A DNA stretch of 64,000 nucleotides from an uncultured Clostridia bacterium (GCA_944387895.1 CALXGQ010000008.1:21921-85920), one strand, 5' to 3'; numbered from the stretch's first letter, positions 1 to 64,000 are shown. The notes: a model not told the origin generated them from the sequence alone. Numbers and translations: made by a program.

Positions 1-575
1 CTGTGAACCTCAATGACCGGTTCTTCTCCCGCAGGCTCGTTGCTGATCCCAAGGGGGATCCGGCGCTCCAGCAGATCGTGATCCAGCGGATATTTAAAAT
101 CCCGAAGAGAAACCAGCGCTTTGCCGCCCCAGGAAAAAAAGGAAATATAACGATAGCGGGCGCCGCTGAAAACATGCGTCCCTTCGCCAAGCAGAAATGC
201 AAGGTTTTCCCCGTCATACAGCTTGAGCTCCGCCCCCTTTTCCGCCGCCGCTTCCAACAGGGCGAGATTGGCGATGGTATGATCCAGACGCCCGCCAAAG
301 GGCGCGATCATCCAGATATCGCGATAATTGTCTTCAATGGCATGATCCAGCGCAAGGGCGCTGTCAGTCTGATCCTTTTCGGCGGGATATCGGTAAACAT
401 TGCCGGCCTTCGGCGGATCCACCGTATCAAAATCCCCCAGGATGCGTTGCAGAGGAACGCCCAGCTTGTCTGCCAGAAGATAGCCGCCGTCCGCCGCATA
501 ATAATCAAAGGAACCACCGCGCATCTTCTCTTCGACGCCGCCTTTATCACGCAGCTCTCCCGCCAAAAAGATCAT
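1..575 (-). CDS. thiN: thiamine pyrophosphokinase, 3' end runs off the window
   Basis: Manual translation of the minus strand gives AADGGY, ILGDFD, EKDQTD, GGRLDHTIAN, FKYPL and LGISNE. The ATG at 575 overlaps the rsgA stop (TGATG); an upstream TTG at 599 is an alternative start. Not in the ORF track because there is no stop inside the window. Confidence 0.9.
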   Translation of the reverse strand, partial: MIFLAGELRDKGGVEEKMRGGSFDYYAADGGYLLADKLGVPLQRILGDFDTVDPPKAGNVYRYPAEKDQTDSALALDHAIEDNYRDIWMIAPFGGRLDHTIANLALLEAAAEKGAELKLYDGENLAFLLGEGTHVFSGARYRYISFFSWGGKALVSLRDFKYPLDHDLLERRIPLGISNEPAGEEPVIEVH

Positions 576-1468
576 CAGTTTTTTTGCTTTTTGCTCCAAG
601 GCGATTCATCTTCCTTCAGTATCTGATAGATTTGACGGTAGCTCTCATAGCGGCTCGGCGCGATATGGCCTTCCGCCGCCGCTTTCCGCACGGCGCAGTC
701 CTGTTCATCCAGATGAGCGCAGTCGGAATAGGGACACTCCGACAAAAACGGCTGAAACTCCGGAAAATATCCGGCCAGATCGGTGCGTTTGATGGAATAA
801 CCATCGAGCTCCAGAGCGCCGAATCCGGGGGTATCGCCGATCAGGGCGCCTCCGGCGTGAAACAATTCGATATGGCGGGTGGTATGGCGACCACGCCCGA
901 GTTTTTCGGAAATCTCGCCGGTCGCCAGCGATAAAGCGGGATACATTGCATTCAGCAGGCTGCTTTTTCCCACTCCCGAGTTCCCGGCAAAAACAACGAT
1001 TTTGCCAGCCAGGTCTTCCCGGAGCCGGTCAATCCCTTCCCCGCTTGCGGCGGAAACGCAATATACACGGCATCCGATGCGGGCATAAAGCGCGGCCAGC
1101 GCCCCAGCACCGTCCGGATCGGGGAGATCGACCTTATTGAATACCAGGATCGGCGTTATTCCCTGCGCCTGGGCAATGACCAGCATTTTATCGATGGTGA
1201 AAGGAAAAGGCGCAGGATGGGAAACAGAGGAAACATAGCATAAAACGTCGACGTTTGCCACGTTGGGACGGATCAGCCGGTTGGTTCTGGGCAAAATCTG
1301 CTCGATCCGCCCGGAGCGATCCGGAAAGGCTGTGATTTCCACCATATCCCCCGGGACGGGGGAAACGCCCTGCACGCGAAAGCTGCCTTTGGCGCGGCAA
1401 AGATAGCTTCCGGACGGCGTTTCCACCGAATAGACCCCTGAGAGCAGCTTAACGACCCGGCCGGTCAT
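575..1468 (-). CDS. rsgA: ribosome small subunit-dependent GTPase A
   Basis: Circularly permuted GTPase (NKVD, GNSGVGKSS, RGRHTTR, DTPGF) with a C-terminal CxxxxCxHxxxxxC zinc finger. Confidence 0.96.
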   Translation of the reverse strand: MTGRVVKLLSGVYSVETPSGSYLCRAKGSFRVQGVSPVPGDMVEITAFPDRSGRIEQILPRTNRLIRPNVANVDVLCYVSSVSHPAPFPFTIDKMLVIAQAQGITPILVFNKVDLPDPDGAGALAALYARIGCRVYCVSAASGEGIDRLREDLAGKIVVFAGNSGVGKSSLLNAMYPALSLATGEISEKLGRGRHTTRHIELFHAGGALIGDTPGFGALELDGYSIKRTDLAGYFPEFQPFLSECPYSDCAHLDEQDCAVRKAAAEGHIAPSRYESYRQIYQILKEDESPWSKKQKN

Positions 1469-3531
1469 GCCGATTTTTCAACGGTAAATTCGATTTCGTC
1501 CGTTTCGTTGACAATCACCTTCAGCGTGGCGTCGACCTCGCGGGTCACCGTCTGAGAAGCGGTATACTCCGTTTCCGTCGGCGTAAAGGTCAGGGTTTCA
1601 AGGACAGTTCCGTCCTCTGTCTGGATGGAGATCTGAACCTCGGTATTCAGATAAGCGCTCAGATCCATCTTGACGACCACCGTTTCGGTTTCAGGCTCTA
1701 CCGGAACCGGCGGTTCCTCCTCCTCTTCCTCCTTAGGGCCAAGACTGATGACAATGTCGATCTTGGTGCCCACCTCAACGCTCACGTTCTTCAGAACGCT
1801 CTGGGAAATGACCTTGCCTTTTTCCACAGTATCGCTGTAGTCGGTGGAAACGGTGCCGATTTCAAGCTTATTGTTCGTCAGGGTCTTTTTGGCAGCCTCT
1901 TCCGTCATGTCGCTGAGATCCGGCATGCTGACCGTTTCGATCTCATTCACGGGAGGATCTTCTTCCTCCTCCTCGGCAGGGCCGCTGCTGATATAAATAA
2001 CCACGGTGGTAGAGCTGTCAACCTCAGTTCCCGGAGAGGGATAGGTGGAAATAACAAGACCTTCTCCCACGTTGTCATCGTTTCTGGTTTCGATCCGGTA
2101 GGAAATCTCCTGCCGTTTGAATTCGGCAATGGCGTCCGCTCTGGTATAATTCAAAACGTCCGGAACATAGTTTGTATCTTCCTCAGAGATATCTTCATTG
2201 GTATTGGTGCTTTCCGGCCCGGTGCTGACCACAACGGTAATCGTGCCGTCTTTTTTGATCTGGCTGTCCGCCGCCGGGGACTGGGAAATGATCTGCCCCT
2301 CCGCATAGGTATCGCTTGCAGCGGTAGAGCCGACGACAATTTCAAAATTATAAGACTCCTGGGCCTGCTCAACCTCCATCCCCAAAAGATTGGGGCAGGC
2401 AACGGTATTGGATCCGAAGAGTTCTTTCTGGAAAATAATGCCGAGTGCAACAAGAATCAGCACAACAAAGGCGGTGCCGACCCCGGCGATAATCGGCAGC
2501 CAGGTCGTTTTAAAGGAGGGTTTTTCCTCTTCTTCCCCCTCTTCCTCATTTTCATCCTCCGCCGCAGCGTCGGGATCCTCCGGCGATTCACCGTCGGATG
2601 CGCCGGGATCGGTCGAAAGCCCGCCGGCAAAGATGGTGGGAGAATTATCGGAGATAAGGCCGGCCTCTCCGTCCGGTTCGGCCGTATAATCAAAAGTGAT
2701 GGTCGGATCGGCTTCAAAAAGCGCAATATCCGCCAGAACGGCGCCGGCCGTTTGATAACGCAGGGCCGGATCCTTCATGATGGCCTTCAGGGTGATGTCC
2801 TCCAGCCCCTGGGGGATATCCGGCTTAATTTCCGTCGGCAGATCCGGCTGGGCCTGAACCTGCTTGAGCGCCACCGCAACAGCCGTATCCGCCTCAAAGG
2901 GCAGCTTTCCGGTCAGCATTTCATAAAGAATGATTCCAACAGAATAAATGTCGCTGCGCTCGTCGGTGCGATCCCCGCTGGCCTGCTCCGGGCTGATATA
3001 ATGAACGGAACCGATGGTCATATCGCTGATGGTCTGGGTATCAAACTTCGTCAGGCGCGCAATGCCGAAATCTGTGATTTTGGCGGTGCCGTCTTTAAGA
3101 AGCATGATGTTGTGCGGCTTGATATCACGATGGACAATGCCGCGCTCATGGGCGTGGGCAAGGCCCTTGAGTATCTGTTTGATGAAATGAAGCGCCTCCG
3201 CTGTGGAAAGAGCACCCTTCTTTTCCATATACTCCTTCAGGGTAATGCCGTCGATATGTTCCATGACGATATAGAGGGCGTCCCCTTCCAGAGAAACATC
3301 GTAAACATCAACGATGTTGATATGGGAAAGCATGGTGATTGCCTTCGATTCATTGGTAAAACGGCGCCGGAACTGCGCGTCGGACATAAACTCGTCCTTG
3401 AGAATCTTTACCGCAACAACCCGGTTGCACACTTTATCAAACGCTTTATAAACGCACGCCATGCCGCCTACGCCGATCAGCTCGGTGATCATATAGCGGT
3501 CGTTCAGAACTTTTCCGATATATTTTTCCAT
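1465..3531 (-). CDS. pknB: PASTA-domain Ser/Thr kinase (Stk1/PrkC/PknB)
   Basis: GVGGMA, VAVK, HRDIKPHN, DFG and GSVHYISPEQ motifs, one TM helix, about three PASTA repeats. Start MEKYIG follows an AAGGAGG RBS. Confidence 0.95.
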   Translation of the reverse strand: MEKYIGKVLNDRYMITELIGVGGMACVYKAFDKVCNRVVAVKILKDEFMSDAQFRRRFTNESKAITMLSHINIVDVYDVSLEGDALYIVMEHIDGITLKEYMEKKGALSTAEALHFIKQILKGLAHAHERGIVHRDIKPHNIMLLKDGTAKITDFGIARLTKFDTQTISDMTIGSVHYISPEQASGDRTDERSDIYSVGIILYEMLTGKLPFEADTAVAVALKQVQAQPDLPTEIKPDIPQGLEDITLKAIMKDPALRYQTAGAVLADIALFEADPTITFDYTAEPDGEAGLISDNSPTIFAGGLSTDPGASDGESPEDPDAAAEDENEEEGEEEEKPSFKTTWLPIIAGVGTAFVVLILVALGIIFQKELFGSNTVACPNLLGMEVEQAQESYNFEIVVGSTAASDTYAEGQIISQSPAADSQIKKDGTITVVVSTGPESTNTNEDISEEDTNYVPDVLNYTRADAIAEFKRQEISYRIETRNDDNVGEGLVISTYPSPGTEVDSSTTVVIYISSGPAEEEEEDPPVNEIETVSMPDLSDMTEEAAKKTLTNNKLEIGTVSTDYSDTVEKGKVISQSVLKNVSVEVGTKIDIVISLGPKEEEEEEPPVPVEPETETVVVKMDLSAYLNTEVQISIQTEDGTVLETLTFTPTETEYTASQTVTREVDATLKVIVNETDEIEFTVEKSA

Positions 3532-3544
3532 GATTCGGTCCTCC

Positions 3545-4264
3545 TTAAATTTGGATCGCAACGACAGTAATATTATCCGCGCCGCCTCTGCTGTTTGCAA
3601 GATCAATCAAACGATTGGGTAATTCTTCAAAGCTGCCGCCGGAGATCTCAAACTGTATCTCGCTTTCATCGATACTGTTGCTCAATCCGTCGGTACAAAG
3701 AATGATCACGTCGCCGGGCGAAACGGATATTTTAAAGTAATCACAATACACCTCTTCGTCGATGCCGATTGCCCGGGTAATGACGTTTTTATTCGGATGT
3801 ATCTTTGCCTGCCGTTCTGTCAGATGCCCGCTGTCTACCAGCTCCTGCACCGCAGAATGATCTTTGGTGATCTGGCGGATCCCGCCGTTTGTTATATGAT
3901 AACCGCGGCTGTCACCTACATTGGCAAACCAGGCGGTTTTTTCATCTGTAACAGCCAAAACCATTGTTGTTCCCATACCGGATAGTTCCGGATCCTCGCA
4001 GGATTTCTGATAAACGTACCGGTTGCCGAGGGAAACGATCTCCCGGAAGGCGGATTCCATATCCATGGGCGGAGAATGGCTCTCCAGATAGTCCCGCACA
4101 GCCGCCACCGCTATGGAGCTTGCCTGCTGACCGCCACGGGCGCCGCCCATGCCGTCGCAGACAACGGCCATGCCCAAACCGTCTGCCCCCGGCTTGCGGA
4201 ACCAGAAGGAATCCTGGTTTTCTTCGCGCACCTTGCCGATATCGCTTTTTCCAACTATTTTCAT
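3545..4264 (-). CDS. stp: Stp1/PrpC PP2C-family protein phosphatase
   Basis: SDIGKVREENQD, VCDGMGG, NVGDSR, CTDGL and GGADNIT motifs. The ATG at 4264 overlaps the rlmN stop. Confidence 0.94.
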   Translation of the reverse strand: MKIVGKSDIGKVREENQDSFWFRKPGADGLGMAVVCDGMGGARGGQQASSIAVAAVRDYLESHSPPMDMESAFREIVSLGNRYVYQKSCEDPELSGMGTTMVLAVTDEKTAWFANVGDSRGYHITNGGIRQITKDHSAVQELVDSGHLTERQAKIHPNKNVITRAIGIDEEVYCDYFKISVSPGDVIILCTDGLSNSIDESEIQFEISGGSFEELPNRLIDLANSRGGADNITVVAIQI

Positions 4265-5304
4265 AAGGCACTCCCTCCTTTTGCCACGGCCTGGCGGCGA
4301 AGCTGTCCGCAGGACGCGGAAATATCGCTTCCCAGCGTTCTTCGGATCGTGGCGTTTAGTCCGAGATTGATCAGATGCTCCTGAAAGGTTAAAATATTTT
4401 TTCTCGACGGCGGCCGATAAACCCCATTCTCGATGGGATTGACAGGGATCAGATTGACGTGACACAAAAGTCCGTCCAGCAGCGCGGCCATCCGCTCCGC
4501 GTCGGCGCGCCGGTCGTTTACCCCGGCGATGACGGCGTATTCAAAGGAGATCCGTCGCCCGGTGTGCTGCTGATATTTTCTGCACGCGCCAATCAGCTGC
4601 GCCAGATTGTATTTTCGATTGACCGGCATCATCTCCGAGCGAATCGGATCGCTGGTTGCGTGCAGAGAAATTGAGAGGGTTATCGGAAGCTCCAGCTCCG
4701 CCAGCCGCTCGATCCCCGGCACAAGTCCGCAGGTGGAAAGAGAAATATGACGATAACCGATCTGGATCCCCTCCGGATCGTTGACATTGATCAGAAAACG
4801 GTGAACCTGCTCAAAATTATCCAGCGGCTCGCCGATCCCCATCAGAACGATGTTTGAAATGCGCGTTCCGAGATCGGCCTGTACTTTTAGAACCTGATCT
4901 AAAATCTCCCCCGCTGTCAGGCACCGGATCAGCCCGCCTTTCGTCGACTGACAAAAGGAACACCCCATCCGGCATCCTACCTGAGAGGAAATACACAGCG
5001 AATAACCGTGGTGATACTTCATCGCCACCGTTTCAATGATATTGCCGTCCTCCAGCTCAAACAGGTATTTTACCGTTTCGTCCAGAGCGGATTGATAGCG
5101 CCCGTAGATTTTCAGCGTGGTGATGAACGCCTCCTGCTCCAGCTTCTGCTTCAGACTCTTCGGCAGATCGGACATTTCTTCAAAACCGCCGGCGCCGCGA
5201 TGCAGCCAGCGAAAGATCTGGCCGCCGCGAAAAGAAGGCTCGCCCAGGGCGCATATGTAGGAAGTCAATTCTTCCCTTGTCATGGATTTGAGATCTGCCT
5301 TCAA
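4261..5304 (-). CDS. rlmN: 23S rRNA/tRNA adenine C2 methyltransferase (radical SAM)
   Basis: CISSQVGCRMGCSFC, MGIGEP and ASCGQL motifs; TTG start. Confidence 0.96.
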   Translation of the reverse strand: MKADLKSMTREELTSYICALGEPSFRGGQIFRWLHRGAGGFEEMSDLPKSLKQKLEQEAFITTLKIYGRYQSALDETVKYLFELEDGNIIETVAMKYHHGYSLCISSQVGCRMGCSFCQSTKGGLIRCLTAGEILDQVLKVQADLGTRISNIVLMGIGEPLDNFEQVHRFLINVNDPEGIQIGYRHISLSTCGLVPGIERLAELELPITLSISLHATSDPIRSEMMPVNRKYNLAQLIGACRKYQQHTGRRISFEYAVIAGVNDRRADAERMAALLDGLLCHVNLIPVNPIENGVYRPPSRKNILTFQEHLINLGLNATIRRTLGSDISASCGQLRRQAVAKGGSAL

Positions 5305-5307
5305 TGG

Positions 5308-6579
5308 TTATCCTTTCTTCAAAACTGCAATATAGAACCCGTCGCCGCCCTGTTCCGGAAAGCAGGTCGTTTGCCCGCCGGGAAGAGCGGATTCATCCGG
5401 AAGAAAATCAGAAAAGTCCTTCAAAAACCGCGCGACAACCTCTTCATTTTCCCGCCGGTCCAGCGTACAGGTGGAATAAACCAGCCGTCCTCCGGATCTT
5501 AAGTACCGCCCGCCGTTGACCAGAATGCGGTATTGCAATTCCGTGAAATCGGCGCTCTGATAGGTTTTATACTTGATATCCGGCTTCTTCCCCATCATGC
5601 CCAGGCCGCTGCAGGGCACGTCGCACAGCACAAAATCCGCCGTCCCGCAGAGATCGTCGATAAGAACCGAGGAGTCGGCCTGAAGGGCGGTCACATTGGC
5701 GTGCCCCAAACGCTCTGCGGATGCGGCCAGAGCCGATACCTTATGAGCGTGGACGTCAAAGGCGCGAACCGCTCCGCCGGTCAAGGCCGCCATGATAAAG
5801 GTCTTGCCGCCCGGGGCGGCGCAGAGGTCAAAAACCGTTCCAGCGTTCTCCGGCATGAACATTGCCGCTTCCGCCGAATGGAACCCAACGGTATGAAACC
5901 ATCCGTCCCTGTATGCGGCGGATTCCTCGATCGCAAAACCGGCGGCTGAGCGAAACATGTGCGGAAGTCCGGCAGGCGTCAGCGCCGTTCCTTCTTGCTG
6001 CATCCGCCCCAGAAACTCCTGCTCTGTTCCGCGTTTGATGTTATGGAAAAGAAAAACAGAGGTATCCGGACGGGAAAAGCTTTCCATCATGGCCACAAAT
6101 TTTTCTTTTCCATACTGCTCCAAAAGCAACGTAACCAGCGCGGGATCTATCGAATAGCGAACGGAAAAATCCGCTTTTTTCAAAGTGAGAAGCTGTTCCC
6201 GATCCCGGGCGCAGCGGCGCAGCACGGCGTTGACATAACCGGCGCTGTGCGCAAATCCGCTCTGATGGATCAAATCCACCGATGTGTTGCAGGCGGCCGA
6301 TGGGGGAACGTCCATATAAAACATCTGATAAGCGCCCATGCGCAGCGCCGAAAGAACCGACGCCGGCAGACGCGCAACGCTGCGATCCGAGCATTGCTCC
6401 AGCAGGAAATCCAGCGTGATTTTCCGCTCCACAACGCCGTATACGACCGCGGTTATGAACCGACGATCCCTTTGATCGGGAACGGAACGCAGCACGTGCT
6501 TCAGCGCAAGCTGCGGAAAGGTCTGTTTGCGCTCCCAGTTCTCTATTAAATTGAATGCGATCCGGCGCGGACTGGGCAT
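5308..6579 (-). CDS. rsmB: 16S rRNA m5C967 methyltransferase (Sun/RsmB)
   Basis: NusB-like N-terminus, DLCAAPGGKT, DVPCSG and YSTCT. The ATG at 6579 overlaps the upstream stop. Confidence 0.92.
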   Translation of the reverse strand: MPSPRRIAFNLIENWERKQTFPQLALKHVLRSVPDQRDRRFITAVVYGVVERKITLDFLLEQCSDRSVARLPASVLSALRMGAYQMFYMDVPPSAACNTSVDLIHQSGFAHSAGYVNAVLRRCARDREQLLTLKKADFSVRYSIDPALVTLLLEQYGKEKFVAMMESFSRPDTSVFLFHNIKRGTEQEFLGRMQQEGTALTPAGLPHMFRSAAGFAIEESAAYRDGWFHTVGFHSAEAAMFMPENAGTVFDLCAAPGGKTFIMAALTGGAVRAFDVHAHKVSALAASAERLGHANVTALQADSSVLIDDLCGTADFVLCDVPCSGLGMMGKKPDIKYKTYQSADFTELQYRILVNGGRYLRSGGRLVYSTCTLDRRENEEVVARFLKDFSDFLPDESALPGGQTTCFPEQGGDGFYIAVLKKG

Positions 6580-7271
6580 CAGTTGTTGCGCCTGCTGCGG
6601 CTGATCAGCAAAAGAAGCTGCCACAAAACGGTGATCGCGGAGGCGACATAGGTCATCGCCGCGGCGGAGAGCACTTTTTTCACGCCCCGCACGTCCTCTT
6701 CCCCGAAGCCTGCGCTTTCTATCTGCGCCACGGCGCGGGCGGAAGCGTTAAATTCTACCGGAAGCGTTACCAGCTGAAAGAAAAATATTACTGCATAGCA
6801 GAGGATCGCCAGATTGAAGATCACCGGACTGAAGGTATAGCTGTTCAAAAAGATGCTTGCAATCATCAGGATATAAAGCAGCTTTGAGCTGAAATTGGTA
6901 ATTCCGACAACGGCGGACCGTACCCGGATCGGGAAATATCCCACCGCGTGCTGGATCGCATGGCCGCATTCATGAGCAGCCACGCCGACCGAAGCAATGC
7001 TGGTTCCGTTGAAAACCCCTTCGGAGAGGCGAATCACTTTTTTGGTCGGATCAAAATGATCCGAAAGATGCCCGTTTGTGCAGACGATCTGAACATCGGT
7101 GATCCCGGCGCCGCGCAAAATCAACGCGGCCATCTGCGCGCCGGTCATCCCCTTCGTATTTCTCAGGGCAGCGTATTTGGAATAGGTCGATTGCATCTTC
7201 ATCTGAACGATCAGGCCGAAAAGAATGACCGGCAGCATCGCAAAAATGCCAAAATAATAGTAATGAAACAT
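6579..7271 (-). CDS. membrane zinc metallopeptidase (YugP/Zn_peptidase_2 family)
   Basis: LSDHFDP, VAAHECGHAIQ (HExxH), LPVEFNASARA and AAAMTYVA; usual position between fmt and rsmB. Confidence 0.9.
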   Translation of the reverse strand: MFHYYYFGIFAMLPVILFGLIVQMKMQSTYSKYAALRNTKGMTGAQMAALILRGAGITDVQIVCTNGHLSDHFDPTKKVIRLSEGVFNGTSIASVGVAAHECGHAIQHAVGYFPIRVRSAVVGITNFSSKLLYILMIASIFLNSYTFSPVIFNLAILCYAVIFFFQLVTLPVEFNASARAVAQIESAGFGEEDVRGVKKVLSAAAMTYVASAITVLWQLLLLISRSRRNN

Positions 7272-7289
7272 CGTTTGCCAGAATCTCCT

Positions 7290-8225
7290 TTACTTTAAGC
7301 GTCCCCCTACGGCAAGTTTAGCGCCGCAGGCATAGGAATATGCATCCGTCTTGTTCTTTCCCTGTTTTTGAATGGATTTAATCAAAACGCATAGGCCGTC
7401 GCCGCAGGCGACCGCGATCCCCTCCGGACAGATCGAAGCAATGGTTCCCGGCGCCCGGGAGGAAGCTTCGCCCAAAAAGGCTTCATGGATCTTGAGCCGA
7501 TAATCGCCGCAGTCCAAAAAAGCACCAGGGGAAGGATTCATCCCCATGATCAGATTGCGAACCGTTCGGGCGCTCCGGCTGAAATCTATCGCCGCTTCCG
7601 CTTTCTCGATCATGGGCGCATAGGTGGCCTCCGATTCCTTTTGCGGCGTGAACACAGCCCTTCCACTCAAAATCTGCTCGATCGCTTCCTCAAGAGCCTC
7701 TGCGCCCATCACCGCCAGGCGGTCAAAGAGGGTTCCGGCGGTGTCCTGCTCCATAACCGGCGTTTTCTTTTGCAGGATCATATCCCCCGTATCCATCCCT
7801 TTTGCCATTTTCATGATGGTAACGCCGGTTTCTTCCTCGCCGTTGATGACGCAGCGCTGAATCGGCGCGGCGCCCCGGTATTTGGGAAGCAGAGATCCAT
7901 GAACGTTTATGCATCCGTAGCGGGGATAATCCAGGATATATTCCGGAAGGATTCGGCCATAGGCTGCAACGGCGATCAGATCCGGTTTTGTTTGCTCCAG
8001 GACCTGCCGGAAGGAGCCGTCCTTCAAATTCTCCGGCTGCCAAACAGGCAGATTTCGGCTGATGGCAAACTCCTTGACTGGCGGCGCCGCCAGCCGCCCT
8101 CCTCGGCCGCTGGGCCGATCCGGCTGCGTTACCACACCCACCAAATGATATCGGGCGCTGAGCATTTTACAGCTTTCCAGCGCAAACTGCGGCGTGCCCA
8201 TAAACAAAACCCGCAAATCAGTCAT
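7290..8225 (-). CDS. fmt: methionyl-tRNA formyltransferase
   Basis: FMGTPQFA, VVTQPDRP and NVHGSLLPKYRGAAPIQ. Confidence 0.97.
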   Translation of the reverse strand: MTDLRVLFMGTPQFALESCKMLSARYHLVGVVTQPDRPSGRGGRLAAPPVKEFAISRNLPVWQPENLKDGSFRQVLEQTKPDLIAVAAYGRILPEYILDYPRYGCINVHGSLLPKYRGAAPIQRCVINGEEETGVTIMKMAKGMDTGDMILQKKTPVMEQDTAGTLFDRLAVMGAEALEEAIEQILSGRAVFTPQKESEATYAPMIEKAEAAIDFSRSARTVRNLIMGMNPSPGAFLDCGDYRLKIHEAFLGEASSRAPGTIASICPEGIAVACGDGLCVLIKSIQKQGKNKTDAYSYACGAKLAVGGRLK

Positions 8226-8685
8226 CGCTAAAGACCTCTTCGCCGATCATCGGGATGGTGATCCCGTTCAAATGATCATTCTCGTGAAGCAGGCACCGGG
8301 CAAGAAAATCCTCCGCCTCAAATTCAAACCATTCTCCGGCCACATTCTGCGCGCGCATTTTCACCTTATTTGCCCGGACGATCCGGAAGCTGCGCCCCGG
8401 AAAGGAAAGACAGCCTTCCAGATAGCGATCGTTTTTTCCGGTGGCCGAGATCAGCTCTGGATTGATAAATTCTTTATATTCCGTACCTTCGCCGCTGATA
8501 TCCGCGATAAAAATGCGCCGCAAAACGCCAACCTGCGGTGCGGCCAGACCGGCGCCTTCCGCTTTGCGGAGCGTTTCGCGCATATCGCCGACCAGCGTTG
8601 CCAGCTTATCGTCGAAGCTGGTGACAGGGCGTGATTTTTTTCCCAAAAAGTCTGTATCGTTCACAACGATTTTTCTAAGAGCCAT
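8218..8685 (-). CDS. def: peptide deformylase
   Basis: GAGLAAPQVG, EGCLS and HENDHLNG. Confidence 0.97.
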   Translation of the reverse strand: MALRKIVVNDTDFLGKKSRPVTSFDDKLATLVGDMRETLRKAEGAGLAAPQVGVLRRIFIADISGEGTEYKEFINPELISATGKNDRYLEGCLSFPGRSFRIVRANKVKMRAQNVAGEWFEFEAEDFLARCLLHENDHLNGITIPMIGEEVFSDD

Positions 8686-8693
8686 TTTTCACC

Positions 8694-11114
8694 TCAATAA
8701 AACTGAATCGGATTCATATTGTAAACCACCTGAAGGTCGGAAGACAAAGGCAGTTCTCTGCACGCGCCAATCAACTGGCGCAGCCTGGCGGAATTTTTGC
8801 ATTTCACCAGCATCTGCATCCGGTGCCGCCCGCGCAGCATCCCCAGGCGCGGAACCACGGGCGAAAGCAGGCGGAGCGGGATATCGGCGAAGGTGCTGTT
8901 GCTGGCGGTCTGAAGATAGCGGTAAATGGTTCCGATCCCTTCCGCCGCAGTCTGCCGGGAATGGCTTTCAGCCACGATTAACAGGATATCGCAAAAGGGC
9001 GGATACTGCATCAGTCGGCGAAAGGCGATTTCCTGGCGGTAAAACTGAACGTAGTCCTGATTCCGCGAAAGGGCGATCACCTCATGCTCCGGGCAGTAGG
9101 TTTGGATGATGGCGCTGCCCGGCTCCCCACTCCGGCCGCTGCGGCCGCAGACCTGGGTGAGCAAATTGAAGGTGCGCTCATTAGCGCGAAAATCATCGGC
9201 GTAAAGCGACATATCCGCCTGCAAAACGCCGACCAGCGTAACCGCAGGGAAATCCAGACCTTTTGCGACCATCTGCGTACCCAGCATCACGTCGTATTCC
9301 CCGTCCCGGAACGCGGAAAGCAGTTCCCCGAAGGAAAGATAGGAATCCACCGTATCCATATCCATCCGCAGAATACGCACCGCAGGAAACAGGCTTTTAA
9401 GCTCCTCCTCCGCATACTGCGTGCCCAGACCCAGCATCCGAATATGTTCGCTGCCGCATTCCGGGCATTTATAAAAGCGTTTGATGTTGTATCCGCAATA
9501 GTGGCACATCAGCCGCTGATTTGGTTTGTGAAAAGTCAGGGCAATCCCGCAATTGGGACATTTCGCGACGGTGCCGCAGAAGGAGCAGCCGACAATGGTG
9601 TGCATTCCTCTGCGGTTGAGAAACAAAATCGCCTGCTTTTTCTCACGAAAGGTCTTTTCAAGGGCGTTTCTCAAAGGCGCGCTGAACAGCTTGGCGCCCT
9701 CCGCCGCAGCTTCGGCGCGCATATCCACCAGACTGACTTCCGGCAGAGAGGCGTTATGATAGCGCTTAGTCAGCATATGGAGCTGATAAATCCCGCGCTC
9801 CGCCAGATAATAGCTTTCGATCGCCGGGGTTGCCGACGCCAATACAAGGGGGATCTGATGCAGACGCGATAAAAAACGTCCGATATCCCGGGCATGGAAA
9901 CGCGGGCTGCTTTCGGATTTATAGCTGGATTCATGCTCCTCGTCCAAAATGATCAGACCGGGGCGGCGAAGGGGCGCAAAGACGGCGCTGCGGGTGCCCA
10001 CGACAATCCGTGCTTTGCCGGCCCGGATCTTTTTCCACTCGTCCGCCTTTTCTCCAAGGGAAAGGCCGCTGTGGAGGACGGATACACAATCGCCGTAGCG
10101 CAGATAAAACCTGCTGAGCAGCTGCGGCGTAAGCGCGATCTCGGGGACCAGAAGCAAAACGTCCTGCCCGGCCGCAAGCACGTCGTCCATCAGGCGCATA
10201 AAAACATGAGTTTTCCCGCTGCCGGTGATTCCGTAAAGAAGATGGGTTCCCTCCCTGCCGAAGGATCCGGCGATGTCCCGGTATACCGTTTCCTGCTCCG
10301 CTTCAAGGTGGATCGGGCTGGCGTCTGAAGCGCGCTCCATCGTTTGATACGGCCTGCGTTCGCGAATCTCGCTGAAAACTTCGATCAGGCCTTTCTGAGC
10401 AAGGGTCTTGACGGTTGAGGCCCCGCACCCGGCATAATACAACGCCTCTTTTGCAGAAAGAACCGGTTCGTCCAAAAAAAGCAAAAGAAGATCCCGCTGC
10501 TGGTAATAGCGTTGAGGGAGCTCCGAAAGATAAAGCTCGATCTGATCCACCGGGCAGGCGCGGCGGATCTTTTTTTCCTTCAGATCCCCGATGTTGCGGA
10601 TGGAGCAGATCTCTTCGATCAAAACGCCGTCCCGGTAAGCGGGCAGGCAAAGACGCCGGAGCTTTTCCGGAAAATCCGCGCGGCGCACCGCCTTTCCGGC
10701 GGACTGCATAAAAGATACCAGCTCCTGATATTCCGGCGGATATGACGCACGATCCGGGTTCAGGGAAAAAATCTCGTTGATCTGATAATCAAGACCGCGG
10801 GGGATCATACACCGGATCGCCTGATAGCGCGTAATAAAATACTGCTCTGCCATCCAGGCGGCCAGCTGAAGATGCGCCGAATCCAGAACCGGATTCTGAT
10901 CCAGGATCCGAACAACGCTCTTCAAATCGCCGGGATCCTCCGCTTCATAAACGGAAAAGATCATCGCCTTTTTTAAAACATTGCCCTTTCCAAACGGAAC
11001 GACCACCCGAACGCCGGGAACGGCGCTGCTGCAGGCGGCAGGCAAAAAATAGTCATACTCCCTGTCGATTTTCAGAACGATCTGATCAATTGCAACACGG
11101 CAGACCAGCGGCAT
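8694..11114 (-). CDS. priA: primosomal protein N'
   Basis: GITGSGKT, DEEHE, Cys-rich zinc module and GTQMVAKGLDFP. Confidence 0.97.
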   Translation of the reverse strand: MPLVCRVAIDQIVLKIDREYDYFLPAACSSAVPGVRVVVPFGKGNVLKKAMIFSVYEAEDPGDLKSVVRILDQNPVLDSAHLQLAAWMAEQYFITRYQAIRCMIPRGLDYQINEIFSLNPDRASYPPEYQELVSFMQSAGKAVRRADFPEKLRRLCLPAYRDGVLIEEICSIRNIGDLKEKKIRRACPVDQIELYLSELPQRYYQQRDLLLLFLDEPVLSAKEALYYAGCGASTVKTLAQKGLIEVFSEIRERRPYQTMERASDASPIHLEAEQETVYRDIAGSFGREGTHLLYGITGSGKTHVFMRLMDDVLAAGQDVLLLVPEIALTPQLLSRFYLRYGDCVSVLHSGLSLGEKADEWKKIRAGKARIVVGTRSAVFAPLRRPGLIILDEEHESSYKSESSPRFHARDIGRFLSRLHQIPLVLASATPAIESYYLAERGIYQLHMLTKRYHNASLPEVSLVDMRAEAAAEGAKLFSAPLRNALEKTFREKKQAILFLNRRGMHTIVGCSFCGTVAKCPNCGIALTFHKPNQRLMCHYCGYNIKRFYKCPECGSEHIRMLGLGTQYAEEELKSLFPAVRILRMDMDTVDSYLSFGELLSAFRDGEYDVMLGTQMVAKGLDFPAVTLVGVLQADMSLYADDFRANERTFNLLTQVCGRSGRSGEPGSAIIQTYCPEHEVIALSRNQDYVQFYRQEIAFRRLMQYPPFCDILLIVAESHSRQTAAEGIGTIYRYLQTASNSTFADIPLRLLSPVVPRLGMLRGRHRMQMLVKCKNSARLRQLIGACRELPLSSDLQVVYNMNPIQFY

Positions 11115-11116
11115 TT

Positions 11117-11353
11117 TTACATTTCCGCTTCGGCTTCGACGGTCGTTTCGCCCGGATCGGAAACGGGTTGCTTGATCGTCACCTTGCCGGCGGCGATCTC
11201 ATTGATCGCCATTTTGACCGGTTTATCCGGCAGCTCCAGCTGATTTTTTTCAGCCAGTTCAGCAATCTGGCGGGCGCGCTTCGCCGCAAGGATCACAACG
11301 GCATAGCGGCTCTTTGCTATTTTTTCCAGCTCAGATACAGCAGGATACAACAT
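11117..11353 (-). CDS. rpoZ: RNA polymerase omega subunit
   Basis: SRYAVVILAAKRARQ and KPVKMAINEI; follows gmk; TTG start. Confidence 0.93.
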   Translation of the reverse strand: MLYPAVSELEKIAKSRYAVVILAAKRARQIAELAEKNQLELPDKPVKMAINEIAAGKVTIKQPVSDPGETTVEAEAEM

Positions 11354-11369
11354 ATTTTACTACTCCTTT

Positions 11370-11927
11370 TCAGTTGTTTTTCAAAATTTCATTTATTTCT
11401 TCCGCAGCACGAACAACATTGTCGTTCACTACTTTGAAATCATAAAAATCAGCAGAATCGATTTCTTCCTTGGCTCGTGCGATCCGGGCGGCAACAACCT
11501 CCGGCGCTTCGGTTCCCCGCCCGAGAAGGCGCTTTTCCAGCTCCGAAAGAGAAGGCGGCATGATGAAGATGCTAATGGCGTCCGGACATTTTTCCTTGAC
11601 CTGACGGGCGCCGCAGGATTCGATTTCAAGAACGATGTCCCTGCCCCGAAGGCGCTGCCGTTCAACAAAATCCGCAGGAGTTCCGTAGTAATTACCGCAG
11701 TAGACGGCATACTCCAGCATATTGCCCCGGGCAATGCTCTGCTCAAATTCTTCCCTTGTGACAAAAAAATAATTCACGCCGTCCTTTTCTCCGGGTCGCG
11801 GAGCTCTCGTTGTGGCGGAAACGGAATATTCCAAATTCGGGTTGGAGCGGAACACTTCGCTCAGAACCGTTCCCTTTCCGGCGCCGCTGGGGCCGGATAT
11901 GATGATCAGCCTGCCCTTATTCGTCAT
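11370..11927 (-). CDS. gmk: guanylate kinase
   Basis: [21 protein letters not shown] and YYGTP. Confidence 0.97.
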
Positions 11928-12180
11928 CGCCGTCGCCCTCCTCGGCGCTGTCAGTCATCCGGTGCGCCACCGTTTCCGGCTGAAGCGGCGAGAGGATAAC
12001 GTGATCGCTGTCGGTAATAATAACCGCCCGGGTGCGGCGGCCATAGGTAGCGTCGACCAGAACCCGGCCTTCTTTTGCTTCGGTGATGATGCGCTTGATC
12101 GGAGCGCTGTCCGGACTGACGATCGCTATAATACGGGACGAATTGATCATATTGCCAAAACCGATGTTGATGAGCCTCAT
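11917..12180 (-). CDS. remA: RemA/YlzA (DUF370) family regulator
   Basis: [28 protein letters not shown] and SDHVILS. Confidence 0.93.
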
Positions 12181-12194
12181 ATTTTTCTCCCCTG

Positions 12195-13079
12195 TTACTC
12201 CACGTTTTGAATCTGCTCGCGGATCTTTTCGATGCAGGACTTAACATCGACGACAATACGCGTAATTTCAATGCAGCTGCATTTGGAACCGATGGTGTTG
12301 ACCTCACGGTTGAGCTCCTGAACCAGAAAATCCAGCTTTTTGCCGATTGGGCCGCCCTGCTCCAGCAGATCATAAAACTGAGAAAGGTGGCTTTTGATCC
12401 GGATCGTTTCCTCATCGACCGCAACCTTATCGGCAAAAAGAGCTACTTCCGTTAAAACGCGGGCTTCGTCCATACTGCGGTCCTCCAGCATTTCCCGGAT
12501 CCGCGCCTCAAGGCGCTGCCGGTAAGCGTCCACAGAGTCCGGAGCCAGCTTTTCAATTTTTTCAACGGAACGGGCAATAAAATCCAAATTATTCTGAATG
12601 TCCGATTTCAGCTTTTGCCCTTCCTGCTCCCGCATGGTGATAAAGGACTCCAGGGCACAATTCAAACCGGACAGCACCGCCGCTTTCACCTCGTCGTCCG
12701 AAATCTCGGGGCGGGTAATCGTGAGTGCGTCCGGAAGCGTGATGATACGTGCGGCGGTAAGATCGTTGCTGATACCAAAATTCTCGCTCAAAAGCTCCGC
12801 GGCGTTCAGATAGGCTCGTACCAAATCTTCATTGACAACAGCGGTCAACTCGGATTCTTCCGCGTTTTTTTCCGTATGAAAATAAACGTCGACCTTGCCG
12901 CGGGCCACCATCTCCGCCACACGTTTTTTTATGGGTTCTTCCAGAAAAGCGTAGTCTTTATTGAGCCGGGCAGAAAAATCAAAAAAACGATGGTTCACAG
13001 ACTTGATATCAATAGTGAAATCCAGCCCGCCAAAGGAACCGGTGCCCCGCCCAAAGCCGGTCATGCTCTTAACCGTCAT
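12195..13079 (-). CDS. yicC: YicC/YloC family endoribonuclease
   Basis: [36 protein letters not shown] and IREQIQNVE. Confidence 0.95.
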
Positions 13080-13111
13080 ACTTTTACCTCAATTTTATTT
13101 ATTATTATATA

Positions 13112-13139
13112 ATAATACCACAATTTCAATATTTGTCAA
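13112..13139 (-). promoter_or_regulatory. sigmaA promoter of the yicC-thiN operon
   Basis: TTGACA-16 nt-TATTAT with an extended TGn, on the minus strand. Confidence 0.7.
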
Positions 13140-13160
13140 TACAGCAAACCCGATCAAAGG

Positions 13161-13195
13161 AAAAGAAAACCCCTGCCGGTGCAGACCGGCAGGGT
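13161..13195 (-). terminator. intrinsic terminator after the cwlJ/gerQ-like pair
   Basis: CCCTGCCGGT/ACCGGCAGGG stem followed by a U-rich tract on the minus strand. Confidence 0.8.
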
Positions 13196-13200
13196 GATTC

Positions 13201-13527
13201 TTAAACTTTTTTGCGCGGGATCTTGGCGGACGGCAGAGAGATGGTTCCTGCAAACGTGACAAATTTGATGGAATAAAGATCGCAGACAACATAGTTTCCG
13301 CTCCGGGGATCATACAGCACAATAAAACTGACGCCGACATTATAGAGGATGCCTTCCTTATGTACCATACTTTCCGTTCCGATCAGAAAATCAATGATGC
13401 AGTACTGCCCTTCATAATCATGAAGAATCTGCTGCCAGGATCCGGGATAAACCGGTGATTGCGTCATATCGACGCGGTTGTTCTCCGGCGCCCGAAACGG
13501 GGTCCCGTTGCTGTTCATTTCCGCCAT
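13201..13527 (-). CDS. small sporulation protein, probable remote GerQ-like spore coat protein
   Basis: GGAGG RBS; directly downstream of cwlJ; GILYNVGVSFIVLYDPRSG...FVTF resembles the C-terminal domain of GerQ. Confidence 0.6.
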   Translation of the reverse strand: MAEMNSNGTPFRAPENNRVDMTQSPVYPGSWQQILHDYEGQYCIIDFLIGTESMVHKEGILYNVGVSFIVLYDPRSGNYVVCDLYSIKFVTFAGTISLPSAKIPRKKV

Positions 13528-13544
13528 GAATGACCACCTCCAAA

Positions 13545-13982
13545 TTATGTAAACTCATACAGATCCGTCGGATTGTAAAAACAATGAGCCTGATATTTCC
13601 CGATATAGTAGCCAACCTCGGAGGGAAATGTCTGCCTGCAACTTTCACTATACGGGTTATAGAACCAGAGCGCTTCGCCAAGTCCGGGAAGTCGGTTGCC
13701 GGAGATGGCCCAATCGGCGATCTGATAATGAAGCTGCGTGGGATTCATATTGTAGATATTTTGCGGATTACCGATCTCACTATTGCTTACACAGGCAAAT
13801 TGGCCCGGCTGCATAATCACATTGCGCAGATTTCCCTCGCCGATGCGGGCATATTCCCCCACCGGATAGTGCACACGATTCATCACAACGCTTGCCACCG
13901 CTTTCATTCCAATATCACCTTCGCCTCCGGCTTCGCATTGAATCAGGCGCGCAAGCAATTCCCGATCCGAAAAAGGCATCAT
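13545..13982 (-). CDS. cwlJ: spore cortex-lytic cell wall hydrolase (Hydrolase_2, CwlJ-like)
   Basis: LLARLIQCEAGGEG, VVMNRV, QPGQF, LWFYNP and HCFYNPT. No signal peptide or PG-binding domain, as in CwlJ. Confidence 0.8.
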   Translation of the reverse strand: MMPFSDRELLARLIQCEAGGEGDIGMKAVASVVMNRVHYPVGEYARIGEGNLRNVIMQPGQFACVSNSEIGNPQNIYNMNPTQLHYQIADWAISGNRLPGLGEALWFYNPYSESCRQTFPSEVGYYIGKYQAHCFYNPTDLYEFT

Positions 13983-14008
13983 ACCACCTCGCTTTATTCC
14001 CCGCTTTC

Positions 14009-14037
14009 AACATATGCGGCAACTTTCTCCGTTATGA
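14009..14037 (-). promoter_or_regulatory. sigmaE-type promoter of cwlJ
   Basis: TCATAA-15 nt-CATATGTT on the minus strand (ATA-N16-CATAnnnT). Confidence 0.7.
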
Positions 14038-14069
14038 AAAGAAAAACGCGCGTTTTCAAAACGCGCGTT
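14036..14069 (-). terminator. intrinsic terminator after uvrA
   Basis: AACGCGCGTTTT/AAAACGCGCGTT inverted repeat with a U-rich tract on the minus strand. Confidence 0.75.
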
Positions 14070-14084
14070 GATTGAAAAGTAAAA

Positions 14085-16910
14085 TTACTTTACGCCAGTC
14101 CTCTTCAGATATGCACCGGTGTAGCTCTCTTCGCAGGCGGCAATTTCTTCCGGCGTTCCGGACGCAACGACCGTGCCGCCTTTATCTCCACCTTCCGGCC
14201 CAAGGTCGATAATATAATCGGCGGTTTTGATCACATCGAGATTATGCTCGATCACAACAACGGTATTTCCCGCGTCGACCAGCCGCTGCAATACGGAAAT
14301 CAGCATCTGCACATCGGCGGTATGCAGGCCGGTTGTGGGTTCGTCCAGAATATAAATCGTCTGGCCGGTAGAGCGCCGGGAAAGCTCCGTTGAAAGCTTG
14401 ACCCGCTGCGCTTCTCCGCCCGATAACGTCGTGGAGGGCTGCCCGATTTTCACATAAGAGAGCCCAACGTCAAACAGGGTTTGCAGCTTGCGCCGGATTT
14501 TATCGTGGTTTTCAAAAAAGGAAAGCCCTTCTTCAACCGTCATTTCCAAAACGTCTGCAATTGATTTGTCCTTATATTTCACTTCCAGCGTTTCCCGGTT
14601 ATAGCGCTTTCCCCGGCATACCTCGCAGGGAATATAGATATCCGGCAAAAAGTGCATTTCGATCTTGATGATGCCGTCGCCCTGGCAGGCCTCGCACCTT
14701 CCTCCCCGCACATTGAAGGAAAAGCGTCCGGGGCCGTATCCCCGGGCTTTTGCTCCGTTTGTGGCGGCAAAGAGATCCCGGATATCCGAAAAAACCGAAG
14801 TATAGGTGGCCGGATTGGAGCGCGGCGTCCGCCCGATCGGGGACTGATCGATATCGATCACCTTGTCCAGATGTTCGATTCCTCTGATCTCCCGCACCTT
14901 TCCCGGGAAAGTTTTGGCGCCGTTCAATTCATGGGCAAGGGTTTTATACAGCACCGCATTGATCAGCGAGGACTTGCCGGAACCGGATACGCCGGTGACG
15001 CAGGTGAAGGTACCCAGCGGGATTTTTACGCTGATTTTTTTCAGATTGTTCTCTTCCGCGCCGATGATCTCCAAAAAATTCCCGTTGCCGCGCCGCCGCG
15101 TTTTTGGAATTTCGATCTTTTTTTCTCCGCTCAGGTATTGCCCGGTCAGAGATTCCCTGCAGCCTTCTATTTCCTGCGGTGTGCCGCTGAAAACAACTTC
15201 GCCGCCGTGGATCCCGGCGCCGGGGCCGATATCCACAATATAATCCGCCGCCCGCATCGTATCCTCGTCGTGCTCCACGACGATCAGCGTATTGCCCAGA
15301 TCCCGCAGACGCTTTAAGGTTGCGATCAGTTTATCGTTGTCCCGCTGATGCAGGCCGATCGAAGGCTCGTCCAGAATATAAAGAACACCCGTCAGCGAGG
15401 AACCGATCTGGGTTGCCAGCCTGATGCGCTGGCTTTCGCCGCCGGAAAGGGTGCTGGCACTCCGGGATAACGTCAGATATTCAAGGCCGACGCTTCGGAG
15501 GAAGCTCAGCCGCTCCACAACTTCTTTGAGTACGCGGCGCGCAATCATGCGATCCTTTTCCGAAAGATCGATATTTTCAAAAAAATCAATCGCCGCATTC
15601 ACAGAAAGATCGGACGCTTCCGCGATGCTGCGTCCCCCTACCGTGACGCAGAGCACCTCTTTTTTCAGGCGTTTTCCCCGGCAGCAGGGGCACGGAGAAT
15701 CGCTCATGACATTTTCAATTTCCCGGCGAATAAAATCGCTGTTGGTTTCTCTGAACCGCCGCTCCAGATTCGGAATGACGCCTTCAAAAGAGGCGTTATA
15801 CGCAACAGAGCCAAAAGTTGCGCTGCGCTTCATATCCAGTTTTTCCCCGTTGTTGCCGTAAAGCAAAATGTTCTGCTGCTCCTCAGTCAGCTCCTGAAAG
15901 GGGGTGTTCAGAGAAAATCCGTATTTTTCGCTTAACGCGCGGAAATACATCTTTGCGATGTTTTCCCCGCCGGAAAGATACCATCCGCTGGCGCGAATGG
16001 CGCCCTCGTTGATCGAAAGCTGCGGCTTGGGAACGATCAAAGCGGGGTCGACCTTCATCAAAAAGCCCAGACCGTCGCATTCCGGGCAGGCGCCAAAAGG
16101 ACTGTTGAAGGAAAACATACGCGGCGAAAGCTCGCTGATGGAGTAGCCATGTTCCGGGCAGGCAAAATTCTGCGAAAACAGGATCTCTTCCTCGTCGGTC
16201 GCCACGATCACCAGGCCGTCCGCCTGGCTCAGGGCGGTTTCCAGGGAATCGGTAAGGCGTTGCTGGATCCCTTCTTTCATGATCAGGCGATCCACCACGA
16301 TCTCGATCGTATGCTTGATATTTTTATCCAGCTTGATTTCTTCGCTCAGGTCGTAGAGGCTCCCATCGACCCGCACGCGCACAAAGCCGCTTCTCTTCGC
16401 GTCCTCAAGCAGCTTCTGATGCCCGCCCTTTCGACCCTGCACCACCGGCGCCAGAATGGTCATGCGGGTTCGCTCCGGCATCATGCAGACCCGATCGACG
16501 ATCTGATCTACAGTTTGCTGGACGATTTCACGGCCGCAGACAGGGCAATGCGGTTTGCCGATCCTGGCATAAAGCAGCCGAAGATAATCATAAATCTCCG
16601 TCACCGTTCCGACGGTGGAGCGCGGATTCTTTGAAGTGGTTTTCTGATCGATGGAAATGGCAGGAGAAAGGCCGGAAATATTATCGACATCCGGCTTGTT
16701 CATCTGCCCCAAAAACATCCGCGCATAGGAGGAAAGACTTTCCACGTAGCGTCTGCGCCCTTCCGCATAAATGGTATCAAACGCCAGCGACGTTTTTCCC
16801 GATCCCGATAGACCGGTGAATACCACCAGCTTATCTCTGGGAATTTTCAAATCGATATTCTTCAGATTGTTTTCACGGGCGCCTTTGATCGTGATATATT
16901 TCTGTGCCAT
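14085..16910 (-). CDS. uvrA: excinuclease ABC subunit A
   Basis: Two ABC ATPase modules ([21 protein letters not shown]) and zinc fingers. Confidence 0.98.
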
Positions 16911-18878
16911 TTAATCGCCCTGGTCCCCTTTCAATGCTTCAATTTTATCCCGCAGCAGCGCGGCATATTCAAATTCAAGCAGCCGCGCCGCTTCTTTCAT
17001 CTGCTTTTCCAGATCCCGGATCATCGCCTGCTTTTCGGTTTTTGAGAATTTCGGCCCCCGCCGCTTCGGCTCCGCCGGAACGGCGCCAATCTCCAGAACG
17101 GCATGAACTTCCTTCCGAATGGTCTGCGGAACAATCCCGTTTTCTTCGTTATACGCCGTCTGGAGCTTCCTTCTGCGCTCAGTTTCGCGGATGGCGCGTT
17201 CCATAGAAGGTGTCACCTGATCCGCATACATAATGACCCGACCGCCGGCGTTTCTGGCCGCGCGCCCAATGGTCTGGATCAGCGAGGTTTCGCTGCGCAA
17301 AAAGCCCTCTTTGTCGGCGTCCAGAATGGCGACCAGCGCCACCTCCGGAATATCAAGCCCCTCCCGCAGCAGATTGATCCCTACCAGAACGTCAAAAACG
17401 CCCAGCCGGAGATCGCGGACGATCTCCATGCGCTCAACGGTTTTGACATCATGATGCAAGTATTTTGCCCTTACACCCATCTCTTCCAGATATTCGGTCA
17501 GATCCTCTGCCATCCGTTTGGTGAGGCTTGTAATCAGCACGCGGTTTTTTTGATCGGTGCAGCGATGGATTTCCGCCAGAAGATCATCCATCTGCCCCTC
17601 GGTCGGACGAACGGAGATTTCAGGATCCAGCAATCCGGTGGGACGAATGATCTGCTCCACCGTCTGCTCGCTGCGCTCCAGTTCATAAGCCGCCGGCGTG
17701 GCGCTGACATAAAGCACCTTATCCAAACGGCTGGTGAATTCCTGAAAATTCAGCGGTCTGTTATCGAAGGCCGAAGGCAGACGAAAGCCGTAGTTGACCA
17801 GCATTTCCTTACGCGAACGATCGCCGCCGTACATACCGCGCACCTGAGGAAGGGTGACATGGGATTCATCGACAATCAGCAGAAAATCATCTCCAAAAAA
17901 ATCCAGAAGCGTTGCCGGAGGGCTGCCAGGAGCGCGGCCGCTCAGAATACGGGAGTAATTTTCAATTCCCGTGCAAAACCCAATTTCGCGCAGCATTTCC
18001 AGATCATAGCGCGTGCGCTGCTCGATGCGCTGCGCCTCCAGAAGCTTTCCCTGCTGCGTAAAATAATCGATCCTTTCGCGCAGCTCCCGTTCAATTTCCA
18101 CCATGGCCGCCTCTCGCTTTTCCGCACCGATCACATAATGGGAGGCCGGATAGATCGCCACGTGGGTCAGTTCGCGCCGGATCTCCCCCGTCAACGGATC
18201 GGTTTCAAAAATACGATCGATTTCATCACCGAAAAATTCAATGCGGATCAGCGTATCGGAGGACGCGGAAGGAAACACCTCCAAAACGTCGCCGCGCACC
18301 CGGAATCTGTTCCGAAGCAATTCAAAATCATTGCGCTCATATTGAACGCTCACCAGATGCTCTATTACCTCATCACGGTCTTTCGCCATGCCCGGCCGCA
18401 GCGACAAAACAAGGTTCTTATATTCCTCCGGGTCGCCCAGACCGTAAATACAGGAAACAGAAGATACCACAATGGTATCCTTTCGTTCCAAAAGAGAAAA
18501 GGTCGCGCTGTGCCGCAGTTTATCGATTTCATCGTTGATGGAGCTGTCTTTCTCGATATAGGTATCCGAAGACGGGATATAAGCTTCCGGCTGATAATAA
18601 TCATAATAGGAGACAAAGTACTCCACGGCGTTTTCCGGGAAAAACTCCCGAAATTCACTACACAACTGGGCGGCAAGGGTCTTATTATGCGCCAGAACCA
18701 GCGTCGGCTTATTGATCCGGGCGATGATATTGGCCATTGTAAAGGTTTTGCCGGAACCGGTAACGCCCAGAAGAACCTGCTCTTTTGCGCCGCGCTCCAT
18801 GCCGCGGACAAGCTTTTCAATTGCCTGCGGCTGATCGCCGGTGGGCTGATAGGATGACACCAGCTTGAAATGATCCAC
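16911..18878 (-). CDS. uvrB: excinuclease ABC subunit B
   Basis: [24 protein letters not shown] beta-hairpin, DESH and a C-terminal UVR domain; GTG start. Confidence 0.98.
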
Positions 18879-19050
18879 AGCAAAACCCTCCTTTTCTTCA
18901 TGGGATACGCCGGTAAAATCACCGGCGCCGTCATGACTACTATTATATCACAAAAAAAATAAAATAAAAGAGCCCTCTTTCTCTTTTTTTGCAGAAAAAA
19001 GCCCCGGCTGAATGCGCCTGAAAAGAGCGCGTATACAGCCGGGTAGCGTG

Positions 19051-19090
19051 AAAACAACAGCGACCCGCGCAGTTCTTGCTGCGCGGGTCG
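19051..19090 (-). terminator. terminator after radA
   Basis: CGACCCGCGCAG/CTGCGCGGGTCG stem directly after the radA stop, followed by a weak U tract. Confidence 0.65.
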
Positions 19091-19095
19091 AAAAA

Positions 19096-20457
19096 TCATT
19101 GCCGATTCTTCACTTTATAGATCGCCTGAGAAACCGAGGCGACCTTGATGATCTCGATTCCTTCAAAGGTTCCCTCCAGCCGATTTCGTGAAGGCACCAT
19201 TATGCGGGCAAAGCCAAGCTTTCTGGCTTCTCTGATACGTTTTTCCAAGAAGGATACAGCCCGCACTTCTCCGGAAAGGCCGATTTCCCCCACCGCGATC
19301 AGATCTCCCGGCATTTCAAAATCAGCAAAACCGGAAGCAATCGCCAAAACAACCGCCAGATCGGCGGCGGTTTCGGGAATGCGGAAGCCGCCGACTACAT
19401 TGACATATGCGTCCTGATTATACAAAACGTGGTTTGCCCGTTTCTCCAGAACGGCGATCAAAAGGGCCATCCGATTCAGATCGATCCCGCTTGCCATCCG
19501 CCGCGGAACCGGATAAGCGGTTTTGGAAACCAGAGCCTGAATCTCCGCCAATACCGGGCGCGTCCCTTCCAGAATACAGGTAACGCAGGTGCCCGGCACA
19601 TTCTCAGGCCGACCGTCCAGAAACATTTTGGAGGGGTTTTCCACCTCCCGGAGGCCCTCATTCTGCATATCGAAAACGCCGATCTCATTGGTGGATCCGA
19701 ACCGGTTTTTAACGGTTCGGAGAATGCGATAATTGAGATTTTTATCCCCTTCAAAATAGAGAACCGTATCCACCATATGTTCCAGAACCTTAGGCCCGGC
19801 AAGCGCCCCTTCTTTGGTTACGTGACCGATGATCAGAACCGTGATCCCCTGCTCTTTGGCCAAATGCATAAAAGCGGCGGTCGCCTCCCGGATCTGGGAA
19901 ACGCTTCCCGGCGTTCCGCTCGCCTGAGCGCAGACCATCGTCTGAATCGAATCTACGACCAAAAGATCCGGCTGATTTTCCAGGCAGGCGCTCAAAATCG
20001 TGTCCACGTCGGTTTCGCAGGCCAGATAGAGATTCTCGCTGCTCACCCGCAGCCGCTCCGCCCGCAGCTTGATCTGGCTCATCGATTCTTCACCGGAAAC
20101 ATAAAGAATCTTCTTGCTTTTCCCCAAATACTGGCAGATTTGCAGCAGAAGCGTTGATTTTCCGATCCCGGGATCACCGCCGACCAACGTAAGAGATCCA
20201 ACGACCAGCCCGCCGCCCAGCACGCGATCCAGCTCCCCAAGCCCAGTGGAAAAGCGCATCTCGCTTCCCCCTCTGATCGATTCGATCGGCTTGATTTCCA
20301 TCGCCCGGCCGCCTGCAAAAGAGCCGGCCGCCTGCGCCGGCTGGACAGTTTTTTCTTCAAATGTGCTCCATTCCCTGCATTGCGGACATTGGCCGTTCCA
20401 TTTCAAGCTCTCGTATCCGCACGCCGAACAGACAAATATCTGCTTGCTTTTCGGCAT
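19096..20457 (-). CDS. radA: DNA repair protein RadA/Sms
   Basis: N-terminal C4 zinc finger, GDPGIGKST, KNRFG and a Lon-like C-terminus. Confidence 0.97.
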   Translation of the reverse strand: MPKSKQIFVCSACGYESLKWNGQCPQCREWSTFEEKTVQPAQAAGSFAGGRAMEIKPIESIRGGSEMRFSTGLGELDRVLGGGLVVGSLTLVGGDPGIGKSTLLLQICQYLGKSKKILYVSGEESMSQIKLRAERLRVSSENLYLACETDVDTILSACLENQPDLLVVDSIQTMVCAQASGTPGSVSQIREATAAFMHLAKEQGITVLIIGHVTKEGALAGPKVLEHMVDTVLYFEGDKNLNYRILRTVKNRFGSTNEIGVFDMQNEGLREVENPSKMFLDGRPENVPGTCVTCILEGTRPVLAEIQALVSKTAYPVPRRMASGIDLNRMALLIAVLEKRANHVLYNQDAYVNVVGGFRIPETAADLAVVLAIASGFADFEMPGDLIAVGEIGLSGEVRAVSFLEKRIREARKLGFARIMVPSRNRLEGTFEGIEIIKVASVSQAIYKVKNRQ

Positions 20458-20488
20458 CTTTACAACCGCCTTTTATCACTTTTTTATT

Positions 20489-20517
20489 ATTTTACTTCAT
20501 TCCGGATATAAAGTCAA
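20489..20517 (-). promoter_or_regulatory. sigmaA promoter of radA
   Basis: TTGACT-17 nt-TAAAAT on the minus strand. Confidence 0.6.
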
Positions 20518-21215
20518 CTTTCGGCTGTCAAAACATCGGCGATGATCTGCGCCAACTGCATCTGATACTCCTCCGTTTTCAGTTTCTGCAGCTCTTCGGC
20601 GTTGGAAACAAAGCCGCATTCGATTAAAATCGATGGATTGCTTATGTTGGCAAAAAAATAAACATTCTTCGGTATGGTCTTGGTGGTCTTGGTATGATCC
20701 GGCTGAAGCCTTTCGTTCATTGCATGCTGAAGGGAATCCGCCAGTTTCTGCGCCTCCTCGCTGCCCTCCCCATAGAATACCTGAATGCCTTGAACCGAAC
20801 TGCTGGGATAGCTGTTCATATGAATACTGATGACTGGGATCGCAGGATTGGCGGCAGCGATGGCGATTCGGTTCCGGATATCCGAAACTTTTTTTGCGTG
20901 AATTGTTTCGCCCTCTGAAAAAATGCTGTTTTCATCGGTGCGCGTCAGGATGTGGTTTACGGACTTCTGGTTCAGCAGCTCTGAAACCTTCCGAATGATC
21001 GCAAGATTCAGCTCCGCCTCGGTCGTTCCGTCCGCGCCGACGGCGCCGCCGTCCGGGTTCCCGTGGCCGGCGTCCAGAATGAAACGGACGTTCTGCGCCG
21101 CCGTATTCCTGGCAAAAGAAAAATGCGGCAAAGATCCCGCAATCCATGTAAAAACGGCGCAGACCGCAAATACGGCGGCAATCCCGCGGATTTTCTTCAA
21201 AAGCACATCAATCAC
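20514..21215 (-). CDS. cwlD: N-acetylmuramoyl-L-alanine amidase, CwlD-like
   Basis: N-terminal membrane anchor, LDAGHG, EAELNL, SIHMN and LIECGFVSN; sigmaE-type promoter upstream. Confidence 0.8.
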   Translation of the reverse strand: MIDVLLKKIRGIAAVFAVCAVFTWIAGSLPHFSFARNTAAQNVRFILDAGHGNPDGGAVGADGTTEAELNLAIIRKVSELLNQKSVNHILTRTDENSIFSEGETIHAKKVSDIRNRIAIAAANPAIPVISIHMNSYPSSSVQGIQVFYGEGSEEAQKLADSLQHAMNERLQPDHTKTTKTIPKNVYFFANISNPSILIECGFVSNAEELQKLKTEEYQMQLAQIIADVLTAES

Positions 21216-21223
21216 CTCTCAAA

Positions 21224-21252
21224 AATATATGACTGTGTGCGCAAGGATATGA
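21224..21252 (-). promoter_or_regulatory. sigmaE-type promoter of cwlD
   Basis: TCATAT-15 nt-CATATATT on the minus strand. Confidence 0.72.
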
Positions 21253-21264
21253 AAAAGCCCGCAA

Positions 21265-21813
21265 TCACATGGATTGCGGGTCGTCCTTCTTCTTTTCAGC
21301 ATATTTTTTCCAGAGTTTTACCACGACATCGGAAATCATAAAGTTTTTGTATCCGGCAATATATCCCACCCAGGGGATCAGAATCATGGGCAAAAAGGCG
21401 AGCGCCATAACAAGAGGGCGGTGATTGGGGAATATATTGGCCATGGGCCAGGTCCAATACATATTGAAAATCATGAAGTAGGAATAGACGATCAGCGCGT
21501 TGGTGATCAGAAAAGCGGCATATAGGATCGCCACGGGGATCGCGGAAATCGCCCCGGCGACAGCGCCTTTATACCAGTAGCCGCGATAGGCGGGTTCCTT
21601 TTTCAGGCGGTTGGGATCCCGAAATCCGCTTTTGAATGCGGTATTATAGGTGATATAGCTGTAAAATCCGAAGCAGATGCAAAAGGCGATAACATAGCCG
21701 GTCAGGCTGTTCTTGAAGAGTACGGATACGCAGACCACCAGCATCCAGCCGGAAAAAACGCCGAGAAACTGATCCAGCAGCAGGGATCCCGCAGTTTTTA
21801 AAATATGTTTCAT
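21265..21813 (-). CDS. hypothetical integral membrane protein (about 4-5 TM helices)
   Basis: Several hydrophobic segments; starts 3 nt after the mutY stop. Confidence 0.75.
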   Translation of the reverse strand: MKHILKTAGSLLLDQFLGVFSGWMLVVCVSVLFKNSLTGYVIAFCICFGFYSYITYNTAFKSGFRDPNRLKKEPAYRGYWYKGAVAGAISAIPVAILYAAFLITNALIVYSYFMIFNMYWTWPMANIFPNHRPLVMALAFLPMILIPWVGYIAGYKNFMISDVVVKLWKKYAEKKKDDPQSM

Positions 21814-21816
21814 TTT

Positions 21817-22866
21817 TCATTCCTCATAACGCAAATTTTTCAAATGATTGGAGTAGCAGCGCAATGCGCTGGGGATCGCTTTCTGGAATAAAGCCTCCTC
21901 GATCGTCACCCATTCGTATCCGGGCGGCGCACAGGAAAGATGCAGCTCATATCCGATCATCTGCCACTCGATATGGGTAAACAGATGGGTGGAGGATTCC
22001 AGCCGGGTAATCCCGAGAAGCCCCTGAATGCGCTCTGCCAGCTCCTTTTCCGTTACAAAGCCGGGCAGGCTTGGAAATTCCCAGAGATTAGCAAGAAGCC
22101 CGGTTTCAGGGCGCCGGCTGAGGGCGATCTTATTGCCGCAGCGCAGGATCAGCACCGTTTTTTTATCGATCCTTCTCTTTTTCTTTTCCGCCTTGACGGG
22201 GATGCGGTCGATCAGGCCTTCCCTTTCAGCCGTGCAAAGAGCGCGCAGGGGGCACCGGGCGCAAAGGGGCGCGCCGTTGGGCAGACAGACGATCGCGCCC
22301 AGCTCCATCAGAGCCTGGGTAAAATCCGAAGTCTGATTGGGCGGATATACGCGGCGAAGCGCCGTTGCAAAATCTTTTTTGACCGCCGGGAGCATGATGT
22401 CGGAAAAAGAACCGGATACCCGTGAAAGAACGCGCAGGACATTGCCGTCGACGGCGGGAGTCGGCAGGCCGAGGGCAATGGAGCAAATTGCGCCGGCCGT
22501 ATATTCCCCAATGCCCGGAAGCGCCTTCCATCCTTCAAAATCCTTCGGAAAGCTTCCCGCTTCCACGATCCTGCAGGCGGCCTTCTGGAGATTGCGGGCC
22601 CGGCTGTAATACCCCAGCCCCTCCCACAGCTTCATTAGCTCGTCTTCCGGGCAATCCGCCAGGGCGTAAACGTCCGGCAGGCGCTCCATGAAGCGCAGAT
22701 AATAGGGGATCACCGGATCAACGCGGGTCTGCTGGAGCATGATTTCGGAAACCCAGACCCGATAAGGCGTTGGATCGTGGCGCCAGGGCAGATCGCGCTT
22801 ATTCATTTTGTACCATGCGACCAGCGGCTGAACCACCGGCTTTAAATCAAGCGATTGAATCTCCAT
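21817..22866 (-). CDS. mutY: A/G-specific adenine glycosylase
   Basis: VWVSEIMLQQT, WEGLGYYSRARN, HhH LPGIGEYTAGA, VDGNV and the 4Fe-4S cysteine cluster. Confidence 0.97.
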   Translation of the reverse strand: MEIQSLDLKPVVQPLVAWYKMNKRDLPWRHDPTPYRVWVSEIMLQQTRVDPVIPYYLRFMERLPDVYALADCPEDELMKLWEGLGYYSRARNLQKAACRIVEAGSFPKDFEGWKALPGIGEYTAGAICSIALGLPTPAVDGNVLRVLSRVSGSFSDIMLPAVKKDFATALRRVYPPNQTSDFTQALMELGAIVCLPNGAPLCARCPLRALCTAEREGLIDRIPVKAEKKKRRIDKKTVLILRCGNKIALSRRPETGLLANLWEFPSLPGFVTEKELAERIQGLLGITRLESSTHLFTHIEWQMIGYELHLSCAPPGYEWVTIEEALFQKAIPSALRCYSNHLKNLRYEE

Positions 22867-22948
22867 TTTTATCCCTTACTGTTTATTAAATAGATTATAT
22901 ATGATTTCAAAATAAATATCCATATCTTTTTTAAAAATATTTTGCTCT

Positions 22949-22992
22949 TTCGACAAATTACGGCAAAAAGCGCGGACGGCCTTTACTATAAT
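22949..22992 (+). promoter_or_regulatory. Spo0A-dependent spoIIE promoter (0A box plus -10)
   Basis: Perfect 0A box TTCGACA at 22949-22955, degenerate TACGGCA at 22959-22965, and TATAAT at 22987-22992, 21 nt after the second box. Confidence 0.7.
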
Positions 22993-23023
22993 GGGAAAAA
23001 ACGACGTAAAAAGGAGCGTATCC

Positions 23024-25192
23024 ATGATCAAGGTCCGTCATCAATTCGACCGCGTCCAGCGAACTCTGGTTGCCGGGTTTTATTATTTTCTGCGCATAAC
23101 CCTTTCGCTGGTTCTCGGCTTTCTCTCTGCCAAATGTTCCCTGAGCGAGAATTTTTCTCCCTTTTCGCTGATTTTACTGTCTGTTAGCCCGGAGATCGGC
23201 CTGATCCCCACCTTTTGCTATCTCGGCGCTGCCTTCGGCGTTTTGCTGAATCCCTTTAATCTCTCCGTTTTCAAATACATCACAGCGCTCACCATGATTT
23301 ACGTCATCTACATGATCTTTCATAAATCCCTGAAGATCGAAAAGAAAGATACCGCCGTTCTCTCAGCCGCCTGCTGCTTTACCTCCGGATTTCTCTTCCT
23401 TCTGGTAGGGCAGCTGAATCTTTTTAATGTTCTGATCCTGATCGGGGAATGTATTTTAATCTGCTGCTGCATTTATTTTGTCACCTACGCCGTCCGCGCC
23501 TTTCGCCGGTGCTGCTACCTCTCATCACGGGAATTGATTGCCGCCGCCATCACGCTGATTTTGATTTTGGTATCGCTTCACAACGTATATTTCTTCAACA
23601 TGAGCGTAGCGCGGATCGTTTCCATTGCGCTGCTCTTTTTGGCTCTATGCTGCCTGAAAACCAGCCACACCGCCGTTTTGGGATCCTGTCTTGGGATTAT
23701 TCTTGCGGCGGTCGGGAACGGCGGAGAAGCCATTTTTTCAGCCGTTGTGGTCGGCACGCTGGTCTGCTGCGTTTTTTCGGCCTTCTCCGATCGGTTCGCG
23801 ATGGCGGCTTTCATTTTGGTATACTATGCCGTGCTGTTTTTTTTCGGCAAATTTCCCTGGAATTACTGGTATTTCGGCGAACCGCTCCTGGCCTTTGGCA
23901 TGGTGGCTCTGATCCCGAAAGCAAAGCTGCGCTCTTTCCTGTCGTCTTATATCGCCGTCAAAAAAAGCCGCAAGCAGGCCGACAAGGAAAAAACGCCGCA
24001 AAAACTGCTTGCCGCCTGCCGGGAAGACTGCGATATGATCTGCCCCAAAGCGGCGATTTGTTATGAAAAAAACGAGCCGGAGCTTTCGGAAGCTTTGGAG
24101 GCGCTTTCCGAGCGCTTTTTTCAGACCGATGAACTGGGCAGGATCGAGGATGCAATCCCCTTTTGCATCAAGCCCCGCGCCATGGCGGAGATCATCGAAA
24201 AACGTCTGGTTTCCAGCCAGTCGGAGGATTTTGAAGATCTGGTGGATCAGCTGAATCATCTTTCGCGCAAAATCGAATTGAAGATGGACGCCTCTGTTCG
24301 CTCCATCCGCTTTTTGACCGACGATGAGGAAAAAATCAGAAAAACGCTGGAAAAACGCGGGCTGACCGTCCGCGATATCAGCCTTTTTCTGGACGAACGG
24401 GGGAGCAAGCAATGCGAAATATATTTTACCGGAAACGGTGATCTGTTGTATGAAAACATTGTGCGCGAGGTGGTCGCGCCGCATTTTCCGATCGGATTCC
24501 TTTTGACCCTTAAAGAAAACGAGGGGATATTCACAGCGCGCATCCGGGAAAGCGCTCAATTCAGCATCACCTGCTGCGCTCTTTGCAAAACAAAAAAAGA
24601 CGAGCAGATCAGCGGCGATACCGCCATCGGCTTTTCGATCGGAAAAAGCCTTTATTATCTGGTTCTTGCGGACGGTATGGGAAGCGGAAAAGAGGCGGGT
24701 CTGCAAAGCGAGCTGGTGATCGGCACGATCCGAAAGCTGATCGCCGGCGGACTTTCTATTCCCGGCGCGCTGAAAATTTACCGTTCCGCCGCCCGGTTTC
24801 GCCGCAACGACGTCTTTACGACCGTGGATATCTGCGCCGTTGATCTGGACAGCGGAGCCGCGGATTTTTACAAAGCAGGCGCCTTCGACAGCTACCATAT
24901 CCACAACGGCAGACTGACGGTTCTGAGCGGCGGCGGAGTTCCGCTGGGGCTTTGTGAAAAAGACCGTCTGCGCCACCTGAGCGTGCAGCTTTCAGACGGA
25001 GATTATCTGATCCTGGCTTCAGACGGCCTGAGCGCACTGGAAGGGGATCTTGAAAAGGTTCTGACTGAAAGCATACAGGAAAATGTTCGGGATTTTGCCC
25101 GGAGAATCCTGAGAAGCTTATCTGAAAAATCAGAAAGCGGAAAAGACGACGTAACAGTCATGGTGTGCAAATTCCAGAAAAACGCTGAATAA
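23024..25192 (+). CDS. spoIIE: stage II sporulation protein E (membrane PP2C phosphatase)
   Basis: About 10 N-terminal TM helices, a Cys-containing middle domain, and C-terminal LADGMGSG, ILASDG and DDVTV. AAGGAG RBS before ATG 23024; 0A box upstream. Confidence 0.82.
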   Translation: MIKVRHQFDRVQRTLVAGFYYFLRITLSLVLGFLSAKCSLSENFSPFSLILLSVSPEIGLIPTFCYLGAAFGVLLNPFNLSVFKYITALTMIYVIYMIFHKSLKIEKKDTAVLSAACCFTSGFLFLLVGQLNLFNVLILIGECILICCCIYFVTYAVRAFRRCCYLSSRELIAAAITLILILVSLHNVYFFNMSVARIVSIALLFLALCCLKTSHTAVLGSCLGIILAAVGNGGEAIFSAVVVGTLVCCVFSAFSDRFAMAAFILVYYAVLFFFGKFPWNYWYFGEPLLAFGMVALIPKAKLRSFLSSYIAVKKSRKQADKEKTPQKLLAACREDCDMICPKAAICYEKNEPELSEALEALSERFFQTDELGRIEDAIPFCIKPRAMAEIIEKRLVSSQSEDFEDLVDQLNHLSRKIELKMDASVRSIRFLTDDEEKIRKTLEKRGLTVRDISLFLDERGSKQCEIYFTGNGDLLYENIVREVVAPHFPIGFLLTLKENEGIFTARIRESAQFSITCCALCKTKKDEQISGDTAIGFSIGKSLYYLVLADGMGSGKEAGLQSELVIGTIRKLIAGGLSIPGALKIYRSAARFRRNDVFTTVDICAVDLDSGAADFYKAGAFDSYHIHNGRLTVLSGGGVPLGLCEKDRLRHLSVQLSDGDYLILASDGLSALEGDLEKVLTESIQENVRDFARRILRSLSEKSESGKDDVTVMVCKFQKNAE

Positions 25193-25215
25193 GCCCCCTT
25201 CTTTTCAAAATACTA
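25187..25215 (+). promoter_or_regulatory. sigmaG/sigmaF-like forespore promoter
   Basis: GAATA-17 nt-AATACTA, compared with the sigmaG consensus GHATA-N17/18-CATACTA. Confidence 0.45.
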
Positions 25216-25231
25216 ACAAAGAGGTGTTGGT

Positions 25232-25483
25232 ATGATCAAAGGAGTCGGCAAACAAATAATCTTACTGAATAACACGGAGAGTGATCTTTTTGAACAGGCG
25301 ATCTTCATTCTTCGTTCCGGCGGCAAACCGCCCTATCAGGATGTGGTCAAGGAGTGCGAACGGATGATGAATCTTCATATCCGTGCAAAACGCCCCTCCC
25401 CTTCCAGAAACTGGTGGAAAATCGGTTTTTTTCTGTTGCTGTTCGCTGTTGTTCTGCTTTCGGTTTTAATCGTCATAAAATAA
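25232..25483 (+). CDS. small hypothetical protein with a C-terminal TM helix
   Basis: GAGGTG RBS; MIKGVGKQIILL...FEQAIFIL; hydrophobic C-terminus. Confidence 0.75.
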   Translation: MIKGVGKQIILLNNTESDLFEQAIFILRSGGKPPYQDVVKECERMMNLHIRAKRPSPSRNWWKIGFFLLLFAVVLLSVLIVIK

Positions 25484-25511
25484 AGATCCGGTTCTGCCGG
25501 ATCTTTATTAT

Positions 25512-26606
25512 TTATACGTTGAATCGGAAGAGGACGACGTCGCCGTCCTTCACCTCATATTCCTTTCCCTCACTTCGTACCAGCCCCTTTTCCCGGGCGG
25601 CCAGCATCGATCCACAGGCGATCAGATCATCATAGGCCACCACCTCGGCCCGGATAAAGCCGCGCTCAAAATCGCTGTGGATCTTCCCTGCGGCCTGAGG
25701 TGCTTTGGTTCCCTTCCGGATTGTCCAGGCCTTGGTTTCCATTTCGCCGCTTGTGATATAGCTGATCAGACCCAAAAGCCGATAACAGGCGGAAATCATC
25801 CGATCCAAACCGCTGTGTTCAAATCCAAGCTCAGCCAGAAACAGTTCTTTTTCTTCTTCGCTCAGTTCGCTGATTTCCTCCTCCAGCCGTGCGCAGATCA
25901 CCACCACCTCGGCATTTTCCCGGGCGGCGCGTTCCTGAACGGCGGCAATATAGGGATTGCTCAGTTTCCCGTTTTTAAAGTCCTCCTCGCATACATTGGC
26001 GGCATAAATGACAGGCTTATTGGTCAAAAGCGAAACGCTCTTCATCAGCTCCAGCTCGTCCTCGGTAAAAGAAACGGTGCTGACAAACCGCTCCTCCTCC
26101 AAAGCCGTTTTGATTTTATCAAACAGCTCCACCTCGGCAAGATGCTTTTTATCGCCCTTGGCCAGCTTCAGCGCACGGTCGCGCATCTTTTCCACCGCCT
26201 CAAGGTCGGAAAAAATCAGTTCAAGATTGATGGTATCCATATCACGGATGGGATCAACGGAGCCATCCACATGGACGATATTTTCATCCTCAAAGCAGCG
26301 GACAACATGGACAATGGCGTCGACCTCACGGATATTGCCGAGGAATTTATTGCCCAGTCCCTCACCTTTTGAAGCGCCCTTGACCAGCCCTGCAATATCC
26401 ACAAATTCGATCACCGCCGGGACTACGCGCTTGGAATGGTTCATTTCAGCCAAAACGTCCAGCCTTTTATCCGGAACGCATACCATCCCTACGTTGGGAT
26501 CGATGGTGCAGAAGGGATAGTTGGCGGACTGCGCCTTCGCATTTGTAATTGCGTTGAACAACGTGCTTTTCCCAACATTGGGAAGACCGACGATACCTAA
26601 TTTCAT
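25512..26606 (-). CDS. ychF: redox-regulated ATPase YchF (Obg family)
   Basis: [30 protein letters not shown] and a TGS domain. Confidence 0.97.
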
Positions 26607-26620
26607 AAAATATAACCTCT

Positions 26621-28252
26621 CTATTTACTCTTTACTTCCTGTTCAAGCCGCTCAAAGAAGCGATCCCGCAGAGCAAGGAATTTTTCCGGCGCGTCCGCAA
26701 TACGCGAAAGGGTGACGGGAAATTCCTTTTTCAGCATGGAAACGATCCGTTCGTGACGGATAAAGCGCTCCAGCGCTTCCATGACGCGGATGTCCTGAAT
26801 GGCAAACAACAGCTGCTTCAGCCGGATAGAAGGGATCGGACCGGCCTGCGTTGGATAAACCAGAAAATCCGAGCCGGAAGGACGGCTGTTGGCTCCGTCC
26901 GCATTCCAAAAGGGATCAAAAGCGTCGCCGGACGGAGCAATATAATGATTGAACCACGGATGAAACATCCCGACAAGGTCATATCTGCGGCAAAGCAGAC
27001 CAAAGGCACGCACCCGAACGGAAGGAGAAGCGATCAGAAAATTCACCATATCCTTCGACGTATCGATATCCAGGCAGACCTCACGGTTGAGTATGTCCGT
27101 ATCCAAAAAACGCTCCATCTCGTGCAGAGGCACGATCGGCGTAGAAGCGAGGCCAAGATCATAAAAGCTTCGCCCGACCATAACGTCGGATATCCGATGC
27201 CTGGTTATCACATCTCTGATAATTGCGCGGCAGCGGGCATAGCGCTCTTCCTGCTCTACGGCAGGCGCGCAACTGATCTGAAAGCTGACCCGATCTTCCA
27301 TGCCGAGCTCTTTCAGGTGCTGCCTCAGCTTGCGGATAAATGATCGGATAAAGGTGGAGAATTTGGGGCTGAATACATCCTCTTCCGGCTCAAAAAGATC
27401 TTCTTCCCGCTGCTCGCGGATCACCTTCAGCTTCGGGCATTCCAGCGTTTCAAGAGAGGGAAAGATCGGCGGAAAGGTAAAGCTTTCGATTCCGTTTTTC
27501 CGCGCCAAAACCAGCCAGCTATCCAGCAGATCATAATGAAACGTGTACTTTCCCTTTTTCTCATTGATCTGCACAAGCTGAACCATTTCGCTTCCAACAA
27601 GGCGGCCGTTATAGGTAACGGGAAATATGGGCGTAATGATATTATTGATCCCATGCTCCGCCGCCAGAGAAAAATATTTCTCCAGATGGTCCCAATGGAG
27701 ATTGCAGAACATCGGATAGCGGTAATGCGCCGCGATGCTGCAGGGATCAATATACTGACAGTTGCGGAACCTCTGCTTTGGGAGCTGAATTGGCAGAACG
27801 TGCAGAAGAAAAGAGGAAACCAGCTCTTCCCCGCCGGTTTCAAAATGAATCCGCACTTCATAATCGCCCGGAAAATCCGCAATGACGCCGATCCACAGAA
27901 CCGTGAGGTTGCGGTTGACCGTCAGCGTACAGGGGCTTTCAAGAGGGATCAGCGCATCCGGCAGAAGGCACGGCTCATTTGCCAGATACTCCGGATAGGG
28001 ATCATCCTCCCGATGGGGCCAGCTCACCGGCGTTTGCGTCACCTGATACAGGAATACCCGTCCCAGATTCTCCTTGCGCACCGTTACGGCTTCGCCGCTT
28101 TCGCAATCGCTGTAAAGCACGATCTGATAAGCAAACTCCTCGCCGCACAGAGCGCTGGCTCTTTCATATGCCGGCTTGAACTCCCTGGTGCCGGGCCTTA
28201 TTTTTTCCAGACAGGATTGTTGAATGATATGTATCATCGGATTTATGCCCAA
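26621..28252 (-). CDS. DUF4091/GH123-like glycoside hydrolase homolog, apparently lacking the catalytic residues
   Basis: LLPDAL, LWIGV, HGINNIITP, SGSDFLVYP and SIRLKQL...QDIR match the DUF4091 pattern; the usual ISDEP reads ISCAP. Confidence 0.65.
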   Translation of the reverse strand: MGINPMIHIIQQSCLEKIRPGTREFKPAYERASALCGEEFAYQIVLYSDCESGEAVTVRKENLGRVFLYQVTQTPVSWPHREDDPYPEYLANEPCLLPDALIPLESPCTLTVNRNLTVLWIGVIADFPGDYEVRIHFETGGEELVSSFLLHVLPIQLPKQRFRNCQYIDPCSIAAHYRYPMFCNLHWDHLEKYFSLAAEHGINNIITPIFPVTYNGRLVGSEMVQLVQINEKKGKYTFHYDLLDSWLVLARKNGIESFTFPPIFPSLETLECPKLKVIREQREEDLFEPEEDVFSPKFSTFIRSFIRKLRQHLKELGMEDRVSFQISCAPAVEQEERYARCRAIIRDVITRHRISDVMVGRSFYDLGLASTPIVPLHEMERFLDTDILNREVCLDIDTSKDMVNFLIASPSVRVRAFGLLCRRYDLVGMFHPWFNHYIAPSGDAFDPFWNADGANSRPSGSDFLVYPTQAGPIPSIRLKQLLFAIQDIRVMEALERFIRHERIVSMLKKEFPVTLSRIADAPEKFLALRDRFFERLEQEVKSK

Positions 28253-29319
28253 AGCCCCTGATCCACAAGAGAGCGGATCGTTGCATTATGGCCGTCCAGC
28301 GTGGTGTTGAAATAAAATTTACCGTTTTTATCCGTCACAAAATAGTAGTAATCGGTATCGGTGGGGTTCAGCACGGCGTTGAGCGCTTCAGCACCGGGAC
28401 AATTCGTCGGCCCCACGGGCAGGCCGGAGCAGGTATAGGTATCATATGCCGCTCTCATCTCCTCGGAATATCCGTCAAGGGATTCCAGCGTTTCGGCATA
28501 GCTCGTCGTTGGATCGGATTGCAGACGCGGCAGGGATTGGGAATTCAGCCGGTTCCAAAAGACGGACGCCACACCGGTCATGGACTCCTCGCTGGGAGCT
28601 TCCGCCTGCACCACGGCTCCGAACGCGATGAATTCATTCAGCGAAAGACCCATTTCCTCCGCCTTTTTGATCTGATCCTCCGTGATGTATTCCGTAAAGG
28701 CCTTCAGCATCTCATCAACGATCTGGTGCGGCGTGACCGTATCCGCGCGAAATTCATAGGTGGCCGGGAAAAGATAGCCTTCCAGCTTATAGCCGATCAG
28801 GGATTGATCCCGCGCCTCCAGTTCATCGATGAAATCATAATCATAATCGTAGCTGTCCGCCGCCTTCAAAAATTCCTCGGCGGTGCACAGACCGGACTTG
28901 GCAACGATTTCCGCGATCTCGCGCACGGTCTTCCCCTCCGGGATCACGACCTTGACATAGTCCAGCATAACATCCGGTTCCATCAGCGCTTCGCAAAGCT
29001 CCCGATAGGACATATTGGCGTTTAAATAATAAATTCCGTTGTACCACACAAAATCCGGATAATTTTCCTTAATGTAGTTTAAGAACCGGGCCGATGAACA
29101 AATGATGCCGTTTTCCGCCAGCTCCGCAGCGACTTCATTTTCAAAATCGGTCTTTTCAATGGTGAGCGTATACGGAATGTCCTCCTGATTCCTGCCGGTC
29201 TTATCATAATAATACGGCAAATATCCCTTGATTTTCGGCACGGCAAAAATCAGGCCGACGATCACAAAAAGCAGAATAAAAGCCAAAAGACTCAGCAGCA
29301 GAATTTTTTTCTTCGTCAT
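28243..29319 (-). CDS. mltG: endolytic transglycosylase MltG (YceG-like)
   Basis: N-terminal TM helix, IPEG, LEGYLFPATY, VQAEA, LQSDPT, GLPVGP and YYYFV. Confidence 0.92.
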   Translation of the reverse strand: MTKKKILLLSLLAFILLFVIVGLIFAVPKIKGYLPYYYDKTGRNQEDIPYTLTIEKTDFENEVAAELAENGIICSSARFLNYIKENYPDFVWYNGIYYLNANMSYRELCEALMEPDVMLDYVKVVIPEGKTVREIAEIVAKSGLCTAEEFLKAADSYDYDYDFIDELEARDQSLIGYKLEGYLFPATYEFRADTVTPHQIVDEMLKAFTEYITEDQIKKAEEMGLSLNEFIAFGAVVQAEAPSEESMTGVASVFWNRLNSQSLPRLQSDPTTSYAETLESLDGYSEEMRAAYDTYTCSGLPVGPTNCPGAEALNAVLNPTDTDYYYFVTDKNGKFYFNTTLDGHNATIRSLVDQGLWA

Positions 29320-29353
29320 GGAGAGCCCTCCTAAAATATAAGCATATGAAAGA

Positions 29354-29382
29354 ATTATACCAAAAAAGCGTATAAAATACAA
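29354..29382 (-). promoter_or_regulatory. sigmaA promoter of mltG
   Basis: TTGTAT-17 nt-TATAAT with an extended TG. Confidence 0.65.
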
Positions 29383-29392
29383 TAGTTTTTAC

Positions 29393-29429
29393 AAAAGAAA
29401 AGAGCCGTTTCGAGGAAAAACGGCTCTTT
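29393..29429 (-). terminator. terminator after purA
   Basis: AAAGAGCCGTTT/AAACGGCTCTTT stem plus a U tract. Confidence 0.8.
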
Positions 29430-29434
29430 GGTCA

Positions 29435-30709
29435 TTAAAACATTTCGATATACTGTTCGCGCTCCGGCCCGACAGAAATATATTTGATCGGGCAGCCGAC
29501 AGCCTTTTCCACAAATGCGATGTAGTCCAGCGCGGCCTGGGGCAGCTCTTCTTTGGTTTTACAACCGGAAATATCGCATTTCCAGCCTTTAAAATACTCA
29601 TAGATCGGCTTTGCCTCGGTCAGCTCAAGGCCGGTGGGGAAATAATCGATCCGCTGTCCGTTCACTTCATAGGCGACGCAAACGGGGATTTGATCCAGAT
29701 AGGAAAGCACGTCCATCTTCGTCAGGGCAAGGCAGGTGGCGCTCTGCATCAGAGTCCCGTAGCGGGAGGCCACCACATCGAAGCCGCCGACTCTTCTGGG
29801 GCGGCCGGTAGCGGCGCCATATTCGCCGCCCGCTTCCCGCAGCTCATCGCCTTTCGGCCCGAAAAGCTCACAGGTGAAGGGGCCTTCTCCCACGCAGCTG
29901 GAATACGCCTTGATGATCCCGATGCTTTCATCCAGCTTCTGATTGGGAATGCCGGCACCGATCGGCGCATAGGCCGCGATGGTAGAGGAGGAAGAGGTAA
30001 ACGGATAAATGCCGAAATCGATATCGCGAAGGGCGCCCAGCTGCGCTTCAAACATTACGCTTTTCCCCGCCTTGATCGCGTCGTTGAGGAAAATCGTGGT
30101 ATCGCAGACATACTCCCTGAATGCCATCGCGTAGGTTTCCAGCCAGTTCAGCATTTCCTCTACCTGAAGAGGCTCATGGCCGTATCCGTTATGCACCGTA
30201 AGGTTCTTCCACTCCAAAATCCCTTCCAGCTTCTCGCGCAGCAGCTCCGGATGGCGCAGATCGCCCATACGCAGGGTTTTCTTCATGTATTTATCCGCAT
30301 AGACCGGAGCGATCCCGCGCCGGGTGGAACCGAATTTCTTATCTGCCAGCCGATCCTCTTCCAGGCAGTCCAGAAGCTTGTGATACGGCATACAGATGGT
30401 AGCGCGGTCGCTGATCTTGAGATGCCGAGGCGTGATCTGGATGCCGCCCTCGCGCAGCCTTTCCACCTCATGAAAAAGATGCTCCGTATCGATCACCATG
30501 CCCGGCCCCATCACATTGACCGTTTCATCGCGCAAAATCCCGGAGGGAAGCAAATTCAAAATGAATTTCCCCCGCTCATTGACGACGGTATGCCCGGCAT
30601 TGTTGCCGCCCTGATAGCGGCAGACGATATCATATCGCTCCGAAAGCAAGTCCACCATGCGGCCCTTGCCTTCATCTCCCCAGTTAATTCCTACAACTGC
30701 TGTCAACAT
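29435..30709 (-). CDS. purA: adenylosuccinate synthetase
   Basis: WGDEGKG, GGNNAGHT and GEYGAATGRPRR. Confidence 0.97.
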   Translation of the reverse strand: MLTAVVGINWGDEGKGRMVDLLSERYDIVCRYQGGNNAGHTVVNERGKFILNLLPSGILRDETVNVMGPGMVIDTEHLFHEVERLREGGIQITPRHLKISDRATICMPYHKLLDCLEEDRLADKKFGSTRRGIAPVYADKYMKKTLRMGDLRHPELLREKLEGILEWKNLTVHNGYGHEPLQVEEMLNWLETYAMAFREYVCDTTIFLNDAIKAGKSVMFEAQLGALRDIDFGIYPFTSSSSTIAAYAPIGAGIPNQKLDESIGIIKAYSSCVGEGPFTCELFGPKGDELREAGGEYGAATGRPRRVGGFDVVASRYGTLMQSATCLALTKMDVLSYLDQIPVCVAYEVNGQRIDYFPTGLELTEAKPIYEYFKGWKCDISGCKTKEELPQAALDYIAFVEKAVGCPIKYISVGPEREQYIEMF

Positions 30710-30724
30710 TTTCCAAGCTCTCCC

Positions 30725-32161
30725 TTATACTTTAATCTCTATGTCAACGCCCAGATAGGCTTTGTTTTTTTCCAAAACAGGGCGTACATACCCGGCAAGA
30801 AACTCTTCCGTCTGTTCCGGAGCGAATCCGATAAAGTTCCGGACATTCAGGATGGAATCAAGCTCTTCCTGCGTCAGCCCGAAGCGGGGATCCTCCAAAA
30901 TCCGATCCAAAAGATCGTTGGGACATCCCTCCAGTTTGATCTTCTTTGTGACCGCAACGGAATGCTCGCGGATCGCCTCATGGATCGCCTGCCGGTCCCC
31001 TCCTTTTTTGACGCAGTACATCATGATGTTTTCCGTCGCCATAAAGGGCAGCTCTTCCTTTAAATGGGCGTCCATCACCTTCGGATAAACCGAACCTCCG
31101 GAGATCACATTGATGTAAAGCGACAAAATGCCGTCGATCGCCAGAAAGGCCTCCGGAACGCTAATCCGCTTATTGGCGGAATCGTCCAGCGTCCGCTCCA
31201 GCCATTGGGTCGCCGCAGTCATGGCCGGATTCAGCGCGTCGATCATCACATAACGCGCCAGAGAAGCGATCCGCTCGGAACGCATGGGGTTACGTTTATA
31301 GGCCATGGCGGAGGAACCGATCTGCTTTGCCTCAAAGGGCTCGTCAAATTCCTTCATATGGGAAAGAAGACGGATATCTCCGGCGAATTTGCAGGCGCTT
31401 TGCGCGATCCCCGAAAGAACAGACAAAACAAAGTAATCCTCTTTACGGGTATAGGTCTGGCCGGAAACGGGCATCACCTTTTTGAAGCCCATTTTTTCTG
31501 CGATTTTTTTCTCCAGCGCGGTCACTTTCTGATAGTCCCCGTCAAACAGCGACATAAAGCTGGCGCAGGTTCCCGTCGTTCCCTTGCACCCCAGCAGACG
31601 AAGAGAGTCCATCGCCTGATCCACGCGCTCCAGATCCAGCAGAAGATCCTGGATCCAGAGGGTCGCGCGTTTTCCCACGGTCGTGGGCTGCGCGGCCTGA
31701 AAATGCGTATATGCCAGCGTAGGCACGTCCTTATACTTCCCGGCGAACTCCGAAGCGGCGTAAATGGCGTTGATAAGCAGGCGCTTTACCTCTTCCAGTG
31801 CTTCCCGCATCAGAATGATATCGGTATTATCACCCACGTAGCAGGACGTTGCCCCCAGATGAATGATCGGCTTAGCGGAAGGGCAGGCGTCGCCGTAGGT
31901 ATGGACATGCGCCATTACGTCGTGGCGCAGCTCCGCTTCATATTCTTTCGCACGGGCGTAGTCGATATCATATATATGTTCCTTCATTTCAGCGATCTGC
32001 TCGTCGGTGATATCCAGGCCAAGCTCCTTTTCGCTTTCCGCAAGGGCAATCCAAAGCTTGCGCCAGGTTGAGAACTTATGATCCGCCGAAAAGATCGCCT
32101 GCATTTTTTTGCCGGCATAGCGGGTGCAAAGGGGATTTTCGTAGAATTGACTCATCGCCAT
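30725..32161 (-). CDS. purB: adenylosuccinate lyase
   Basis: RHDVMAH, IHLGATS, THFQAAQP and GSSAMAYKRNP. Confidence 0.97.
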   Translation of the reverse strand: MAMSQFYENPLCTRYAGKKMQAIFSADHKFSTWRKLWIALAESEKELGLDITDEQIAEMKEHIYDIDYARAKEYEAELRHDVMAHVHTYGDACPSAKPIIHLGATSCYVGDNTDIILMREALEEVKRLLINAIYAASEFAGKYKDVPTLAYTHFQAAQPTTVGKRATLWIQDLLLDLERVDQAMDSLRLLGCKGTTGTCASFMSLFDGDYQKVTALEKKIAEKMGFKKVMPVSGQTYTRKEDYFVLSVLSGIAQSACKFAGDIRLLSHMKEFDEPFEAKQIGSSAMAYKRNPMRSERIASLARYVMIDALNPAMTAATQWLERTLDDSANKRISVPEAFLAIDGILSLYINVISGGSVYPKVMDAHLKEELPFMATENIMMYCVKKGGDRQAIHEAIREHSVAVTKKIKLEGCPNDLLDRILEDPRFGLTQEELDSILNVRNFIGFAPEQTEEFLAGYVRPVLEKNKAYLGVDIEIKV

Positions 32162-32167
32162 TCCTCC

Positions 32168-33784
<1,617 letters not shown>

Positions 33785-33791
33785 TCAAGCG

Positions 33792-34379
33792 TCAATCGTC
33801 ATACATTTTAATAATGTTGCGGGCGATCTCTCCGCGTTTTACGCAATGATCCATCGCCGTTTTTTCGATATATCGGTGCGCGTCCTGCTCCGACATCTTC
33901 AAATGCTCGATCAGCAGGCATTTCGCCCTGTTTACCATACGAAGCTCTTTCATTTTTTCTTCCAGAGTCCAGTTTCTCTCTTCCAGAGAACGCATTCTTG
34001 CCTGGGAAGCGACAAGTAGCTTGACCGCCTGAAAAACACTCTGGCGGCTCACCGGCTTTGCCAGAACAAACACGCCGTAGTGCTCCATTTCATAGGAAAT
34101 CTGTTCATAAACGTCATTTTTCACAAATAAAAGCACGCCGGCTCCGCTGTGCTCGACGACGGAAAGCGCAAGCTGCGTTCCAAATTCATCTTTCAGCGGG
34201 GTGTCTATGATCACAATGTCCGGCGGAGCTTCCGACAAGACCCTGCGCGCCTCGCCTGCGCTGGTCGCGGTCTGAAAGGGATGAAACTGGCCGGATGGCA
34301 GCAGCTCGGTAAAATACCGGCTCGCATTTTCCGAAACAGTAACCAGCAAAACGCTGGTACTGATTGAATCATGAAACAT
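33792..34379 (-). CDS. ANTAR-domain antitermination regulator with an atypical receiver domain (NitR/AmiR-like)
   Basis: REC-like N-terminus (PDIVIIDTPL, LAKP), a coiled coil, and an ANTAR domain VNRAKCLLIEHLKMSEQDAHRYIEKTAMD. Confidence 0.9.
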   Translation of the reverse strand: MFHDSISTSVLLVTVSENASRYFTELLPSGQFHPFQTATSAGEARRVLSEAPPDIVIIDTPLKDEFGTQLALSVVEHSGAGVLLFVKNDVYEQISYEMEHYGVFVLAKPVSRQSVFQAVKLLVASQARMRSLEERNWTLEEKMKELRMVNRAKCLLIEHLKMSEQDAHRYIEKTAMDHCVKRGEIARNIIKMYDD

Positions 34380-34400
34380 CTGGCCCTCTCCTTTCGGGAA

Positions 34401-35597
34401 TCAGGAATGAAGAAAATCCACAGGCAAAACGTCATGTAAAAACGCGCTGTTCTCGGCCAGGGCCCTTGCTTCGCCCAGCGACAGAGGAAGCGTTTCCAGC
34501 GCATCTGTCACCGCGGGAGGCGCCGTAAAGAGATTCAGGTTCACCGGCTCCGGCGGAGTCATGTTTTTTTCCACGCCGTCCAGCCCGGCATAAATCAGCA
34601 GGGCGTATGCAAGATAGGGATTGGCGGTCGGATCCGGAGAGCGCAGCTCGATCCTGCAGGGGTTTTTATGAGAAGCGGGAATACGAATCAGCTGGGAACG
34701 ATTCTCCGGCGACCAGGATATATACTTGGGCGCCTTCATCTCGCCGAATCTGCGGTAGGACTGCTCGGTGGGATTGAAAAATACGGTGATATCCCGGATA
34801 TGATGCAGGATCCCGGCCAGAAACGCCGGCGTGTGATCCACCGAATCCTCGGAATGAACGGAAATATTGATGTGCATCCCGTTTCCGCTGCTCGCCGGGA
34901 GCGGCTTGGGATCAAAGTCCGCATAAAGGCCGTTGCGCCTGGCGATCGTTTTAACGACCGCCTTGAAGGTAACCGCATTATCGGCGGCCGAAAGAGGATC
35001 GCTGTATTTGAAATCGATCTCCTGCTGCCCCGGCCCTTCTTCATGATGAGAGCTCTCCGGATGGATTCCCATATCCAGCAGCGTAAAGCAGATCTCGCGC
35101 CGGACATTCTCGCCGCAGTCTTCCGGAGCAATATCCATATATCCGGCCGTATCAAACGGTTTGAAGGTCCGGTTTCCTTCTTCGTCTGTTTTAAAAAGGT
35201 AAAATTCAAATTCCGTTCCGATGTTGCAGGTCAGCCCTTTAGCCGCCGCCCGGGCCACCGCGTCTTTCAGGATCCGGCGTCCATCTTTCTCAAAGGGCGT
35301 GCCGTCGGGATATAAAATGTCGCAAAACATCCGCACAACTCTGCCGTTGGTCGGTCTCCAGGGCAAAATACAAAGCGTCGAGGGATCCGGGCGCAGAAAC
35401 AGATCGGAATGAAGCTCATCGCCAAATCCCAAAACGGCGGAGGCGTCGAAAGAAATACCGTCTGAAAATGCGCGTTCAAGCTCCGCCGGCATGATGGCGA
35501 TATTCTTCTGATTGCCATAGATATCGCAAAAAGCAAGACGGATAAATTTGACGTTTTCCTCTTCAACAAAGGTCATGACATCCTCATAGGTATACAT
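34401..35597 (-). CDS. glnA: glutamine synthetase type I-like protein (degenerate and C-terminally short)
   Basis: VKFIRLAFCD, GTEFEFYL, SHHEEGPGQQEIDF, GMHINIS and IELRSPD. AAGGAGG RBS before ATG 35597. The Glu-flap reads GEMKAP. Confidence 0.85.
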   Translation of the reverse strand: MYTYEDVMTFVEEENVKFIRLAFCDIYGNQKNIAIMPAELERAFSDGISFDASAVLGFGDELHSDLFLRPDPSTLCILPWRPTNGRVVRMFCDILYPDGTPFEKDGRRILKDAVARAAAKGLTCNIGTEFEFYLFKTDEEGNRTFKPFDTAGYMDIAPEDCGENVRREICFTLLDMGIHPESSHHEEGPGQQEIDFKYSDPLSAADNAVTFKAVVKTIARRNGLYADFDPKPLPASSGNGMHINISVHSEDSVDHTPAFLAGILHHIRDITVFFNPTEQSYRRFGEMKAPKYISWSPENRSQLIRIPASHKNPCRIELRSPDPTANPYLAYALLIYAGLDGVEKNMTPPEPVNLNLFTAPPAVTDALETLPLSLGEARALAENSAFLHDVLPVDFLHS

Positions 35598-35620
35598 GCT
35601 TGTCCTCCTTATTCCGGCAT

Positions 35621-35696
35621 AAAATAAAAATAAGATATCCACCATCTGCCCTGTGAAACCGCGAGCACTTTCGCAACCGGTGAACATCTTTGCCCA
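35621..35696 (-). promoter_or_regulatory. ANTAR-type hairpin overlapping an intrinsic terminator in the glnA-like leader
   Basis: TGGGC-AAAGAT-GTTCA hairpin (loop A1/G4), mutually exclusive with a 12-bp AAGATGTTCACC/GGTGGATATCTT stem followed by ATTTTTATTTT. Confidence 0.7.
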
Positions 35697-35717
35697 TACT
35701 CTTTCAATTATATTTTA

Positions 35718-35745
35718 ATTATATCTGAAATGCGCGGATTGTCAA
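35718..35745 (-). promoter_or_regulatory. sigmaA promoter of the glnA-like-ANTAR-pyrG-purB-purA unit
   Basis: TTGACA-16 nt-TATAAT on the minus strand. Confidence 0.8.
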
Positions 35746-35827
35746 GTGAAAGGCCATTGAATTTTTCTTTTGATTTTCCCGTTTTTTTGGGCAAAAACAC
35801 CAAATGAAAATTTTTTTCGATTTTGCA

Positions 35828-35856
35828 TTGACAAATCCAAAAAGCGAGAGTATAAT
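35828..35856 (+). promoter_or_regulatory. sigmaA promoter of the GSIII gene
   Basis: Perfect TTGACA-17 nt-TATAAT. Confidence 0.88.
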
Positions 35857-35865
35857 GCAGATATT

Positions 35866-35991
35866 GAAACGGCAATGATGTCGGGAAATCATTTTTCCTG
35901 TATCTGCCGTTTCTTTCATTTTATGCATCGAAAGCGGCAATGGGGTCGTGGAGCATGGGATTGCTTCACCCTCATTGCCGCTTCATTTTTT
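35866..35991 (+). promoter_or_regulatory. tandem ANTAR hairpin/terminator attenuator in the GSIII leader
   Basis: CGGC-AATGAT-GTCG (35870-35883) and CGGC-AATGGG-GTCG (35935-35948), each overlapping the 5' arm of a terminator stem that ends in a U-rich tract. Confidence 0.78.
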
Positions 35992-36011
35992 GAAAGAGAG
36001 GTTATCGTAAA

Positions 36012-38105
36012 ATGAGCAAAGTATCTGAAATTTTTGGTGAAAACGTCTTTGGCGATTCCGTGATGAAGGAGCGGCTGCCCAAGGAAACATACAGGCAGCT
36101 TCAACGCACCATCAAAAACGGCCGCCGGCTGGACAGCGCCGTTGCGGCGGTAGTAGCGAACGCGATGAAGGACTGGGCCATTGAAAAAGGCGCAACTCAT
36201 TTTACCCACTGGTTCCAGCCGTTGACCGGCGTGACCGCGGAGAAACACGACAGCTTCATCTCCCCCTGCGGCGACGGAAAAATCATCATGGAATTTTCCG
36301 GCAAAGAGCTGATCCAGGGCGAGCCGGACGCTTCCTCCTTCCCCTCCGGCGGACTGCGCGCCACCTTTGAAGCCCGCGGATATACTGCATGGGATCCTTC
36401 CTCCTATGCCTTTATCAAGGATAACGTATTGTGCATCCCCACGGCCTTCTGTTCCTATAGCGGCGAGGCGCTAGACCGCAAGACCCCCCTTCTCCGCTCC
36501 ATGGAAGCGATCAATAAGCAGGCTCTGCGGGTTCTGAAGCTTTTCGGTAACGACGACGTTACCGCCGTCCGCACGACGGTCGGCCCGGAGCAGGAATATT
36601 TTCTGATTGATAAGGACGTTTACGACCAGCGCAAGGATCTGATTTATACCGGCCGTACCTTGTTCGGCGCAAAACCGCCGAAGGGTCAGGAACTGGAGGA
36701 TCATTATTTTGGCTCCATCAAACCCCGGGTTCAGGCCTTTATGAAGGATCTCAACGAAGAGCTGTGGAAGCTGGGCATTTTAGCCAAAACCGAGCACAAC
36801 GAGGTTGCCCCCGCCCAGCATGAGCTGGCTCCCGTTTTTTCCACAACGAATATTGCGGCGGATCACAACCAGCTGACGATGGAGATGATGCAGAAGGTCG
36901 CCGGAAAGCATCATATGGTCTGCCTGCTTCATGAAAAGCCCTTTGCCGGCGTCAACGGCAGCGGAAAGCACAACAACTGGTCCATCTCCACCGATACCGG
37001 GATGAACCTTCTGGAGCCGGGCGAAACGCCTTACGAGAACGCGCAGTTTCTTCTGTTCCTCTGCGCCGTTATCAAAGGCGTGGACGAATATCAGGATCTG
37101 CTGAGAATCTCCGTTGCTTCCGCGGGGAACGATCATCGTCTGGGCGCAAACGAAGCGCCTCCCGCCGTTGTTTCCATTTATCTCGGCTCCGAGCTGACGG
37201 AGATTTTGGAATCCATTGAAAACGGCACCGCCTACGACGCAAAAGAAAAAGATCTGCTGAAGATCGGCGTTCATATGATGCCCCGCTTCCCCAAAGATAC
37301 CACCGACCGCAACCGCACCTCGCCCTTTGCGTTTACCGGCAATAAATTCGAGTTCCGGATGCTTGGCTCTGCCCAGGCCGTTTCCTGCGCCAACGTCGTG
37401 CTGAACACCGTTGTGGCGGAAGAGCTCAAGCAGTTTGCCGACGCGCTGGACGGCGCGCCTGATTTCGATACCGCGCTTCATGATCTGATCAAAAAGACCA
37501 TAGCCGATCATAAGCGTATCATCTTCAACGGCAACGGCTACGACGAAGCCTGGCTGGTAGAAGCGAAAAAGCGCGGACTTTTGAATCTCACCTCCACGCC
37601 GGATTGCCTGCCCTATGTTCTCCATGAGAAAAACGTCAAGCTCTATACCGACCATAAAATCTATACAAAGACGGAAATTCAGGCGCGCTATGAGGTTTCC
37701 TGCGAGAACTACTGCAAAGTCATCCGTATCGAAGCGCTCACCATGCTGGATATGGCTAAAAAGGACATTCTGCCCACCGTCAGCAAGTTCACCGGCGAGC
37801 TGACCGAAGCCGCTCTGGCCAAGGCTTCCCTTTCCGACTCTTTGGATTGCAGCTACGAAAAAGAGCTGGTGGAGAAGCTCAGCCGCCTGAACGCAACGGC
37901 CTATCAGAAGGTCAAGGCGCTGGAGGAAGCCGTTTTGGGAGCAGACGATATTGTCGAAAGCAGCGCTCTTTGCCGCTACTATAAAGACTCCGTATTTGCG
38001 GCGATGAGCGAGCTGCGCATCGTTGTGGACGAGATGGAAACCCTCACCGCAGCGTCCAGCTGGCCTTATCCCTCCTATGGCAAGCTGCTCTTCAGCATCA
38101 AATAA
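36012..38105 (+). CDS. glnN: glutamine synthetase type III
   Basis: 697 aa; [57 protein letters not shown] and [10 protein letters not shown]. Confidence 0.96.
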
Positions 38106-38131
38106 ACACAAAAAAAGACGGAAAGCTCTTG

Positions 38132-38217
38132 TTTTCCCGGATTTCCTTGCCGCTTTTCGCGCGCCCCTATGGACAATCCGCGGGGCGCTGCGAAAAGCGG
38201 TACGGTTTTCCGGAGAA
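38132..38217. repeat. long GC-rich imperfect inverted repeat between GSIII and asnB
   Basis: CCGCTTTTCGC-GCGCCCC pairs with GGGGCGC-T-GCGAAAAGCGG; additional outer pairing TTCCCGGA/TCCGGAGAA; no U tract. Confidence 0.7.
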
Positions 38218-38256
38218 GGGTGATCCGCGAGGTCTTTGAAAGAGAGGAATCGGACC

Positions 38257-39837
38257 ATGTGCTCCATTATGGGTTACATCGGGAATGTAATATCATCAGA
38301 AAAATTCAGAGAGGGCTTTGATCAGACAAAGTCCCGCGGGCCGGACATGACAGAGGTGGTTGCTATTGAAAACGGCCGCCTCGGCTTTCACCGGCTGGCG
38401 ATCATGGGTTTGACCCCCGAGGGAATGCAGCCCTTTACGCTTGGGGAAAACAAGCTTGTCTGCAACGGGGAAATCTATGGATTCCGCTCCATCAAGCAGG
38501 AGTTGGCTGACAAGGGATATTCCTTTACAAGCGATTCCGACTGTGAAATCCTGCTTCCCCTCTATCAGGAATACGGGCTGGATATGTTTCGGATGCTGGA
38601 CGCGGAATTTGCCATGATCCTCTACGACGCCGAGAAAAAAGCCCTGATCGCCGCAAGAGATCCCATCGGCATCCGGCCGTTGTATTACGGCCGGGACGCA
38701 GAAGGCTCCATTCTTTTCGCATCGGAGGCGAAAAACCTGGTGGGGCTGACGGACAAAATCCTTCCATTCCCGCCGGGGCATTATTATGCCGATGGCGCCT
38801 TTCATTGCTATCGCGACATGACAAAAGTGGAAAAAATCTGCACCGACGATCTGGAAACCGTATGCCGCAAGATCCGCATAAAACTGACCCGGGGAATTGA
38901 AAAACAGCTGGACGCCGACGCACCCCTCGGCTTTTTGCTGAGCGGCGGCCTGGACTCCTCTCTGGTCTGCGCCGTTGCCGCAAAGGCGCTCGACCGGCCG
39001 ATCGAAACCTTCTCCATCGGCATGGACGCCGACGCCATTGATCTAAAATACGCCCGGGAAGTGGCCGACTACATCCACAGCAATCATCATGAAATCATCA
39101 TAACCCGCAACGACGTTTTAAAGGCGCTCCCGGAGGTGGTTGCCCTGCTGGGCACCTTCGATATCACCACGATCCGCGCCAGCATCGGGATGTATCTGGT
39201 CTGCAAGGCCGTGCATGAAACCAGCGACATCCGCGTCCTTCTGACCGGCGAAATCTCCGACGAGCTTTTCGGTTATAAATACACCGACTTTGCGCCTTCG
39301 GCCGAAGCCTTTCAGGAGGAATCCGCAAAACGGATCCGGGAGCTTCATATGTATGATGTTCTGCGTGCGGATCGCTGTATTTCCGTCAATTCTCTGGAGG
39401 CGCGGGTTCCCTTTGGGGATCTGGACTTTGTGGAATACGTTATGAGCGTCGATCCGGAGAAAAAGCTCAATCATTACGGGATCGGCAAATATCTTCTGCG
39501 GCACGCCTTTGAAGGCGACTACCTCCCCCCTTCCATCCTGATGCGCGAAAAGGCCGCATTCAGCGACGCTGTCGGCCATTCGATGGTAGACGACCTCAAG
39601 GAATATGCCGAAAAACTGTATACGGACGAAGAATTTCAGGCGCGCTGCGGCCGGTATTCCTACTGCCCGCCCTTTACCAAAGAATCTCTTCTCTACCGCG
39701 AGCTTTTTGAGCAGTATTATCCCGGTCAGGCGGAAATGATCGCCGGATTCTGGATGCCAAACAAAGAATGGGCGGGCTGCGACGTCAACGACCCTTCCGC
39801 CCGCGTCCTTTCCAACTATGGAAACAGCGGAAAATAA
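38257..39837 (+). CDS. asnB: asparagine synthetase B (glutamine-hydrolysing)
   Basis: Ntn start MCSIMG, RGPD, FHRLAI, CNGEIY, LLSGGLDSS and EARVPF. Confidence 0.96.
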   Translation: MCSIMGYIGNVISSEKFREGFDQTKSRGPDMTEVVAIENGRLGFHRLAIMGLTPEGMQPFTLGENKLVCNGEIYGFRSIKQELADKGYSFTSDSDCEILLPLYQEYGLDMFRMLDAEFAMILYDAEKKALIAARDPIGIRPLYYGRDAEGSILFASEAKNLVGLTDKILPFPPGHYYADGAFHCYRDMTKVEKICTDDLETVCRKIRIKLTRGIEKQLDADAPLGFLLSGGLDSSLVCAVAAKALDRPIETFSIGMDADAIDLKYAREVADYIHSNHHEIIITRNDVLKALPEVVALLGTFDITTIRASIGMYLVCKAVHETSDIRVLLTGEISDELFGYKYTDFAPSAEAFQEESAKRIRELHMYDVLRADRCISVNSLEARVPFGDLDFVEYVMSVDPEKKLNHYGIGKYLLRHAFEGDYLPPSILMREKAAFSDAVGHSMVDDLKEYAEKLYTDEEFQARCGRYSYCPPFTKESLLYRELFEQYYPGQAEMIAGFWMPNKEWAGCDVNDPSARVLSNYGNSGK

Positions 39838-39849
39838 ATCAAAACGTGC

Positions 39850-40018
39850 TTGCTTCATCCCCTTCCCCTATATGGTTTGTGATGAAAACACATCAGAACA
39901 ACGCCACGGCTTAGGGTTGCTCATCGTGAAACAAATCGCTGCCGCTCACAAGGGTACGGTAGAAATAGGACATAGTGAATATGGTGGGCTTGAGGTCAAA
40001 ATATCCTTGCCTTTATAG
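39850..40018 (+). pseudogene. orphan 3' fragment of a sensor histidine kinase (HATPase_c C-terminus)
   Basis: YMVCDENTSEQRHGLGLLIVKQIAAAHKGTVEIGHSEYGGLEVKISLPL carries the G2 box and the last strands. The upstream part is absent and the segment is lower in GC than its flanks. Confidence 0.75.
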
Positions 40019-40098
40019 CCCGATCCAAAATTCAATCCCAAATAAACGCCGAAAGGGACGCTTCCTTATGTGAAGCATCCCTTAGACCCGTTTTTTTA

Positions 40099-40127
40099 TT
40101 GACAAAATGCGGAAAGATCGATAAAAT
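40099..40127 (+). promoter_or_regulatory. sigmaA promoter of nadE
   Basis: TTGACA-17 nt-TAAAAT. Confidence 0.75.
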
Positions 40128-40160
40128 TGATAATATACACCAACCATTCGGGAGGAGATT

Positions 40161-42071
40161 ATGAAAGACGGTTTTATTAAGGTTGCCGCCGGAAGCGTTG
40201 CGGTTTCTGTTGCGGATCCGCAGAAAAACGCCGATGAGATCATCGGCCGGATCCAGGAAGCCGACCGGGCCGGCGTTCATCTGCTGGTTCTGCCGGAGCT
40301 TTGCATAACCGGCTACACCTGCGGCGATTTATTCTACAGCGAATTGCTCTTAAACGGCGCCCTTACGGCGCTGGAAAAAATCCGGAAGGCTACGGAAGAA
40401 TTATATCCCGTCGTTGTGGTAGGGCTTCCGCTTCGCTATCAGAGCAAGCTCTTTAACTGCGCCGCGGTTCTTTCTCAGGGCAACATCCTCGGATTCGTGC
40501 CGAAAACCCATCTGCCAAACTATGCGGAATTTTATGAAATGCGGCAGTTTTCTTCCGCGGAAGTACTCGACGGAACGGAAACAATCTTCATAAACGACGA
40601 GGAGATCCCCTTCGGCGCCAATCTGCTGTTCCGGCATCAGGCGCTGGAAAGCTATTGCTTCGGCGTTGAGATCTGCGAAGATCTCTGGGCCCCGGAAACG
40701 CCCTCTCAGTATCTGGCGGCGGCCGGCGCTCTGCTGATTGCCAATCCTTCCGCTTCCAATGAAGTCATCAGCAAAGACGATTATCGCCGTCTTCTGGTTT
40801 CAGCCACCTCCGCCCGGTTGATTGCCGGCTATATTTACAGCAATGCCGGGCCGGAAGAATCTACGCAGGACATGGTTTTTTCGCGCCATCATCTGATCGC
40901 GGAAAACGGCGCGATCCTGGCAGAAAACGCCCCCTTTGAAGAAAATCAGCTTCTGATCACGGAAATAGACTTGCAGCGCCTGACGGCAGAGCGGCATAAA
41001 AATACCAGTTTCTACAGCCGGTCGGATCCATTCTCCGTGCTTCTCTTTGACCAGGAGCTGCGGGAAACGACGCTGACCCGGCACTATCCCAAAAACCCCT
41101 TTGTGCCGGCGGATCCCTCGTCCCTGAGCAAAAGAGCGGAGTCCATCCTTCAAATCCAGGCTCAGGGCTTGAAAAAACGGCTGGAGCACACCAAAGCCCA
41201 ATGCGCCGTCGTCGGCATCTCCGGCGGGCTGGACAGCACTCTGGCGCTTCTTGTCGCCGCGCGGGCAATGAAGCTGCTCGGGCGGCCAAACAGCGATATC
41301 CTGGCCGTAACCATGCCCTGCTTCGGAACCTCGGCGCGCACCAAAACCAACGCTGTTTCGCTGTGCAGAGAGCTTGGCGCCGAGCTGATGGAAATCGATA
41401 TTACCGCAGCGGTCAGCCGACACTTCGCCGATATCGGGCAGGAGGAAACGGTCTACGACGTGACCTACGAAAATTCTCAGGCGCGGGAGCGGACGCAGGT
41501 TCTGATGGATCTGGCCAACCGGCGCGGCGGGCTCCTTGTTGGCACCGGGGATCTATCGGAGCTTGCCCTTGGCTGGGCTACCTACAACGGCGATCATATG
41601 TCCATGTATGGCGTGAACGCCTCTGTTCCGAAAACGCTGGTGCGCTATATTGTGCGCTATGAGGCGGAGCAAGCCTCCCCCGTACTCCGCGCCACCCTGC
41701 TGGATATCCTGGATACGCCGGTTTCACCGGAGCTTCTCCCGGTCGATCAGAACGGAGAGCTTTCGCAAAAAACAGAAGATCTGGTCGGTCCCTATGAGCT
41801 GCATGATTTTTACCTCTATCATTTTCTCCGGTTCGGCTATACGCCGAAGAAGCTGCTGCGGCTGGCGCGCTATGTCTTTCAGGACAGCTATGACGATGAA
41901 GTGCTGATCCATTGGCTGAAAACATTTCTACGCCGCTTTTTCACCCAGCAGTTTAAGCGCTCCTGCCTGCCGGACGGCCCGAAGGTAGGCTCGGTTTCCC
42001 TTTCCCCCCGCGGGGATTGGCGGATGCCGTCCGACGCTTCCTTTGCGCTCTGGATCAACGATCTGCAATAA
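40161..42071 (+). CDS. nadE: glutamine-dependent NAD+ synthetase
   Basis: Nitrilase domain ([22 protein letters not shown]) plus synthetase domain ([17 protein letters not shown]). Confidence 0.96.
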
Positions 42072-42112
42072 AAAAAGAAGCTGTTTCAGAATTTTCTGAA
42101 ACAGCTTTTTTT
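42070..42112. terminator. bidirectional terminator between nadE and the YesL-family gene
   Basis: AAGCTGTTTCAGAA/TTCTGAAACAGCTT inverted repeat flanked by A and T runs. Confidence 0.85.
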
Positions 42113-42887
42113 AGTCTTCATCGGGATCCAGCTCATCGCGGGAATCGGGTTCCTCAAATCCCTCGTATTTTTCATCCTCCAGCCGCTCTCCGGTTTTCGG
42201 ATCGAACCCATCGATCATATATTTTTTGATCAGCGGATTGATGATAAAGTTGATCAGCAGCCCGCAGAAGGAGAAATAAATCGTCACCAAAATAAAGAAA
42301 AGATAAATGATATTGACATACTGCACCAAAAGCAGCGTCACCACAACCAGAATCGCCGTGAGCAGCAGGTTTCTGAAAAATCCCGCCCAGCAGAAAATAA
42401 ACGCGTTTTTCAGCAGCTGCCGGAAGGTAAGGCGGAAGGTGATCATCATATTATAAACATAGTAGCGCATGAACACCCAGACCGTCAGGGAAAGGAAGAT
42501 CGCCGCCAGCGAAAGGGTGCTCAGAAACTGGTTCGGCACATTCCGGATCGCATTCAGATCCAGCCACAGAAAGAGAAAAATGCCGAGATCCAGCAAAGAA
42601 AACAAAAATGCCTGCAAAAAGTTCTTTTTGAAGGTTTCGATAAAATCACCCCAGATGAACGCGTGCTCTTCTCTGGCGTAATTTCTCATGATTTTAGTGA
42701 ATCCGGCCGTTGCGGGCCCGATTGTGAAAATCGGGATGCAAAACAAAACATACAGCATATTCGCCGAGATCAACTGCCAGAATTTCCGGAAAAAAATCCG
42801 GAAAAACAGCAAAAATCTTGGCGTCGTTTCATTTTTTGAAACCCCTTTTCCTTCTTTCTGATACTGATTGAAAAGCCCCATGCTCAC
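42111..42887 (-). CDS. YesL/DUF624 family membrane protein
   Basis: FCIPIFTIGPATAG, FKKNFLQA and LLKNAFI; several TM helices. Confidence 0.8.
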   Translation of the reverse strand: MSMGLFNQYQKEGKGVSKNETTPRFLLFFRIFFRKFWQLISANMLYVLFCIPIFTIGPATAGFTKIMRNYAREEHAFIWGDFIETFKKNFLQAFLFSLLDLGIFLFLWLDLNAIRNVPNQFLSTLSLAAIFLSLTVWVFMRYYVYNMMITFRLTFRQLLKNAFIFCWAGFFRNLLLTAILVVVTLLLVQYVNIIYLFFILVTIYFSFCGLLINFIINPLIKKYMIDGFDPKTGERLEDEKYEGFEEPDSRDELDPDED

Positions 42888-43786
42888 TCACCTGCCTTTA
42901 CTGCGCGGGGATGACAATTTTCATAGGCGGTCAGATACTTATCTTTCAAAAGCTTTGCGTATACCTTTGTGGAAGATATGGAAGAATGCCCCATCATATC
43001 TTTTACCATATTAATATCTGCACCATTTTCCAAAAGATGCGCGGCAAAAGAATGACGCAGCGTTTTCGGTGTGATATCCTTGTCTATTTTTGCCGCCGCC
43101 GTATACCCCTTAACCAGCTTCCAGAAGCCCTGACGGGTCATGGGTTGTCCGGAAGTGTTTAAAAAAAGCGTATTTTCCTTCTGGCCGTTCAACAGCTGCC
43201 TGCGGCTTTCGTTCATATAAGTACGCAACGCCTGGACTGCAAGGGAATAAAGCGGAATGATCCGTTCCTTTTCTTCATGATGGTTCAGCATCAGATACCC
43301 GATATCCAGATTTACATCGGAAACCTGCAACGTCAGCAGCTCGCTGACGCGGATCCCTGAAGCGTACAGAACCTCCAGCATCGCCTTGTCCCGAATCCCT
43401 TTCACCGTCAAAACGTCCGGCTGCCAGAGGAGAAGCTCCACCTCTTCGTTGGTGAGGATCTCCGGCTGAGGAGCTGCGCTTTTCAAGCCCTTGATCCCTA
43501 CCATCGGGCTGACAGCGATCATTTTTCTCGAAAGAAGATACTTGAAAAAGCAGCGCATCGTCGACATGGAGCGGGAAATGGTCGCTTCGCTTTTCTGCGC
43601 CTTTTTCAAAGAAGCAAAGTACTTTTTCATATCACGATCCGTTACGCTCGCCCAGGAGGTGATATTTTTGGCCTGCAAATAGGTCATCAACTGGCGAAGA
43701 TCGCGCTGATAGGAAGAAAGGGTGTTGGCGGAGATCTTTTTCTTGGTCAAAAGATAATTGCAGAAATTCATATAACTCCGTTCCAA
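42884..43786 (-). CDS. xerD: XerD-like tyrosine recombinase with a variant active site
   Basis: SAM-like N-terminus (SANTLSSYQRDL), RDKAMLEVLYASGIRVSE, LRHSFA, MMGH and TKVY; downstream of spoIIM as in other spore formers; TTG start. Confidence 0.85.
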   Translation of the reverse strand: MERSYMNFCNYLLTKKKISANTLSSYQRDLRQLMTYLQAKNITSWASVTDRDMKKYFASLKKAQKSEATISRSMSTMRCFFKYLLSRKMIAVSPMVGIKGLKSAAPQPEILTNEEVELLLWQPDVLTVKGIRDKAMLEVLYASGIRVSELLTLQVSDVNLDIGYLMLNHHEEKERIIPLYSLAVQALRTYMNESRRQLLNGQKENTLFLNTSGQPMTRQGFWKLVKGYTAAAKIDKDITPKTLRHSFAAHLLENGADINMVKDMMGHSSISSTKVYAKLLKDKYLTAYENCHPRAVKAGE

Positions 43787-43844
43787 CGATGTTTCCTCCT
43801 TTCAGTAAAATTTCAGGCGGCAGCCTGGCCGCAAAGCCGCCCTG

Positions 43845-44432
43845 TCAAAACAAGCTTAAAATCACCGGCACCATCTTCCATTCCCACAAGGCTCCGCATA
43901 AAAGAAAAGGACTGACTGCAAGCAGACAGTAGCTATGGCGAAGAAATTCCCGGTAAGCGGCGCCGTGCTTTCCCCTGCCTTTCAACAGCTCGAAAAGAAC
44001 CACCGATAGCCGGGCCGAGGAATAGCAGAGAAAATAACCAAGCACCGTATAGAAAAAATTCTGGACGAAAAAAGCCAGAGTCCCCAGAATCAAGCCCCGC
44101 CACCCGGATAAAATGGCGGCAAGAGCAATCAGAAGGCCGATGGAAAAGCCCTTATAGAGCGGATAAAGCGGAACGAGCGGAATCCCCACTACCGTTAGCC
44201 CCAGCAAAAAGATCAGAAGAAAGAAGATAAATTGCTGTAAAAACGCCGCGAAAAAACCGCAGCTGTTTTCGGGGCTGAAAAGAAGCTGAGCCTGCGTCGA
44301 AAAATCATTCCGCAGCAAAACGGCGGTTCCTGCCCCGATAAATACCCCGATCAGATACAGCAAACCATACAGCCGAATGACCGGCAGCTCCTGGATGTAA
44401 GTCTTTTTAATTTTACGCAGCAATCGATTCAT
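43845..44432 (-). CDS. spoIIM: stage II sporulation protein M
   Basis: About 5 TM helices, GLTVVGIP...YKGFSIG, C-terminal WE..VP; sigmaE promoter; upstream of xerD. Confidence 0.78.
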   Translation of the reverse strand: MNRLLRKIKKTYIQELPVIRLYGLLYLIGVFIGAGTAVLLRNDFSTQAQLLFSPENSCGFFAAFLQQFIFFLLIFLLGLTVVGIPLVPLYPLYKGFSIGLLIALAAILSGWRGLILGTLAFFVQNFFYTVLGYFLCYSSARLSVVLFELLKGRGKHGAAYREFLRHSYCLLAVSPFLLCGALWEWKMVPVILSLF

Positions 44433-44448
44433 ACCATCACCTCATCAC

Positions 44449-44477
44449 AGACTATGAGGGATTGTCCATCGATATGC
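44449..44477 (-). promoter_or_regulatory. sigmaE-type promoter of spoIIM
   Basis: GCATAT-15 nt-CATAGTCT on the minus strand. Confidence 0.7.
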
Positions 44478-44590
44478 CATAAAAATTATGTAAAGAAATA
44501 CGCCGCCCTTTTTTCTTAGACAGCGTATACATTTTACTCCTTTTTTTCCTATTTCGCAAGGGCATTTTAAGGGAATTTATTTTTTTGTAA

Positions 44591-44641
44591 AACCTGCATA
44601 AACAAAATTATGTAAACCAACGGATAATTATTATGTAAACT
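44591..44641. other. dif-like Xer site plus an extra XerD arm
   Basis: AACCTGCATAA-ACAAAA-TTATGTAAACC (11-6-11) at 44591-44618, and TTATGTAAACT at 44631-44641. Confidence 0.5.
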
Positions 44642-44777
44642 TATACGCGTGGTATTTTCAGCCACAAGATATAGATTTCTTTCGTTTTTAAATCCCAAAT
44701 TTTGTTGTTTTGAAAAGTCAAGTACTATTTTAAAAAAGTTTGATTCCTTCGTCTGCTTTATGCAAAATGACAATATC

Positions 44778-45179
44778 TCACCTTTTCCTCATCACCCCGC
44801 CAAGGGCTCCGCCAACCAGAACAAATACCAGCGTAAAGACGATTCCGATCACGCCGTTCCAGGTGAAATAACCGCCCATTTCCAGCGCCAGATTTCCGAG
44901 GATCTTGATGACAATTACCGCGCCGCCCATGATGCCGGCCGAGAGGATCCCTTTCATTTTGGCCTTTATTGTCAGAAAGGCTGTTGAAACGATCAGTCCT
45001 ACCCCGCTCCCCAAAACATTGCCGACCTTGAGCAGCGATTCCGGAGCGGAAGTTTTCAGAACGATCAGCGCAGTAATCGCGTCAAAAGCAGCCAGCAAAG
45101 CAAAGCAAAGCAGCAGCGCAATAAAAGAAAAAATCACAACGCCAAGCGCTGTGATTTTTTTTGATTCTTCATATTTCAT
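44778..45179 (-). CDS. TIGR04086/YrzE-like 4-TM membrane protein
   Basis: Four hydrophobic segments, KGILSAG, C-terminal GGALGG; downstream of yajC; sigmaE-type promoter. Confidence 0.72.
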   Translation of the reverse strand: MKYEESKKITALGVVIFSFIALLLCFALLAAFDAITALIVLKTSAPESLLKVGNVLGSGVGLIVSTAFLTIKAKMKGILSAGIMGGAVIVIKILGNLALEMGGYFTWNGVIGIVFTLVFVLVGGALGGVMRKR

Positions 45180-45209
45180 TCGAGCACCCTCCCATAAAAT
45201 CGGTAGTAT

Positions 45210-45238
45210 ACTCTATGAAACAGTCGGTTTGATTATGC
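45210..45238 (-). promoter_or_regulatory. sigmaE-type promoter of the TIGR04086-like gene
   Basis: GCATAA-15 nt-CATAGAGT on the minus strand. Confidence 0.68.
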
Positions 45239-45239
45239 C

Positions 45240-45518
45240 TTATTCGTCGATTTTAGAGGCGATCGCCCATCTTTTGAAACGCAGTTTCGTTTTATCGGAG
45301 CCGGTTTCGATCAGAATGGTATCCAGATCCTTTGTTGAAACAACCTTTCCGACAATCCCGCATTCCATCAAAACCATATCGCCGACCTCAAGATTGTTCT
45401 GCATGTTTTTGCGTTCCTGCTGGCGCTTTTTATCTTTTTTGGTCATGAAGACCGTAAAAATAACCATCACAGCAAGAATAATAATCATACCGCCGTAAGT
45501 GCTCAAAAACTGTCCCAT
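45240..45518 (-). CDS. yajC: preprotein translocase subunit YajC
   Basis: N-terminal TM helix, LEVGDMV..CGIVGKV and FKRWAI; follows tgt. Confidence 0.9.
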   Translation of the reverse strand: MGQFLSTYGGMIIILAVMVIFTVFMTKKDKKRQQERKNMQNNLEVGDMVLMECGIVGKVVSTKDLDTILIETGSDKTKLRFKRWAIASKIDE

Positions 45519-45547
45519 TTCTCTTCTCCTTTTTGCATATTAAGTAA

Positions 45548-45576
45548 ATTATATATAAAAAGAATCCTGTTGTCAA
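45548..45576 (-). promoter_or_regulatory. internal sigmaA promoter of yajC
   Basis: Perfect TTGACA-17 nt-TATAAT on the minus strand. Confidence 0.8.
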
Positions 45577-45579
45577 CAA

Positions 45580-46710
45580 TTAAATGCGTTTCTCCAGCAT
45601 CGCGGCCGTTTCTTCCTTCCAGCCATGAAAATCTCCAGCGGCAAGGTGGCTGCGGATTTGCTCCATCAGATCGTTGTAAAAATATAAATTGTGCATCACG
45701 CACAGCCGCATTGCCAGCATCTCCCCCGCTTTGAAAAGATGGCGTATATACGCTCTTGAGAAATGGCAGCAGGTCGGACATTGACATTTTTCATCCAGAG
45801 GACGTTCATCTGTTTCATATTTTTTATTCAAAAGGTTCATTACGCCGCCGGAAGTGAAAACATGGGAATGACGCGCATTGCGCGCCGGCATAACGCAATC
45901 AAAAAAATCAACGCCGCGCGCTACGCCTTCCAGAATATTCGCCGGCGTGCCGACACCCATCAGATAACGGGGTTTATCCTCCGGTGCAAAGGGGATCACA
46001 TGATCCAAAACGCGATACATTTCCTCCGCAGGCTCGCCGACCGCAAGTCCGCCGATGGCATAGCCGTCCGCCCCCAGTTCTGTGATCTGCTTCATGTTTT
46101 CGATCCGCAGATCATCATAAGTCCCCCCCTGATTGATGGCAAAGAGGAGCTGATGCGGATTGACCGTATCCGGCAGACTGTTCAGCCGCGCCAATTCGGT
46201 CTTGCAGCGTTTCAGCCAGCGCACCGTGCGTTCCGACGATTCTTTCACATAGCCATAAGGAGCGGGATTCTCCACGCATTCATCAAAGGCCATGGCGATG
46301 GTGGAGCCGAGATGGGACTGGATCTGCATACTTTCCTCCGGCCCCATAAATATTTTCCGTCCGTCGATATGAGAGGAAAAGGTAACGCCCTCCTCTTTGA
46401 TATTGCGAAGCTTTGCCAGAGAAAAAACCTGAAAACCGCCGCTATCGGTTAAAATTGGCCCGTCCCAGCGCGTCATTTTATGAAGTCCGCCCAGTTTCTT
46501 AACGATCTCATCTCCGGGACGTAAATGCAGATGATAGGTATTGCAGAGCTGGATCTGGCATTTCAAATCCTTCAGATCCAGCGCCGAAACCGCGCCCTTG
46601 ATCGCGCCGCAGGTGGCCACGTTCATAAAAACAGGCGTCTGCACCGTGCCGTGCACCGTTTCAAATACGCCAAGCCTGGCGTTCTGATCTTTTTTTATCA
46701 ATGAATACAT
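45580..46710 (-). CDS. tgt: tRNA-guanine transglycosylase
   Basis: TPVFM, NTYHL, TDSGGFQVFSL, GGLAVGE, FDCVMP and zinc ligands. Confidence 0.97.
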   Translation of the reverse strand: MYSLIKKDQNARLGVFETVHGTVQTPVFMNVATCGAIKGAVSALDLKDLKCQIQLCNTYHLHLRPGDEIVKKLGGLHKMTRWDGPILTDSGGFQVFSLAKLRNIKEEGVTFSSHIDGRKIFMGPEESMQIQSHLGSTIAMAFDECVENPAPYGYVKESSERTVRWLKRCKTELARLNSLPDTVNPHQLLFAINQGGTYDDLRIENMKQITELGADGYAIGGLAVGEPAEEMYRVLDHVIPFAPEDKPRYLMGVGTPANILEGVARGVDFFDCVMPARNARHSHVFTSGGVMNLLNKKYETDERPLDEKCQCPTCCHFSRAYIRHLFKAGEMLAMRLCVMHNLYFYNDLMEQIRSHLAAGDFHGWKEETAAMLEKRI

Positions 46711-46778
46711 CTTGTTCTCCTGACTGCCGGCCGGAACACCCGCCGGAAGTATTGCCTTATTTTAAATGCCCGCTGCGC

Positions 46779-47819
46779 TCACAGGATCAGCATGGCATCG
46801 CCAAAGCTGAAAAAACGATAACGGTTTTCTACCGCCACGCGGTAGGCCTCCATAATATTGTCCCGCCCCGCCAATGCGCTGACCAGCATCATCAGCGTAC
46901 TTTTCGGCAGGTGGAAGTTGGTGATCAGGGCGTCCGTCACCTTAAAACGATAGCCCGGATAGATAAAGATCCCCGTTTCTCCGGATTGCTGCACGCAATT
47001 CAGTTCCTCATCGAATCCGCTTTCCAGCGTCCGGGTCGCCGTTGTGCCAACGGAAACCACCCTGCCGCCCGTTTTTTTTGTTTCCCGGATCAGACGGATC
47101 GTTTCCTCCGGTATGGAAAAATATTCCTTGTGCATGATATGCTTTTCAATATCCTTTTCCTTGACCGGCCGGAAGGTTCCCAGCCCAACATGGAGGGTTA
47201 CCGACGCAATCTTGACGCCGTGATCGCGAACCTTATCCAAAAGTTCATTGGTGAAATGAAGGCCCGCCGTCGGCGCAGCAGCCGACCCGAGAGCGCGGGC
47301 ATAGACGGTTTGATACCGGCCCTGATCCTCAAGCTGTCTGGTAATATACGGCGGGAGCGGCATCCTGCCGATCCGATCCAAAACCTCATAGATGGTGGCG
47401 GCATGATGCGCAAAACGAATCTTCCGCTTGCCGTCTTCCAGGATCTCCAGAACCGTTCCGGTCATTCCTTCCTGAAATTCCAAAATCTGACCGGGCCGCG
47501 CTTTTTTTCCGGGCCGCACCAGAACCTCCCAGACATTCTCTTCCAGCGCCTTCAGCAGCAGAACCTCCACCACCCCGCCGGTTCCGGAGCGGGTGCCGAA
47601 AATACGCGCCGGAATGACCTTGGAATCATTGACGACCAGCAAATCCCCTTCCCGCAGATAATCGGTTATATTGTAGAAATTCCGATGCTCCAGTTCGCCG
47701 GTTTCCCGATGAAGCACCAGAAGACGGGACTGGTCGCGCTGCGGCAGAGGCGTTTGCGCAATCAGCTCCTCCGGCAGTTCATAATCAAAATCATCAATCG
47801 TCACTTTATATTTCCTCAT
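46779..47819 (-). CDS. queA: S-adenosylmethionine:tRNA ribosyltransferase-isomerase
   Basis: FDYELPEELIAQTP, PLPPYI, AAPTAGLHF, HVGLGTF and YRFFSFGDAM. Exact start is uncertain (ATG 47819 or a downstream GTG). Confidence 0.96.
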   Translation of the reverse strand: MRKYKVTIDDFDYELPEELIAQTPLPQRDQSRLLVLHRETGELEHRNFYNITDYLREGDLLVVNDSKVIPARIFGTRSGTGGVVEVLLLKALEENVWEVLVRPGKKARPGQILEFQEGMTGTVLEILEDGKRKIRFAHHAATIYEVLDRIGRMPLPPYITRQLEDQGRYQTVYARALGSAAAPTAGLHFTNELLDKVRDHGVKIASVTLHVGLGTFRPVKEKDIEKHIMHKEYFSIPEETIRLIRETKKTGGRVVSVGTTATRTLESGFDEELNCVQQSGETGIFIYPGYRFKVTDALITNFHLPKSTLMMLVSALAGRDNIMEAYRVAVENRYRFFSFGDAMLIL

Positions 47820-47873
47820 TAAATCTTTAAAAATCCTGCATCGCGGTATCAACATCCTGCACCGCTTCATATT

Positions 47874-47902
47874 ATTATAAATGGAAAAGCTTCATATTTC
47901 AA
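47874..47902 (-). promoter_or_regulatory. sigmaA promoter of queA-tgt
   Basis: TTGAAA-17 nt-TATAAT on the minus strand. Confidence 0.7.
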
Positions 47903-47930
47903 TAGATTTTTAACAGCGGAGGGACATCTC

Positions 47931-48815
47931 ATGAAAAAGAAACTTTTCAGCGGCGCCGCAACGGCTCTGGTGACTCCTTTCGACAAAGAGGGAGCTCTCG
48001 ATTTAGAAGCGCTGCGCCAACTCATCGAATTTCAAATTGAAAATGGGATTTCCGCCCTGATCCTGGCCGGCACCACCGGCGAGGCAAGCACGCTGAATTT
48101 TGAAGAATTCAGCCTTCTGATCGCCAAAGCGAGCGAATATATCCGTCACCGCGTTCCGCTGATCGCCGGAACGGGAAGCAACAATACCGCAGAAAGCATC
48201 AGGCGGAGTCTGGAGGCGGAAAAACGCGGCGCAGACGGCTTGCTCATGGTAACCCCCTATTATAACAAAACAACGCAGGAGGGGCTTCTGCGGCATTACT
48301 TTGCAATAGCAGACCGGGTAAAAATCCCGATCATCCTTTATAAAGTACCCGCCAGAACCGGTTTGGACATCCTGCCGGACACCTGCCGGAAGCTTGCAGA
48401 GCACCCCAACATCATTGCCATCAAAGACGCCGGCGGCAACGTTGAGAAAACGGCCGATCTGCGGGCCGCCTGCCCAGAGCTGACCCTTTACAGCGGGAAC
48501 GACGATTATATTTTGCCTGCCTATTCTCTGGGAGGCGAGGGCGTGATCTCTGTTCTTTCAAATGTGGCGCCGAAAGAGGTGCAAAGAATTTGTACACTTT
48601 TTGAATCGGGCGCATATAAAAAAGCGGCCGAAGAGCAGCTGCGGCTGCTGCCATTGATCCGCGCGCTCTTTGCAGAGGTCAATCCCATCCCCGTCAAAAA
48701 AGCGGTGGAGCTGATCGGTCTTTCAGCCGGGGAGCCAAGGCTTCCGCTCATTGCCTGCCATGCTGCAACGGAGAAAAAAATTCAAAGCGCGTTAAAAGAA
48801 GCGGGGTTGCTATAA
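47931..48815 (+). CDS. dapA: 4-hydroxy-tetrahydrodipicolinate synthase
   Basis: ALVTPF, GTTGE, TPYYNK, IKDA Schiff-base lysine, SGND and NPIPVK. Confidence 0.93.
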   Translation: MKKKLFSGAATALVTPFDKEGALDLEALRQLIEFQIENGISALILAGTTGEASTLNFEEFSLLIAKASEYIRHRVPLIAGTGSNNTAESIRRSLEAEKRGADGLLMVTPYYNKTTQEGLLRHYFAIADRVKIPIILYKVPARTGLDILPDTCRKLAEHPNIIAIKDAGGNVEKTADLRAACPELTLYSGNDDYILPAYSLGGEGVISVLSNVAPKEVQRICTLFESGAYKKAAEEQLRLLPLIRALFAEVNPIPVKKAVELIGLSAGEPRLPLIACHAATEKKIQSALKEAGLL

Positions 48816-48826
48816 CCCCGCTTTTT
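48794..48826. terminator. bidirectional terminator between dapA and DUF4037
   Basis: AAGCGGGGTT/AACCCCGCTT stem with flanking A and T runs. Confidence 0.8.
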
Positions 48827-49751
48827 ATTCGCCGATCTCCATCAGATGCAGCGCTCTGATCTCCGGATCGCAAATCTGCTTGGTGACCGATAGAGCATGA
48901 TTTTCCAGATAGCGATCCCGCAGAAAGGAAAGATCTCTCCTGTGCAGCTCGTTCTTGACCACGGCGCAAATCTCTTCAATGGCGGATGAAACATCCGATT
49001 TGGCGCCATCGATTACAAGCGATTCCAGCCTTTCCGCCAGATTTCCCAAAAACGGAAGCTCCCTTGCGGCGCGGAAGCGCCACTTATAAAAAGGCGCATA
49101 GCGGTTATTGAGCAAAAAAAGCAGATGCAAGGCGTGATCTACAAATTCGTGCAGCGCCAGCGCAGAAGCGCCGAGCTCGCCATGGGCACGGCAGCGCCTG
49201 TAATTATATTGGCCGGACTGCGCCATAAGCGCCAGCCGTCCGGCAAGCTTTTTCATGAAAACATCACGGGGATATCCGGCCAGAAGCTCTTCACGGATCG
49301 CAGAGAATTTTTTCAGATCGTCGCGAAAGATCCGGCCGTTTACTGCCGTAGCAAGCGCATATTCCGGCAAATAAAACCATTCGCGCCAGTTCTGCGGCGC
49401 GCCCGGCAGACCGATACACGCTGAATAAAATTCCTCAATGGTAAAAACGCCGTGCCTGCGCTCCGAACCGCCGCTTTTAGCGCGCAGCGACAGTCCCATA
49501 AATTCCTGCGGAAGAGCCTGGTAGGCCTCCATCAGGGCAAAGCCGATTTCAGCGTCGTCCTCCCAGGTCAGCCACAGGCAGAACCCGGGCGCAAAATCGT
49601 GATCCTGAGAAACCGCATCGTCATAGCCGAAACATTCAGAGCCGGATCCTACCAATCCAACGGCGATGCGTTCTTCATAGCCCGGGAACCGCTCCAGCAT
49701 CGCGCGGCCGTAGCGTTCATAAAATTTTTCCGAGAGTTCAAGCCCCTTCAT
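48825..49751 (-). CDS. DUF4037 domain protein (nucleotidyltransferase-like)
   Basis: MKGLELS..FY, VGLVGSGSECFGYDDAVSQDHDF.PGF, MAQSGQYNY and YAPFYKW. Confidence 0.85.
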   Translation of the reverse strand: MKGLELSEKFYERYGRAMLERFPGYEERIAVGLVGSGSECFGYDDAVSQDHDFAPGFCLWLTWEDDAEIGFALMEAYQALPQEFMGLSLRAKSGGSERRHGVFTIEEFYSACIGLPGAPQNWREWFYLPEYALATAVNGRIFRDDLKKFSAIREELLAGYPRDVFMKKLAGRLALMAQSGQYNYRRCRAHGELGASALALHEFVDHALHLLFLLNNRYAPFYKWRFRAARELPFLGNLAERLESLVIDGAKSDVSSAIEEICAVVKNELHRRDLSFLRDRYLENHALSVTKQICDPEIRALHLMEIGE

Positions 49752-50505
49752 AAATTTTGTCCGCCCTTTCGTTCAGTTCCCGCTGCGCCTTGAACCAGCC
49801 AAAATACCCGAAAGTCGGCGCACATTTCCGGCAAACAAAGGCATAGTAGCCGTTTCGCTCCAGAGCCGGATCCTCCAGATAGTCCAGAGCCTGCTGAAGA
49901 GCCTGCTCGATCAGAGCGTCGCCCTCCCCCATTTTCTCAAAAAGCTCCGCCACATTCATCAGCGTAACCGCGATCTCCAGACCGCCGCCCGGTTTCAGGC
50001 TCATGATATCAATGGCATTTTGATAACAGTCCAGCGCCTCATCGAAGCGCTTCAGATCCGCCAGCGCCAGAGCATAGTTATTATAAAAGCCGCCCCAGAG
50101 CGGATCATGCTCCTTTAACGACGCGGCATAGCAGGCCTGCGCCTTCTCGTAATAGGGGATGGCTTCCTCCGCCGCGCCAAAGGCTTTCAGCGTTGTGGCG
50201 CCGTTGAGATAAAACGTCCCCGCCGCCGATCCGGAAAGACCCAGCTCTTCTACCAGCTCAAAGCCCCGCCAAACCGCGGCAAGGCCGCCTTTCCGATCCC
50301 CGATCCTGCGGCTGAAGCCCATGATCTCGCTCTGGATCGCCACTTCTCCCCGCAGATCGCCGGTGCGGCGCGCTTCGTCCCGCCAGTATTCCAAAAGCCG
50401 GTGGGCGCTTTCATAATCCTCCCGATTCAAATAAGCGTCCAGCTTATCGATCACCGAGCGGATTGGGATCCGCTCACGGGAGAGATCCTCTCGTTCAAAA
50501 TTCAT
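49738..50505 (-). CDS. tetratricopeptide repeat protein
   Basis: Repeated TPR helices (YLNGATT, FYNNYALA, TLMNVAE); start MNFERE overlaps the nspC end. Confidence 0.82.
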   Translation of the reverse strand: MNFEREDLSRERIPIRSVIDKLDAYLNREDYESAHRLLEYWRDEARRTGDLRGEVAIQSEIMGFSRRIGDRKGGLAAVWRGFELVEELGLSGSAAGTFYLNGATTLKAFGAAEEAIPYYEKAQACYAASLKEHDPLWGGFYNNYALALADLKRFDEALDCYQNAIDIMSLKPGGGLEIAVTLMNVAELFEKMGEGDALIEQALQQALDYLEDPALERNGYYAFVCRKCAPTFGYFGWFKAQRELNERADKIYEGA

Positions 50506-51742
50506 GGTATCGCCGCCCTTCTCCCAGATCCCCGCCGCCCAGCCGGGAAAGAAAATCATCATACCCAAAGGATTTCAGGCAGATCAGCTTCCCATCAGCC
50601 GTTCGTTTCCAAAGCGCCGGTAACGGAATGCCGTTGAAGGTATTGTTTTTGCAGGTGGTGTAAATCGCCATATCGCCAAACAAAAGAAGATCCTTTTCCT
50701 TCAGCGCACGGGGAAAAGAATAGGAACCAATCACATCTCCCGCCAGACAGGTCGGCCCGGCAAGGCGATAGGACGCGCCTTCTGAAGAATCCTGCTGCGC
50801 TCCGTAAACCGGCGGCGTATAGGGCATTTCGATCACATCCGGCATATGGCAGGCTGCGCTGACATCCAGAACCGCCGTTTTGATTCCGTCGTTTTCAACA
50901 AGATCCAGAACACGCGCCGCCAGATATCCGGCGTTGAGCGCCACCGCCTCACCCGGCTCAAGATAGACCTGCACGCCCCAGTCCCTCCGGGCCGAGGAAA
51001 TACAGTTTTCCAGAAGCTCGATATCGTAGTCCTCCCGGGTGATATGATGGCCGCCGCCCATATTCAGCCAGCTCATCCCCGGAAGAACATCGCCAAACTT
51101 TTCGCGCACAGCCGCAAGGGTTCGCGCCAGATCGTCGGCGTTCTGCTCGCAAAGCGTATGAAAATGAAGGCCGTCCAGCAGGGAGATCAGGCCGCCCGTC
51201 ATCTGGCGATCCCATTGTTCCCGCGTTGTGCCGAGGCGGCTGCCGGGAGCGCAGGGGTCATATAGTTCATGCCCCTCCTGCGTCGAACATTCCGGATTGA
51301 TCCGCAGACCGATGCTTTTCCCCGCTGCTTTCGCCTTTTCGCCGAATTTCCGCAGCTGCGCCGGCGAATTGAAGACAATATGATCCGCATAAGCAAGCAG
51401 AGCGTCCAATTCCGCCTCCGTATAGGCGGCGCAAAAGACATGAACCTCCCCCGCCGGCATTTTCTCTTTCCCCAGGCGCGCTTCATAAAGACCGCTGGCC
51501 TCGGTACCGGAAAGATAGCGGGAAAGAAGCGGATAAAAATCGTAATTTGAAAAGGCCTTTTGCGCCAACAGTATTTTACAGCCGGTTCTCTCCGCCAGAG
51601 AGCGAAGAATCTCCCCGTTTCTGATCAGAGCGGCTTCGTCGATGATATAGCATGGCGTAGGCAGGCCGGAAAACAGCGTTTCCGGATCGCTCCCCCCCAG
51701 GGCGGAAAAGACCGGGCGCATATCCTTGGCTCCCTTCATCAC
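50495..51742 (-). CDS. nspC: carboxy(nor)spermidine decarboxylase
   Basis: TPCYIIDE, LAQKAF (PLP lysine), GLHFH, GGGHH, EPGE, GPTCLAGD and NNTFNG. Confidence 0.93.
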   Translation of the reverse strand: MMKGAKDMRPVFSALGGSDPETLFSGLPTPCYIIDEAALIRNGEILRSLAERTGCKILLAQKAFSNYDFYPLLSRYLSGTEASGLYEARLGKEKMPAGEVHVFCAAYTEAELDALLAYADHIVFNSPAQLRKFGEKAKAAGKSIGLRINPECSTQEGHELYDPCAPGSRLGTTREQWDRQMTGGLISLLDGLHFHTLCEQNADDLARTLAAVREKFGDVLPGMSWLNMGGGHHITREDYDIELLENCISSARRDWGVQVYLEPGEAVALNAGYLAARVLDLVENDGIKTAVLDVSAACHMPDVIEMPYTPPVYGAQQDSSEGASYRLAGPTCLAGDVIGSYSFPRALKEKDLLLFGDMAIYTTCKNNTFNGIPLPALWKRTADGKLICLKSFGYDDFLSRLGGGDLGEGRRYHEF

Positions 51743-52998
51743 TCCACCAGCTCAGGCGCATGGCTTTCCCGCCTGGGAAGGCCGTATTTTTCCAGCGCTT
51801 CAAGGAAGGGATCGGGGTCAAATTCTTCGACGTTGTAAACGCCCGGCTTTTTCCATTTCCCGGTGAGCAGCATCATCGCTCCGCACATGGCCGGGACGCC
51901 GGTCGTATAGCTGATCGCCTGGCTCCCGACCTCCCGATAACATTCCTGATGGTCGCACACGTTATAAATATAATACGTTTTTTCCTTGCCGTCTTTTTTC
52001 CCGGTAAAGATACAGCCGATGTTGGTTTTTCCGCGGGTGCGGGGGCCGAGGCTGGCAGGATCCGGAAGAAGCGCCTTGAGAAACTTGATCGGCACGATTT
52101 CATGCCCTTCAAAAAGAACCGGCGTCGTTGAAAGCATCCCGACGTTCTCCAGGCATTTCATATGGGTCAGATAGCTTTGCCCAAAGGTCATGAAAAACCG
52201 GATCCGCTTTACGCCGGGGATATGGAGAGCAAGAGATTCGATCTCTTCGTGATGAAGAAGATACATATCCTTTTCGCCCACGTCGTCGAAATCGTATTCC
52301 CGCTTGATACTCATGGCGGGGATTTCGATCCAGCAGCCGTTTTCCCAATAGCTGCCGGGGGCGGAAACCTCCCGGAGATTGACCTCCGGATTGAAATTGG
52401 TTGCAAAGGGATAGCCGTGATCTCCCCCGTTGCAATCCAGGATATCGATGGTTTCAATCTCGTCGAATTCATGCTTCAGGGCATATGCGCAGTAGGCCTG
52501 CGTCACGCCCGGATCAAAGCCGCAGCCCAGCAGCGCGGTAAGACCCGCTTTTTTGAATTTTTCCTGATAGGCCCATTGCCAGCTATAATCAAAATATGCC
52601 GAAAAGCCCGCTTCCCTGCACCGCTTCTCGTAGATCACACGCCATGCCGGATCATCGGTATCTTCCGGCTCATAATTGGCCGTATCCATATAGTCCACGC
52701 CGCAGGCGAGGCAGGCGTCCATAATGGCAAGATCCTGATACGGGAGGGCGATATTCATCACAAGCTCCGGCTTATAGGATTGAATGAGCGCGATGACTTC
52801 CTCCGGATGATCCGCATCGACCTGCGCCGTCGTTATTTTGGTTTTGGTTTTTCCTTTCAGTTCTTCAGCAAGGGCTTCGCATCTGGAAAGGGTTCTGCTG
52901 GCGATGCAAAGCTCGGTAAAAATCTCGCTTGCCTGGCAGCATTTTCTGATTGCAACGGACGCAACGCCGCCGCAGCCGATCACCAATACTCTGCTCAT
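51739..52998 (-). CDS. carboxy(nor)spermidine dehydrogenase (saccharopine dehydrogenase family)
   Basis: GCGGVA Rossmann motif, ALPYQD, DTANYE, GFDPG and ATNFNPE; adjacent to nspC. Confidence 0.92.
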   Translation of the reverse strand: MSRVLVIGCGGVASVAIRKCCQASEIFTELCIASRTLSRCEALAEELKGKTKTKITTAQVDADHPEEVIALIQSYKPELVMNIALPYQDLAIMDACLACGVDYMDTANYEPEDTDDPAWRVIYEKRCREAGFSAYFDYSWQWAYQEKFKKAGLTALLGCGFDPGVTQAYCAYALKHEFDEIETIDILDCNGGDHGYPFATNFNPEVNLREVSAPGSYWENGCWIEIPAMSIKREYDFDDVGEKDMYLLHHEEIESLALHIPGVKRIRFFMTFGQSYLTHMKCLENVGMLSTTPVLFEGHEIVPIKFLKALLPDPASLGPRTRGKTNIGCIFTGKKDGKEKTYYIYNVCDHQECYREVGSQAISYTTGVPAMCGAMMLLTGKWKKPGVYNVEEFDPDPFLEALEKYGLPRRESHAPELVE

Positions 52999-53879
52999 TC
53001 TGAAACTCTCCTTTTTCTCCTGTTTTTTCCAATTGCCAAAATCAGCTCCCGCACCGTTTTGCAGGCGGCGGCCGTTGAAGCGCCGCTGGCGTCAAGGCCG
53101 GGCGCAAGCTCTGTTACATCGGCGGCGATCACATTGGTTTCCGCCACAGTCGTGATCGCGTCCGAAAGCGCGGGAAAATCAACGCCTCCCGCCTCCGGCG
53201 TCCCGGTTCCACAGAACATGGAAGGGTCGAGGCAGTCTAGATCAATGGTAAAATAGACCGGCGTATCCTCCTGCTTCAAACGTCTGCAAAGCGCCTCCAG
53301 ACCGTCAAAATTAAATTTATGAAGATCCGTATGAGCGGCGGCAAAATCAAATTCCGCCCGTTCTCCGCTGCGGATACAGAATTGATGTATCCTGTTGTCG
53401 CCCAGAATCTCATAGCAACGGCGGATCACCGCGGCATGGCTGAGTTTTGCGCCAAGGTACTGATCCCGCAGATCGGCATGCGCGTCAAAGTGAATGAGAT
53501 GGAGATCGGGATACCGCCCTGCCGCCGCCCGCAGAGCGCCCAGCGTAACCAGATGCTCGCCGCCGATCAGAAGCGGGAACTTATGATCCCGCAGTATATC
53601 AGTAGCGCAGTTCTCGATGTCTGCCAGCGCCAGCTCCGGCGAACCGAAGCACAGCTCCAGATCACCCCGGTCAAAAACGCGGTAATCCTCCAGATCCTCG
53701 TTCTGATAAGGGCTGTATGTTTCCAGCCCGAAGCTCTCGTGCCTTATCGCAGCGGAGCCGAACCGGGCCCCGGGACGAAAACTCGTTGTTGAATCAAAGG
53801 GCGCGCCGAACAGGACCATATCGGCGTCCTCATAGCTGCTTTCGCAGCCGATGAAGGTTTCTATATTCTTTTCCATCAT
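52995..53879 (-). CDS. speB: agmatinase (ureohydrolase)
   Basis: GAPFD, GGEH, DAHAD, DLDCLDP and GTGTPE. Confidence 0.93.
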   Translation of the reverse strand: MMEKNIETFIGCESSYEDADMVLFGAPFDSTTSFRPGARFGSAAIRHESFGLETYSPYQNEDLEDYRVFDRGDLELCFGSPELALADIENCATDILRDHKFPLLIGGEHLVTLGALRAAAGRYPDLHLIHFDAHADLRDQYLGAKLSHAAVIRRCYEILGDNRIHQFCIRSGERAEFDFAAAHTDLHKFNFDGLEALCRRLKQEDTPVYFTIDLDCLDPSMFCGTGTPEAGGVDFPALSDAITTVAETNVIAADVTELAPGLDASGASTAAACKTVRELILAIGKNRRKRRVSE

Positions 53880-54730
53880 TTCTCCACCTCCATCAGCATA
53901 TTCTCAAGGAAAGCCGGCAGGTAAAAGGCGCCAACATGAAGTTTTGTCGTATAATATTTTGTTTCCAGCCCGAGCTTTTTCCAGCGTTCTGCATCCAGAT
54001 CGTCGATGGGATGATACTTTTTGCTGGAAAAGCCGAAAAGCCAATATCCGGCGGCATAGGTTGGGATATGAGCCTGATAGACGCGACTGACAGGAAAGAG
54101 ATCCGCGATCCGCTGATGGCTTCTCTGCATCGCCTCGGCGTCGTGCTTGAAAAACGGGCTGCCCTGCTGGTTGACCATGATGCCGTCCTCACGGAGAGCA
54201 TTATAGCAAATCCCATAAAATTCCAGCGTAAAATAGCCCTCGGAAGGGCCGAAGGGATCGGTGGAATCCACGATGATCAAATCATATTCTTCCTTCCGCC
54301 GCCGGATAAAGCGCAGGGCGTTATCAAAATAGATATGCACGCGGTGATCATCGAGTTTGCTGGCATTTTCCGGCAGATACATCCGGCAGGCTTCAAGAAC
54401 CATGGGATCCATTTCCACCAGATCAATACGCCGCACGCTTCCGTAGCGCGCAAGCTCCTTGACAACGCCGCCGTCGCCGGCGCCGATGACCAGAACGTCC
54501 CTGATATCGGGATGAACCGCCATGGGAATATGGGTGATCATTTCATCATAGATAAACTCGTCCCGCTCTGTCAGGACAACATTGCCGTCCAGCGTGAGAA
54601 CGCGGCCAAATTCCGGCGTTTCAAAAATGTCGATGCGCTGAAAATCGCTTTGCTCCGAATAGAGATGGCGGTTGACGCGAATACTGTGCTTAACATCGGG
54701 GGCATGAAACTCACTAAACCAAATTTCCAT
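53876..54730 (-). CDS. speE: polyamine aminopropyltransferase
   Basis: WFSE, DEFIYDEM, VLVIGAGDGG and IIVDSTDP; GAAAGGA RBS upstream of ATG 54730. Confidence 0.93.
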   Translation of the reverse strand: MEIWFSEFHAPDVKHSIRVNRHLYSEQSDFQRIDIFETPEFGRVLTLDGNVVLTERDEFIYDEMITHIPMAVHPDIRDVLVIGAGDGGVVKELARYGSVRRIDLVEMDPMVLEACRMYLPENASKLDDHRVHIYFDNALRFIRRRKEEYDLIIVDSTDPFGPSEGYFTLEFYGICYNALREDGIMVNQQGSPFFKHDAEAMQRSHQRIADLFPVSRVYQAHIPTYAAGYWLFGFSSKKYHPIDDLDAERWKKLGLETKYYTTKLHVGAFYLPAFLENMLMEVEK

Positions 54731-54824
54731 TGTTGACCTGCATTTTCCTTTCCGGCGCATAAACGCCCTGCCTGCTCCCCCAGCGCTGCGCCGGAGAGAT
54801 CAAAGGGCGGAAGGGCCGGAAACG

Positions 54825-56273
54825 CTAAGCCAGAACATTGATGTTCTGGATATCGGGATCTTCCGGTCCGGTCATTGAGCAGCCTTTGATCTTTGCATAT
54901 TGAATATAATCGAGTATTTCCTGGGTAATTCTTTCGCCCGGCGCAAGAATCGGAATGCCGGGGGGATAGCACATCACAAACTCCGAGCAGACGCAGCCTG
55001 CGCTCTCGGCGATGGGGACGCTTTTCTTCTTTGCGTAAAACGCCTCCTGCGGACTGGCGACCACTTCCGGGTCAATATATTCCTGAGAAAGAAGGCCGCT
55101 GGGGTCCTTCTGGTACCGGCGGCGGATCTCGGCCAGCGCGCTCACAAGACGTTCCAGCTCCTGCGATCGGTCGCCCATAGAAAGATAGGCAAGAATATTG
55201 CCGATATCGCCGAATTCGATCTGAATGTCATAATCGTCCCGCAGGATATCGTAAACCTCGATCCCTGCAAGCCCTATATCTCTGGTATGAACGCTCAGCT
55301 TGGTGGGATCAAAATCATAAATGGAATCTCCGTTTATGAGCTCTTTGCCAAAGGCATAATATCCGCCGATCGCATTGATTTCTTCCCGGGCATATTCTGC
55401 CATTTCAACCACTTTTTCAAAAACAGCTTTTCCCCGCTGAACAAGGTTCCTGCGGCTGATATCCAGGCTGGACATCAGAAGATAGCTGGCCGAGGTCGTC
55501 TGGGTGAGATTGATGATCTGCCGCACATAGCCCGGGTTGATATTTTCTCCCGTCAGCAGCAGGCTGGACTGCGTCAGGCTTCCGCCGCTCTTATGCATGG
55601 ATACCGAGGACATATCGGCGCCGGCCGACATCGCCGAAACCGGCATGTTTTCGCCAAAATAGAAATGGGTTCCATGGGCTTCGTCTGCAAGACAGAGCAT
55701 CCCGGCCTGATGGGCCATATCGACGATCGCGCGGATATCGGAGCAAACGCCGTAATAGGTCGGATTATTCACCAGAACCGCCACGGCGTCCGGGTGTTCC
55801 GCAATCGCCCTGGCCACCTGCTCCCGCTGCATCCCCAGAGAGATGCCGAGATTCACGTCTACCGCCGGATTGACATAAACCGGAACCGCTCCGCAGATGA
55901 CCAGCGCATTGATAACGCTCCGGTGGACGTTGCGGGGCAGAATGATTTTATCGCCACGCTTGCAGGCGGAGAGCACCATGCACTGAACCGAGCTGGTGGT
56001 GCCGCCCACCATCAGAAAGGCATGCGCGGCGCCAAAGGCTTCCGCCGCCAGCATCTCCGCATCGCGGATGACGGAGATGGGATGGCAGAGATTGTCAAGA
56101 GGCTTCATGCTGTTGACATCGATGCTTACGCACTTTTCCCCCAGAAAGGCGGTGAGCTCCGGATTGCCCCTTCCGTGCTTATGGCCTGGAACATCAAAGG
56201 GCACCACCCGCATCTCTCTGAATTTTTGCAGCGCTTCATAGATCGGCGCTCTGTTCTGATCCAATTTTTCCAT
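54825..56273 (-). CDS. speA: arginine/lysine/ornithine decarboxylase (AAT fold), probably arginine decarboxylase
   Basis: FDVPGHK, GGTTS, PRNVH, DEAHG, SMHK (PLP lysine), YPPGIP; first gene of the polyamine operon. Confidence 0.88.
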   Translation of the reverse strand: MEKLDQNRAPIYEALQKFREMRVVPFDVPGHKHGRGNPELTAFLGEKCVSIDVNSMKPLDNLCHPISVIRDAEMLAAEAFGAAHAFLMVGGTTSSVQCMVLSACKRGDKIILPRNVHRSVINALVICGAVPVYVNPAVDVNLGISLGMQREQVARAIAEHPDAVAVLVNNPTYYGVCSDIRAIVDMAHQAGMLCLADEAHGTHFYFGENMPVSAMSAGADMSSVSMHKSGGSLTQSSLLLTGENINPGYVRQIINLTQTTSASYLLMSSLDISRRNLVQRGKAVFEKVVEMAEYAREEINAIGGYYAFGKELINGDSIYDFDPTKLSVHTRDIGLAGIEVYDILRDDYDIQIEFGDIGNILAYLSMGDRSQELERLVSALAEIRRRYQKDPSGLLSQEYIDPEVVASPQEAFYAKKKSVPIAESAGCVCSEFVMCYPPGIPILAPGERITQEILDYIQYAKIKGCSMTGPEDPDIQNINVLA

Positions 56274-56284
56274 CTCTTCTCCTC

Positions 56285-56678
56285 ACAAAAAAAGTACAAG
56301 CCGGCATTGATGCAGCTTGTACTTCTCACACTTGATCCATTAGATATGAATTCAGGTTGAAAAACATCCACTCTCCCCGACAAACAGAAAGAAGCGGATT
56401 TCTTCATACCTTCATATAAAATTCATGATTGGCTTTTACAGAGTCTTCATAGCAATGAAATTCTACTACTCTTTATTGACCGTTTCACAAGTCTGCGCTT
56501 ACTGCACATGCGGTTATAAAGTAACCAACTTATAAAATTTGAGCTTCTAACTCAATCAATAAATTAAGACGGTTTCCCGTCAATCGGCAGAGACTTCTCA
56601 GATGTCCGTCCGAACTTTACTCTGAATCCAGAGTGTCTGATAAATTGCTTGTATGACTCTGTTTTAGACTCATAACTT
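56285..56678 (-). ncRNA. ~400-nt structured cis-regulatory leader with a terminal intrinsic terminator (candidate ldcC-motif-like RNA)
   Basis: Lies between a perfect sigmaA promoter and speA. Contains many hairpins (ACTCTG/CAGAGT, GACGG-GAAA-CCGTC, TTTATTGA/TCAATAAA) and a terminator AAGTACAAGC/GCTTGTACTT with a U run just before the RBS. Confidence 0.65.
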
Positions 56679-56683
56679 TAATT

Positions 56684-56712
56684 ATTATAAAAGAAACATC
56701 AGATTTTGTCAA
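56684..56712 (-). promoter_or_regulatory. sigmaA promoter of the polyamine operon
   Basis: Perfect TTGACA-17 nt-TATAAT on the minus strand. Confidence 0.88.
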
Positions 56713-57025
56713 TACGTTTCAGCAAGAATTTTGCGCCCGGCAAGCGGCGTTTTCCCCACGATCAGCATAACAAACATCCGAATGAGAAAAGAGCGAGAAG
56801 TACAAAAAGAAACGTCCATTTTCCAAAGGAAAATTACCGCTTCTCTTTGGTGCGAGGGATTTTATAGGATTTGCCCGCAAACGCAGTAGCGGCAGGGATT
56901 TTGGCTGCGCCGAAGGCGCAATATCGAAAAATAATGAGCCAAAAACGTTATGAGGTCGTTTACAACCGAATCGCCGACGTGAATGTGCCTTTTTGCGAAA
57001 GAGGAGCGGCAGCCGATATCGTGAA

Positions 57026-57070
57026 GCCGCTTTTTTTACAAAAAAAGCGGCGAACCAAAAGGCTCGCCGC
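57026..57070 (-). terminator. terminator after tRNA-Leu with an overlapping second hairpin
   Basis: GCGGCGAGCC-TTTT-GGTTCGCCGC followed by a U7 run; an alternative stem GCCGC-T7/A7-GCGGC overlaps it. Confidence 0.7.
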
Positions 57071-57074
57071 GACG

Positions 57075-57160
57075 TGGTGCCGGTGGTGGGACTTGAACCC
57101 ACACGGTGTTGCCACCAACGGATTTTGAGTCCGCATCGTCTGCCATTCCGACACACCGGC
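57075..57160 (-). tRNA. tRNA-Leu(CAA)
   Basis: GCCGGTGTGTCGGAATGGCAGACG...anticodon loop CTCAAAA, long variable arm, GGTTCAAGTCC, encoded CCA. Confidence 0.97.
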
Positions 57161-57177
57161 TTATAACAACGTATTTA

Positions 57178-57206
57178 ATTATATGCGATCCCCTTCAAAA
57201 AATCAA
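57178..57206 (-). promoter_or_regulatory. sigmaA promoter of tRNA-Leu
   Basis: TTGATT-17 nt-TATAAT on the minus strand. Confidence 0.7.
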
Positions 57207-57264
57207 GGGTAATTTTTAAAATATCCGATTTTCTCTTTGTTTTCAGTATGAAGTGACGCCGTAT

Positions 57265-57296
57265 AAAAAGGGCACAGGCTCAGCCTGTGCCCTTTT
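57265..57296 (-). terminator. terminator of the carbohydrate ABC cluster
   Basis: AAAAGGGCACAGGCT/AGCCTGTGCCCTTTT palindrome. Confidence 0.85.
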
Positions 57297-57318
57297 CTTA
57301 TTTGACCATTCGGTTCTT

Positions 57319-58323
57319 TTAGCCGACGATACCGCTGCGGGCGATCGATTCTGTAAACTTCTTCTGCAAGATAATAAAGGTGATCAGCAGAGGAGCGATA
57401 TACAAAATGATGCCGGAGCGCAGAATGGGATAAAGCGATATCGGATCCTGAGAGGAATAAGCTCCGCCATAGCCCGTCATAATGCCATGCATGTTGCTCA
57501 AAACAGACGGTAGCGTATCTACATTAGGCAGGAACATCGGTACGGTATAATAATCGTTCCAGTACCAGACGATACAGAACAAAAAGACCGTAGTAAACGC
57601 GGGGATCGCGTTGGGAACCAGGATCCGCAGGAACGTGCGCATTGCGCCGCATCCATCGATATAGGCGGCCTCCTCCAGCTCCTTGGGAAATCCGCTGAAG
57701 AACTGACGGTATACGAAAATGAACAAGCCGCTCTTCAAACCGGATGCAAACAAAGCCGGTAGAATGAAGCACCAAAGAGAGTCTGTAAGCTCAAAATACG
57801 GTTCGCTGATCCAGCCTACCGCGTGCATGGCGGTAGCCATATAAAGAGGATCAAATTGCCGGAAATTGGTATACAGAGCGGTCATGATCGTGGACGGCGG
57901 AACAATAATCGTCAGCAGTACCAGGAAAAAGAGAACACCCTTCCCGCGGAATTTAAACCGCGCAAATCCATATCCTGCCAAAGCGCAGGAACAAACCTGC
58001 AGAATCGTTGGCCAGAAGGATACGTTAAAGGTATTCTTCAGAGAAGTGGAAAAATCCAGAACCTGCCAGGCGCTCTTGAAATTCTCAAGCGTGAAATGCT
58101 TGGGGATATAGATGATCGTCGTATCATACATATCCTGCTGCGTCCGGATCGCCTGGGAAAAACTGTAGATCAGAGGGTATAAAATAATATAGGACAGACC
58201 AATCAAAATCAAGGCAATAGCCAAGCTGGTGATAAACCGGGTAAGCACATAGCCCCACATTCTTTTATCAGCTTTTTTGCGGTTTTTGCCGAATTGATGT
58301 TTGAATGCTTTAATTAACTGCAT
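57319..58323 (-). CDS. carbohydrate ABC transporter permease (MalG-like)
   Basis: AGYGFARFKF, EAA motif ELEEAAYIDG and WYWNDY. Confidence 0.92.
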   Translation of the reverse strand: MQLIKAFKHQFGKNRKKADKRMWGYVLTRFITSLAIALILIGLSYIILYPLIYSFSQAIRTQQDMYDTTIIYIPKHFTLENFKSAWQVLDFSTSLKNTFNVSFWPTILQVCSCALAGYGFARFKFRGKGVLFFLVLLTIIVPPSTIMTALYTNFRQFDPLYMATAMHAVGWISEPYFELTDSLWCFILPALFASGLKSGLFIFVYRQFFSGFPKELEEAAYIDGCGAMRTFLRILVPNAIPAFTTVFLFCIVWYWNDYYTVPMFLPNVDTLPSVLSNMHGIMTGYGGAYSSQDPISLYPILRSGIILYIAPLLITFIILQKKFTESIARSGIVG

Positions 58324-58342
58324 ATTGTTATTCCCTCCTTTC

Positions 58343-59731
58343 TTAACCGGACTTCTTCTCGAGCAGCTTGAACACCAGGAACACCAGACCGATGATGCCC
58401 AAAATTACTCCGAAGAACACCCACGATGCGGCGGCCGCTGAGCCGAAGTCAAAGGTCGAGTTGAGATACTTGTCGATTTCCTTCAACACGGCATTATCCG
58501 TATCGCTGAAGGTATCGACGATCGTATAGACAATATTTACCAGGATGATCGGCGCCACATTGGGGAAGGTGATCAGCCAGAAGGTTTCCCATGCGGATGC
58601 ACCTTCAACGTCGCTTGCCTCATAAAGCGACGGAGAAATACTCTGCAATGCAGCAAGGAACAGCAGAATCTGGATACCGGAATCCCAGACAACATCAAAG
58701 ATCCGATCGGCGACCAGCGTCATATATTCTGTCATCTGATCGCCAAGGCCAAGCGATGTCAGAAATTCGGTCGCGTCCGCTACTTCAAACAACACGCCGT
58801 TGCTGACTTCACCTTCAAGCACCGCATTGGCATCGCTGGTTGAATTGAAGGTGGTCATAACCACGCCGGTGGTAACGATAACAGGCAGGAAAAAGATACC
58901 CCGAACAAGGCCGCGGCCGGGAAACTTTCGATTCAGCAGCACGGCAACAAAAAGGCTGAAAATCAGGATAACCGGCACATTGACCAGCAGATCGGTAAAG
59001 GTATCAGCCAGCGCCTGCGCATAAGATGCGCCGCTGGTCAAAAGCTCTTTATAATTGTTGAGCCCGACCCAGGTGCAGGCATAGTTATCAAACACCGAAA
59101 CTTCAGAAAAGGAGAACCGCAGGGACTGGAAGCACGGAACGGCAAAAAACATAAGGAATCCGATAAACCAGGGCAAAACAAACATAAAACCGGTGAATGC
59201 CTGCTTGGATTCATAGGAGATAGCGCGTTTTTTCTTGCCGGGCTTCTCGACAGCCGGAAGTTTCTGGCCGCTCTTTTTGGCAAGCTTACGCTCCTCGATT
59301 TCAGCCAGACGCTGATCCCGCTCTTTTTTGGCCGCCCGATTTTGCCGGACAGCCTCCAGCTGTTCCGGCGTCAGATGAGAAAGCTGATCGACGATGCGTG
59401 CTTTCTGCTCCTCGCTGAGCTGCTTCTTTTCGATTTCTTCCTGACGCAGCCGGGCCGCTTCCTCTTCGGCAGCGATCCGGGCAGCTTCTTCCGCCGCCGC
59501 TTTTGCTGCTTTTGCAGCACGCAAAGCAGCGATCTGTTCGGCGGAGAGCTGGGAAAGGCGGTCGCGAGCAATCTGCTGCGCACGCTTGGGATCCTGCTTG
59601 GAAAGAATCGAAGCAATCTCCGTATTGCTGCGCTCGACAGGTTTTTCCGCTTCGGCAGGTTCGGCGGTTTCATTCACCTCGACCTGAGCTTCCAAAGCTT
59701 CCTGATTCAAGTCTTTTTTCTTTTTGCTCAT
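58343..59731 (-). CDS. carbohydrate ABC transporter permease (MalF-like) with a long charged N-terminal extension
   Basis: FVLPWFIGF, RGIFFLPVI and SLYEASDVEGASAWETFW; about 170 aa of Ala/Glu/Lys-rich sequence at the N-terminus. Confidence 0.9.
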   Translation of the reverse strand: MSKKKKDLNQEALEAQVEVNETAEPAEAEKPVERSNTEIASILSKQDPKRAQQIARDRLSQLSAEQIAALRAAKAAKAAAEEAARIAAEEEAARLRQEEIEKKQLSEEQKARIVDQLSHLTPEQLEAVRQNRAAKKERDQRLAEIEERKLAKKSGQKLPAVEKPGKKKRAISYESKQAFTGFMFVLPWFIGFLMFFAVPCFQSLRFSFSEVSVFDNYACTWVGLNNYKELLTSGASYAQALADTFTDLLVNVPVILIFSLFVAVLLNRKFPGRGLVRGIFFLPVIVTTGVVMTTFNSTSDANAVLEGEVSNGVLFEVADATEFLTSLGLGDQMTEYMTLVADRIFDVVWDSGIQILLFLAALQSISPSLYEASDVEGASAWETFWLITFPNVAPIILVNIVYTIVDTFSDTDNAVLKEIDKYLNSTFDFGSAAAASWVFFGVILGIIGLVFLVFKLLEKKSG

Positions 59732-61965
59732 GCGTTTCCACCCCCTACCACAGTAAAGTCATTTGCGGCTATCGTTACGCCGTTGACAATCACCTCGGAA
59801 ACCCCGTAATTCACATAGACCTGCGCTCCATTGGAGAAGGTTGTAATTCTAACATCTTCGGAGAAGATTTGATGATCGGTAATCGTGCTGCTTCCTACCG
59901 CATCATAAACGGGCTTCAGACGATTGTATTTTGCGATCATCTCATCATAGTGATCATCCACCGCACAGGCGTAAGAGGAAGTAAATTCCGTATCCTGGAA
60001 GGAAGTGGAATCCGCATCCATCAGCAGATAGTAAAGGCTCATTCCGGTTTCTGCCAGCCTCAGAATCAGATCATCCTGCTCGGAATTCAGATTGAAGGGT
60101 TCCGAAGCAAGATTGACATACCCGCGGAAAACGATCTGATAGAACGGTACTTCCTGCTCCGCTATATTGTTGTGGCTTCCGAAGACCGGCGCCTCCAAAA
60201 TGTTGTCGACATAGGGAGCGGCATACCCATTTCCGCCGTTGGTATTGACAATCCCATCGGCTCCTGCAGCTTCTTTGGCTTTCTGGTAAACCTGAGCCAT
60301 ATAAGCAGCGGACTCATCACGGGTAGAAACATTCTGCAAATTGTATGCGCAATACAGCGTTGAACCAATAGAGCCAAAGGAGAAATTCTTCACATTCCAC
60401 TTCAGCGCGTTGTTTATGAATTCTTCCGCATATTCCGGCATATACCGGGGATGAATCAACTGATAAGCGATACTGGTCTTATCCAGAGAACCGGCGGCGG
60501 AAATTCTTTCCTTGTAAATCGTTACAGGAGAAGAATCCAGACCGTAGGCGGTGTTCTTGAACTTCTTGACATCGGAATTACCGCCATAAAATGCCTGCAA
60601 ATCGACGTCGAAGGAAAGGTTGTAGTTCTCAATACCGTTCACCGTATCAATCAGGCTTTGCAGATCTTTTTTGCCACCCAGAACAGAATTGGCGGAAAAT
60701 TTCGTTTTCATCGTTGTTTCAAGACCGCCGGGCGCCCAGCCCAGATAATTGATATAGGCCTTGCTCACCTCGTCGGTCTGGAGCCGTCCGACCAGCTCTT
60801 CCGCTTCGGAATAGGAAGTCAGCTCATCATTGCCGGTATACGGTATTCCCAAAAAGTGCTTTGACTTTTTTACGGAACCATACAGCGTTACGCACAAGGC
60901 GTTGGAAATAGATTCGTTTACCTTATCCATCCCATCTTCTTCAATCAGATATTCCCGATATTTCTCGGCCATACCAACATAAGAGGCATCGTCACCATCC
61001 AGAAAATACAGACGGGAAATATAATTTTCGGGAAGATCATCAGAATAATAAGAACCGGTTCCGCTGATGCCGGTCGCATTCCGGCGGTTCTGGGTATCGC
61101 GGACATTGACGCAGGTATACATCGTATTATAGCTGTTTTTATAATTGCTGATGTATCCGCGAACCTCGCTGACAGCCGCGCCGCTTTCAATGACATTCAG
61201 ATATGCCTCACCGTTTTTCACCATGCCGTAGACAGGCAGCCGCAGCGCCTCGTTCCAGTTGGTGAAATATGCCTGATCGGCCACTTCGGTGGGGTTGTTG
61301 TCGTAAAAATGGCCTTCGTCCTCGGCGCCGAACTCATAAGAGTTCAAAACGCCGCGGTTGAATTCCATGAGAGAGCCGGTGCCGTCCGTCAGCAGACCGT
61401 AGCCGGTATCGTTCAGGCCGGCCGCGCCGAACATCTGATAGAGCTTGACATAAAGAACGCGGCTTTCGCCCAGCTCCTTGATCTTATCGATCATCAGCTC
61501 GACACGAACGTAATCTTCCTCCAGAGAGAGTTTGACCGGAATCGTAAAGTTGGTAGATGTGCTCTTGAAATAATAGGTCATGATCCAGTCGTCGCCCTGA
61601 CGCTCCGTAATGAGAGAAGCCTCATTGGACAAGATGGTCAGCGAGCTGAAATTATTGGTAAGATAACGCACGGTCATCTTGGAGGTCAGCTCATCGCGGG
61701 TTTCGCCCTGTGCCTTGGTATCAGATTCCCAATCCAGAGGCGTTGAATACCAGACCGATCCCGTCTTCATGTTCATCACGGCGAAATCTCCGGTGTTGCT
61801 GTCGATGTAAAGCGCCAGATTGGCGTTTTCATCGGCCAGGGTATAGTTTCCGGCAACATCCAACTGCGCCGGCGCGGCAGATACCGGAAACGGGATCACC
61901 GTTACGCAGGAGAGGAACAGGACCAACGATAAAATAATGGATATTGTTTTTTTCATCGGTTTCAT
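59728..61965 (-). CDS. secreted DUF5696-like protein (GH-like barrel)
   Basis: Signal peptide; LPVYG, YVGMAEKYREYL, VPFYQIVFRG and VYVNYG; context matches the NHL-Yip1-DUF5696-permease cluster. Confidence 0.72.
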   Translation of the reverse strand: MKPMKKTISIILSLVLFLSCVTVIPFPVSAAPAQLDVAGNYTLADENANLALYIDSNTGDFAVMNMKTGSVWYSTPLDWESDTKAQGETRDELTSKMTVRYLTNNFSSLTILSNEASLITERQGDDWIMTYYFKSTSTNFTIPVKLSLEEDYVRVELMIDKIKELGESRVLYVKLYQMFGAAGLNDTGYGLLTDGTGSLMEFNRGVLNSYEFGAEDEGHFYDNNPTEVADQAYFTNWNEALRLPVYGMVKNGEAYLNVIESGAAVSEVRGYISNYKNSYNTMYTCVNVRDTQNRRNATGISGTGSYYSDDLPENYISRLYFLDGDDASYVGMAEKYREYLIEEDGMDKVNESISNALCVTLYGSVKKSKHFLGIPYTGNDELTSYSEAEELVGRLQTDEVSKAYINYLGWAPGGLETTMKTKFSANSVLGGKKDLQSLIDTVNGIENYNLSFDVDLQAFYGGNSDVKKFKNTAYGLDSSPVTIYKERISAAGSLDKTSIAYQLIHPRYMPEYAEEFINNALKWNVKNFSFGSIGSTLYCAYNLQNVSTRDESAAYMAQVYQKAKEAAGADGIVNTNGGNGYAAPYVDNILEAPVFGSHNNIAEQEVPFYQIVFRGYVNLASEPFNLNSEQDDLILRLAETGMSLYYLLMDADSTSFQDTEFTSSYACAVDDHYDEMIAKYNRLKPVYDAVGSSTITDHQIFSEDVRITTFSNGAQVYVNYGVSEVIVNGVTIAANDFTVVGGGNA

Positions 61966-61974
61966 CCCCTCCTT

Positions 61975-62658
61975 TTACGACAAGAGCCTCATGCGGCACT
62001 CGGTATAAATCGTTAATATGAACACATAAAGCTGCTGCATCAGCACAACAAACAGGAACATCAGGAAGAAGATGACCGCCATCGCTACAAGGGATGCAAT
62101 AGCATTGAGAAACGTACCCCAGAAGGTGTAGTTGTGAATCACCATCAATCCGTAGAACATCAGGATTATAAACCAGATCTGCACGCACACCCCCGCTATG
62201 GTGACAAAGGTATATTCATCTTCCACAAGAAACCGGGAAAAAATGGTGCTGATGATGTTGTATCCGATCAGCGGGGTGAGATTATAGCAGATCATGATAT
62301 AGATATCCACCATGCGTCCCTCGCCGTTGAGAAGCGTACACAACGACCAGTTTCCTACTACAAACAGAAGCACCAGCAAACCTGAAGTACACAGGACGAT
62401 CAGGATGTTGAAATCCTTGATGCGGAGCGTGGAAAAAATAAATCCGGTGGCGACTTCCTGAATGATAGCGGAAACCGAAAATGCAATCAACAGAAGCGTG
62501 GCGTAAATTGTGGATCCGTTTTTCTTGTATTTTAAATCTTCCATGGTTTCAACCGGATGATTGATCATCAAAAACGGATTCTTCTTTCCTTCAAGAAAAC
62601 GTGCATAAAAGGCTTTGAGAAAAATGTATAGGTTACTCCATAATTTCTGCATCGTCAT
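61975..62658 (-). CDS. Yip1-family membrane protein
   Basis: HPVETMEDLK, GNWSLCTLLNGEG, about 5 TM helices; GGAGGT RBS before ATG 62658. Confidence 0.8.
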   Translation of the reverse strand: MTMQKLWSNLYIFLKAFYARFLEGKKNPFLMINHPVETMEDLKYKKNGSTIYATLLLIAFSVSAIIQEVATGFIFSTLRIKDFNILIVLCTSGLLVLLFVVGNWSLCTLLNGEGRMVDIYIMICYNLTPLIGYNIISTIFSRFLVEDEYTFVTIAGVCVQIWFIILMFYGLMVIHNYTFWGTFLNAIASLVAMAVIFFLMFLFVVLMQQLYVFILTIYTECRMRLLS

Positions 62659-64000
62659 GATCTCCACCTCCTTGCTTCTTCTCTTTGATTGCGGCAATGA
62701 TCTTTTTGCCGAAGATCCTCCATAGTATCAGCAGGAGGATCAATACCACCAGCGACGTCATAATGAGATTGAAATGATCTGATATGACCGATTCCCGATA
62801 CAGGGAGAAGGCGTCCTGATAATTCATTCTATCGTTCGCGATCTTAAAATGATTCAGCGCCGATTCATAGTCGCCGTATTGATAATAGACCTTTCCAAGA
62901 CCGATATGCGCCAGTTCACAGTTTGCGTTACTCTTGAGTACCTCGACCCAGTAGTCCGCAGCATCCGTATACAGCCCCTGATCATAGAGAACGATCGCTT
63001 CATGCAGGATCGTGCCGTAGTCGGTCAAGTCAAAGACGGTGACGGATCCGAAATAACCATCCAACACCAGCGTTTTCTTACCAAGCTTCGCTATGGCTGT
63101 CGGCGACTGGAAGAAGCCTTCCTGCTTTCCTTTTCCGCCATAAACAAAGGTCAGGTTTCCTTCGGGGTCATATTCAAATATCTTACTGAGGTTGCTGTCC
63201 ATCAGCGTAATGAATCCATCTTCATCAACGCAGAGATCGGTAAAAATATTGCCCTGAGTCTTTGTGGCCCGGCGGACAAGGTCGCCGTAGGTTCTGGAAA
63301 GAGTGGTATTGACCTTCTGCGTACTCTTGGCCGTTGGATCAAGAATATTGTTGCCGAGGAAGTTCATCTTCATCAACTGGTCGGTATTCTCCTCGCCTGC
63401 CGCCGCGATGACCGCATAGACAAAGCCGTATTCATCAACGACCAGATTTTCAAACTCCGTTGGCACGAAGGTAATAAAGGTGTCGTCTGCATCCTTGCCC
63501 AGCAGAGAACGGTATACCTTTCTCCAGGCAAGGGTAACCAGATCACTCAGCGAAAGCTGCACGTCGGGAGCGCCGAAATAACGCAGGAAGGAGCCGTTGG
63601 AATCAAATTCCATAATACCGTCCAGCGCGCCGCTGCATATTACATAAAGCGACATATTTTTCGCAATGGCAATCTTCGTAGGCTTGAAATCGCCGGTAAA
63701 AAGATCAGAGTCGGGCGCACCGATCGTCTGGATGATTTTTCCGCTCTTATCTTTGTCCAGCTTCAGCACCTGACGGTTTCCGGTATCACAGATATAAATA
63801 TATCCGTCCTTATCGACAACAACGCCTTCCGGCAGATTCATATAATAATCATGACCATTGGCAGAAAGGGTCGTAAGGGTTTTGATCAGCTTGAAGTTGG
63901 AATCAAAAATATGAAGGCGCACTTCACTTTCGCTTCCGTAATAGTCCAGAATGTAGATCTCATTCTGAGGGCTGACGTAAATGTCGACAGCATTTGTCAG
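62633..64000 (-). CDS. NHL-repeat beta-propeller plus TPR membrane protein, 5' end off the window
   Basis: PEGVVVDKDGYIYICDTGN, FKPTKIA, TPR AHIGLGKVYY and a C-terminal TM helix; the frame stays open to the window edge. Confidence 0.85.
   Translation of the reverse strand: MTNAVDIYVSPQNEIYILDYYGSESEVRLHIFDSNFKLIKTLTTLSANGHDYYMNLPEGVVVDKDGYIYICDTGNRQVLKLDKDKSGKIIQTIGAPDSDLFTGDFKPTKIAIAKNMSLYVICSGALDGIMEFDSNGSFLRYFGAPDVQLSLSDLVTLAWRKVYRSLLGKDADDTFITFVPTEFENLVVDEYGFVYAVIAAAGEENTDQLMKMNFLGNNILDPTAKSTQKVNTTLSRTYGDLVRRATKTQGNIFTDLCVDEDGFITLMDSNLSKIFEYDPEGNLTFVYGGKGKQEGFFQSPTAIAKLGKKTLVLDGYFGSVTVFDLTDYGTILHEAIVLYDQGLYTDAADYWVEVLKSNANCELAHIGLGKVYYQYGDYESALNHFKIANDRMNYQDAFSLYRESVISDHFNLIMTSLVVLILLLILWRIFGKKIIAAIKEKKQGGGDHDDAEIME

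Follow-up and report, generated by a model that had tools for sequence, protein, structure and literature searches.

A glutamine synthetase-like protein and a kinase-less ANTAR protein form a conserved gene pair and a candidate nitrogen-sensing antitermination system in Clostridia

Introduction

Among the described systems, the one closest to the locus analysed here is glnA-nitR of C. saccharobutylicum, a like pair in which a glutamine synthetase (GS) gene is followed by a REC-ANTAR gene and nitrogen assimilation is controlled by antitermination. The GS of this pair is a working enzyme. NitR, the ANTAR protein, induces GS and GOGAT on nitrogen limitation by a mechanism that is called "not fully understood" in the available passages of PMC6316151, which leave the nitrogen-sensing step of NitR unresolved. 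The same cluster of ANTAR, type-I GS, GOGAT and GSIII genes occurs in C. thermocellum (PMC4676874 and PMC9888227, available passages).

A GS can also act on regulators directly. In the GS-GlnR and GS-TnrA systems of Bacillus and other Gram-positive bacteria, GSI-alpha is the nitrogen sensor, and its glutamine-bound state binds the regulator (PMC9249791, available passages). According to the same passages, the flap Glu is a catalytic residue of GS; in the feedback-inhibited enzyme, Glu304 is in contact with glutamine and bonded to Arg62 in the D50 loop, and the site for the GlnR tail is made up of the E flap, the D50 loop and the thong helices alpha14/alpha15 (PMC9249791). Losing the D50-loop Arg abolishes the inhibition of GS by glutamine, as described in the available part of PMC10799026.

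Pseudo-receiver ANTAR proteins controlled by a protein partner are known as well. NasT of Paracoccus is sequestered by NasS, a ligand-binding partner encoded adjacently. Likewise, in Pseudomonas aeruginosa the pseudo-receiver ANTAR protein AmiR is sequestered, with no phosphorylation, by AmiC, the ligand-binding product of the adjacent gene (PMC12591593, available passages). The RNA substrate of EutV consists of two hairpins; the hexaloop, with A1 and G4, overlaps a terminator on its 5′ strand (PMC3369931).

A literature search of main texts for a sensor pair made of a GS-like protein and an ANTAR protein returned mentions of NitR only; some of the leaders may appear in Table S2 of PMC3369931. 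The terms "glutamine synthetase" and "glnA" do not occur in the available parts of a 2025 review of RNA-binding antiterminators. Here we analyse such a pair in a stretch of 64,000 nucleotides (the window) from an uncultured Clostridia bacterium (GCA_944387895.1, CALXGQ010000008.1:21921-85920), following up an original prediction, made from the sequence alone, that a degenerate GS and a pseudo-receiver ANTAR protein form a kinase-free glutamine-sensing system.

Results

The anatomy of the locus is given in Table 1. The gene for a GSI-alpha paralog, the GlnA-like protein, is followed after a spacer of 21 nt (34400..34380) by the ANTAR gene; the coordinates, reading frames and spacing first proposed for the pair were all recovered on the sequence. 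A strong ribosome-binding site, AAGGAGGA, lies 7 nt 5′ of the GlnA-like start codon, and the frame is open. The divergent GSIII gene is intact, as had been claimed, and scores normally (GSIII_N, 276 bits, Pfam); its product is presumed to be the catalytic GS, placed under tandem terminators. Downstream of the pair, pyrG, purB and purA (29435..33775, minus strand) probably share its transcript. Metatranscriptome contigs from two runs, which are blind to transcript ends, strand and level and in which DNA carry-over is possible, contain parts of both genes of the pair, and one of them spans the junction (34218-34434).

Table 1 Features of the locus, in coordinates of the window
Feature	Coordinates	Strand	Remarks
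purA	29435..30709	minus	3′ of purB
purB	30725..32161	minus	3′ of pyrG
pyrG	32168..33775	minus	start 16 nt past the ANTAR stop
ANTAR CDS	33792..34379	minus	195 aa; predicted pseudo-receiver, coiled coil and ANTAR; NitR-like
GlnA-like CDS	34401..35597	minus	398 aa; GSI-alpha paralog
Terminator-like hairpin and U-tract, GlnA-like leader	35619..35691	minus	hairpin 35691..35632, U-tract 35631..35619
Hexaloop hairpin, GlnA-like leader	35682..35695	minus	GGGC-AAAGAU-GUUC; 3′ part within the terminator 5′ strand
Promoter of GlnA-like operon	35718..35745	minus	sigma-70-type, TTGACA-16-TATAAT, 12/12 matches
Promoter of GSIII operon	35828..35856	plus	sigma-70-type, TTGACA-17-TATAAT, 12/12 matches
GSIII leader unit 1	35866..35924	plus	hairpin CGGC-AAUGAU-GUCG (35870..35883) within terminator 1 (35866..35913, -25.2 kcal/mol), then U-rich tail
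GSIII leader unit 2	35932..35992	plus	hairpin CGGC-AAUGGG-GUCG (35935..35948) within terminator 2 (35932..35983, -36.5 kcal/mol), then AUUUUUUGA
GSIII	36012..38105	plus	type III glutamine synthetase, 697 aa; divergent from the pair
asnB	38236..39837	plus	glutamine-hydrolysing asparagine synthase; 3′ of GSIII
nadE	40161..42071	plus	glutamine-dependent NAD+ synthase; 3′ of GSIII and asnB

The GlnA-like protein has both GS domains (Pfam Gln-synt_N, 86.4 bits; Gln-synt_C, 297.2 bits). It scores 351.9 bits with the GlnA equivalog model (NCBIfam TIGR00653), below the cut-off of 429.15, and 211.5 with the putrescine-ligase model, for which the cut-off is 650. Its predicted structure (pLDDT 93.3) matches solved GSI-alpha with TM scores of 0.94-0.96. 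The alignment bears out the claim that the metal and glutamate ligands are kept: E129/E131, H184-H185-E186, E193, H242, E317/R319, R283, R300, R305 and Y153 are all in place. Those that we take, following the GS literature, to be metal, ATP and glutamate ligands (E129, E131, E186, E193, H242, E317, R283, R300, R305 and R319) are invariant or nearly so in 55 rows.

Several other parts of the protein are altered. The flap reads SYRRF-GEMKAP where solved GSI-alpha proteins have NSYKRLVPGYEAP, with a deletion of one residue and with Lys288 at the position of the flap Glu in the alignment, and SGNGMH stands at the position of NGSGMH; the RRFGEMKAP flap and the SGNG motif had both been read correctly in the original prediction. 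To these can be added two changes that it did not list. In the D50 loop, D51 is kept and Asp60 replaces the Arg of GFVR, and the ammonium-site Ser is replaced by Ala54, with Ala in 50 of 55 rows. The C-terminus is about 28-30 aa shorter than in canonical GSI-alpha, and the thong helices, which join the two GS rings, are lost with it. The C-terminal loss of about 45 aa proposed earlier was thus overstated, the remainder being accounted for by a 13-aa internal deletion after "INISV". GSI-alpha holds GlnR and TnrA by three of its parts, and these are the ones affected by the changes at K288, at D60/A54 and in the thong helices.

The closest solved sequences are those of the archaeal 2-oxoglutarate-activated GSI-alpha proteins of Methanothermococcus and Methanosarcina (M. 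mazei GS, 356 bits), which, unlike the GlnA-like protein, are active enzymes with a flap Glu. Residues F18, R20, A/S34, R81, R166, R167 and S183, which we take to line an inter-subunit 2-oxoglutarate pocket on the strength of a transitive mapping that runs partly through B. subtilis numbering, are apparently kept. The GlnA-like protein would have these in common with the archaeal enzymes (PMC10799026, available passages). Because this archaeal-type pocket looks intact, 2-oxoglutarate is as good a candidate for the signal as glutamine.

The alterations extend across the family. Among 94 rows of ANTAR-linked GS sequences, the flap residue is K in 78, R in 2, E in 8, S in 3, Q in 2 and G in 1. 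The short form makes up 79 of these rows and is a single clade (SH-aLRT 100; flap K in 77, R in 2), which nests in the tree among full-length ANTAR-linked GS forms. An acidic residue is found at position 60 or 61 in 69 of the 80 rows with a K/R flap. In the 55-row alignment, K288 occurs in 54 rows, and E131, Y153, H185, E193, H242, R283, R300, F18, R20, R166 and R167 are invariant. A total of 7997 relatives were found at E <= 1e-40, and the best 120 of the 7997 have lengths of 393-424 aa. Judged from these alignments, absence of the flap Glu has become fixed in a large clade. The changes are found throughout the family, in dozens of species, and are not the product of chance or decay.

The pairing is conserved to a similar extent. 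A GSI(-like) ORF lies directly 5′ of the ANTAR gene, on the same strand, at 20 of 24 non-self loci of relatives, and a GSI(-like) gene directly precedes the ANTAR gene at 75 of 80 loci in named genomes. At the five exceptions, the ANTAR gene is at a contig end (three loci), the GS gene is cut (one) or a GS N-domain is fused to ANTAR (one). The gap between the two genes has a median of about 32 nt (n=54, with guessed starts). Among 60 relatives, the 20 genomes that encode a GSI(-like) protein of at least 46% identity are exactly those with an adjacent ANTAR gene. The ANTAR signature was matched in at least 599 species-level genomes. By this comparison of sequences and gene order, the GlnA-like/ANTAR pair is a real, widespread and tightly conserved unit.

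GSIII was present in all 14 short-form genomes among the 61 searched, with two copies in 12 of them. In the sole relative without GSIII (G059), a canonical GS with the VPGYEAP flap adjoins the ANTAR gene. A canonical GS gene is the neighbour of a related ANTAR gene at loci L024-L026. It had been suggested that co-occurrence of flap loss, receiver degeneracy and GSIII be checked across Clostridia; a K/R flap was found in 80/94 ANTAR-linked rows, Asn at the phospho-acceptor position in 89/103 relatives and GSIII in 14/14 short-form genomes. In a mirror-tree analysis of 21 loci, the correlation was 0.68 between the GS-like and ANTAR proteins, 0.72 between the GS-like protein and GSIII, and 0.75 between ANTAR and GSIII; the partial correlation of the GS-like and ANTAR proteins given GSIII was 0.31. 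None of 1627 candidates for long fused ANTAR relatives (343-2000 aa) scored, which is weak evidence.

The ANTAR domain is recognized without difficulty (PF03861, 58.9 bits against a cut-off of 27.3), and the receiver reaches only 25.2 bits with Response_reg (PF00072), under the cut-off of 30.2. Residues A152, K153, A167, H168, E172, K173, A175 and M176 of the ANTAR protein are invariant, and so is R151 in 18 rows; in an alignment of 55 rows, R151 is present in at least 90%. The predicted model (pLDDT 93.9) consists of a receiver-like domain, a long helix and a three-helix ANTAR bundle; its structural matches include EutV (6ww6_B, TM 0.79), Rv1626 and AmiR (1qo0, TM 0.63). V15 and S16 stand at the acidic pair and K87 at the switch Thr/Ser position, in line with the acidic pocket and switch residue having been described as absent. 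Among 103 relatives, the first position of the acidic pair is acidic in 3 and the second in none, 94 carry K or R at the switch position, and the phospho-acceptor is Asn in 89, Asp in 7 and another residue in 7. No kinase was found by Pfam domains between 22991 and 44432, which agrees with the earlier remark that none is near the pair, and all seven HisKA kinases of the genome are encoded within about 2 kb of their own canonical receiver. These sequence features support the predicted kinase-independent pseudo-receiver. The receiver does keep the phospho-acceptor D59 and the conserved K108, as do its two closest relatives, and the original account of the receiver did not mention this. We also considered that the GS-like protein might acyl-phosphorylate the receiver Asp, an idea that was dropped, since most relatives have Asn at this position.

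Three units in the window contain a hexaloop hairpin that overlaps an intrinsic terminator, and the consensus of the loop is AAnGGY. A unit may stand alone or be repeated in tandem, a separate terminator being present every time, and the hairpin starts about 8-14 nt past the -10 box, leaving no room for an upstream P1 hairpin. The GSIII leader folds with a z-score of -6.1, and the fold of the terminator in the GlnA-like leader taken alone has a weak one (-1.3). At the position of the hexaloop hairpin in the GlnA-like leader, locus L007 has a similar hairpin, GAGC-AAAGAU-GUUC, and in the closest relative, L006, the hexaloop hairpin is poorly kept; the stem and U-tract are conserved in both loci and the inner hairpin has changed. 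Across the family, 124 hairpins (112 distinct) were picked by loop, -10 box and T-tract only. Their 7-bp helix has 74.0% of cells paired, compared with 60.5 +/- 1.2 in shuffles (0/500 reach this value), and a covariation of 0.445, compared with 0.229 when shuffled (0/500) and at most 0.19 with slid partners. From their sequence and position, the AAnGGY hairpins are likely the RNA targets of the ANTAR protein.

The 123 hairpin-plus-terminator units lead to 97 distinct downstream ORFs, with no ORF called for 16 units. These ORFs encode GSIII (33, plus one fragment), GSI-like proteins (20, plus one fragment), the GATase_2 part of a split GOGAT (29), GltB (2), GDH (2), class-IV aminotransferases (2), and AmtB-PII, PyrG, GuaA and PurA (1 each); 2 have no family. 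In the source genome, units precede GSIII (twice), the GlnA-like gene, an amtB-PII fusion, gltB and dapF, and the sole PII domain of the genome, that of AmtB-PII, lies behind such an element. A strict pattern scan of this genome gave 10 matches, of which the intergenic ones are the 3 leader sites and a doubtful site on contig 30. The leader of a second GSIII gene, on contig 29, has a terminator-like hairpin, and the AAnGGY hairpin was not found in it. An Rfam scan of positions 25000-45000 at E <= 1 revealed no riboswitch or known leader, with a match to RefA9 by chance only.

Discussion

We propose that the central part of a nitrogen regulon of the NitR type, controlled through transcription antitermination, is encoded in the window. 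Once active, the ANTAR protein would bind the AAnGGY hairpin at the 5′ foot of a terminator, and RNA polymerase would then read through. In this genome, the regulon would comprise GSIII, behind two tandem units, followed by asnB and nadE; the operon of the pair itself with pyrG, purB and purA; amtB-PII; and gltB. We further propose that the GlnA-like protein has ceased to synthesize glutamine fast enough to be useful, catalysis of glutamine synthesis being left to GSIII. It would read nitrogen status, in the form of glutamine and/or 2-oxoglutarate, with ATP, and relay the signal through capture or release of the ANTAR protein, which would most likely be held back under plentiful nitrogen. A sensor role for the GS-like protein is plausible, with chances that we regard as even, and we judge the whole explanation, a NitR-type regulon gated by the GlnA-like sensor, to be equally balanced. 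Its generalization is put forward more tentatively, at somewhat below an even chance: a clade of "glutamine synthetases" of gut and rumen Clostridia might be pseudoenzymes, serving as 2-oxoglutarate/glutamine receptors that gate a kinase-less ANTAR master nitrogen regulator, which would act through one hairpin per terminator before GSIII, GOGAT, amtB, GDH and nucleotide amidotransferase genes.

The arrangement differs from each of the known systems. Unlike the GS of glnA-nitR, the partner here is a paralog of the short form, with Lys in the flap, an altered D50 loop and the thong helices missing, and it is GSIII that serves as the regulated GS. In the GS-GlnR and GS-TnrA systems a catalytic GS acts on MerR-type DNA-binding regulators that have C-terminal tails. 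Here the E flap, the D50 loop and the thong helices have all been remodelled, and the GS-like protein is presumed to have an RNA-binding client, the ANTAR protein. With AmiC-AmiR the locus shares a pseudo-receiver ANTAR protein and an adjacent partner gene, conserved at 75/80 and 20/24 loci. However, the partners in AmiC-AmiR and NasS-NasT have a periplasmic-binding-protein fold, in place of the glutamine-synthetase fold seen here, and binding of the partner is demonstrated for AmiC-AmiR, whereas we infer it for this pair. EutV/EutW provides the best structural match of the ANTAR protein and has in common with our elements the A1 and G4 of the hexaloop and its overlap with the 5′ strand of the terminator. 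In that system, however, a kinase switches EutV, whose substrate needs two hairpins joined by a short linker, whereas the ANTAR protein described here appears to be kinase-free and there is one hairpin per terminator, with the loop AAnGGY and often with two units about 65 nt apart.

With an active site so well kept, the GlnA-like protein may have retained an enzymatic function, as a GS whose kinetics or regulation has changed or as a gamma-glutamyl ligase that acts on a different amine. Its position beside the ANTAR gene would then reflect a shared nitrogen-regulated operon, as in glnA-nitR, and the ANTAR protein would sense nitrogen through a ligand of its pseudo-receiver or through the PII domain of AmtB-PII. 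The near-invariance of the metal, ATP and glutamate ligands and the intact fold of the model are consistent with this, as is the location of the only PII domain behind a hairpin-terminator element. Moreover, since canonical GS genes also adjoin related ANTAR genes, adjacency alone may reflect co-regulation and not binding, and the mirror-tree reveals no extra co-evolution of the GS-like and ANTAR proteins. We nevertheless consider an enzymatic role the less likely of the two. Of the 94 ANTAR-linked rows, 80 have Lys or Arg in place of the catalytic flap Glu and a further 6 have S, Q or G, Ala predominates at the ammonium-site Ser, and the altered positions are the regulator-binding parts of GSI-alpha (PMC9249791, available passages). 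In addition, the short form is never the sole GS in the 14 genomes checked, and the protein scores below the cut-offs of both the GlnA equivalog and the putrescine-ligase models.

Two other explanations are much less probable than that. If the ANTAR protein were a true response regulator, with D59 phosphorylated by a distant kinase or by acetyl phosphate, the GS-like protein would have no part in signalling. The presence of D59 and K108 here and in the two closest relatives would fit, but the Mg-binding acidic pair and the switch residue are replaced, the receiver falls under the Pfam cut-off, every HisKA kinase of the genome has its own adjacent regulator, and Asn takes the place of Asp in most relatives with the same partner gene and RNA elements, so that this is highly improbable. 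Finally, a protein that is shorter than canonical GS, lacks the catalytic flap Glu and falls under the equivalog cut-off could be the product of a functionless, decaying glnA remnant. We give this almost no credence, as it is contradicted by the pattern of conservation: the frame is open behind a strong ribosome-binding site, the closest of the many relatives fall within a narrow range of lengths, and the short form branches as a deep clade in which Lys is nearly uniform at the flap and many active-site residues are invariant. The confidently predicted model also argues against decay, and contigs from RNA libraries that cover parts of the gene add weak evidence.

If the proposed GS-derived sensor and its RNA-binding pseudo-response-regulator are confirmed, they would control nitrogen in a very large group of anaerobes, of at least 599 species-level genomes, by a route distinct from the textbook GlnR/TnrA, NtrBC and PII systems. 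Many proteins annotated as "glutamine synthetase" or "glutamine synthetase family protein" would then not be the glutamine synthetase of the cell, with consequences for the metabolic modelling of Firmicutes from gut and rumen and for the engineering of cellulolytic clostridia. The question of the signal input of NitR can now be tested directly with two small soluble proteins. The RNA element itself is a simple way of reading the nitrogen regulon from sequence; at other loci, pyrG and purA each have their own copy of the hairpin and terminator.

Results

A short glutamine synthetase clade with an altered flap

Among solved GSI-alpha enzymes, the GlnA-like protein matches Methanosarcina mazei GS best (356 bits, ~44% identity). 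In the alignment its Glu flap, SYRRF-GEMKAP, lies opposite NSYKRLVPGYEAP with a one-residue deletion, Lys288 occupies the flap-Glu position, SGNGMH stands for NGSGMH, and every metal, nucleotide and glutamate ligand is kept. The features listed in the original prediction (flap RRFGEMKAP, SGNG, retained ligands) are all borne out by this alignment. However, the C-terminus is ~28-30 residues short and not ~45 as first proposed, and a 13-residue internal deletion after ‘INISV’ accounts for most of the remaining length difference. In the D50 loop, Asp60 replaces the Arg of GFVR, and the adjoining ammonium-site Ser is Ala54. The AlphaFold2 model (pLDDT 93.3, pTM 0.93) matches GSI-alpha structures with TM scores of 0.94-0.96.

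We found 7997 relatives at E <= 1e-40. The best 120 range from 393 to 424 aa, and those with a name are annotated as ‘glutamine synthetase family protein’. Of 60 relatives of the window's genome, 20 have a GSI(-like) gene with at least 46% identity, and these are precisely the ones in which an ANTAR gene directly follows it. The pair is present in just 4 of 28 other genomes of the window's own genus, and so is gained and lost as a unit. An alignment of ANTAR proteins, scanned against a single genome of each species, matched at least 600 stretches, 599 of them confirmed. Among the best 80 of these at least 599 loci, GSI(-like) lies directly upstream on the same strand in 75; the other five comprise three ANTAR genes at contig ends, one cut GS and one fusion. 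An opposite-strand GSIII falls inside the fetched flank at 45 or more of the 80, many contigs ending early.

Among 94 ANTAR-linked GS sequences (aberrant rows L067 and L077 dropped), 78 have K at the flap position, 8 E, 3 S, 2 each R and Q, and 1 G. A maximum-likelihood tree with the three canonical sequences as its root places the short form, defined by the 13-aa deletion and short C-terminus, in one clade of 79 rows (SH-aLRT 100; flap K 77, R 2), nested among full-length ANTAR-linked forms in which the one-residue flap deletion goes with E, Q, S, G or K at the flap. K288 is found in 54 of 55 rows of the short-form alignment, where F18, R20, E131, Y153, R166, R167, H185, E193, H242, R283 and R300 are invariant. 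Taken with the confident model, the flap pattern, the clade and these invariant residues identify a folded protein under purifying selection, with its ligand sites kept and its flap permanently altered.

The gene partner encodes a pseudo-receiver ANTAR protein

In the ANTAR model (pLDDT 93.9), a receiver fold of five strands leads through one long helix to a three-helix bundle, and its best structural matches are RNA-bound EutV (TM 0.79), Rv1626 and AmiR (TM 0.63). As predicted, the gene follows after 21 nt, and its receiver has V15 S16 instead of the acidic pair and K87 in place of the switch Thr/Ser. In addition, and not named in the prediction, both D59, the phospho-acceptor Asp, and the conserved Lys (K108) are kept. 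Among 103 ANTAR relatives, 89 have Asn in place of the phospho-acceptor; Asp stands there in 7, namely in the window, in the two relatives closest to it and in four more, and the remaining 7 have some other residue. The first position of the acidic pair is acidic in 3 and the second in none, 94 have Lys/Arg at the switch position, and 89 retain the conserved Lys. We found no kinase gene from 22991 to 44432, in line with the expected lack of one nearby, and all seven HisKA kinases of the source genome lie within ~2 kb of a canonical receiver gene. This family-wide loss of receiver residues and the placement of the kinases make it very unlikely that the family works through phosphorylation control, and uphold the kinase-free pseudo-receiver originally proposed.

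A hairpin-terminator element in both leaders

The same small hairpin lies at the 5' foot of the terminators in both window leaders, each followed by a U-tract (table below). The GSIII leader is strongly structured (z = -6.1). With 4-5 base pairs, the GlnA-like leader hairpin is weak, and the closest relative preserves it poorly. An AUYGAAA motif precedes the hexaloop hairpin in 3/3 window leaders (AUUGAAAC, AUCGAAAGC, AUUGAAAGAGUAU; window 35863-35950, 35696-35712).

Features of the GlnA-like/ANTAR locus and its divergent leader (window coordinates)
Feature	Position	Strand	Remark
Promoter of GlnA-like operon	35745..35718	minus	sigma-70-type, perfect
Leader between promoter and GlnA-like gene		minus	~115 nt
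Hairpin GGGC-AAAGAU-GUUC	35695..35682	minus	GlnA-like leader
GlnA-like gene	35597..34401	minus	398 aa, both glutamine-synthetase domains
ANTAR gene	34379..33792	minus	195 aa, weak receiver match, clear ANTAR domain
Second promoter	35828..35856	plus	perfect, ahead of GSIII leader
Hairpin CGGC-AAUGAU-GUCG	35870..35883	plus	inside terminator 1, GSIII leader
Hairpin CGGC-AAUGGG-GUCG	35935..35948	plus	inside terminator 2, GSIII leader

At related loci the element comes straight after promoters (e.g. AGGCAAAGGCGUCU, GAGCAAAGGCGUUC and CGGCAAAGGYGUCG). The 3' half of the element doubles as the 5' strand of an intrinsic terminator, and units are single or tandem, each with its own terminator. For covariation, 124 instances (112 distinct) were picked by loop sequence, -10-like box and T-tract only, so that the test would not be circular. 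In the flanking 7-bp helix, 74.0% of cells are paired, where shuffles give 60.5 +/- 1.2 (0/500 reach this value). Its covariation is 0.445, compared with 0.229 after shuffling (0/500) and no more than 0.19 for slid partners. Pair types vary, with GC 39, AU 30 and CG 14 at one position and AU 43 and GC 42 at the next. Positions 1 and 4 of the loop, occupied by A and G respectively, have been shown to be important for EutV and NasR (PMC3369931, PMC12591593). The two-hairpin EutV substrate (PMC3369931) differs: here the element begins ~8-14 nt after the -10 box, which leaves no space for a second hairpin upstream.

A predicted nitrogen regulon

On the minus strand, pyrG starts 16 nt past the ANTAR stop codon and is followed by purB and purA; on the plus strand, the leader is followed by type III glutamine synthetase, a glutamine-hydrolysing asparagine synthase and a glutamine-dependent NAD synthase. 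Within 29435-42071 of the window, GSIII is accompanied by pyrG, asnB and nadE, which use glutamine amide nitrogen, and by purA and purB, which take aspartate as nitrogen donor in AMP synthesis; nearly every gene round the pair fits what looks like a nitrogen-spending island. The source genome is small (1.69 Mb, 32 contigs, completeness rating 100%) and encodes one GSI-like protein, the window's own, two GSIII and one ANTAR protein. Homologues of SpoIIE and SpoIIM and a XerD-type recombinase flank the region (window 22991-25192, 42884-44432), and the source, despite its small genome, is probably a spore former among the Clostridia.

In the window and the best 80 of the at least 599 loci, 123 hairpin-plus-terminator units precede 97 distinct downstream ORFs: GSIII (33 and 1 fragment), the GATase_2 subunit of split glutamate synthase (29), GSI-like (20 and 1 fragment), large GltB (2), glutamate dehydrogenase (2), class-IV aminotransferase (2), AmtB-PII, pyrG, guaA and purA (1 each), and 2 without a Pfam family; for 16 units no ORF was called. 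At the GATase_2 loci, the split glutamate synthase operon ends with the GS-like and ANTAR genes. Units that look genuine by eye in the source genome precede the window's GSIII (two units), the GlnA-like operon, gltB, dapF and an AmtB-PII fusion carrying the genome's only PII domain. Judged by their downstream genes, the units mark a coherent nitrogen-assimilation and amide-transfer regulon.

Several observations in the source genome (G000) concern individual targets. A well-formed GAGC-AAUGGC-GUUC with terminator lies ahead of the diaminopimelate epimerase gene dapF (G000:C20:15171, minus; L111), an unexpected member of a nitrogen regulon. GGAC-AAAGGC-GUUC, with a doubtful terminator, lies between a -10-like box (TATAAT) and an ATP-synthase a-subunit gene (G000:C31:11387, minus; L110), and could be fortuitous or mark one more target. 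The second GSIII (G000:C29, ~31400-31560; L113:2900-3060, minus) is preceded by a strong promoter of its own and by a leader with a terminator-like hairpin; the AAnGGY hairpin is absent from this leader, and this gene seems to be under different control from the window's GSIII.

Discussion

The glnA-nitR gene pair and NitR antitermination are already known, as described in PMC6316151. Precedents also exist for a pseudo-receiver ANTAR protein sequestered by its partner (AmiC-AmiR) and for GS sensing on behalf of transcription factors (GS-GlnR/TnrA). Our literature search found, in main texts, no published account of ANTAR-linked short-form GS proteins with a flap Lys as one large monophyletic clade, of family-wide pseudo-receiver status of GS-linked ANTAR proteins, or of the one-hairpin-per-terminator element and its regulon; nor did we find the clade, the pseudo-receiver family or the single-hairpin element in a review on RNA-binding antiterminators.

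In glutamine-feedback-inhibited GS, as described by Travis et al. 2022 (PMC9249791), the glutamine amide contacts E-flap Glu304, D50-loop Arg62 holds Glu304, and the GlnR C-tail binds the E flap, the D50 loop and thong helices alpha14/alpha15. Glutamine inhibition is reported to be absent in GS without the D50-loop Arg (Müller et al. 2024, PMC10799026). The changes in the GlnA-like protein fall in exactly the three GlnR-binding elements: K288 in the flap, D60/A54 in the D50 loop, and a C-terminus that stops short inside the thong region. Of 80 sequences with a K/R flap, 69 are acidic at position 60 or 61, which would allow a flap-to-loop contact of reversed charge. The same source names the residues of an inter-subunit 2-oxoglutarate pocket in Methanothermococcus GS (PMC10799026). 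By transitive alignment to the residues named there, the apparent counterparts are F18, R20, A34, R81, R166, R167 and S183. Across the short form all of them are (near-)invariant, position 34 being S or A. Part of this mapping goes through B. subtilis GS numbering. Because the pocket counterparts are kept across the clade, 2-oxoglutarate would be as good a signal candidate as glutamine.

We propose that the ANTAR protein, probably dimeric, binds AAnGGY hairpins and so occupies the 5' strand of the terminators, allowing polymerase to read into GSIII, GOGAT, amtB and the pair's own operon. As the ANTAR protein has no phosphorylation input and always lies behind a GSI-alpha paralog with a rebuilt regulator-binding face, this paralog would be its most economical input. 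The GlnA-like protein would bind ATP, glutamate/glutamine and perhaps 2-oxoglutarate, and ligand binding would shift the flap and D50-loop conformation to hold or release the ANTAR protein. Nitrogen excess would leave the ANTAR protein sequestered; this sign of control is a guess that leans on the reported phenotype of a C. thermocellum glnA deletion.

GSIII is present in 14/14 short-form genomes examined, in two copies in 12, the sole relative without GSIII has a canonical GS beside its ANTAR gene, and two genomes with a flap-Glu ANTAR-linked GS also hold a second, canonical GSI. These distributions are consistent with split roles, glutamine synthesis by GSIII and sensing by the short form. 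With its active site so well preserved, the GlnA-like protein could still act as an enzyme. Adjacency of GS and ANTAR genes could also reflect co-regulation alone, since canonical GS genes too adjoin ANTAR genes; a mirror-tree test did not single out the pair, and our search found no long fused relatives of the ANTAR protein. We give the sensor mechanism, with its inferred contact between the two proteins, about an even chance as a testable hypothesis.

Full-length ANTAR-linked GS with a Ser, Gln, Lys or Gly flap (L071, L072, L092 from Sedimentibacter, L059 from Romboutsia, L098, L106 and L018) look like intermediates between canonical GS and the short form. On an uncultured Oscillospiraceae contig (L104:7632-8558, plus), the ANTAR sequence is in frame with a ~100-aa GS N-terminal beta-grasp domain and the GS catalytic domain is missing; this fusion may be what a deletion left behind, a product of misassembly or a genuine minimal form.
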